A stretch of 61,915 nucleotides of DNA, the filler included, from Hausera hauseri (Eukaryota), in assembly GCA_046269625.1 (NCBI GenBank). It is 11 parts of 11 records of this genome, joined end to end, with 100 filler letters (N's around TTAATTAATTAA, not from the genome) between each part and the next. Parts side by side here need not be neighbours in the genome. Positions count along the whole stretch, not along the records: positions 25,777 to 32,200 come from JBJURY010102098.1; 10 more parts are not named here. The stretch is one strand, 5' to 3'. Under the pieces are notes generated by a model. The model was not told the origin of the DNA. It saw nothing but the letters and a program-made list of their open reading frames with translations, and ran no database searches. A program made the position numbers and the translations under genes. Shown one piece after another: positions 1 through 61,915 of the stretch. How positions within the stretch are numbered: position 1 is the first letter of the stretch; each line of letters opens with the position of its first letter.

Positions 1-934
1 ATCTGAATTTTTTGAGAGGATTCAGAACCCCATTGTAATCAACAATTGTGGTTCTAAAGAGAACCGTTAACTTTCCCACAGTCACCTTGTACTCATCATT
101 AGCGATACAATATTTTAATCGTTCCTCTTTTTGTTTCCGAATCCAAGCTTTGATGTCGATTTTCATCGCATTCATACTCCAATAATCTGCGTTTCTGAAT
201 TTATACGTAAGATCATCTAAATTTTTATTCAATTCATCATTATCGTTTTGACGTTGTTTTTTTGAAGAATCCTCATCACTAGCATTATTCGGTGAATTAG
301 TTCTTCTCCTCTTTCTAATTTCCTTAATTTTTTGAAGAACAAATGTCTTCTTCAATAACTCTTCGATACCACTAATCGATTCAGATTGATCCAAATACAG
401 CCTCAATTTATCGAACACGTATTCGAACGGTTTTAGTAGTTTACCGTTTGGTTTCAAACATCTCTGGCCAATACACTCATGGAAATATAATGCGGCTGGA
501 TTGTGAACATTGTGAGGTTTCAGTAACTCATTTTCCTCATCATCATCAGTTTTTTCGATAAGATTCATACTCTATATCGACTTATCACCATCTACTAATT
601 CATCCGTTAGATATTTCGGTAATGATTGGAATAAATAATGCCGAATCTCATCCCCAAATGGCAATCCACAATATCTCAAACCAACGTATTGCGCTGTAAT
701 CCACAAGTAGAGAATTGGCAATATTGAGGAGAATGTTCTGTTGTACATTTGTCTATCAATAATCACAACATTCAACACGCACATAGCATGAATCGATGAT
801 ATAAATACATCTAATTGTTCATCATCTTTAGGAATGAAAATCACCGATTTGTCACCCACATACAGTTTACGAGTTACATTTTCTTCCTCAGTGAATCTGA
901 TAAATTTCAGACTCTTTTCAACGGATAACTTCAT
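1..934 (-). pseudogene. Unidentified coding fragment fused 3' of the spectrin-repeat ORF, with an internal stop
   Basis: ORF 572-934 continues in frame past a TAG at 572-574 (...DGDKSI*SMNLIEKTDDDEENELLKPHNVHNPAALYFHECIGQRC...) to the window edge; no family recognised. Confidence 0.45.
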
Positions 935-2735
935 ACAGTAGTCCAGGAGAGGTTATATTTCCCAGATGGTTTGTGATTTTACTGGTAATTTCATGTTTTG
1001 AAGGAATTGAACCAAATGATTTAATCCTTGTATGTTCTAAATTTTGCTTTTTAAAATCATCTTGTAAATCTTTCATTGTGTTTTCATAACATGAAAAGAT
1101 TCCATTTTCTCCAATCAATTTATCTGAAAATTTCCTGAAATTTTCAACGTGAATTTCGAAGCCTTTGAAAGATCCAAAATCAAGTGATTTCGATTCACTG
1201 ATGTAGTTGTCAATTTCAATTTCAATTTCGATAATGGCAAGTTCGAGTTTCTCAAGTTCGGTCCATTTGCTAAATACCGACGACAACTCGTGCAAACTTC
1301 TGTCCATTTCCATTGGCAAGGATTCCAATTTGGTTTCAAGGGACTCTAATGAGTTTAACAAGTAAAAGTGGTCAATTAACGTCGAATAATTTGTTAGATT
1401 TATGGATTGTAAGCAATTTTTAGCCAGATTTATTTGTTCACGTTGATGATTCAATTCTCCATCTAATTTCTTTAATGTCGAAATAGCAAGTTTGGCATTC
1501 ATTTTTGAGTCAATGCACGTTAAAATTTCACGGCATTTACTAAAATTCGCCGAACTCCATCTTGTAACCTTCTGATACAGTTCTTCCAATTCATTCATTT
1601 TGATTAATAAATTCCTCAATTGAATAAAGTTTTCATTTAATTTTTCTACGACTTTCGTCAGTCTGTGTCCAATGAGGTCATCATCATACCGCTGGCAGTA
1701 CAGATTGATCAGCGGTCCAATTGTACTGATTTTTAATTGATGGGCATGCAACTGATAACAGTAATTTTCACTTTCCGACAGAGATTTAATTTTCGTTTTG
1801 AAACTTAGAACATCAAGAGAATTCTTAAACAAATCTATCAATTCGGTCATTTGAGGCTTGGGAATTTCGATCAACAAATTCGCAAAAATTGGTCGTAGAG
1901 AAATTTCCTCCACGTCTCGAATTTCTTCGCACACGTTTTCCCATCGACTTTGTAAGAAACAAAGAGTACGATTCAGGGACGTTATACTGAACCTTTTTGT
2001 TTTCAAAATTTCATCACCGGTTTTCAAAACAGAATTTTTTAACTTTTCCTTGCTAAAATATTTTTCTTTGATGTGATAAATCAATAACTGTCGATGAAGA
2101 ATTTGGTCGAAATTAACTTGGTCACATGCCTGCATCAGTTCACTTTTGCATTCAGAAACGATTTGTTTAATGACATCATTATGCTGATCGAGTTCATTCA
2201 TTTCGGATTCAAATTCTTTTACAAGATCTCCAATACATTTTTTGTCGGACAATGTCGATGATATAACATTTAACGTATCGTCCCATTTTAAGTGCAATTC
2301 TTCCAGATCACTTTTCATGTTAAGACAAGAAATTCGTTTGACAATAGATTCTCCTTTTTCCAGAGTATAATTCAATTTCGAATGATTCGTTAGTAATACA
2401 TTAGAAACATTATCCAATAATTTCTGGTTTTCTTCAACCTGGACTTTACCTTCAGTTGTCTGATATTGACTAAATTTTTTCATAACATCACCCAGAATCT
2501 CTTTTAGTTCATGAAAATGGGCATCGAACTCGATCCAATCGTAAAAGGCCAAAAGAAGTTCAACAAGTCTCGAATGAGAATGTTCTTCTAACACATCACT
2601 TAATTTAATTATGTACAAATGTTTCTCTTTCATTTCTGCTGCTACTTCATTGGAATCATTTGCATCGGTATCCATTGGTTCCACATTGTTTGCTTTAACT
2701 TCAGCTTCTTTGTCTGCATCCACCTCAACTTCCAC
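918..2735 (-). CDS. Chimeric 605-aa ORF: ~37 aa of HSP110 acidic loop fused to a spectrin-repeat (nesprin/dystrophin-like) fragment
   Basis: Starts EVEVDADKEAEVKANNVEPMDTD (HSP110-type acidic loop), then helical repeats with Trp motifs LHLKWDDTL, LQSRWENVCEEI, LYQKVTRWS, VFSKWTELEKL. Confidence 0.55.
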   Translation of the reverse strand: MEVEVDADKEAEVKANNVEPMDTDANDSNEVAAEMKEKHLYIIKLSDVLEEHSHSRLVELLLAFYDWIEFDAHFHELKEILGDVMKKFSQYQTTEGKVQVEENQKLLDNVSNVLLTNHSKLNYTLEKGESIVKRISCLNMKSDLEELHLKWDDTLNVISSTLSDKKCIGDLVKEFESEMNELDQHNDVIKQIVSECKSELMQACDQVNFDQILHRQLLIYHIKEKYFSKEKLKNSVLKTGDEILKTKRFSITSLNRTLCFLQSRWENVCEEIRDVEEISLRPIFANLLIEIPKPQMTELIDLFKNSLDVLSFKTKIKSLSESENYCYQLHAHQLKISTIGPLINLYCQRYDDDLIGHRLTKVVEKLNENFIQLRNLLIKMNELEELYQKVTRWSSANFSKCREILTCIDSKMNAKLAISTLKKLDGELNHQREQINLAKNCLQSINLTNYSTLIDHFYLLNSLESLETKLESLPMEMDRSLHELSSVFSKWTELEKLELAIIEIEIEIDNYISESKSLDFGSFKGFEIHVENFRKFSDKLIGENGIFSCYENTMKDLQDDFKKQNLEHTRIKSFGSIPSKHEITSKITNHLGNITSPGLLYEVIR

Positions 2736-4191
2736 CTGCTTCTCCAGTCTCTATTAACTTCGCCTGGGAAACCATGAAAATTCCATTGTTATTTACACGC
2801 AATTTCACTTTAACTTTCGATGGTTCATCATTGGAACCTGGCTGGACTCCGGATATTTGGAATGATCCAATCAATTTCTTGTTAGTTGGAACGTCATCGC
2901 CTTTGGAATATTTCGCTTCCAAACGGAAATCAGCTATCCTGTTAAATGTCATTTATTTCGATGCCGGAAATAAATGCCATTTTGGATAAATTTCTATTGT
3001 CTCCAATCCGTCTTTATCTTCATAATTCAGTTTACTTGAATAAGCATAAACGTCCGTAATACTGAAATCACGAACTCGAAATGCCGGTGAAATTATTGCA
3101 AACTGCAATGCGTATCCTTGAGCAACAGCTTTATCATCATTTAATGAAGCCTTTGGTTCTTTTTGAAACAAGTCCAAAATGATTTGTTTCACAGCCGGAA
3201 TTCGCGTGCTTCCTCCATCAACCTCAATAGAATCGATATCTTGCGATGACAATTTATAACTGGCCAACAAATTTTCGAATTCCGAACGTTTCATTGTCGA
3301 TGTAACATCAATATCGTTCATGAAACATTCAATGTTCAATGGGATGTCTGTCGCATTTGCACTCATCAACTTCTTCAATTTATCACATTCTTGTAATAAA
3401 CGAACTGCTGGTTTCTTTCCATCGATAACATTCAATCGATATTTCTCTTTAAAAATTCTCTTCATTTCCTCATAAATAACGTAATCGAAATCACGACCGC
3501 CTACAAACGCCGACGATGATGAAACAACCTTCATTTTTCCTTTGTTAAATGCAACAATATTTGCCTGAAAATTCGAATAGCCCATGTCGATAAATACAAC
3601 ATTCTTCGCTTTGGCTTCAACATCCGGCAAATCTTGGCAATAAAACCCGTACGCCAAACTTACTGCAGTTGTGTCATTGATGATTTTCACACAATTTAGA
3701 TTGGCTATTTGTGCTGAATCAAGAATAGCTCGACGTTCGCTGTCTGTTGAACAAGTTGGTATGTTGATGACTACATCGACGACTTTCGTGTTCAAATTAG
3801 ACTCAGCAACTTCTTTTAACTTCGTCAAATGCATTGCAAGAACTTGTTCGGCGGTGAACACGTTCGTTTCACCAAGATAATCAACTTCGAAACCTACACG
3901 GTTGTCTTCAACTGGAACAACTTTATATGGAACTTTCGTCAATTCTTTCTGAACACGAGGATCATCGAATTGTTTTCCGATAAATTTTGTGAAATTGAAT
4001 AGCGTATTTGGAACATTCGTCACTTGCTGTTGTTTGGCTTCATAACCCATCAGTCGCATTTTATCAGTAAATGATATGAACGTGGGAGTATTTCTATCGG
4101 AATATTCATTAGCAACAGTTTAAATGCCACCTTGTCGGGCAACGGCAATAAACGAAGTAGATGTACCGATAATAAAACCAACAACTGACAT
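2625..4191 (-). pseudogene. HSPA4: HSP110 (HSPA4/HSPH1 family) intronless, 3'-truncated pseudogene
   Basis: ATG at 4191: [35 protein letters not shown]; also INDTTAVSLAYG, VFIDMGYS, GGRDFD, PLNIECFMNDIDV, KVKVKLRVNNNGIF. Stops at 4120-4122 and 2953-2955, apparent deletion after SEFENL, frameshift near 2735. Confidence 0.9.
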
Positions 4192-4396
4192 TTTGGTTTT
4201 ATTTAAATATGTAAATTATAAATATTTACATCTTTAATACTATTAATTTTATAACACCAATAATATTTAACCAATAGAAATTAAGACACACTGCATGTAA
4301 TACACATCAACTTTTACCTAGTTTAATGCCCGTTTTTTAGATTACAGTATATGTTGGAAATGCGAAGTAAGTAGTGTAAAACTTATAAGTATTGTA

Positions 4397-4496
4397 NNNN
4401 NNNNNNNNNNNNNNNNNNNNNNNNNNNNNNNNNNNNNNNNTTAATTAATTAANNNNNNNNNNNNNNNNNNNNNNNNNNNNNNNNNNNNNNNNNNNN
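4397..4496. other. Artificial contig spacer
   Basis: 44N+TTAATTAATTAA+44N; stops in all six frames; identical spacers recur 10 times. Confidence 0.97.
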
Positions 4497-5366
4497 ATTT
4501 CGATCCAATTCTTCAATTCTACGACAGTCCTTTCCGACTTCTTTTCGATAATATGCCTTTCCCATAGAGGCACAATTGATTTAGAAAGCTTTTTTACGAG
4601 GCTTTGATACAATAGCCCTCCATTAAGTTCTTCTATTCTCCCTAGATTTCTCAGTCTCACAATTATCCTTCTAGCAACGCCACGAATTCATCCAGTCTTT
4701 TAATATCTTCCTCCTCTATTACCCGAAATCTTATGACTTCGGTCATAAACGCCGCATAACAACGTTGTTCACCACCATAGTTGGAACCCAGTTTTTCTAG
4801 GGATGCCTTGTATCCTTCTTCTGATAGTTCAAAGTTTTCAATCAGCATTTTCGGCTCGCCATATAAACATTGGTTCAATTGTAGTTGTTTATATATTTCA
4901 GACATCGAGGTTTTGTGTATGCACGTATTAAACGTTTTCTTCCACTTGTCATATTCAATTATCATTCCTCCAAATTTCAGTAATTCTAATTTTTGCAGTT
5001 TTGGCAATATCACCCTCTCTTTTCTTTCTTTTTCCGATCTTCCATTGTCAGCTATTATTTTATTTTCCCTCGAGCTTCTCTCATAGATGATTGCATTGAT
5101 TTTTCATTTTGGTCATCGAGCTTCTCCATGTCATTTTCCAATAGTGTAAGATTTTCCTTTTTCCTCAACTTTCTTGCTGCGGTGGCTAGTATACTCAGCT
5201 CCCCTTGAATCTCGTTATAGACCTTGTCATATTTTTGGTGATACACTTCATATTCTTGGTCACTCAGGTTCGTATCAATCAGCTTCCTTCGAATCGCTGA
5301 TAAATCATTGATGAATTTACGTCGTTCCAACAATCTATCTTCTAATTCTTCTTCAGTTAGCTCGCT

Positions 5367-5588
5367 TCCACCCTTTAGTCGGAACATTACGTGGATTGTT
5401 GAGCCGTGTTTCAGATCTCTCACTTGACTGTCTGTGTGTAATGGTTTTTCATTATGTAATAAATAAAACGTATCATTAATTTTCAGGATTTTCCTTACCA
5501 ATCCGATCAATTCACAATGTGACTGGACATCCGATGACTTGACTATGAAATTTCGACCGCCACAGTTTATGATTATCTGTGCGTCCAT
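5367..5588 (-). other. Ubiquitin-like domain (74 aa, ends RLKGG) inside BEL Gag N-terminal region
   Basis: MDAQIIINCGGRNFIV...FYLLHNEKPLHTDSQVRDLKHGSTIHVMFRLKGG aligns by eye with ubiquitin [34 protein letters not shown]. Confidence 0.8.
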
Positions 5589-6122
5589 TCCTTTAACCCG
5601 TTTAACCGATCTTCCGTTTATCTTCTTATTTACTTCTCCTACTTTGTTCCACCCTATTTTGATCTTTTTCTTTAGATTCATATACCTTCTCTTTTCTCCG
5701 TCCTCTTCTATTTGCTGACCTTCGACATTGTCCGAATCCTCCTGATTTCTTTCTCCCGATTTTCTAATTTTTGTTACCTCGTGATGATTGTTCTCAAACA
5801 CTTTATTACCTTCTTTCAATGTTTTATTATCACTTCTCTTGTCCTTTATAACACAAACAGACGTTTTTTCTTTGTCCTTTTCACCATTTTTCATAAACCA
5901 GAGCTTTAATTGCTCTAGAAGCATCATCGGTGCCTCGCCTTCAAGGTTGTTTATTTTCCATGTATGATTTTCCACTACAACATTTATGGGCTTAGCACAG
6001 ATCCTTGCTCAATACATACAATAGCGGAGGGACATAAAGCCGACGTCGAGGAGAAAAACATGAAAGATTCGAAAGACCATTACATTGCATGGTTTGTTCC
6101 TGCGGATCACGGTACAGAGCAC

Positions 6123-6141
6123 AAACCACGCTCTGCTACCA
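6123..6141 (-). promoter_or_regulatory. Primer-binding site complementary to initiator tRNA-Met
   Basis: Minus strand TGGTAGCAGAGCGTGGTTT, complement of tRNAi-Met 3' end (...CTCTGCTACCA), upstream of gag. Confidence 0.85.
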
Positions 6142-6146
6142 ACAAA

Positions 6147-7460
6147 TGGAGAATTCATATAAAAATGATATTATAAAATCATTGTAACATTAAACATCTT
6201 CACTAGATAAAAAACCACCTCAACTAATTCATTATTCCCGTAAAATCTCGATGCTACCTTTACCAATCTTTCACCGGGCACATATATTTTACCTACTAAC
6301 TTATATCCCCCCTTCACCAATCAAACATCTTTGAACCATCAAAACTTCAAATTCCTCAGCTACTTCATGTCGATTCCCCCCTTCATTATAAATATAACAT
6401 AATTATCACCAATTTCATTCCAGCCATATCTCTTCCCAACTTTCCCGATCAAGCGTATATCCCTCACCATACACGCACTCTTCGAGACAGAGAGAAAATA
6501 ACAACAAGTAATATTATTAAATTCATATCTCACAAAGTAAATTGAAAATTCTCTGTTATTACATATCACACGGAAGCGGCGATGGTAGCATAGATGACTT
6601 ATGACAGAATCACCGTCCAGGATGAATGAGCGAAATTGGTCACAAAGAACCATTGGAAATATATCTGATATCTTCTTGCATGAGGTACTCTACTCTTTTT
6701 TATCACCTTGTGGCCACTTTTCCTTTTTCCACTTCCTTGAGTTAATGTTCCACAGCGATGAATAATTCAACTAAAAAGAATTTTGAAAGATTTACGATAA
6801 GATCTCAACGATTTTAATAACCCTTTTAGAAAATATTTGATGTCACAACATTTGGCCGTACTTTGAACCGTTAATATCAAAGTTTCACGATTCTGACGAT
6901 TTTCACCACCAACACAATTTCTTAGATTTATGCGATTAAATTTCGAATAACATAATCTCCACAATTCTCTTTCATATGAAATAAGCTCTGAGAGCATTGG
7001 TTTTGGTTTAAATTTTCCACAATAATTCCCGTTCATCTGTTTTGTAGAATTATAATCTTCAACGTACCATTAGCAGAACTTTTCAACTTATTATCTTGAT
7101 TATTATATATTCAAATTTCAAATATAATTTAAATTTTATTTTATCAATAATAATATTTATCACAATAAACTATACACATGTACATTCATACACTTATATA
7201 TAAATGCACACATACACAGTCCTTCTCTCTCTGTCTCCTTGAATCTCTACACACACATACACACATACACACGCTATAATAACATTATAAACACAATTCT
7301 TATGTACAATATATATACCGTACCTATTCACACACACATACCTATGTACATATGCATCTATTTACATACATTCATTTTTACGCATACTCCTTCATTTACC
7401 CTGATCTTGATTTCTGATTGGATCTTTGCCGGATTTCCAACTAACAACTGGTTCCCAGCA
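6147..7460 (-). repeat. LTR region between PPT and PBS: one ~1.3-kb LTR, or two different LTRs (7460-~7070 and 6754-6147) around a coding fragment
   Basis: Begins TGCTGGGAAC right after the PPT; ends TTCTCCA 5 nt before the PBS; internal TGTGGAAC at 6754; no partner LTR in the window for comparison. Confidence 0.5.
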
Positions 7461-7474
7461 TTTCCCCCCTCCTT
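7461..7474 (-). promoter_or_regulatory. Polypurine tract
   Basis: Minus strand AAGGAGGGGGGAAA followed directly by TG, just downstream of the integrase/DUF5641 end. Confidence 0.75.
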
Positions 7475-10400
7475 GGGACAATCCAGCTCACAGATATTTC
7501 TTCTGCGGTTTCAATCCAATTTAATTCACTTTCTATTTTACATAATTTATGCACTGGCCTCTTGTAGGTTTCCTCGTCTAATTTTATCTCCACCACCCTT
7601 ACTCTCGTTGTGTATCCCATGGAATACCTTTGTTATTTCTGCCACCGGCCAATGATTTAGCTTTTCATTTTTCTCTAGCAACCATACTTTGTCTCCAATT
7701 TTCAGGTCTATCTTTTCTCCTTTTATCCTCTCATAACTTCGCCATTCAGATAGAAGTTCACTTCTCCATCGATACCAATATTCATTTACTAACCTCTGTA
7801 TAAATCTCCATCTATCTGCTAAACTGCTACTCCTTGTTCCGGTTATCTCCGAAGAGATTTCCCCATTGTGCCCGGCTATTATAAAGTGGTTCGGAGATAG
7901 GATGACATCATTTTTACTATCATCAACAACTCTCAATAGCGGCCTGCTATTTGTAATTCCTTCAATCTCTATCAGTAATGTTTCCAATTCCTCATCTGTC
8001 AATGAACCATCTGGGAGTAATTTACTTAAGGAACTCTTTACAGACTTGATATCACTTCATAGACTCCTCCGAAGTGAGGTCCTGCAGGGAGATTAAATAT
8101 CCACCTTATTTCGGTGTCCTTGAGCTCGCTCCTCAGACTACATGTGTTTATTTTAAATTCGTACTCCTCTCTATTTATTCCAATAAATGTTCCCCCGTTG
8201 TCGGAAACTATCAACGAAGGCCTTCCTCTCCGACTTATAAAACGTTTAAGTGCTTTTAGAAAGGAATTGGCATCCAATCCGGCTAACACTTCGATGTGTA
8301 CTCCACGTCAAAGTAAACATATGATTAGACATATGTACCTTTTTTCATGTGCTAACCCTCGTCTTTGTCGAGTTTTCACTGGTCCTGCGAAGTCAATCCC
8401 GACTTTATTGCAAGCTTTCAGTGGTAATTGAGTCCTGAACGTCCGCAGCGGCGCTCCTATGGCTCGTATGCCTTTTGCATTTGCTCTCCTACAGATCCTA
8501 CAATAGTTTTGATAGGCTTTGACCAACTTCTTCATCTTGGGAAACCAACACCTACTGCTTAACTCCGCAACTTGATGATTGACTTCCGCGGCGTGTCGTA
8601 AACTCAAATGTGTATCCTCGATAATTAGTTTTGTTACGATGCTCTTTGAAGACAGTATTATTAGATATTTTTGTTCCCAATTCAACCAACAGGTTGTTAT
8701 TAGACGACTACCGGATATCAGTATTCCTTCATCGTCTAAAACAGGGTTAGATTTTGCGATAACACTCTTATAGTTAATCTCCTTTGTAGACCTCAAATCT
8801 CATCTATGTACAAAATTCCTTTTCTTGGTCTTCCTTGATTATTTCCAATTTTGCCTTCTTTCTCAGTTGTACTTCACTTAAGTTATTGGTTTCACCTCTT
8901 AATGTAATTTCCCTTACCTTTTGTTTAATCACCTCCTCCCAACGGGACTCTGCACTTTGTTTAATGTTAATCGTACCATCCTGATTCTGTTGCTCTCCCT
9001 CTGTTGTATCATTCCCGAGAGTCATCAGTGTTAATGTATCCTTTCGCCTTTCCTCATCTTTCGGTTTCGTTAATTCTCTAGGTTAAACCGGCCATTGGTC
9101 TTTCGTCTTTCTTAGAAATTCTGGACTGTTCCACCACTCTATTTTTTCTCGTAGCTCCTCTATATCTAGTCTTCTAGAAAGATAGTCCGCTGGGTTGTGT
9201 TCCGATTTTACGTATTTCCATTGTTCAACGGTCGTTTCTTCTTGTGTAAAACCCACTCTGTTAGCCACGAATGTTTTGTAATACTTGCTGCAGCCTTTTA
9301 TCCAATATAATACGTTCATGCTGTCCGTCCAGTACTGCATATCTTCCTTCTTGTTCTCCAATGTCTTTCTTACTTTTCTCCCCAGCTTAACTCCTACACA
9401 GGCCGCCATCAATTATAACCTCGGTATGGCGACGGACTTTACCGGTGTCACCTTACCTTTCGAGCATACAATCACTACTTTAATTTTTCCTTTTACTATC
9501 GATCTTAAATAAGCGATCGCTCCGTAACCCCATCTCGAGATGTCGCAGAAAATATGTATTTTACTATCTCACCTTGGAAGTATAAATATCTTGGCACCTT
9601 TATTGTACTCAAGTTCTCCATCCCTTTTACCCATGTCCTTATTTTCTCGCTCAATTCCTCGGGAATCTTCTCACCACAATCCACATTCATGATCCACAGT
9701 TGCTGCCGAAACATATTTTCCAACAGTGTGTAACAACTGAGGAAGCCCAGCGGATCGAATACTTTCGCTAATGTGCTTAATAATATTCTTTTAGTTACAC
9801 CTGACTATTGATTATTACAATTCTCAAATTCGAATATATCCTCCTCGATCTTCCATTTTATTCCCAACGTTTTGGTAACAGCGTCAACCTTTTCTAATAT
9901 GTTAAATTCCTTAGATCGGTCCTTGATAGGGATAAAATTTGTTAATTCACTAGAATTTGACACCTATTTGTGCGGTTTCATTCCAGCACTTTCCAATATT
10001 TCACATAAATTATAATACAGCGAAAGAGCTTATTTTTCCGTGTTAAATGAGTCGATACAATCATCCATATACGTAGAATTCTTTACTATTTCTACGGTTC
10101 TGGGGAATTTTTTTTTAAATTTTACGGCGTTATATCTTGATGTCAATTGCGCCAAAAATAGAGAGGTGTTAAACCCAAATACCAACCGACTGAACTCATA
10201 CGTTTTGAGCTTCTCATCTTTGTACCAAAGAAATCTCAAATACTTCTTATCCTGTTGTTTCACCTTAATCTGGAGGAACATTTCATGGATGTCGCAAATG
10301 ACAACCCACGGCCGTTTTCTCATCCTTAACATAATATCCACGATATCCAATTGTAACTTAGGGCCAGGATCTAGGAAATCGTTCAGGCATTTTCCTCCAT

Positions 10401-11957
10401 ATTTTGAAGCAGCGTCAAATACTATACGGCATTTTGTGGTATCTCTATCTACCTTCATAACCGTGAAGTGCGGCAGCAACCAAGCTGTCTCTCGTTCTTC
10501 CCATTCTTCCACTACTCGTATGTACCCTTCCTTAGTATGCGTCTCTATCACGCTTTCGTAAGCTGCCTTTACTGTTTCATCCTTATCTAGTTTTTTCTTT
10601 AAGGTTTCCAACCGTTTATGTGCTATCCATTCGTTACTGTCCATCTCTGGTTGTTTTCTTCCTTTCCACGGCAATTGCACGCAGTATCTACTTTCCACGT
10701 AAGTTGTTTCATCTAACATATTTTTTACTATTTCCTTGTCTTGTTCAGACCTCTCAGACTTTTTCACGTCCATATTAAATTGAATCTCCCACAATCGACT
10801 CAAGTCGTCTTGAATTTCTTCTGAACTTGTCCAAAACGCTCTCACAAAATTACTATTTATAATTTTCTTTCCCTTTTTTATTTGTCCTACACAGGTCTAA
10901 CCTAACGAGGTTAATTGCGCCACCGGTGCACCCTTTTACCCGTTTACTTCTTTGATTGACCTGTGTAATTATATAAAATTCGCCCCTATAATCCCATTCA
11001 CTTCCGACCTGGGTGACCTTTCCGGAAACTTTAAATCCTTTAAGTGTGGCCATTTCTGTCTTTCTATAAACCAATTTACTGCTCTCATTTGCCCCGTTGA
11101 ATTTCTCATAGCCAAAGTTTCGAAATTTACTTCCATTAACTGTTCCATATTTAGTAACATCATTTTAACTCTATCAATGGACATCTTGGTTTGTTTTCCT
11201 CCGACGACTGAAATCGTCAACTTCTGTGTCTTCTTACCGACACCCAATTCTTCACATAGCATTGTGTCTACGAAGCTCTCGGTGCTAGCATCGTCCAATA
11301 ACGTTATTGCCTTTTACATTTTTTTCCCATTCTTTAACCATACTTTCACTGTTCTTAACGCCACCATTTCTTCCTGCTCATATGTATTCTAGGAACCTGG
11401 GGTAACATAGGTCCTAACATCCCTATGTTTACTTTTTTCTTCTTTCTGTTTTTTAATTTTTATCGGTCGTGATACTTTTTCCTCTTTCTTCTTGCCGAAT
11501 ATGTTCTCACAAGCTTTTTCAGTCTCTTGCTTTACCTCTTTCTTGTCATAACTGCCTTTACTCTTCCCTTTGCTACCAAATTTTTTGTGCAGAAACTTAC
11601 AGTTATCTCCGTACCTACATTCTCCATTCTCGAAATACCAACACACTCTTCTTTGATCGTCCTTACTTGTTTGATGTAAATATTTGCAATTCTCTCCGAA
11701 TTTGCACTGACCGTTTTTATCAAAACTCCAACACCTCTGGGACCGATCTTCTGTTTGCATCTTGGATTGGTTAGATTGCATTTCTTTTTGATCTTTCCTT
11801 TTATTATTCATACTCCCACTCTATTTACAACTGGTGATCTCTTCGTGAAATACGATCTTCCGTCCCCTATCAATGTATATCGGCCGTCTTGACTTGTATT
11901 GAAAACTTCGATTCCTTTTACCCTCTCTATAGTGTTCCTCCTGACCATCGCTTCTAT
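7475..11957 (-). mobile_element. BEL/Pao retrotransposon gag(3')-pol, degenerate
   Basis: Protease LLDDASTESF; RT KCRIVFDAAS, DIHEMFLQI, YMDD; RNase H/A17 YWTDSMNVLYWI, NPAD; integrase CRIC, GIDFAGP, RFISRRGRP, SDNGGTF, GPHFGG; DUF5641-like LSPNHF/RWRFIQ; many stops and frameshifts. Confidence 0.93.
11587..11733 (-). other. Two CCCH zinc fingers at the Gag C-terminus
   Basis: CWSFDKNGQCKFGENCKYLH (C-x8-C-x5-C-x3-H) and CWYFENGECRYGDNCKFLH (C-x7-C-x5-C-x3-H), just upstream of the protease. Confidence 0.85.
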
Positions 11958-12057
11958 NNNNNNNNNNNNNNNNNNNNNNNNNNNNNNNNNNNNNNNNNNN
12001 NTTAATTAATTAANNNNNNNNNNNNNNNNNNNNNNNNNNNNNNNNNNNNNNNNNNNN
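11958..12057. other. Artificial contig spacer
   Basis: 44N+TTAATTAATTAA+44N. Confidence 0.97.
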
Positions 12058-13329
12058 GTGCAGGTAAACACAAAAGTTTACCGAACCACCATCGAACCTA
12101 CCTTTAGATAATTCTATTCAAAATATAATGCTGAGTGATAAAATGAGAAAACTCAAAAAATAAAATAAAATGCTTATAAAAATTTGTAGCATTTTTTGGT
12201 GCCGTGACCCGGGATCTCCATATTGTTAGCGTAAATATCATTAGAAACTAATAAAAACTCTTTCTTCTAAGTATCTATTAAATAAGAAAATTCCAGAATA
12301 ATAAATCGTGACTTAAAAAATGAAAATAATTATTTAAGCAAATTAGACTATTTTTAACTTTAATATACGATAGAGTAGGAATATAAATACCCATACACTA
12401 CTCCCTAAGTAAGCAAAATTAATTCCATTTTATTTGAATATTTAGATAATGCATGAATTTAATTTAATGGTAGAAGATTAATTGAGAAATACTAAATTGG
12501 AAATCAATTTAATTCTAATAATAATAGCCAACCACAGTTGAGAAAATTGGTTCAAATTATACTACGATTTATATGAATACAGAAGCTGGAATTTCCCTCA
12601 GACAAACATACAAAAATTCCGGATTTTATGATAACGCACCGTAACTAAAGTGACTATAATACTAAGTATAAATATAATGTATGCAATCAGTAATGAAATT
12701 CAAGACACACAAACACGCACCTAAACACAAGAATACACACACCCAAGTTCAGATGCCATTCAAAATGTCAGATGCCAACCTCAAAGAACTAACAAATAAT
12801 CTTAATTATTACTAAGTCATTACAGTATAATTAGTTTAAAAGATCACATCAGTAATTATTAATTTATTTAGTGAATTTAACAACCCCTCATGACAATCTT
12901 ATTTGGACAACATTAAAATTTACAGTTAATGTTTGACAAAACACTACTTTATAACCTAAATAAAGCATTAAAATTAAGATTTAAATAATACGAATTACTG
13001 TCATAATAAGAACCGAAAACGACTATAAACCATAATTCGCAAATATGTTAAATCATTTTTACGACACAGACTTGTCTGGGTATATAGTAAACGGTATCTG
13101 TGATTTGCAAGTTCATTGTTTAAGGGTAAATTTCTTCAGAATATAAGTAGCTGAATTCTTGAAAATGATATTGCGCGAATAACGACCTTTTCAGAAAATT
13201 AGTGAAAAATCATAATAAGTTAGTAATTAGGAATGAGTACAAAAACACAACATTATAAAAATAAAATTTTTTATTACTCAATAGATAAATTAGAAGAACT
13301 AACAAACAAGGAAAGCGCAATTTATTGTC

Positions 13330-14942
13330 TCTCGTGGAATATCCAGAAGCCATTACATTCATGCTTTCAACAATGGCCCCAACTACAGTTTATCAAAGTA
13401 GAGGCTCAAAACCGTTATACGCAAAAGGAGTTTGCGTAATCTTATTTACAGTCCAAACGTCAAATCAAAGCAGTCTCACCCGAAAATAGATAAATCCTTT
13501 CCAGTCCCGAACAAGTAAGGACCTTTTTTCAGCATACATTTCAAGATTACGGAACACTATTAGATTAGAATGCAAATGGGAAATCATAAATTGGTCATGT
13601 TGGATTGAATAATGCAACCATTTATAGACAAATATGGCCAGGTTCAAAATTGACATCGTTCAGAGTGCTGGAATCGGTTTTTTGAATAGAACAAAAATTT
13701 ACCAATTAAATGAAATGGAGATACTGCAGCAGTGCCATGTTGATTGCCATAACAACGAAACAAATTCACCAGATTTATCAACTTCCCAACTACATCATGT
13801 TCATTATTTCTAATACTCAAAAAGACAACTGTACAAATATCGACAATCCGATGATTATTTACCACGGAGGAGTCTATTCAGTATTCTTGTGTGGTACAGT
13901 TTGTGTCGTAACAATTGCAGCTTCTGGTGTTGTGTGATACAATCAATGATAATCCGGGATTACATTGGATATTGGTACCGTTGCTCATTGCTAACAATGT
14001 AAAATAAACAATGTAGACAAAATAAATCACACGTGGTAACACCGATACGATACTCATTCCGATACATAAAATTAAATTGAAACTAATGAAGAAACTAATG
14101 CGGGAAATCCCGCAAAGAAAATGTAGAGAACGACAATACCAGCCAGAGAAAGACAATAAAACGTAATGGTGGAAAACATCAACGCAACGTAAAAATTTCT
14201 CGTTCCCCTCTCCTCGTACACATTAATCCACCGTTCATTCCAACTGTGGGTAAAAAATCAATGAGCATAATCAGCTGGATGATGATGAAAATGAACTCAT
14301 CCATCATACTGATAACGAACCGTATCGTTACGAATCTCGAACCCAGCGACAATCAAATCAACGACCAGCATCTTTAGGTAACACTGTCAATAAACTCATA
14401 AATAGGATCGCCAGCTTTTGCAAAAATAATTTTCTTTGCCGGGTTCAACTTATCGATAAACTCCTGCAGAGTTCATATTCCGACGACTTTCGCTCTTCTG
14501 GTTTCGTTTTCCCTTAACTTGTCAAGTGTTGCAATTATTCGATTGGAAACATACCGTAATTCAGTGATCATCCATGATCAAAACCAAGTTAATTAAGTGA
14601 ATATTTGTCCAGGCTATCATCTCCAGTACTGATCTGGCAACTCAATATACCAATATTTGCGTCAGATAAATCATTCCGATATCTATCAAGGTTAATGGAA
14701 TTCTCAAAACCATTTGGCGCATTATCTTCCATGACAAAATCGTTTTGTTCTCCTTTGGTCTCTGTAAGTAGTCTTTCAAGCATTCTGAAAAATGTTCAGT
14801 GATACTTTACGTCAAATTTTAATTTTTACTTTGACTCCAAAAATTTTAAGTGGTTTGCCAACAGAATATTAAGACTTCGTTTGCCTTTGGATTTGTATGT
14901 TTTAGCGTATGGATTGTACGAATTGGTCGAGTGATCGTTCAT
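13330..14942 (-). pseudogene. Heavily decayed coding remnant, probably a membrane protein
   Basis: Higher GC than flanks; hydrophobic stretches across shifting frames; possible short GT..tttttcAG intron near 14786-14830; family not recognised. Confidence 0.3.
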
Positions 14943-17900
14943 TGTATTTATCTAAAAATTACAAAATGCATTGATACGTGTGCAATATAGGATATTTAGA
15001 ATACAATTAAATTTAATCAAAGTAAATTATTTAAACAAAAATATATTAAAGGCATTGTTTACAATCCTTATTTATTTTAAATATAATACCGAACAATTAA
15101 AAATTATAAACAACGGCATTTACGCTTCATATTCAACGGTGATTGGAATAAACTGCTCATACCCGTATTCAACTATGATTAACCCAATATTTTATGAATT
15201 TGTAACTTAAAGAATTTTTTAAATATTTATTGCATCATCATCAAAAATTCGCAACCTGTATAGAATGAACTGAATCCGTGTTTTCAACTGATTTAATGCG
15301 TGAATAATTGTATAGAATTTAGTCATATTACATATAGTGAAATAAATTATTCATGTATGTACGAGTAAAGTATAATTTCTAAAAAATAATTCATGGTAAA
15401 TTATAAATAAATGGATAATGTCTCAAACCAAATATCGAGAATACCCTGATTGCTGAAAGGTAGTTCAAAGTAATACGTGTGTGTAATTCATATATAATTT
15501 GTATATAAATCGGTGTGTTATGTATTGATATAATAGTGTTTCACTTTAGGAAGAATTACCAATTTCCTTGAAATACAAGTTTATGAAGATTGCAACCGCA
15601 CTGAATTTAGGGTATTTAATGAAAAGAAAATTTTCATTTTGTTAAGTTTATTGGGTTAAATAAATAAAATTAACTAGCATTACACAATTATACGAAAATT
15701 ATCTACATAGATACATGTGTGCTTCGTCCTTTAAGTATCTTTAAAACTACAAAATTTTATAACTTTGTAGAGTAATTTTAATTTTATAGATTTTTAATTA
15801 AAAAACCTTATTTTCTTGACTGAATATTTCAATTGTTCTTAAATTCCATTAAGTTAAACTATGTACATAAACATTAAAAGCATCTACACGTAGACTTTAA
15901 CTACGCACACAAACTTTTGCTAATAAACAAAAAATCAAATCATTTTTGGTCATAATTTTTACAAGTAAATAAGTGAACAGAATATTTATTGAATAACAGT
16001 ATATTTTAATAAAAGCGTATATTAGTGAGTACAAATAATTAAAAATGCTTAGGTAAATAAGGTTCATGACAAAATCAAATAATTTTCATATTGACAAAAG
16101 AATTTTGTATTAAAATTTTTTTTGTAAACGTTAAAACATGTTATATATAATTTCAATCATTCAGTTTTAATTGAAACCAACTGAAATCTTCGGTTTAGTA
16201 TGTAATATTGGAAATTAAAGATGAATGTGTTTATAAATATATGAAAAATACAATTTTAAGTATAAACTGCAAAATAAACTACATACTAAATATTGCCTAT
16301 GTATGCAGTGTGATCCGTTACTTTTTTATAAATCATATTATTTTCTGTCGATAAGTGCAGGATAGCTAATTTTAATACTAGTTAACCATGAAATAATATA
16401 TAGCTTTGTTTATTGACACTCAACCCATGGATCACAATCCATGTCACACCAGCCTAAAGTACTCTCATTTCAGTGTACCCATATAATGTGCACGACCTGT
16501 GCTGAGTGATGCCAGTCACGAAAACAGAAATGGCCATTCTGTGAGAGTTCTACACTGGATACCAGTGTATGCGTATTACATTGATAATCCTGCAGGATGG
16601 ATACGAGGAGAAAGACGTGGTGATCGCCAGTTCGTTCCTGATGGCCAACAAGGAAACCATTCCTCAGTATACGTTTCAGTGGGCAATTGAAAATTGACTT
16701 TTATGTATGAAGACAATGCTATAATAGTATTGTATAAATGTCAGAGTAGAAATACTTTTGCAGTAGTGTTGTTTTTTTTTTAATTATTTAGTGGAAACAC
16801 ATTTGTTTTCGATGTGTTTCTTCTTCATATTTTGTTTTTATAATTCCGTACAATCCTTTCCATCAGGATATTGTTTTCTCGAGTACTTAAATTTTGATTG
16901 CGAAAAATTTTGTTGATGCTGATGGTTGCAATGCTTTAGAGTTATAAACAACTCTATATGTTGTGCCCGTGCGTGTGTTTCGGTTGAAACATTTGTATGA
17001 CTGCATAAATACTTGACCTGTATGTTGATTTTATCCTAGTATGAGTGTATAATTGTATATATCTGTCAGTACCATATTCTCATCTTCCCATAACCAACAC
17101 CTAGCATTAAAGCTGTATATATTTGTATCTCTTAATAACATTTCAAATAATTCATTTGTTAGTGAAAATATTCCCTTTTTATCTTATAGTTCTGTATTGG
17201 GCCAGAAAATGGAGCCCTGCGCTGATTCACATATTTTGTGGCGCGTTGGCGTAATGCCTGATCTGTTTTATCGCGTACTTCCGAGCCGGACAACTACAAT
17301 GAATAGCCTTGAGTCCGGATAACATTCCAGAGTGGCACATTTTGTCCCTATGATCAGCACTTATCATTTTGCTGCCCTTTTTCATATACCTACGACAAAC
17401 GATGCCAACGCCTGTGTCACGGGATCAGTGAAAATTATCCCCTGTTTAAATTAGGAGTATTATCAGATAAGAGACACTTATTGACTGTGAAACATTGTTT
17501 GCAACTGTATACATGACTAATGCATTTGGCTAATGTACATTAACGAATTTTCTCAAGGGAGTACAGAATTTTAGCTCTGGTTTACATTATTATAAACAAA
17601 AAGTTAAGTCTACTTGTTTTATGCTAAGATTAACAACGTAAGACAATTTTTTTTAATTTCACAGTACAGTTTCAGACGAATTTTGGGTATATTCGGAACT
17701 CTATTAGCAATTTTTTTACTCGACGAGATATCTGTTGTTCAAAATCATGGATCCATAACATCTAGTAGTATCAAACCCGTTCACATTAATAATGAGATCT
17801 CCATGCACCGCGAAATTGAAACAACTTCTGAAGGGTTGTACAAACGCACATAGTTTTACCACTAAGCACATAAAAAGTACAATCAACACTAATAAAATGT

Positions 17901-18094
17901 GCCATGCCGAAAAATACGTTTAAAATACAATTTTTGCATAAGTAACTAAAGTTAAATGATTGCTCTTGCATGGCACAAAAGTGCTGATGTATGACGCATT
18001 GCGTCTATTCCTCCGTGCATGTGCATTCGGACATTACCGGCCAATCCGCCGATATCTGCTGATTCTTTTTGAAATTGTCGTTGTTAAAGCTCAA

Positions 18095-18194
18095 NNNNNN
18101 NNNNNNNNNNNNNNNNNNNNNNNNNNNNNNNNNNNNNNTTAATTAATTAANNNNNNNNNNNNNNNNNNNNNNNNNNNNNNNNNNNNNNNNNNNN
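18095..18194. other. Artificial contig spacer
   Basis: 44N+TTAATTAATTAA+44N. Confidence 0.97.
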
Positions 18195-18790
18195 TTTCCT
18201 GAATTTCCTGACTTTTTATTGGCTTAACTTTGAATTAACTTTGAATTGAATTTAAACCTTAATATCCGTTTCAATTCCTCCTCACATCCCCATCCTTTAA
18301 GAATTTTCGCAGTTTCTCCACATTTCTTTCCAGGATTCTGCCGTTCGCGTGTTACAGTACATATCGTCGGTCGTGTTTTCTCTCGATGACTTCGTATGTA
18401 TGGTCCGTATGAATAATATCCAGAAAATCAGCTACATATTTCTCATTTAGATTCAGGAGATTTTTTGACCGAAATGGCTTAACCAAATTTGTAATATTTT
18501 CAATGTAAAACACGACGATTTGCTCATTAGAATAAACATTGGGACGCATATTCCGTATTGCTGTAAGAGACGGATGCTTGAAATCAGGGTTCAGACTATA
18601 GACTTTCCAAATAAAACATGGAAATACACTTCATTTCGAAAAATCTTCTTTTGAAATTTTAATAAAAATTTCGTCAAATGTCTGCGTTAAAATTGTATTC
18701 AATGAAAAGATAAACAAAATTTCGAAAATTTGATCAACCTGTTTGTCAGGTGAATTGGCACCAAAATGACCAAAAGTAAACCAATCTATA
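18195..18790 (-). pseudogene. Unidentified host-like coding fragment (fragment X) fused 3' of the DCAF7 fragment
   Basis: ORFs 18631-18909 and 18352-18549 share a frame, separated by a stop. Confidence 0.4.
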
Positions 18791-19367
18791 TTTAGGATTT
18801 TCCATGGCTCTTGGCATGTTCGTGATGTCCCAAATGAGGGCTTGACATTCTTCGGCTCCACTGCACAAATGGCAGCTGGAGTGTCGAATCCATGCAATGC
18901 CATACACACAACCGCGGTGATTGTTCAAACGTGCTACCGGAGTACAAGGAATTCGAATGGCGAGTACAATTATCTCCGGAGAATTTAACGTAAACGTAGC
19001 TAAGTAATTTGCACCTTGTTTATTCCACGATTTTACCGGATCTTCGTATATAATCGTTGAATGTTCAAGATGACTTAGGTCAAACACTCTAATAGATGCC
19101 TCGGCTCCAACACTTGCAAAACATCCCGACCACCCTGAGCCTTGGTGAATAAAATATCATAAACTTCTTTGTCGTGAGCGATCAACTGTGTTTTCACATT
19201 ACCTGTCACTTGTGTAGGCCGTCACATCATTTATTCTAATGAAAAAATCGTCGTGTTTTTCATTGAGAATATTACAAATTTGGTTAAGTCATTTCGGTCA
19301 AAAATTCTCCTGAATATAATTGAGAAATATGTGGTTGATTTTTTGGATATTATTCACACGGACCATA
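18399..19367. repeat. 138-bp inverted duplication (18399-18536 vs 19230-19367), roughly 90% identical
   Basis: tttattctaatga...attacaaatttggttaag...gaccata at 19230-19367 is the reverse complement of 18399-18536. Confidence 0.9.
18795..19225 (-). pseudogene. DCAF7: DCAF7/WDR68 internal fragment
   Basis: VKTQLIAHDKEVYDI, FDLSHLEHSTIIYEDP, PCTPVARLNNHR, HSSCHLC, ALIWDITNMPRAMENP; frameshift, small deletion, no introns. Confidence 0.92.
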
Positions 19368-19369
19368 TT

Positions 19370-19435
19370 TGGTGTCAGAAGTGGGATTCGAACCCACGCC
19401 CCCAGTCGGGGACCAGAACTTGACTCTGGTGCCTT
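19370..19435 (-). tRNA. 5'-truncated retrocopy of mature tRNA-Leu(CAA), including 3' CCA
   Basis: AAGGCACCAGAGTCAAGTTCTGGTCCCCGACTGGGGGCGTGGGTTCGAATCCCACTTCTGACACCA: anticodon stem CCAGA/TCTGG with CAA, long variable arm, T arm, CCA. Confidence 0.9.
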
Positions 19436-22400
19436 TGTAATGATGGTGCTAGAATTATTACGGAATGGCCTGGTTTGGAGGTGTCTAAAGCCACGCCGTC
19501 ATCGATTGTGCAAGATTTGAAAGAATTAAGCATGTCCTGTGGTGGCTGGTTCTGTTGTAGTTGATCTTGCGTAAAGATCGGTGAAAAATTAATCGAACTA
19601 ACCGACCTAGATAAAAAATCATCGACCAGATTGTTAACCCCGTTAATGTGTTTAATTTCGAAGTTAAATGTCGATAAGTATGATATTTGCCGTTTTTGGC
19701 GTGTGAAAAGGTGTTTCATAGCCATGATGTTAAGTATGGGCTTGTGCTCAGTTTATATGGTAAAATGACGAGTGACAAGTAGGTGGGAGAAATGCTTTAA
19801 AGCGAGAATGATGGTCAATACTTCTCGATCGAACGTGGAATATTTGGTTTCCGGTGCTGTTAGCTTGAGAAAACTTCTAATGGTTGATTTTCTCCCTTGT
19901 AAATTTGGTTGAGTACAGCGCCTACTGCAGTGGTTGACGCGTTTGTAGTAAGGATGAGTTCTGCATCGGGCTTGGGCAAAGCTAGAATATCGACGGTCTT
20001 AATTCCTTCGCGTAGCTTGTCAAATTTGTCAACCAATTCAGGTGTCCACTGGATTGGCTGATGCTTTTTGTCGCCGCTTAGGTGTGCGAATAGTGCTGTT
20101 AATTCGGAGAAATATAGTACATATTTATGTAAAAAGTGTAGCGTGCCAAGGAATCTGCTCATTTCGGTTGTTGTACGCCAAAACTGGATGTTTTTGAGAG
20201 CTTCGACTGGTCTGATTGTGGAGAATGACCGTCTGGTAAAGTAACGTGGCCTAAAAAGTTGATGCGCTTTTTGAAGAAATGGCATTTATCGAAATTGACT
20301 TGGAGATGATAATGGCTAAGGCTTTGGAATGTTGCGCGAAAGTGTTCCTTGTGTTGTTTGGCCGAAGACGAAATGATCAGAATATCATCAGTGTAAGGGT
20401 GCGCAATCAGGAAATGTGAAAGAATTAAATCAATGTGCCGCTGAAAAGTTTGTGCGGCATTCCGCAAACCGAATGGCATAAAGAGGTAATCGTAGAGACC
20501 AAAAGGAGTAGTGACAGCTGTTTTTTCTATGTCTTTGGGTACCACCAGTATTTGATGGTATGCTTAACTAAATCAATGGCTGAATAGATGGTGGTTGAAT
20601 TAAGACGATGCAAGATATCCTTGATGAGTGGTAAAGTGTACGCATCCATGATTGTCAAGTTGTTCAGCTGTCGGTAGTTACCGCATGGTCTAAAAGTACC
20701 GTTCTTTTTTGTACAACGTGTAAAGGTGATGACCAAGGAGATTTGAAACGGCGTACTCTGCCAGAACGTCATAGTTCAAGGAATTCGGCTTCTATGGCCT
20801 ATCTACGACGAGGTGACAGAGGTCGTACCTTTTGGCGTGTTGATCGTTGATGCTCTGTAACTATATGGTGTAAGGTACTGTTTTCGGGAGTAAAAGTACG
20901 GTCTTTTTTAAGTACTCATAAACATGATGTGTGGACTAATTGCTGTAAAGTTGTAGGTAACTGTGAGAGATTTGGTGGAAGTGGTGAAACGACTTTAGTA
21001 GTAGCGGATGCAATTTGTTAGTTGTTAGCTGATGCGCAGTGAAGTGGTATTTGGTGTAAGATGATCAAATTGGAAATGGTGTTGGATGAAGTATTTTCGT
21101 CGAATGAATTAAGGCTGGTGGCAGTATCTCATTTATGGACATCGAACCTTGATCATATATCAATTTTATTATTTAAAAATTTACGAATAGAGTTATTATT
21201 ATGAAATTGGAATTATTTATTGACTTTTTTAAGATTGAACTCCGCGTTCCGGTCGACTGCGCGGTAGTCGAAATGCTATTGACATGTCCAGAAATGTCGC
21301 CAGTGGTGTCGTTCCTCAAACATCGTTGACTGCACTCAACCAGTAAATTATGGTGTGAGAGAATGTCGGATCCTAGAATTGCCGTCTGGACGTTAGCGAC
21401 TGTGAACGTCCAGTGGAAAAGTGAAGGAAAATTTGGTAAAGTGAAAGATAATTTAGCCATGCCAGAAATGTGCAGCGGGTGTCCTGAAGCAGTGTATTAG
21501 AGCTTGATTTTGAATGGAGAATTTTGTACAGGAAAGGTTTGTGGTAATAAAGAAATCGCTGCACCTGTATCAATGAGGCAGTCAACGGATTGTGTTGTAG
21601 GAGCAGTGATTGAAGCTTTTATTGTAAAGACAGCAAGAGACGTGTCGGCGTTCAGAAAGTGAAGTAGTGACTTTGCCAGAGTTTGGCGTGACTTCTAGCG
21701 GCGAACTTAGTTTTTTTGGAAGGATGAACTAGGACGACTATTAGAAGGAAAGGCAGTACGTCCGTCGTTCTTATTTGATTTGAATGTGCAGCCTGGAATG
21801 CATTTACGAGCCTGATTTTTGAACCTTGCATGGTAGATGCAAACAACGGTGTCCGAGGAAAAACTCTTGTTATAAAATTTGCATCCTAGGCAGCATTTCT
21901 GAGCATTAGTGTTAAATCTGCTGTGGTAGTACCAGATCGACTAACCCGCAGGCGATGGTGAGCGGTTTCTAGACGCTGAACGAACGCGGCCAGCGGCAAG
22001 ATCCCCTCGGCGGGATAGATACAATTCGTTTAATTTATTATTAATATTGTTGATTGTTGCATGATGTGCAATATTTTCAGCACGTAGCTGATTAAACTGT
22101 TGTTCTGTGGATGTATTATCGTTAGCGGCAACTGCTGCTGAAACAACTGGTGGAGAATTTACGTGTAGGACGTCGTGTGTCCTATCGGCTAATTCGGCCA
22201 ATTTCTCAAGCGGCGTGGAGTCCTCCACCACGGTAAGTAGGGCCCGGATTTGGATAGGTACCGCATTGAGGAATTAGTGGCGCAGTAGTTCTGGGTTGTG
22301 TTCCTTAGTGACGCCGAGAGTATGTAGATGTGCTAAAGAGGTGCGTAAGAATTCTGATAGTCGTTGGGTGCCTATAACATTGTCGTGGAAGAAACGTTGT

Positions 22401-24695
22401 ATGATCGTTTCCATGGAAGGTTCTGTGACCTTGAGAACTGCGTTAGAAAGTTGGGAATATGGGTCTGGAAGTTCGAAGATTTCGATGATGTTGTGAATGG
22501 AGATTTTGATGTTATTAGGGAGTAAGAGAAGGTTGTGTGCCTTAGTTAAAGTCGGTAATGTTGTTTCCCTGCAGCCATAGTTGGTGTGGTGCCCGCGTCG
22601 ATCGTCGCCCTCCGGTCCATTGGATTGGGCACGGTCGGGTCTTCCGCTACCGGCGTGCCGGGCACATAGGCAGGTCCCGATTTTCTGCCTTAAAAACGGA
22701 AATAAATCAAATATTGCCATATCTCTTCATTATTATTAAACGCTGTATTTCGCTTCTGGTATGTGGAGTACATCAGAGTCTCTCATCCTAATAAATCCAG
22801 AGAATGGAATTTATTTATTGGAATTATTTTGTTTACGTTTATTTGTAATGCATCTTCTATTTTGACTTTGTTTTTAATATTTTTTCGACATTTATTTATT
22901 TCAATTCCTTTATTATTATTATTATTTTATTTCAGTTTCGGTATTTCTTTTTTATATTTTAGTAGTAATATTGTCTTTTATTTTTTGTTAATGTTTAATA
23001 TCTTTAGGGTTACGTACGTTGGTTTATTTAGTAATATTTGTCTTTTGCAATTTTATTGATGATTCACAGTCACTAATGGTGCTTATCTGATAGAGAACTT
23101 CAAAACGCGGATTTTAATGAAATTATTTTTGCCATTATTCAGAAATTTGATAGTTTTTTAAATTTTGATACAATTAAATTTTAGTATAATGTTATGCAAT
23201 GTCTCGTTGAAGGAACTTTTCTAGAAGAGAGGATTAAAGGGGCAGCTTTCAAAATTATGACAAATTATTTACGCTGGACATCTTGGGTTCAACCAGTATT
23301 CATCATGACGCTGCCGTTTCTACTCCATCACATCGCCGTCAAGCTGCTCTATACTACCTATGCAGTCGCTATATTTAGCTCATTTCTCACTGCGCTCCAT
23401 GAAATTCCCCGGTGGGTTTTTTCCCACGTTGCCGTGTAACTCATCATCAATCCTACTCGCAGATGTTGAACCGGCATGCATGGTCAGCATGTGGCATCAG
23501 TTACTGTTTACGTCGGCCATCATTCAATTCATGATGCCTGTCAGCACAGCAGCAATCCACATGGTTATTCGACTGCATGAATTCATAACGTACGACAATA
23601 CGGCTACTGAAATTCCCAAACAACGTCAAGATCACGGATATTATCAGCAATTTCTCCACGTGTTGAACTTGTTACATGCACACCGTTTTGCTAACTTTGT
23701 GGTTTATCTGCATTTGTCACTGCCATCTATTGGATACACATGTACTGATAGTGATCTGACTGTTCAAGGATATCTAGTACTGATACAGTTGCCATTTGAT
23801 ATTGGTTCCATTGTGGAATGAGGATATTGGCTGACAGTATTCCTGCTGTTTTTGTTTAAGTATTGTAAATAAAAAAACAGATTGTAAAGCACTAAATAAA
23901 TTGATTTTGTTTCGCCCATTTTAATTTTGGAGTTTGCCTTGTATTTTATCCTACATTCATTACTTGTTCGAATTTTATCACATCGATACTGGAATTTTGT
24001 TAATTTTAAATTTTCATTCGTATTTATCTGGAATTGATACATTTTAGTATTCATCGTTTAAAAAACTTAATAATCATCATCTTAGTATTTTGAAATTTTT
24101 TATTCGTTTGTCTCTATTTTGGAATAAATACTTTTGGTCTGTGAAAAATAACATTTGGTGAAATTGCAACCAAGTTTTGCTGGAGTCTTGGTTGTCATTG
24201 AAGAATTCGGTGCAGTTAGGGAATGGAGCTGCAGAGGTAATGGATGGGAGATTGCTAGCAGGGGTAGGAATGGGTTTTTGAAGTAATATGACGGATTTCG
24301 GTTTCGTGGTGGTTTTATCCGTTGTGTCTATGGTTGGCGAAGAATTCATGCCACCACGGATACGGAGATGTATGTGGAGGCAAGTGTAGCTTGAGAATGA
24401 TGGTAGGGTTCCGGTGAGAGGTATTATAGCACCGTTATGGGTGAGATAAAATTCGGAAGAGTTAAGTAAGAAAGAAATGACTGTACGAAGGGTTGCAATA
24501 TATAAATGTGGTGCAATGAGTGTGTAAATGTGTATTATTGAGGAAAAAATAGAGGGGAAGTAGTATGCCTGAGGGCGTGGTGTGAAGCCGACGCGAAAGG
24601 CGCCGTCTGACCGAGCGGCGCAGGGTTGACGGTCGGGACCCCTGTCTCGGCGCAGCGGACCCCAAATTGCAGGGTGACCGAATCTCCCCTCAAAA
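19436..24695 (-). mobile_element. Gypsy (CsRn1-like, CHCC Gag) retrotransposon, degenerate; integrase lost; gag interrupted; no 5' LTR
   Basis: gag MNSSPTIDTTDK (24349), resumed at ~22562; protease LIDTG/ILGSDIL; RT FRPCGNYRQLN, KTAVTTPFGLYDY..MPFGLRNAAQTFQR, YTDD; RNase H TTNASTTAVGAVL, HINGVNNLVDDFLSR. Confidence 0.9.
22563..24140. other. ~1.6-kb composite insertion within gag (GC-rich piece, AT-rich piece, unidentified plus-strand coding fragment ~23194-23860)
   Basis: Gag before (KTWLQFHQMLF) and after (NITD..LLLPNNIKISI) the insert is contiguous in the related copy at 30213-30560. Confidence 0.65.
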
Positions 24696-25100
24696 GTGCA
24701 GCCATGTCTTCAGCGTGTTTGAATCGACCAGATTCAATCATGTGTTTGATGCAAAGACAATTAATGTATCGATCCGCTGTGTCCATTGATTTACGCACGT
24801 CCAAACGCTTACTGGCCAAATACCAATTCCCAGCATCGTAATAAATACGACCTTTCAGTGCATAGAAGTCAATCAGAGTCGGTGTGTGATACAGCTGGTT
24901 TTCAACGAGCTCTAAGGCATCCGAAACTCGACCTATATGACTATAGTGTTGTGCCAACAGATAATTAACAAATATTTCGTTCGTCGACGGTTCGATCTCA
25001 GCATCAACACCTCCCAATGTCTGATATTCGTAAATGTTAAGTTTGTATGTTTCGTAGAGTATCCTTAGAATATCGACCTTTTCCATATGTAATGTTAGTG
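24696..25100 (-). pseudogene. NAA15: NAA15/NAA16 (NatA auxiliary subunit) internal TPR fragment
   Basis: YLLAQHYSHIG, HTPTLIDFYALKGRIY..AGN, MDTADRYINCLCIKHM. Confidence 0.9.
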
Positions 25101-25214
25101 CGCGAATGAATTTTAATTTAAATTAATTTAATACAACTGGGTTTTGAAATAAAGCCATAATGAGGTCGTATTGAAAGGTAAAATGATTAAAAAGGTAAAA
25201 TTATTATCGCCAAC

Positions 25215-25480
25215 GATAAAATTACCGAGCTGTTTACGCCATGACGGTGCATCGCCAAATTGCAGTACAAAATAACTGCGGACCACTTGCTTCTCACATC
25301 CAGTAAACAACAATCCGCCCTCCGGAAAATGCAGCAGATAGCCAATCTCGGTATTGGTATTGTAAGGGAACCGAATTTTTTCCTCTTTGTTTTCAATCGA
25401 TTTCCATATTTTGAAAATACTCCCAACTAACGCAAGCACTTGGTCATTGTGAAAAATGATATTTATGGCGAAACGTACCC
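25215..25480 (-). pseudogene. NOL10: NOL10/Enp2 internal fragment
   Basis: FPEGGLLFTGCE..RSYFVLQFGDAPSWRKQLGN resembles NOL10 YPNSGMLLTANE..YYIPVLGPAPRWCSFLDN. Confidence 0.7.
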
Positions 25481-25676
25481 TATACAATAAAGCAACATAA
25501 TACGCATCTGGAACAATTAGAGCGTAATTTCTCAACAATTGCACCGAACTGTTACCCGGCATAACCATTAGTGCTGGATTGTTGAATGTACAAATATAAG
25601 AAAAGAAATCGATAGTATCTTTAAGGACTTTGAAAACGTCGCATGTGTTCTGTCAAGAGTTCGAATAATTATCGAT

Positions 25677-25776
25677 NNNNNNNNNNNNNNNNNNNNNNNN
25701 NNNNNNNNNNNNNNNNNNNNTTAATTAATTAANNNNNNNNNNNNNNNNNNNNNNNNNNNNNNNNNNNNNNNNNNNN
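25677..25776. other. Artificial contig spacer
   Basis: 44N+TTAATTAATTAA+44N. Confidence 0.97.
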
Positions 25777-27320
25777 TACTGTTCTTGCTTGGATGAAATC
25801 AAAGGAATTATTTATGAATTCTCCAGATAAATTACTAAAACGACAATGGTGTCAGAAGATTTTGAAAATGCCAGAAGCAGCTATTGATAATCAAAATAAT
25901 GAGATGCTTAATTCCGTAAGAGACGTTTAAAGCATCTGAAATTTGGACAAAGCTTGTGAAGGCAAATCAGAATTCGAATATTGACATTGATAAACTGATA
26001 AAAGATAGTGTTCATTACGGTATCGAAATTGGAATGTTTCATCAAACCAAAGATGGGAGTATGTGTAATGACGGTAAGAAGAAGACAAAATATGAAAATA
26101 AAAAAGATCGTCAGATGAAAATAAAAATTTACCAAATGAATCTCACGTGATGCATACACGATCAATTTCTAGATCTGAATCGGATATTCAATCATCAATA
26201 ACGAGTACTGCGTAATCATCATCTAAACGATCTTCCGTAAAGAAAATTAAACGACCTCCTGAGTTAGTTCCCCTAAGAGAACCAAAGCGTTTACGATCGG
26301 ATTCACCAAACAAGATATCCGAGCCGCGCTTATCTGAGCAAAAGTTAGTCAAAATTCCAAAACCCAAACCGTAAAACAGAAAAATGTGCGTATTGCTTGG
26401 CAGATGAAACGTTCAATAAAACGACAAACGTACATGAAAATATGATAACATGTTGGAATTGTGGCACTTGTGGTCATCCGAATTGTCTTCAATTGCCGAA
26501 AAAGTTATTGGAAAAAGTACGAACCATACGACGGCAGTGTCTAAAATGTAAATGTTGTTCGTATTATGGTACCACTATCAAAAAGGACGATAACATGTTC
26601 TTATGTGATTTTTGTGATCTGGGTTTTCATACTTACTGTTGTGATCCGCCTGTCAAAAATCCTCCTAAGGGTGAGTGGATTTGTAGAATTTGTAGAGCAG
26701 TACATGGTATTAAATCTCAGCCAACTGTATTTAATAATGACAATTTCGATTTCAAACCAGATTGTCAAATTGTAACACCAGAAAGTGTGAAATCTATTTA
26801 TGGCATTCCTAATAAACCCGTCCAGCAAACGTTAGAAAAACCGGTGAAATCAGTAAAATTAAATTTAAGGGTTTTAAAAAATCCTTTAAAAAATATGAAT
26901 CTCCTGTACTTAAAACGGAAAAAACTTGTTGGTAAAGCAGTTCAGCGTCAAAAAGCAGCATTGACTGACGGGTTAACACAATTTTTCACTCCATCAAATA
27001 AGAGACAATCGAGAGTGTCTAAGCAAACTTTATCTGAAAGATCTATTAACGTTGGGGCAAGAAATGGAATGGTAAACGAGTTTTCTAAGGGAAATATCAA
27101 AAAGCAACCTCTTGAACTAAACACTTTAATGCATATGGATTCAAATGAATCTTATTAGAATGTTTCAGATATATCAAATCCGTTAAACTTTCATGCTCCG
27201 AATAAAACTTTTGCCGCAATTTTTCTTTACTTTCCTCCAGTTGCAGAAGAAAGGAAAGAGATGATTTTCAAGAAAAGTCGTAAGAAACGTCTATCTAATA
27301 AATGTGACAATTCGAAAGTG
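25777..27320 (+). pseudogene. KAT6A: KAT6A/B (MOZ/MORF/enok) N-terminal fragment with double PHD finger; no MYST domain
   Basis: CAYCL..CWNCGTCGHPNCL..QCLKCKCC..DNMFLCDFCDLGFHTYCCDPP..PPKGEWICRIC and DGLTQFFTPS; stops and frameshifts. Confidence 0.8.
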
Positions 27321-27329
27321 ATGCCAACG

Positions 27330-29100
27330 AAATTGTATTAAGAAACATATTGTTCATTTATGAGGAATCTTGTGTGGTCGTATTTGAAACCGAATTACGA
27401 TTTTGTGTGCCTTATGTTGCAGCGTTACTCCAATAAATGGCTATTTGAACATGTAAAAGTTCTACCTACTGAAATAGCAAGTGGCGTAAATTGTGACAAT
27501 TTGCCATTCATGGAGGAGAACGCTTATATTTGCCAAATATTTGGTTTATTGACGGCTACTATCTACAAAACAACAATGTTTTTCAAGATTGAGGCAGTAG
27601 AAGGACTGACAGATAAATTGATCGAAGTCTCATGGAAGAAATTACCATCTGATAATTGCCATCTACCTCGTATTATACTTTGTAACCAATCAACAATCGA
27701 GGGTAAGGTCATTCGGTTGTTGCACCATACCGCAGGCAACGTCAGTTTAGTTGGTGACGATCCTGATGAAACCCGTTTAATATCAGAGAAACATACAGTC
27801 TATGTATGCACCGTAGTAAAATTGTTGACCATCGCATATCCCTTCACTTGCAGCATATCTGGAAAGAACACAAGTAGTTCTACTGACGATGGTCAAGTGA
27901 AGATATTCCAGATACGTATCAGCATTCTGTTCAGTGAATTGGAGACCGTTGTTGTTCAGGTGGTCGATCTTAATTCCAATCGAACATTTGCCATGAACAT
28001 GCTCGCCGAAGTGCTCAGTCTGTTCAGAAATCCTGTTCATCGATTTCCTGTTCATATTACAGCCATGATTCAGTTGGCCGAGGAATTATTGCAGGGATTC
28101 ACTAGTCATACATCGATTGCTCCTAATTATAACCCATGGAACCTACAGAATTACGTCGTCGCAGATATTTCGAAATCGTATAGATTTCAAGCAACAACTA
28201 GATGATGTATTATTGTTTAATTGCTTTGAACAGCCGGTAAAGGCCGTCGTATTTCTATAACATCTGATCATGAGCCCGAACACCGAACTCGACCGAAAAC
28301 AGATTAATCATAATGGTGTCACATTTGGCCTAGAGATTTTTCTTCTGTCTCAGTACGCACATTAGTTCACAAAGTGTGAAATATCCACTGTACAAGGAAA
28401 TGATAACGAGAATTTTGGATTCTGTGGGATCAAGATTCATGATTCTGGCTCCCCATCAGACCAAACGTCTTTTGGATGGAATGCTGCAGAATGATCCACT
28501 GGTGGAGTTCTTTGTGTCTTATTTTTGTCCCAATGTCGACAAGTCTGACACTCCAGTTATGTATTCCGATGTTTGTTTGGTTCATCAGTCTGGTCGATAT
28601 TCGACACCTACTATCATGACTATTTTTAGCAAGTTTAATATGATGCAATTCATCGATAATTCACCGACTACATCAACTATGGCAGTCATTATTGAATCCA
28701 TCTTCACGGAGTTATCTACAGCTAAGCCTAACAAAACCAAAACAGGGAAAACCGAGGACAGTATTGAACCGATGCATGCGGAAAAGTTGTTCACGATTGT
28801 CTCAAACATTCTCAATGTCTGTTTACCTACTGCGTTAACACGATTTAGGGCAGATTGTGCCAGATCTGTTCTGCAACCCAGATTTTGGGCAGTGGCAATT
28901 CTGCGTCAATGACATCAGTGTGGCACATGGTGAGTTGCCGCTAACAATAGACGAGATACGAATGAAACTGGGCGCATTCGGTCAATGGACCAATTAGTTC
29001 CGTTTTGGCGATGTTGCATACCAGAAATCATGGGCCATCTACGGTCTTTATGGACACTTCTACATTACTCGTTGGAGAAACTGGTACACGGTGAGGTAGG
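27330..29100 (+). pseudogene. Large helical protein fragment, probably EPG5 C-terminal region
   Basis: ORFs 27360-28205, 28376-28912 and 28985-; motifs VSWKKLP, VEFFVSYFCP, FSKFNMMQF recall EPG5; identification by eye only. Confidence 0.4.
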
Positions 29101-29197
29101 AATTGTAATTGTGTACGAATCGTTCGGCAATCGTCTTTTTAGTATGCCTTTTATTCCTAATTTTTATTTCTTGTATTTGTCATTTTTCGTCAATAAC

Positions 29198-29926
29198 ATG
29201 TCTGATAATGACAGTAATCTTAAAATAGCCGAAGAAGTAGATAATATTCAATGTTTAGAAGGAACCTATTGGTATGATGAAAGAGATTGATTGAAAGAAG
29301 AAAGTTTCATTTCCAGCTTATAGCGATATAGTGTCAGATTATTTTGAAACAAAAGATATTGGGCCGAAAAGCATTTTTATTCTTCAGAAGAATTAATATT
29401 AGGATATAAAAAGGCATTTGAACATTAAAATATCAAACCAATCCCGATTTTACTTGAACAACTTAAAGATATTGGTGTAGAAGTTTGCCACGAACTATAC
29501 GACATGCTGAATTTATCAGATGTCAAATTAGAAGTTAAACACGTCGAGTGTCTTAAGGAAATCTTTAAACGTGTTCAATTTACAACGTTAAATTTCGAAA
29601 ATTGTGGTTTAAACGGCGAATTGTCAACAGCGTTGTTTGAGATCGTTGAATATTACGAGTCTTGTACTTATCTTATTCTGTTTTTGAATCCAAATATTTC
29701 ATATTCCGGATTTACCGTGTACGCCAAAATGCTCATAAAAGCACCATGTCTTGAAATAATAGAATGTAATGGTATCATGTTCACTGGCACAACATCACTT
29801 CCTTTAAACCGAGCCGTCAGATGTGTTTGTAACTTAAAGTCCCTATACTTAGAGAATTCACATGTTTGTGTACATAATCCACTAATACTTTTATCTTCCC
29901 TGAAATTAATTCTTCATCCTAGAGAT
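29198..29926 (+). pseudogene. PPP1R37: PPP1R37 (LRRC68) 5' fragment
   Basis: KVSF PP1-docking motif; IPILLEQL; ECLKEIFKRVQF; ALFEIVEYYESCTYL; LYLENS; several frameshifts; truncated at the Gypsy junction. Confidence 0.88.
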
Positions 29927-31745
29927 TTTGGAGGGGATTCGGTCACCTGGATTTTCAGGTACATCACAGTGTGACCAACTTCCAGGCCGTCTGTCCTATA
30001 TCTTTCTCCTAAATAATTACCAACTATTTGGACACAGAACGACGTATTTTATAGACGCATCTTACTTGCACAATTATGTACTACACTTCGCTAATATCTC
30101 TGACTTTTACCTCACAACAACCGACCTGTAATTGATGTCAATTTTCGTAACCCTTTCTGTTCCTTCAACCTAATATATCATTATTCACGTACACATTTAT
30201 ATCCGTGGTTGCATGGATTCTTCTCCCACCATTGACACTACTGATAAAACTAACTCTAAACCAACACCCTTCGCTTTTCTCCAAAAATCAACGACCGTCA
30301 CCGCACCATCCACTTTCCCCACTTATGCACCTATCCTCCCTCCAGCCAAACATACTTCGCAGTGCACAGATTACTCTATTGACCATGAAAAGTCCAGCAA
30401 AACATGGCTTAACTTTCACAAACTTTTGCTGCAGTCTCACAGTATTACTGATCTCTCAGCCAAAACTCAGCTTACTTTACCTCTTACCAGACACAGTAAA
30501 GACTTCTCTTTACGATATTTTAGACATATTTTAACAATCCGATCCGTACACCCATCTCTATAATACAGTTTTAAAACTCACGGAACTGTTTATGGATTCC
30601 ATAATCCATAGATTCTTCAATGATAGCGCTATTGGTACACAAAAACCATCCGATTTTCTCACAACCTCTCGTTCAACTGCAAACACTCGTCGTTACAAAA
30701 CAAAATAATTCCGATCTCTTACGACGATACTTTCTAAACGCATTACCGATTCAGATCAGGGTCCTGCTTACCGTCGTCGAGGAATCGACAGCGCTAGATA
30801 AGTTAGCCGAACTTGCAGACAAAACGTACGAGATTTTACATCTTAACACAACCTATCACTTTCGCAGCGCTTACAGCAAACGACAACGCATTAGAATATC
30901 AAATTCAACAGTTGCACGTCGAAAACGCAGCTCTACATAATACAATAAACCATATCAACGATAGATTAAATAAAGTCTCTATGACTCCACGAAAGGATTC
31001 CGCCTCCGATCGCACACGCTCTGTACCCAGAGGTCGGTCACCTTCTGCGCGATCGCTGATCTGTTTTTACCATGATAGGTTTGCTCATAAAGCACAAAAA
31101 GGTCATTTCGGGTGCCGCTTTTACACGCAAAAGTATCAAATTAACAACGCTATTTGCATTTACCACGTAAAGTTTAAGAATGATGCACATAAGTGTATCC
31201 CTGGTTGTACTTTTAGAAGCAACACTCAACATACGAATGTAGGACGTTTTCCCTTACCTTCTAGGTCCATCGCCAGAGCTTACGGCGAATCCTGGCGAAG
31301 GCCATTCTCCAATTTCTACTAGCCGAAAACTTTCGCCGTATTTACAGTAAAAGCAGTAACTACGTTACCAACAACTCGCCACATAGACTTCCTTATCGAT
31401 TCAGGTGTAGCGATTTCTTTACTGCCGCTTACCTTTCCAACTCAACACACTTCATCCAAATATAAACTTCTATTTACAGCTTTCGGACAACCGTTACACG
31501 TTTCCGGTACATGCAGGCTTTCATTTACTCTTCCGACATTTACTTCAATGTTTCACTGGACGTTTACCGTTGCAAACGTCCAGACAGCTATTTTAGGATC
31601 CGACTTTCTGTCGCATTATAATCTCCTTGTCGGTTGCAAACAACGTTGCTTAACAAGTGGTTGCAATAAAGAGCCATTCAATCATGTCGATACCATTTCG
31701 TCTGTCGTGCAGGTGAATGCAAGTCAAAAATCGATATTAAAAAAC
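29927..31745 (+). mobile_element. Gypsy (CsRn1-like) leader-gag-protease, related to the 19436-24695 copy; no 5' LTR; truncated before RT
   Basis: MDSSPTIDTTDK, LRRYFLNALPIQIR, LDKLAELAD, two CHCC-type motifs, FLIDSG, WTFTVANVQTAILGSDFL. Confidence 0.88.
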
Positions 31746-32200
31746 CGTTGAACAAACCATTTTTTACAATCATAGTAAAGAAGACTTTGCTCGGCCAAGT
31801 CGGAGGATCGAAATCCTGGAATTCACCTACTTTGTTTTCGCTCATAATTGAAATAAGTCCAGAGTTTTTTAAGTACTGATTTATCCAATATTTAAACAAA
31901 TTAAAAATAAATAATAATTTGCTTCAAAATATGAAAATTCTTTAGGAGCAACATTCAATGATATATTATTAAACAAAATAAAGTCTTTTAGAGGACAATA
32001 ATGTTGCGAGTTGTTTCGTACTGATATTTCGATCTTGCTAAGACCTTCTTCAGAGTATGGCTATTTTGGTGTTAGTCTTCGTGAATGAGTCTATTTCTTT
32101 TGTTCTTTTTCTTTTTCTTTATTTTTATTGGTTCCTCAAAACAGTATGCTGTTTATATCGCCGATTTCTTGTTTGATGTTCAGTTGGGGTTTGGATCTTC

Positions 32201-32300
32201 NNNNNNNNNNNNNNNNNNNNNNNNNNNNNNNNNNNNNNNNNNNNTTAATTAATTAANNNNNNNNNNNNNNNNNNNNNNNNNNNNNNNNNNNNNNNNNNNN
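32201..32300. other. Artificial contig spacer
   Basis: 44N+TTAATTAATTAA+44N. Confidence 0.97.
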
Positions 32301-33272
32301 TTTTTGCGTTCGTATAAATTGCGTTACCCAACTTTGCGTTCAATTTGCGTGCTTCGCGGTTTGGCTTATTTATTGATGTGGCGGCCGGCTTTCACTATCA
32401 CAATCACGCCCTTTTCCCCATTAAAAGATATTATTGTCTACACACAAGTAGATAAGAATTTCTTTTCTATCTACTGACTCTCATACCCTTTCATTCTTGC
32501 ATTAGGTACCATCTATTCTACTCTACTAATAATGACATCGCTTATTCATTTAACTAATCAACAAATGTAAAGCTAAAACCATTAACAAAATGTCAACTTC
32601 TTACGACATCTCGCCATTGGCAACTTCAAGAAATTCAAAATTCAATTTCTAACCACGCTATTTACACGACATTACAATGTCTTCTAATTAATACAAAGTA
32701 ATTAATACAAATGTGGTGGCCTTCATCAACCACAACAAATATCTTCATGAGTATTGTATACGCATCATTACCTTCAATAACTATTAACTTTAACACAACA
32801 TATCCATCCTATTTATTCCTTGCACATTTTAATTTCTCTTTCGTCCTTCACACTCATCCGTCATGGACATCTACTTGGATGTACATAACAATCTGTGGGT
32901 TCATTTAACCATTTTAATTCCCCACAGTGACCTCATTCGCGCTTCCTTTCACGCTACTCATTCGCGGGTTTGGGTTAGATGTTAAGTCTCCCAGTCCCAA
33001 CTTTAGTGCAATTGCTAACTTTTTTCCCTGGGAAACCCAAAAAAATTCCTGGGTAAGCCCGAAATCACCCTTACTATATGCCCCTCACCCAATTAAAAAG
33101 TATTTATCATTCGTCACAGCGAATGGGAAATATTTTTCCTCTTATCGCTGATCGACTTGTGTTCCCCGTCAAGAGAAAGTAAATCATCTTTTCCGTCTAT
33201 TATCATCTTTATTCGTTAACCCTTTTGGATCTCATGCTAAAATTTGGCATATAATCTTCCCTTCATAATCAT

Positions 33273-35246
33273 TTACACTCTTTGGACAGTCAGATTTGGG
33301 TATATTGATCCAATGTCTCTATACTCTATTCGGATGTCTTTTGTTGGTAACTCTCCCTTCTCTGCTTGGTCATATTTCTTGGTTTCTTTGTGTTTGTTAT
33401 AAAATTCTTCAATTCGCTTCCACCATTTAAATTTCTTGCTAAGCCCTATGACAATTCCACATACTATGATCGCTGCTACTATAATCATGCCACTAATGGT
33501 CGTCTTGTTGTTTCTGTCATCCACTTCTTTGATTGCTTGGAACTGTTCCAATTCATTGAGCATCTCGTTATAATCTATCTTGTCCATTGCTTTCAGATGA
33601 GTCAGAGGTTTTCCAAACGCAAACTTCATATTCTTTACTGCCGTCTCTGCTTCTGAATTCTTCCACTGTTGTCCATTAATGTCGATGTTCAATGTATTAG
33701 CCTTCGATGTCCCGACATTTATTCTCGAGTCAAACATCTGTGGTTCCGTAATAACCATTTCATTCGAGTATAAGGAGCATCCTGTTTCCAGTTCGAGTAA
33801 TTCAAGTTTCTTCGTTAGATGTACTGTTTCTGTTTTCAGTTTTCCTTCGCGTTCACATAGCTTTTGTGCTTTCAATTCTGTTTTAGTGACTATCGCCCAT
33901 GTGTCTCTACCTATCTTTGTTGCCTGTGGTGTTTGTGTTCTTTTGACTAGTTCTTTTCGACAAAGTTTCGCAGCTCTTTCTCCGTTATTTTCATACATAT
34001 TTAATATACACGATTCTGCTTGCTTAGTTGTGTACATTGGTTGTGTTACTTCGCAATACTCAGTAATCGCTTTACGACATTTGCTAAATTCTTCCTGCTG
34101 TAAGATCGTAAACATAGTGCTTGCTTTATTAATTAGTAGTGCTTTTCCTTCTGGAACGTTTCTAACGTAATAATGTTGCCATAACTCGTTCTGGTTATTT
34201 CCGTCTTCTTCATTTACCCTTCCAATGCTGGTTACTTCATATAGTTCATATTCTTCGTTGATGTCGACCAGTGGTATATTCATTGTCATTATAAGCTGAC
34301 CTCTGTTGACATATGTTTCCGTTTCTAACTGTTCATAATAGTCGATCAAATGTTCATCTATGTTGATCGGCATTCGAAGATTTGGTGGGATGTTTCTTTG
34401 AATGCTTTCTAGAATCACTCTTAATTCTGTTGGATTCATTGCATTGACGTTCAATCTCTTTAAGGTTGTGAGGCTTATAATGTCTTCGATGTTATTTGCA
34501 ATTCTTTCAGTTCTTCTCACTAATTCTCTGCATCTACCTTCAAGTGACACCAACATTCCTAGCGTGTTTATTCTAACTTCGAGTTCCTTAGTTATATTCT
34601 CTACGTTGCTTTCCATTTCTTGCATATAATTTTCAATTCTATTTATATGTGTGGCATATTCGTTAATTTTTCTTCTATTTTCACCTATTTCTCTGTTGGA
34701 TATGTTAATTGCTGATATACTGCGTTCTACTACATGTTTCATAATTTCAAGGTTGCCGTTGATTATGTGGACGCTTTGCTTTATATTTTGTACTTCGTCA
34801 TCTTTTGCTGTGCCAAATAGGGTATCTAGGATGTCTCCTATAAACGGTAGTATTGCTCGCTTCTCTCTACTCCTATTAATCCAATTCAATCTCTCCTTTA
34901 TGCTCCTAATTTCGTCTTGCCATTGTCTTACTTCTTTCTCTAGCTCTAACATCATACTTTGGAAATGTGTGGCATTTGTCGTCTTTTGAATTCTATTGCT
35001 TGCGTATACTCTTGCATGTAGCAATCTTCTAGCTCTTCCTAGTTTCTCTTCTACGTCTAATATTTGTCTTTGAAAATTCGTTAGTGACTGTGTAATCACT
35101 AATTTCCAATGGGCTTTAACTTGGTGGATTTCTTTAACTTTTACGAATACCGTACCTTCATGTTGGAAGATTTCCTCCCTAGCTTGTGTCGAAATGACAA
35201 TTATCCAGCTTGTAATGACGGTCATCAACCGATGAGAATTCGTCAT
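33273..35246 (-). CDS. env: Intact class I viral fusion protein (errantivirus Env / baculovirus F-like), 657 aa
   Basis: Signal peptide; furin site RSREKR followed by fusion peptide AILPFIGDILDTLFGTA; heptad repeats; Cys-rich ectodomain; TM ISGMIIVAAIIVCGIVIGL; cytoplasmic tail. Confidence 0.88.
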   Translation of the reverse strand: MTNSHRLMTVITSWIIVISTQAREEIFQHEGTVFVKVKEIHQVKAHWKLVITQSLTNFQRQILDVEEKLGRARRLLHARVYASNRIQKTTNATHFQSMMLELEKEVRQWQDEIRSIKERLNWINRSREKRAILPFIGDILDTLFGTAKDDEVQNIKQSVHIINGNLEIMKHVVERSISAINISNREIGENRRKINEYATHINRIENYMQEMESNVENITKELEVRINTLGMLVSLEGRCRELVRRTERIANNIEDIISLTTLKRLNVNAMNPTELRVILESIQRNIPPNLRMPINIDEHLIDYYEQLETETYVNRGQLIMTMNIPLVDINEEYELYEVTSIGRVNEEDGNNQNELWQHYYVRNVPEGKALLINKASTMFTILQQEEFSKCRKAITEYCEVTQPMYTTKQAESCILNMYENNGERAAKLCRKELVKRTQTPQATKIGRDTWAIVTKTELKAQKLCEREGKLKTETVHLTKKLELLELETGCSLYSNEMVITEPQMFDSRINVGTSKANTLNIDINGQQWKNSEAETAVKNMKFAFGKPLTHLKAMDKIDYNEMLNELEQFQAIKEVDDRNNKTTISGMIIVAAIIVCGIVIGLSKKFKWWKRIEEFYNKHKETKKYDQAEKGELPTKDIRIEYRDIGSIYPNLTVQRV

Positions 35247-35279
35247 TTTCTGTGGAATTATACATTCCTATCATTACTG

Positions 35280-36458
35280 TTATGCTAATTTTAACATAGT
35301 TTGCATAAACAACTTCATCATACTTTCTGCTTTGTCTACCCCTGCCATTTGCTCGGGTTGCCCTTTCCTCAGTGACTTATCTTCTACTTCCCCGTTTTCT
35401 GTTTCTTCATCTTCTTTTTGGCTCTGACTGATATGTTTTTTGTGTTTCGTCCTTTCCTTCATGGCATCACTTGGGGACTCTTTTTGTCTGACTACTTCCG
35501 TCAACTGCTTCCTCAGCTTTGTTATGGTCTCCGTCTTTTCTGCGTTTTCTTCTTCGAGTTTCGCCACCTGGTTCTCCATCTCTCGTGTTATTTCTTCTTT
35601 TTCTTGCATCTTACTTTGAAATTCATTAACTTCTAGCTCCACTTTTCGTTTGGCCTCGATTACTCTCTCCACCATGTCTCGTATATCGCTCATTTCTTTG
35701 TCTTTCTTAGCTATTGTCGTACGTATTTCTGCCATATTTGCTTCTACTTGATTTCGTTCTCTTTCTTGTTTCTTTCTTACCTCTTCAGCTCTTTTCTTAT
35801 ACATCCTTCGTAGTGCTGCTTCCCTCTTGATTTTCGCTAGCGGTTCATCTTCGGTGGATGTACCCGAATCTCGGAGTCTTTTTAGTCTCTTGACCATCTG
35901 ATCTAATTCCGATGTTTCTGTTTCCGTATCTTCTACCAATGTGTCCGAACTACCATCATCCGGTGGCTTGTAGTCTTCTGGTTCGCCTTGCGTTTCTTCA
36001 TCGTCTCCTTCGGCTTCTTGTTGATGACTTCTACTTCTAATTACCTTGCTCATATTTCTATTTATTTTCTGTTTCTGGCTTCTAGCATGCTGCTCCTTTG
36101 CTGTGTTCATGCTACTCTGTAGTTTGCTGATTTGGCGTTGCATACTTCTAATAATGGCGTCTTGTCTACTGATTATTTCTTTGACTTCATTGCCCTTAGC
36201 TCGTTTATTCTTGTCTCTATGTTTCTTTCCAGGTCTTCTTCTCTGTTGTCTTCTGAACATCTCACAAGCTCCAATGACGCATGATTGCTCCTGTGACATG
36301 CCTTTTTGATTGCCCTCAGAGTATGTTTTCTTAACTTCGACTACTTGTCCGCAATGTCTACATCTGTTCAGATGAATGGCGAGGACTTGTTTTGGTTTCT
36401 GATTGTTGCTCTCACTAGATCTTCTTAGTCTGTCATGTTCCTTCGGAGAGAAGCTCAA
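35280..36458 (-). CDS. Accessory ORF upstream of env (Cys pairs, basic patch, long coiled coil)
   Basis: 392-aa open frame ending 33 nt before the env ATG; CRHC and CVIGAC; RRQQRRRPGKK; E/K/R-rich heptads; true start uncertain. Confidence 0.6.
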   Translation of the reverse strand: MSFSPKEHDRLRRSSESNNQKPKQVLAIHLNRCRHCGQVVEVKKTYSEGNQKGMSQEQSCVIGACEMFRRQQRRRPGKKHRDKNKRAKGNEVKEIISRQDAIIRSMQRQISKLQSSMNTAKEQHARSQKQKINRNMSKVIRSRSHQQEAEGDDEETQGEPEDYKPPDDGSSDTLVEDTETETSELDQMVKRLKRLRDSGTSTEDEPLAKIKREAALRRMYKKRAEEVRKKQERERNQVEANMAEIRTTIAKKDKEMSDIRDMVERVIEAKRKVELEVNEFQSKMQEKEEITREMENQVAKLEEENAEKTETITKLRKQLTEVVRQKESPSDAMKERTKHKKHISQSQKEDEETENGEVEDKSLRKGQPEQMAGVDKAESMMKLFMQTMLKLA

Positions 36459-36583
36459 GAAGCCGGGATTTCTGGGACGGGATTGTTGTCTTCTGGGATA
36501 TGGGTAGTGGGTGTTAACTGCCTTCTCGTATTTGGGAATGGGTGGGATTTGACTTTGGGGTTCTTTTCTTGTCTCTCGTACCT

Positions 36584-36683
36584 NNNNNNNNNNNNNNNNN
36601 NNNNNNNNNNNNNNNNNNNNNNNNNNNTTAATTAATTAANNNNNNNNNNNNNNNNNNNNNNNNNNNNNNNNNNNNNNNNNNNN
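36584..36683. other. Artificial contig spacer
   Basis: 44N+TTAATTAATTAA+44N. Confidence 0.97.
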
Positions 36684-48478: not shown

Positions 48479-49723
48479 CGTGGTGTGCTCAATAAGTAGA
48501 GACTTTTAGAAAGGAGTAAACGAATACAATAAGACTTGATAATTACAATAAACAAGTCATATAGACATTATTTCTCAAAATAATTTCCATATACACCAAC
48601 ACACTTTTCCCAGAGGATGGCAAGTCCTTTGAATACGTTTTTGAAGAATTCCGGTGGTTTTTCCTTCAAGAAGCTCATCACAGTGGCTTTTAAATCTTCC
48701 TTATTGACAAACTGACGACCCCGAAGAAATTTTTTCATGTAATTAAACAAGAAAAATCTGAGGGGACTAAATCCAAACTGTAGGAGGGATGGTGGAGCAA
48801 ATTCAGCCCACAACGCTCAACTGTGGCCATGGAAGCGGTGCTGGTATGGATGGGAGCATTATCGTGTAAATAATATAGATCATACACTTTGTTCTTGTGT
48901 CGCCACTTCCTCGCTTGTTACACGAGAATGGAGTAATAAGAGCTGTTGATGGACACGCCGGATTCCTCAAAGTTAGTCAGGAAAACCCCATTGGCGTACC
49001 AGAACACGGTCAGCATAAAAGCCTTTTGGTGGGAAGTTGAGGACCGTATTTTGCATGAAAAGCTTTCTCATGGCTTTTCTCACTTGCGATTCTCTTTTAG
49101 ATTCCGGGACATACAATAATAATGATGTCTCGTTCATGGTCATGATGTTCTCCAAGAAATGGTCTCCAACACTGGCCATGATTTTCAGATTCTTCAAGAA
49201 GCATTGCAAAAGGCAATATTAAATTGCGGCAGTTAGGAAACGCGGTACAAAACTAGAACACAATTTTCGAATGCCATTTGCAATGAGAAGAGTATGCAAA
49301 GTGCCTTTGCTCACATTTAGATGGGCGGAAAACTTTCTGGTCGTTACTTTTCTATCGTTCTGCAAGGTTGCTTTCAGCTTCTCCGTTATTTTTTCATCAA
49401 TTTAGCAAGGTTTTCCAGGTTTTCGTCATTCACCACTCTAAAAATGGTCGAACCCATAGTAAACTGTTGCTCTGGATGAGCACTCAAGAAGATAAACGGT
49501 TCTCAGTTCAGAAAGAACCTCTTGTCTATTTTTGTTCTTCTGAAAGAGAAAGCGAATAACGCTGCAGTATTGCACAGTTTCGAGTGTCATTTTTAAATAT
49601 GCGCAAAAAATTGACTAAAAAAAGGTGGTTTATTAAAACAAATTACATTTCCATAAGCTATATATACATTATTTTACTATAATTATTTCTATAAGAGTCT
49701 CACTACTTATTGGATACACCACC
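48479..49723 (-). mobile_element. Mariner (DD34D-type) transposon, full-length but decayed
   Basis: Imperfect TIRs GTGGTGT..CAATAAGTAG(TG)AGACT at both ends, TA at 49724-49725; IMTMNET, LHDNAPIH, FFLFNYMKKFLRG, WEKCV..GNYFEK. Confidence 0.88.
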
Positions 49724-49739
49724 TAGAATTGGCAGGCAA

Positions 49740-50125
49740 AGGTTGGAGCGAAAGGCACACCGGTCTAGCGACACAAATTGATGGACCGGTTGCCGGAGTA
49801 ATGGTGACACCCGTATTTGCGGCACCACCACTGCTTCATCAACTTCTGGATTTGGCAATGCTTCAAATGCATCGACTAGTTTTGCTAACGTTACAAAGAC
49901 AACTTCGGACATTGGAAAATTTTCTAATACAGCTACTAGCTTTGGTACAACATCAAATGTAACTGCGAGTTATGGTAGTTCTTCTAATACAGGTACCGGA
50001 TTTGAAAATGCGTTAAATACGACTACGAACTTTTGAAATATATCTTCGGTCATTGTATTGCTTCTATCGGTTTTAGTTGTGCATCAACACGTTTTGTCAC
50101 TTCTTCAAATACTGCATTAGGTTCT
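49740..50125 (+). pseudogene. Ser/Thr/Gly-rich fragment with ~10-aa xFG-like period (FG-nucleoporin-like)
   Basis: TSGFGNASNASTSFANVTKTTSDIGKFSNTATSFGTTSNVTASYGSSSNTGTGFEN. Confidence 0.4.
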
Positions 50126-50459
50126 AGGGAACCTATAGGGAGAAGAGGGGAACAAAATTTTGAATTTGGGTGGAAGTTTTCGTGAAAGTAGGCCCTCAAA
50201 AAAGAAAAAAAGATGCATACCAGTTCGAAGAACTGTATCAGATAATTAGAAAAATTTAGCCGCATTAGTGAGAGTTGAAAAATATAGAAGATGGTAGAGT
50301 AATTGGACGAAGAGTGGAATGGTCGAAAAGAGTGAAAAAGATCATAAAAGAGAGGGGAAAATAATGATTTAAAAATAAACAATGATTAAAATTATTGTAT
50401 ACTTTTAATAAACGGAAAATTTGTTTGAAAATTTGTAATTTATCTACAAAAGTGTCTTC

Positions 50460-51560
50460 AACAAATGGGGTGATTATGAATTTACTGAGTGCCGGAATGA
50501 AGCCGAAGGAAGTAGCGAAAGCCTGTAATATTCACAGAACAACTGTGTCTCGTATCAAAGCCAAATTTTGAGGCAATGGAACAGTACAACTAAAGGAAGG
50601 AAGCGATTTGACTCGGGAAGTACGAATACTCCAGATTATTAATGCTGTTAAGAGTCAAATTTCAAGGAATCCTCTCCAATCACTAAGGAAGATAGCCGAC
50701 CATAAAGGTGAGTGCTACAACAATAAGAAAGGTCGTCAAATAGTATTTCAGGGCCCGATCATTAGCTAGAACTTGTCACCCATTAGTCATTATGACAAAC
50801 AGAATCTAGACTCCAAAGATATCAACAAAGTTTATCATTTTTAAAAAGCAGCAATCAAGTCATTTTGTTCTCAAATGAGAAAATTTTTACCATGGCCAAA
50901 GCTTCAAATTCCCGAAATGACCGATTTATTTGTCATGGTGCCCCAGTGATGTACCAGAACACATCCGACATCAGTTCATGACGAAGCATCCAAGCAGTGT
51001 TATGGCTTTTGTAGCTGTTGCCTCTGATGGTCAGAAAATGCCTCTTGTCTTTATAAAAAATGGCGATCGTCTAAACACAGAAAGCTACATCCACATCTTA
51101 GGTGACCATGTTAAGCCTTGGATTATTAAGACTGACGGTTCAGCTGCCAATGGTGTCTCTACTCAATGTGGTGCGCCATCCTATATATCGAAACGTACCC
51201 GAGGGTGGCTTGCTGATAATTTTACACACTTCTGACCTAAACACGTGGCCTCCTAACTCCCAAAATGTCAACCCTCTTGACTATAGTATTTTGGCGAAAT
51301 TACAGAAGGATGCATGCAGCACGGCACACAACAACATTGCAGCCTTCAAAGCCTCCCTCATTGAAGCTTGGTCAAAAATCCCAAAGGACTATATCCGGAG
51401 AACATGTCGAAGCTTCCGCACCCGAATTTAAAAAGTTATTGAGAGAGAAGACGGACTTTACTTTTTGCTAGTTAATCTTTAAAAATAAATATGCATAATA
51501 TTCGTAATCTAAAAGTTTTCTCTTCATTCAGTAGAATAGGATTTTTGTTGGCGCACCCGG
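50460..51560 (+). mobile_element. Tc1/mariner maT (DD37D-like) transposon, decayed; 3' TIR present
   Basis: HTH region EVAKACNIHRTTVSR; ILFSNEKIF, KHPSSVM, QCGAPSY, WPPNSQNVNPLDY; ends ..GGCGCACCCGG|TA; 5' TIR not found. Confidence 0.82.
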
Positions 51561-51708
51561 TATAACTGATACTAACTGTGAAAATGAAAGTATAATAATA
51601 TTAACAGGTATCATTGAAAATAAACAAAACGCTATATATTTCTGAAAATAAAATTACTTTCTTGCCAACCCAATATTTTAAATGATAATTATTTGTAAAA
51701 AAACATGT

Positions 51709-52960
51709 TCAAACTGATAAATAAATACTACTATTGAATTCCATTTTAACGTCGCACTGTTGATAATAACGTACTTGATCCGCAACGTGACTAATTGTAC
51801 GCACCGTCACTTTTGGCATTCTGGTAATGTTATTCGCCTCATAATCACGAATAAGCTGTACTTTTATGTCAACTCCGTGCTTGTTGAACATTTGGTCAGC
51901 AATCTGAATATTGATATTGGCCAATGTAGTATCAGTAGCGTAATCAAGAATATCCTGCTTGTTTTCCAAAATCGTTGAATCACAATTTTTTATAAATTCA
52001 ACAAGTCTTCTCGAACGTGTTTGGGAAATACATGATATTTAAGGCCAACGTATTATATAGATAATTCAGTTTGAATACATCAGCAATTATGTCATTATAC
52101 CGTCCAAAAAGTAGTGCCTCTGACACAATTCCACAAGATAATAGTAGAACTTCATAACTTTGCATCAATTGATGAAACAATTGTCTTCATTGTTAATGTG
52201 ATTTTTCTATATGATAAAGTTCCATGAGAGTACTGGCTGTTGTAAAATATAATCCAATTTTATCCGAAATATAAAAAAATGGCGCAGCAAAGAAAATAAA
52301 ACTTGGCTTCAAATTTTTTAGCGAGTTCAAAAAATTTATTAGTTTGTTTAAACAACTAAAAATTATTCACATTTATAACATGGTTTAGATCACAAGTCTG
52401 ATACTAAATTCGTCATCGCGAGTATTTACAAAATAAACAATAGTACATATTCGTACAAGAGTTCAAACACGTCTCTTTGAGTCCCTGATGGAATCGCCGT
52501 AAAATATCAGATCCAGCCACTAAATTCTGTTGTTATTGACATCAAGGATAAACTTCCAATTTGTGACATTTTGGAAATAATTTCGTAACGGTTTTATTTT
52601 TGACGATTTTCGGAATTTTTTCAATGTGTAGAATGCTGAAGTTGTAATATTCAATATCAACATTAATTGATGGATAAGGAAAAGCATATATTTGCTCATT
52701 ATCCACAATGGCTGACTGAACTTCCTCGGCATAAAACACTGCTTTGCAGGCAGTTGGTAATTCAATGAAAACCAAACGGCCTCTGGATCCGTTCACGGAG
52801 AAATACGTTACCAATTCCGGAATCATCTGTTTCAATTTATAATAATTACATTTTGAAAGCCCGATATAATTAACGTTCGCAATCTGCGGTTAATGATAAG
52901 ATTTGGTATTTTGTTTCGCTGACGAAAGTTTATAGATTTAGTGATGAATTTAATGGTAGA
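51709..52960 (-). pseudogene. Unidentified decayed coding remnant
   Basis: Co-oriented short ORFs 52542-52835, 51998-52180 and 51709-51969. Confidence 0.3.
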
Positions 52961-52966
52961 TTGTTC

Positions 52967-53066
52967 NNNNNNNNNNNNNNNNNNNNNNNNNNNNNNNNNN
53001 NNNNNNNNNNTTAATTAATTAANNNNNNNNNNNNNNNNNNNNNNNNNNNNNNNNNNNNNNNNNNNN
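52967..53066. other. Artificial contig spacer
   Basis: 44N+TTAATTAATTAA+44N. Confidence 0.97.
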
Positions 53067-53281
53067 GAAATTACCGCAAATACATAAATATAGACAATCT
53101 AGGCCTCCACAATTCTGTATTTATTGAACAAACAAACTAACACAAATATTTTAAGGGCTATTAATCAATAGTTGTTGAAAATATATGCCAGTGCTGCATT
53201 GACACACTTAAACTCTGTTTATAGAATAAACAATAGAATAGAACTGATGTCATCGCCTCATATTGATGAAACGTTTTTCAT

Positions 53282-55665
53282 TAGGGACCTGCGAATCAGG
53301 AACTTTTTTTCGAATCGAATATCGAATCGAATATCAGAAAATATTCGAATTTCGAATCGAATTCGAATCGAATATTCTTGAAAAAACTTGACAACCAACA
53401 AGTGTAAAATAAAACTTCAAATTCAAAATTTTTATTATATTATATTTATTTAATACTGAAACACAAAAAGTTAGCAATAATTAAATTGCAAAGCAGGCCT
53501 TTTAAAAAAGTAGATCTTTATTTATTTTGGCCCAAATCAAAGTTTCAGCATTATTTTCCGAGAGATTGTGACGATGGTCAGTAATAATTTGTCCTCCAAC
53601 TGAATTAACTCTTTCTGAAGAACAATTTGTTGCCTGAATTGCAAGCAAATTCCTAGCTGCTCTGGCCAAAAGTGGAAAAATATTAATACTTTCTTTCCAA
53701 AACTGAAGAGGATCACTGTTTTGATCTACAACTGCTTGCTTTGAATACAAACTGACTTCATCCTTAATTTGCTCAGAAATGGTGGAAATTTTGTTGATTC
53801 TGGTATCTCCTTGAGCATCATGAACTTTCTTGAACATTGAATCCATAAGACTTCCTCTATTCCTGTCTTGAACAAGACTTTCACGTGGCAATTCATCAGA
53901 ATTTTTGCCAATTTTGCTTCCGTCAGAGTTTGCCAATATTGTCTCTACAAATAAGACAGCTTTTTTAGTTTCAGCTTCTGAAAATAAGTAGTGTTTAAAT
54001 CTTGGATCAATGAATGTGGCTGCCAGGAGATGATCCATTGTCAAATCAAATCTTGCTCCAAGTTGTTTCAATAGCTCATCTTGAAATTGTTGGAGACCTG
54101 TTGGTGATTTGGACAATAACTCTTCCTTCAATGTAAAAATGCAAGGATAGATCAAACTTATGCTGACATTGGAATCAGCACTCAAAACTGTTGTTGCTTC
54201 TGCTGTTGGTCTTAGAATTGGAAGAGTAGCTTTCAGAGTATCTTGTAAAGTTTGTGTTAATGGTTTTGGTGGATTTCTTGCACATTTCTTTTTAACACCA
54301 CATTCTACAAGTGCAAGAGATACAGGAACAGAGTTTTGGTCATTCCATTCCAGCAATAATATGTACTATTGAATCTAGTAATAACATCTAATGGAGGCTT
54401 TGATTCCTTCATTCCTTGATCAGTTTGATATTTGGACAACATAGTTTGACCAACAGTTGATGAATGAAAAAAGCCAGCAATCCTGTGAACATGACTGATT
54501 AGGTTCTGAATGATTTTTTGAGCATCTAAAGCAGCATTGATTGAAAGTTGCAAACTGTGAGCAGCACATCCTTGCCAACTTATTCCCAGCTGTCTAGCTG
54601 TACAAGGCATTGTGTTTGTAGTATCTGTAGTGGCATAAAAAACTGAGCTTAATTCAATGCAATATTTCTCCAATTCTCCTCGAATTATTCCATCTGTTGC
54701 TGAAGAGGTGTGATCTGCATTTAGATTTTCCAGGTTTACAACTGACAAGCATCTTGATTTGAGGGTCCAATCTGATTCAGAAATGTAATGAAGAGTGATC
54801 ACAAGATAGTTTGTTTGGTTGTCAGCTTTCCAATGATCAAATGTGATGGAAGGTTTGGAGGTTGCCATGTCTGATCTTAAGTTTGCCTCAAATTGTTCAT
54901 GAAGGACATTGACCATATCATCTAATCTTCGGGAAAGAGTTGTTGGATGTGGTGGATTGTAGCTGCCATTTGTAAAGACAGAGCACAAATTTTTGAATCC
55001 AATTCCTGCAGCACTTTCAAAGGGTCTTCCATCAGCCACAATGAAGTTCAAGACTGCTTTATCATACTTTTTCTTTGTGGAAGAATCCAATGTTTTGACA
55101 AAAAAGGTTGAAATTTTCATGTTTGATTCTTCCAACTTTCGCTTTGATGCTGATGATTTTGATGTTGATGGAGCACAAAGTTGCTTTTCAGCTTTCACTT
55201 TTTCAACTTCCTCTTTTGCTGTGGCATGAATATTAGGATGACTTTTTTCCAGATGAGTCCAAAGATGAGTAGTGGTTCCTGTTTTTTGTACTGACAATTT
55301 TTTGAGCACGTTTTACAGAAAAAGTTTTTGTCAACCTCGTCGAAGTATTTTCGAATTGAAGACATGATGAAGAGCCTAAAAAAAGTAACCAGAAACTCAA
55401 GATTAAAAATTAAAATATAAATTGTTTGAGTAACTGTAGAACTTTCAGCTGATACTGGTTTCATAAGCTGCTTTTTAAACCAGTTAAGTAACATTTTACA
55501 CACCAAAGTACACACCAAAGCCGAGCTTGAACTATTAACAAAAAAGCATTACTTTTTTTGGAAAATATTCGAAGATTCGAAAATTTAAAAATAATTTCGA
55601 ATCGAATTCAAATATTCTTTTTATATTCGAATTCGAATCGAATATCGAATATTCGCAGGTCCCTA
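53282..55665 (-). mobile_element. hAT (Ac/ZBED-like) transposon with perfect 15-bp TIRs
   Basis: TAGGGACCTGCGAAT ... ATTCGCAGGTCCCTA; subterminal TTCGAAT/TCGAAT arrays at both ends. Confidence 0.95.
53502..55365 (-). pseudogene. hAT transposase with two frameshifts
   Basis: BED finger CKTC..HLWTHLEKSH; TFDHW, TTDTT, CAAHSLQL, TRFNSTY; dimerisation domain ATNCSSERVNS. Confidence 0.92.
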
Positions 55666-57261
55666 CTTTAAAGTTTATGTACGCCATGATTGGTTAGTGT
55701 TTCTGGGAATATCCCTGTTAAAATTATATTTACTTCTCTGATTTCTCTTATGATTGTCATGTGCCCAATGATTGGCGGATTTTGTGTTATGTCTTTGATT
55801 ATGGATGTTCTGGTTTTCCCAGATTAAAACGTCAATATCAGTGCATTCTTTGACTCCACTGATATTTCCTATGTTCAGTGTATAGGGTGTGTTGTTCACT
55901 ACTAGGGCGTCTACTAATCCAGTCAAGTAAGGAGACCTGACTGCTACTCTAGCCACGGGGTGGGATTTTATTGTGCCGTCATAGGCTTGGCACTTTCTGG
56001 TTTCCCCTGTGTATTGGTCATCCTTGACGCAGTCCTGTCGGACAAGTACTGTAGTACTACAATTGTCCCGCAGGCAGTTATTTAAAGGTGTGTCATTAAC
56101 TACTGCATCAAAAAATTTAAGTTGGTTGATGTCTGTGATGACACAATATGATTTGTCTACAGTGTCTTGTTGACGGTTGGAGTTGTACACCGTAGTGTTG
56201 CTGTTGGTATGCCTAGGGGTGTTGTGTGACTGGTTGTGTTTGCAGGTATGTAAGTCATGTCCGTAGACTTGACAACCATTACAATAAAGTTTCTGTCGGC
56301 AGTCAGATGCCCAGTGTCCACTGCGTCCACAGTGAAGACAGATGTTATATTTCTTATTTGTTTTGTGTGGTCGTTTGTCTGCTTGTTTACGACGTGTGTT
56401 GTTACTATCTGTTATCTGTCGAGCATAGCAGATGGTTTCGACAGTATCAGGTTTAGTTGTCAGACTTGTGGGTGTCGTCGGGTGTGCGGCTTTGAATTTT
56501 CTAATAAGGTCTACTGTTGCCTCGATTGTTTTGGGACCCCTTTCTAACAGGAATGTCTGTAAGTCTCCTTGACAGGCATGAATGGCCGTGTCAAGTACAA
56601 AAAAGTTTTTAAGCCCTCATATGTGTCTTCCACCTTGGCACAGTCAAACCACTTGCCAAGTGCGGTCGTCATGTGATCAAAGTATGTTTGGGCGTCATCA
56701 AACTGATCCAATTTGGTGTTAAAGTAATTTTGTCTGTAGGTCTCTTCTGTTTTACCGAAGGACCTGAGCAACTGCTCCTTAACCAATTTGTAGTCATTCT
56801 GGTTAAGACAGATTTTAGAGGGGACGTCAGTCGTAAAAGACTTGTTGAGAAGATACGTCCATTTGGTTTCAGGAAAATTGAGCTCTGTCATATCACGCTC
56901 AAATTTCTTCAAAAAATTGTCAATGTCTATTTTTGTCTCATCAAAAATAGTACATTTGTATTGAGCTAGTCTCTTAGTCAAGCTATCTTGTGTGGAAGTG
57001 TTTTCGTCGGTTTGGGTCTCCGGTTTTGATTGTCGGAGTGCTAATTCATGTGCCCTCTGTTTGTCATTTTCGGCATACCGTTTTTCCTCGGCCTCCCTTT
57101 CTAACTTTTTTTCTTGTCTTTGTTTTTCATTTTCTTGGTACCGTTTTTCCTCGGCCTCCCTTTCTAGCTTTTTTTCTTGTCTTTGTTTTTCATTTTCTTC
57201 TATGTGTTGAGTGTATTGTTTTTCCGCCCACGCAGGGATATCTTTTTTTGGGATATTAATT
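55666..57261 (-). mobile_element. Gypsy (Gmr1/SCAN-associated type) gag-protease fragment, truncated at the hAT
   Basis: DIDNFLKKFER..W; knuckles CLHCGRSGHWASDC and CNGCQVYGHDLHTC; protease CLRDNCSTTVLV, SPYLTG, LNIGN. Confidence 0.8.
57076..57199. repeat. 63-bp tandem duplication in the Gag coiled coil
   Basis: ENEKQRQEKKLEREAEEKRY encoded twice. Confidence 0.9.
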
Positions 57262-57361
57262 NNNNNNNNNNNNNNNNNNNNNNNNNNNNNNNNNNNNNNN
57301 NNNNNTTAATTAATTAANNNNNNNNNNNNNNNNNNNNNNNNNNNNNNNNNNNNNNNNNNNN
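57262..57361. other. Artificial contig spacer
   Basis: 44N+TTAATTAATTAA+44N. Confidence 0.97.
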
Positions 57362-57973
57362 GATATTAAGGCTTTCCAAAATGACAATGCCCGGTATATA
57401 ATAAAGGAACTATGCATGATGGATATCTGTGACATGTTCCACCCGCTTGTGTGCGTATTCAAGCCAGATGGTGTGTGGAAAAATCAGACGGAAAAGGTGA
57501 CAATTACCAATTCGTTTCTCTTGCGACATCTTTATGTACTTTATTGGCATGAAGACAATTCAGGCTTTTGTGTAACATGTATAATAAATGACATTTGTGA
57601 TCATTTTGATATTAGCAATACAATGTTTTACGTTAAAGATCAAATTGGTGGTCAAAAGTTTGTACACCTACAATGGCAATTTCCAGAGCTGTGAATGACG
57701 ACGTATGCAACATCGGCGGCGTTGGTTGTACCTAATAATATCCTATGTCCGTATTGTAAACACGGACCGTATTATGCCTACAGAAAATGTTTAGCGCTTT
57801 GTGTATATTGTGTTTCATACAAATAGATGTATGTACGTATGTGTTCCTTTTTCTCTATTGTAAACTATTTCAGTATCAAATTGGTATTATGTTGCGCAAT
57901 TACGTATCAAAGGTTTTCCAATAACAACAAACTAGTATAAATAAAGCTGACACTTTCATTTATTTTAAAAAGT

Positions 57974-58390
57974 ATGAATACCACAACAACCACTTCCTTC
58001 TTCACTTAAAAATTAGGAAATTTCTCAGATTTGAAAACAAGTAGTGATGCAGTAATAGTAGTAACGAGTGATTCATTTATTTTGCAGCAGTACAATTTCT
58101 GTATTAGAATTTATCCGGACGGTGATGGAATCGAAAGAAGTAAGCATTTATCAGTTTTCTTTACACTTGTCAAAAGTGAACATGGTGATTCGTTGCCGTG
58201 GCCGTTTCGCGCAGTGATTTAAATGTCATTACTGAACAAATCGGGCGAGGTTATCTGCTCTGACAAATTGAAAACGGATTTACGATCGGTATATTTCATG
58301 AAACCGAATCCACAAGACAAACCCAACATTGCAAGTGGATTTCGGAAATTTATTCCATTAATAAAATTACAATCACATCCCGGAAAATGA
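57974..58390 (+). pseudogene. Stand-alone TRAF-type MATH domain gene with two in-frame stops
   Basis: YNFCIRIYPDGDG..HLSVFFTLVKSEHGDSLPWPF..SLLN..NIASGFRKFIP; TATAAATA about 40 nt upstream of the ATG. Confidence 0.85.
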
Positions 58391-58872
58391 CATTACGNNN
58401 NNNNNNNNNNNNNNNNNNNNNNNNNNNNNNNNNNNNNNNNNNNNNNNNNNNNNNNNNNNNNNNNNNNNNNNNNNNNNNNNNNNNNNNNNNNNNNNNNNNN
58501 NNNNNNNNNNNNNNNNNNNNNNNNNNNNNNNNACATCAATAAAACAGTTGGAGGCTGCACAAAAATAACTGCTTTTGGCTCTTCTATAGCGATTCTACAA
58601 TTTAAGTACTCGTCAAATGCATGTGATTGCTGCTATGCGTGATTTTGCAGACGAATATTTGTAAATGTGTCAATAAATATCTGTAGTATTATTTCGTCTC
58701 TTTTCTTTTTACTAAGTTTATCTATAAGTTTACCAAAACCCTCATTGATCATTTTCCAGCGCGCACACGTGTGTAATATAAACAAAACAGTTTCAACTGA
58801 CGTGACATGTATATATAGAGGTGAAAATTTCATTTCACTCCGTTTTTCTTTCGCTGCCTCTTCAAAAGAAAA

Positions 58873-59337
58873 ATGAATTCTAGTGAAGCATCCAAATTCA
58901 ATGCTGCTGCTGAAAGTCAGTCACGATACAATCAATATTCAGTCAGACCGTCTTCGTTGTACAATGGCTACAAATTGAACTACCTGCGAACGCCCATTCA
59001 GTTGTCATTGGTGCAACCGGTCAAACTCAAACAGGTGAAATACGGCTTGTTGGGAAAGAAAATCAGCGACAGTAATTTGGACACTATGGAACGTACACTG
59101 AAAAACGTCGACAGTGATTTGGTGTTGTCCAATGATATTCGGGACACATCATCTCTTTTTTCTCAAGGGCAATATGAAAAAGATTATCGGTTCAAATGGT
59201 GACGAACAACAACAGAAGTGACGACGTTGCGATCCGAAGGTGCTAAAGGCTGTCTGACGCTGAAATTAAAAGGCTACAAAGAACTGTGTGGCGCTAAATC
59301 GCCAATGTGGAAATTGGGCAAATTTAATTTGATTTGA
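58873..59337 (+). pseudogene. Small viral-type ORF, possibly an OB-fold ssDNA-binding protein; one internal stop
   Basis: ORF 58873-59202 continues in frame to TGA at 59337; YLRTP..YG and beta-rich C-terminus; converges on polB across an AT-rich tract. Confidence 0.3.
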
Positions 59338-59559
59338 TTTGCCTTTTGTGTTTTATGATTATTAAATTATTGCTTTTACTTTTCTCTTAATTCGTTATTT
59401 TTATTAAATACATTATATAATAATACTTTAAATTAAAAAAACAAAACAAAATACGTGGAACAAATATACATTATCTACAAAATCAAATAACAACAAGTGT
59501 CATAGTTTATAAATTGTATTGGTCTGACTGTCCTGATCTGAGCTGTCTGACTGTGCATA

Positions 59560-61540
59560 TGCTTTACTTTAACCGCCTATGTCCATATACCAAACTATTA
59601 TTTCGCCCTATCCATTTTCGCTTGTCATCGTTGTATGATAGCATACAGCTGGTGCTCCATCGATCGTATGGTCGTTTGAGACACAACAACCTTTCCTTCT
59701 TCTTGTCCATCATAGACACGGCGATAATCACCGTAATTTATTTCCGTCTGTTTCAGCTGGATGCCTTTTGCCGGCATTTTCGGCCTACAGTACGCTAGAA
59801 GATCGGAGCACTTTGGGCGCAAAAATATCCATTTCCTGTATTGAACCCGGCTTTCATTTTTGTCCTTGAAGCAGCCGATCTTTGTTATCGCGCTGTTATA
59901 CAGAAGATTGTTCTGCGGGTAGTTGGACGTGTCCAGTAATCCATTTGACATCATTTGTCTGAGCAGCTGGTCTCAATTGATGTTTTTCAGCTTAAGGAAA
60001 AAGCCGTCTGTGCCACTAACAACGATACTGATCTCACAGCCGTCGAACATTTGCCGGTAACGTGCCAAGTCCAGATACTGGAGCTCGTACATTCGCAACT
60101 TGCTCAGGTCCAATATCATTTGTCCGATGTAACTTGGTCGGTCCAAAACGACTTCTTCCCGGTTTAACAGCTTCTCAACCAATCCATCGGCAATGTGCAT
60201 TGTCCGCCTGAACTGAGCTCTGCTGGTATATATAACCAGTAATTTTTCGCTGTTGCACAGGCGCACATTGAGCCGCTTCTTCAGATTCTCCACTGTTTTC
60301 CCGTAGAGTAAATTGCTTTTAAGCTTGTAATAGTCCTTTTTGAACTTTATACAAGCTGCAGCTTGTTTCTTTAAATTTCCATCAATGTACACCTTGAATA
60401 TCTGCGCCTGATTGAAGCGGACTGCACAATGCAGCTCTGTGACACGTACATCAAGCTTTATGTAAAACTGCAGTAGACGCTAATGAACCGCGTAATTTGA
60501 TTTGGGTTCATGCGTCATGAACAGTTTCTTTACTTTTCAGCCGGGTGGACATTGCCTGATTGGTGCACGGGTAAATTGTCCAGAGCTTATATGGTATCAA
60601 AAAATTAACTTCCATTAGATAGCCGACTGAGCTGCTTTCTGTCCTGTTTGCTACTGGCAGACTGTCCAGCAATGTATCCAATTCTTGTTTGTCCATTATC
60701 CATTTAAATGAACCGTACGGCAAGGGTTGCGAAAGCGGCCAGTCGTACAGGTTATTATATCGATGTACAGCATTGACATTACTGGTTACGTGATGCTTGT
60801 TGACAACTGTCATTCCGCCACGAATACCAACATCAAATAGTTGGTACATTTTCGGGTCTTGCAACAGCTCAATTTCCCTGGCCAGAGACATTAATGTCGA
60901 TGCCCAACTCATCCCCGGTATAGAGTAAAAGTTTAGCAGCTCCAGCCTATCTTACGCCAACGTCATAGCACGAAATGTCTAAAACACATCGGCTAACAAA
61001 TACACGTCCAGTTTCAGGTACTGGAGCATATACTCCAACATGTTTCTGCAGCCCAGCTCTGTCCACGTTTCCTGTGCTCTGTGGTACTCGTCCTCTGTGA
61101 TTCCGGCTCACTGTGGCGGCAATTCATCTGTTGTCTAAAGCCGCTCGTACGACACAGTAAAGTTAAATGGGATTATGCCTTTCCTGCGTGCAATATGCGC
61201 AGGGAACTGTGTCAGTGTTATCGGTACATCCGGCAAGGCACTTACGAGCTTTCATAGAGACTCACTGAGGAACTGCAATGAGTCAAGAAACCGTACCTGG
61301 AACCGGTTTATGCGTGCCAATAGGGACACGTACTTCTCCATCGTTATTGGAATTATGGATAGTTCACAGTGTGGAAATCCGTTTATGGCCAATTTCAGTA
61401 TATGATGACAATCATAACCTCGGAAATTATGAAAGATCACCGATAGGAATGGCCGCACACGCCTAGCTAAATTGCATGAATTACATGCTTCTCCCAAGTA
61501 TCGACCGGTAAAATGGTTGTGACCCGGTACGAGTCATTTA
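59560..61540 (-). mobile_element. Polinton/adintovirus-type protein-primed DNA polymerase B, decayed
   Basis: Endonuclease VII-like TGRYLGEACNSCNL; exo FHNFRGYD, RFLDS, YLKLDVYLLADVF; GIRGG, NNLY..SQPLP, KLKSNLLYGKTVEN, GTDG (DTDS), IGCFKD. Confidence 0.9.
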
Positions 61541-61915
61541 TGTGCATCAAACGGTAATATTTTGTGACACAGATAACTTTCCTCTGTTATTACAAATATC
61601 AGACGTTCATCTTCATCTGTCCAAATCAGGAGTTTTGTGCTGTTATTGCGATACCACGGTGCGATTTTCGATTCAGCTATTGTTTCAAAATGATTCAGGA
61701 AATCACGAACACAGTTCCAGCCGTGAAAGATGTAATACTGCGGTTGACCTGCAGCTTTTATTGGAACAACAACATTCCGACGGCAATTGGAATATATTTT
61801 ATATCATATACGTTTTTCAGTGGTAGGATTGCCTCAATATCAGAATATACAACGTATGTCGAACTGTCAGTTTTCGACCACACATTAACCTCAGCTCCTT
61901 TTTTACTGGCATGAC

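Follow-up and report, generated by a model that had tools for sequence, protein, structure and literature searches.

Host-like coding pieces joined at a fixed motif to the leader and gag of two Gypsy-type elements in Hausera hauseri

How a chain of decayed host-like coding pieces came to stand directly before the leader and gag of a retrotransposon is the question raised by one contig of Hausera hauseri (GCA_046269625.1). The window, that is, the whole stretch of 61,915 nt that was analysed, consists of 11 contigs with N-linkers, and the chain occupies the first 4.2 kb of the contig at 25777-32200, where 4.15 kb of such pieces, all on the plus strand, precede a short motif. The explanation that we favour, with the balance of probability slightly on its side, is serial template switching onto host RNAs by a reverse transcriptase that had come off the element RNA at a fixed 5' anchor. 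Relative to Tan et al. 2016 (PMC5131818), this would be a known mechanism with the cargo in a variant position. The features of the contig are as follows.

25777-25858, plus: contig start, 70 nt followed by 12 nt (25847-25858) able to pair with the 3' end of a tRNA-Leu-like piece
25860-27158, plus: decayed DPF/KAT6-type double-PHD gene piece, PHD pair at 26382-26699
27159-27341, plus: joint 1, 183 nt, with a pyrimidine run plus CAG and a depth peak
27342-28830, plus: decayed coding piece in two frames (long frames 27342-28205 and 28334-28912)
28830-29145, plus: multi-copy piece, edges approximate, from depth and Logan record 3
29146-29928, plus: T-rich 5' UTR-like stretch, ATG at 29198 and decayed 5' part of an LRR gene, cut at the motif
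29926-29957, plus: anchor motif of T-run, G-rich purine tract and 11-nt core (22-nt motif 29926-29947, core 29937-29947)
29948-30212, plus: 5' leader, 265 nt, with a candidate short-LTR end ACA at 29966-29968
30213-31751, plus: broken, putatively CsRn1-type gag and protease, gag ATG at 30213, remaining pol missing
31760-32200, no strand assigned: unrelated repeat of very high copy number, at which the element is cut off

The double PHD finger of the first piece (Pfam PHD, E 6.5e-12) matches DPF2 (E 2.8e-30) and KAT6A (E 6.8e-28), and judged by these matches it would fit both gene types equally well. The three gene pieces were initially presumed to be KAT6, EPG5-like and PPP1R37, respectively. 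Their shared strand was borne out, and their coding character is decayed, but the EPG5 and PPP1R37 names are without search support and KAT6 has no advantage over DPF. A PDB search of the sequence preceding the PHD pair gave no match, and neither Pfam nor PDB searches matched the frames of the second piece. The LRR-like frame (29429-29928) lies behind the ATG, whose own frame contains four stops; the top match of the LRR piece is a designed LRR protein (E 0.065), and its single-sequence fold has a mean pLDDT of 36. Word-based homologue searches for the identity of the cargo genes found none, and the two matches of an exhaustive search were rejected as repeat-driven and unrelated. On present sequence the pieces have no predicted function.

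The pieces do not adjoin each other "without spacers", as the sequence-only reading had it: joint 1 and the multi-copy piece intervene. Logan contigs and depth were taken from one run, X1 (share 0.77), possibly the source sample itself; no RNA run is listed for the sequence. Within the multi-copy piece, two positions have a depth of 227 (28898) and 187 (29030), whereas most of the remaining cargo bins lie at 20-65; searches including PDB gave no match for it. Logan record 3, at about 88% identity, covers 28917-29342, the stretch upstream of the start codon of the LRR gene, and since it spans this interval, the joint before the LRR gene may be native neighbouring DNA or a unit that was copied again. 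Splice-like signals occur at both internal joints of the chain, one of which also holds the multi-copy piece, and this counts against serial switching. Joint 1 has a run of 20 pyrimidines followed by CAG (27220-27242), the sole acceptor-like site of this kind in the chain, at a frequency not above chance (at least one in 226 of 300 shuffles). The multi-copy piece ends with a donor-like GTGAG (29091) and TTTTTAG (29136-29142), so that 29091-29142 is a possible 52-nt intron. A Logan joint from 25820 to 29068 is also present, which sequence similarity between the two places does not account for. Logan contigs related to the PHD piece share about 91% identity with it; one of them, of depth 22.6 and apparently nearer to a working PHD gene, is uninterrupted across 550 nt, so the PHD piece may be a single exon.

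A second element with the same motif, also behind a host-like piece, lies on the minus strand of the window, with the tracts listed here.

25131-25652, minus: frame of 174 codons upstream of the NAA15 piece, no Pfam match
24691-25107, minus: NAA15 piece directly upstream of the second motif, human residues 329-468
24673-24695, minus: second motif, found by pattern match
19436-24672, minus: broken element with leader, gag (ATG at 24349), protease, RT, RNase H and start of integrase
19370-19435, minus: tRNA-Leu(CAA)-like sequence, CCA-ended and comprising the 3' two-thirds, fused at the break in the integrase region

The NAA15 piece is supported by Pfam (PF12569, E 1.5e-29) and by the PDB entry for NAA15 (E 5e-23). 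It is internal to its gene, so the earlier argument that a retained start codon marks the point where reverse transcriptase ran off an mRNA is not general. No intron-sized insertion is present in the alignable stretches of cargo, namely the PHD pair and the NAA15 piece, aligned with DPF2 and KAT6A and with NAA15, respectively; the former description of the chain as intronless stands for those stretches alone. In the tRNA-Leu-like piece the anticodon, variable and T arms are present (T arm against the tRNA clan, E 0.002), and ARAGORN does not call it. Being CCA-ended, it points to RNA templates. The 12 nt at the start of the plus-strand chain pair with its 3' end and may be chance coding sequence.

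Both elements would belong to the CsRn1 type of Gypsy, judging by their encoded motifs. The first carries the Gag knuckle CX2HX9CX3C at 31155 and the protease motif DSG near 31398; in the second the corresponding CHCC is at 21841 with an insertion of about 1.5 kb, and the RT matches RVT_1 (E 2e-18), with RT_RNaseH also matched. Nucleotide identity between the two copies in the gag/protease region is 66-77%. In the available text on the CsRn1 clade (PwRn1, AgCR; PMC2582038), the same knuckle as in both copies and a DSG/DTG protease are described, and the order protease, RT, RNase H, integrase is matched in the second copy only. The clade reportedly uses a tRNA-Trp primer and has LTRs of the TGT...ACA-like type, whereas here host pieces precede the leader and neither such a site nor such an LTR was found. 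The best tRNA-Trp site in either copy reaches 8 of 12 positions, a value that 881 shuffles of 2000 attain for one copy and 1522 for the other. No 4-bp target duplication was seen, both elements being without their own 3' end.

The boundary between host and element sequence is the same in both copies. The claim that the LRR gene is cut at the motif and followed by leader and gag was confirmed, and the two motif copies collected within the window each stand behind a different host piece. The motif pattern occurs twice in the window and in none of 100 shuffles. Similarity around the motif is about 30 nt long, with the core identical at 11 of 11 nt and a purine tract of 7 and 8 nt after the T-run. 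Similarity between the two copies begins at the motif: the sequences upstream of it align with a score of 28, which is matched in 11 of 200 shuffles (maximum 30). By two independent routes, host similarity ends at the T-run in each copy. Logan record 4 matches 29447-29928 at about 85% and continues with 304 unlike letters, and the final aligned codon of NAA15 is 24693-24691. Depth is 20-65 across most of the cargo of the first copy against about 700-2,200 across leader and gag; hence most copies of the family lack this cargo. The joint is thus fixed in two of two copies, which differ in cargo and agree in polarity, Gag clade and decay. The proposal of template switching from a fixed anchor point is strengthened by the second copy, with its NAA15 cargo and same T-run, and by the CCA-ended tRNA-like piece. 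A 9-nt piece of the motif core at 28976 was dismissed as chance, there being five occurrences in the window, two of them within other coding frames.

That the assembly artificially joined repeats and gene fragments is hardly credible, even though the contigs are short, the genome is repeat-rich and a single run was available. Logan record 5 (29706-30091), a contig assembled independently, bridges the motif joint of the first copy with 0 differences, the second joint lies within record 3 at about 88%, a different contig shows this motif joint again, with other cargo, and depth is present in all 30 bins along the contig. Joint 1 is not bridged by any record among the 8 of 4035 Logan pieces listed.

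Instead, an element whose LTR is very short could truly start at the motif, having inserted into host-gene sequence, the chain being pre-existing or acquired by 5' transduction. In the transduction variant, a host transcript would read through a promoterless element and carry its spliced 5' exons along. Both forms are considered unlikely. A candidate LTR of 40 nt would extend from the TG at 29929 through the ACA that ends at 29968, its counterpart in the second copy being about 50 nt long; record 4 ends at 29928, one base before this TG, and in both copies a TG follows the T-run, with ACA and a G-rich stretch 40-50 nt on. These ends agree with the TGT...ACA-like LTRs of the clade as given in the available part of PMC2582038, and the splice-like joint signals would suit an origin from DNA or pre-mRNA. 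However, two of two sense insertions within coding sequence are improbable by chance, plain insertion leaves the fused chain upstream unexplained, downstream of the ACA there is no significant priming site, and the NAA15 piece is internal rather than a set of 5' exons. An LTR-like head at 18286 matches the motif no better than shuffles do. At 28919-28934, a TG-headed, ACA-ended 9-mer with a Trp-site-like 7-mer was rejected as indistinguishable from coding chance.

In a polypurine tract, a T-run typically precedes G-rich purines whose number varies, and the motif has this form, with tracts of two lengths. If it were one, a tiny 3' LTR after the tract would be shared with a downstream tandem element, and the cargo would be internal to an upstream element, like that of Tan et al. 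2016, the tract being the constant switch point. Template switching gives rise to LTR-sharing tandem elements in cereals (PMC1950507, in the part available), and a 12-nt site complementary to tRNA-Leu stands at the chain start. Nevertheless, this reading is quite unlikely: neither copy has TG after the tract, the tandem arrangement would be needed in both copies, and, with at most three Logan records running past the ends of the searched stretch, the first 70 nt of the contig do not resemble a high-copy LTR.

A tRNA-Cys primer-binding site had also been proposed from a putative match of about 9 nt in the first motif copy. The primer would then have mis-annealed at look-alike sites in host mRNAs, bypassing the LTR. 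The TGG of the first copy is correctly placed, 287 nt before the gag ATG, but the second copy has no TGG, the invariant 11-nt core falls outside the proposed match, and a product without a U5 end would have no integrase site. The clade is moreover reported with tRNA-Trp in the accessible text of PMC2582038, and a literature search for tRNA-Cys-primed Gypsy elements listed only a tRNA review. The proposal is very doubtful.

Under anchored template switching, the anchor would most likely be the 5' end of the element RNA, at the start of a short R-U5. First-strand DNA running off this anchor would land on a host mRNA, co-packaged with the element RNA, and not on the element's own 3' end; further jumps would add more pieces. 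The product would integrate with host pieces occupying the U3 place of the LTR, and could be copied again. No LTR-like repeat pair is among the repeats listed, but truncation of the first copy near 31760 would hide such a pair, and the second copy lacks its own 3' end. The repeat at the truncation has a depth of 23,000-100,000, with 67 loose ends at 31774. As the chain's 5' end coincides with the contig edge at 25777, an LTR head may lie upstream, beyond that edge; cargo that replaces the 5' LTR would look the same as cargo inside an LTR with its head beyond the contig. Leader folds, as for a self-priming hairpin, do no better than shuffled sequence (z -1.5 and -0.15).

LTR-mediated retroposition is known in metazoans, and for fly LTR elements Tan et al. 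2016 (PMC5131818) report chimeras of several genes as well as a fixed switch site. Shared with these cases are partial gene pieces, the lack of poly(A), several parents per chimera, fusion to LTR-element sequence, secondary copying and a family-specific fixed switch site (BLASTOPIA there). In that work, the cargo sits between two LTRs where internal ORFs would be, whereas in both copies here it precedes leader and gag, no LTR is visible, and the contig edge lies upstream. In maize Bs1 and Ty1 retrosequences (PMC5131818, PMC7175516, both in part), the enzyme of an LTR element has likewise copied cellular RNAs or exonic pieces from several genes. Bs1, however, has LTR-element sequence on both sides of its cargo, and the portions of these sources at hand describe no fixed 5' anchor. 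Host mRNA mosaics at the LTR position appear in none of the results listed by full-text literature searches, which is weak evidence, most subscription papers being outside the search.

More speculatively, and with the chances rather against it, a Gypsy lineage whose LTR is reduced to short fixed ends might routinely complete first-strand transfer via host RNAs, rebuilding U3 from stacked mRNA pieces in each copy lineage. If so, this would be a retrotransposon with host exon shuffling as part of its normal cycle, where gene capture by LTR elements has so far been known as a rare accident inside the element. A fixed 5' joint with varying cargo would link capture to one particular step of reverse transcription, either priming or first-strand transfer. 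It would also offer a route to large-scale formation of pseudogenes and chimeric genes in this genome, and would account for LTR-finding software and gene callers misreading such loci. The copies seen are dead, and no benefit to host or element is indicated.

Scanning the entire window against Rfam gave 0 gathering hits, with no credible match and no ribozyme at 18195-32200, and ARAGORN found no tRNA gene in the window. The motif had 0 matches in viral contigs, and a search of these for relatives of the protease and integrase returned no related loci. Two motif matches in metagenome contigs were set aside as chance, both being GC-rich and without similarity to the window. Elsewhere in the window, the contig at 1-4396 carries a 366-residue HSP70-family piece joined to another frame, without an intron-sized insertion where aligned.

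Copy 1 and copy 2, two related and broken CsRn1-type Gypsy elements, both begin at a 22-nt motif composed of a T-run, a G-rich purine tract and an 11-nt core. Two instances of this pattern lie in the window, compared with none in any of 100 shuffles. The features of copy 1 are:

29926-29947, plus strand: motif copy 1, followed by a 265-nt leader
from 30213, plus strand: gag of copy 1, CsRn1-type, with a CX2HX9CX3C knuckle; the protease follows gag

Copy 1 ends near 31760, truncated by an unrelated repeat whose depth is 23,000-100,000. The motif of copy 2 is located at 24695 on the minus strand of the contig adjoining in the window. It is followed by a leader end, gag and protease homologous to those of copy 1 (66-77% nucleotide identity), and copy 2 goes on to RT and RNase H. 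Its gag harbors an insertion of ~1.5 kb (22560-24130, minus strand) to which no identity was assigned.

The host-to-element joint at the motif is fixed and real. From the motif onwards the two contigs resemble each other over about 30 nt, and no relation is seen between their upstream parts (score 28, reached by 11 of 200 shuffles). The host piece differs between the copies: NAA15 residues 329-468 are found upstream of the copy 2 motif (E 5e-23; 139 residues aligned, one 1-residue gap). The NAA15 alignment stops in codon 24693-24691, within the T-run. At copy 1, a Logan contig of 773 nt (record 4) aligns to 29447-29928, from which it differs by 69 letters and a further 13 gap letters; its 304 further letters are unlike the window, so the host similarity ends in the T-run here as well. 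A 386-nt, independently assembled contig (record 5) crosses the joint (29706-30091) with 0 differences, which argues against misassembly, a reading that is very improbable. Run X1, the only run listed for this sequence, may be the source sample and hence not an independent individual. Depth is 20-65 in most bins of the chain versus about 700-2,200 across leader, gag and protease, which indicates a large family in which this cargo is rare.

The window strings together 11 short contigs with N-linkers between them. In contig 25777-32200, the chain upstream of copy 1 takes up the initial 4.2 kb, and its 5' end is the contig edge at 25777. The source organism is an animal, as judged from its genes. 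From 25860 to 29928, decayed coding pieces are found, all on the plus strand. The sequence-only reading, which described such pieces joined to a Gypsy start motif, holds in this respect; its view of intronless KAT6, EPG5-like and PPP1R37 pieces without spacers does so only in part. The first piece contains a double PHD finger, to which DPF2 (E 2.8e-30) and KAT6A (E 6.8e-28) are nearly equal matches. Profile, PDB and homologue searches gave no match for the second piece (27342 to about 28830), and no family or homologue was found for the last (ATG 29198 to 29928) apart from a weak LRR match (E 0.065). The names EPG5 and PPP1R37 are presumptive, and the searches returned neither. Nor are the pieces flush. 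The first is followed by a 183-nt joint, whose acceptor-like pyrimidine run is not above chance (226 of 300 shuffles), and the last is preceded by a ~300-nt piece with a depth near 200 and no match in family and PDB searches. The first joint is spanned by none of the 8 pieces (of 4035) and 6 loose ends (of 449) that were listed. Record 3 covers 28917-29342 (32 other letters, 20 gap letters), so the joint at which the LRR gene start follows the multi-copy piece is present in another, diverged copy; it might represent a native neighborhood or secondary copying. At the chain start (25847-25858, plus strand), 12 nt are exactly complementary to the 3' end of the tRNA-Leu-like piece of copy 2 described below (0.005 expected in the window), which may be a priming site or coding chance.

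Within the PHD frame, 17 of the 22 listed differences are nonsynonymous and 5 synonymous, a split expected in the absence of selection. These differences were drawn from 40 of 1024 table rows, 19 from a contig of depth 22.6 and 3 from another, with 5 rows upstream of the frame excluded. Three shift towards residues conserved in DPF2, which places the depth-22.6 contig nearer a working gene. Since even this contig is uninterrupted across 550 nt, the PHD piece may be a single exon rather than a product of intron loss.

The best sign of RNA templates lies in copy 2, at the point where its integrase region breaks off:

19435-19370, minus strand: tRNA-Leu(CAA)-like piece, truncated, 66 nt

It comprises a 5-bp anticodon stem around CAA, a long variable arm, a T arm that matches the tRNA clan (E 0.002) and a terminal CCA; ARAGORN did not call it. 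A templated CCA is a trace of copying a mature tRNA and is expected by chance in 1 of 64 cases. A further chain is found on contig 1-4396 (minus strand), where the 5' part of an HSP70-family (HSP110-like) gene with its start codon (4191) extends over 366 residues without an intron-sized break and is fused to a 610-codon helical frame, with more frames of unassigned identity beyond.

Beside the tRNA-like piece lies a unit (18399-19367) that bears TA at each end and whose 148-nt inverted arms (89%) enclose a WD40 gene piece (Pfam WD40), presumably DCAF7-like; this unit looks like an inserted gene-carrying DNA transposon. The adjacent 18195-18398 (minus strand) holds an integrase-tail-like frame, a purine tract (18298-18287), TGT at 18286 and then AATAAA, possibly the head of a 3' LTR, which may belong to another family. 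This head has no match above shuffles to the motif or to the third Gypsy element of the window.

We consider it somewhat probable, and more so than any rival reading, that reverse transcriptase exits the element RNA at the motif, which would probably be the 5' terminus of that RNA, and proceeds along co-packaged host RNAs with several serial jumps, and that the chimeric product integrates and later decays. Anchored template switching, as proposed previously, agrees with the fixed joint and the different cargo in copy 2. The tRNA-Cys priming site proposed with it is not supported: copy 2 lacks TGG and the clade primer is reported as tRNA-Trp in PMC2582038, which also makes mispriming by tRNA-Cys very unlikely. 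The best fit to the tRNA-Trp site consensus is 8/12, equalled by 881 and 1522 of 2000 shuffles in the two copies. A polypurine tract between tandem elements is improbable, as TG is absent after the tract and tandem elements would be required in both copies. The motif could alternatively start a short LTR or R region of a mini-LTR element, the host pieces arising by insertion or 5' transduction. TG at 29929 and 24692 with ACA 40-50 nt later fits this; the lack of a significant priming site downstream and the dissimilar LTR-like head at 18286 render it rather unlikely.

LTR-mediated retroposition, as described in PMC5131818, already covers chimeras of several genes and, for BLASTOPIA, a fixed switch site, and both are shared here. 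In contrast to the layout described there, the cargo does not stand in for internal ORFs flanked by an LTR on each side. The literature searched yielded nothing on mosaics of host sequence at the LTR position, and the supplements of PMC5131818 may list LTR-edge junctions. Of the CsRn1 clade characters given in PMC2582038, the Gag type is present and the priming site absent.

The window contains further elements. The third, more distant Gypsy element (41320-47777, minus strand) has CHCC-like knuckles, no motif, another priming-site-like start at 46032 and an upstream 315-codon frame without assigned identity. At 33273-36635 (minus strand), a 664-codon baculovirus-F-type envelope frame looks intact (Pfam E 1.6e-11) and is preceded by a 433-codon coiled-coil frame; pol is absent from this contig. 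A BEL/Pao-like element (4497-11957, minus strand) carries CCCH-type fingers near 11389-11820 and a frame (5055-6008) with a ubiquitin-like stretch, judged by eye. The whole contig at 36684-41219 is a degenerate tetranucleotide satellite of 4.5 kb.
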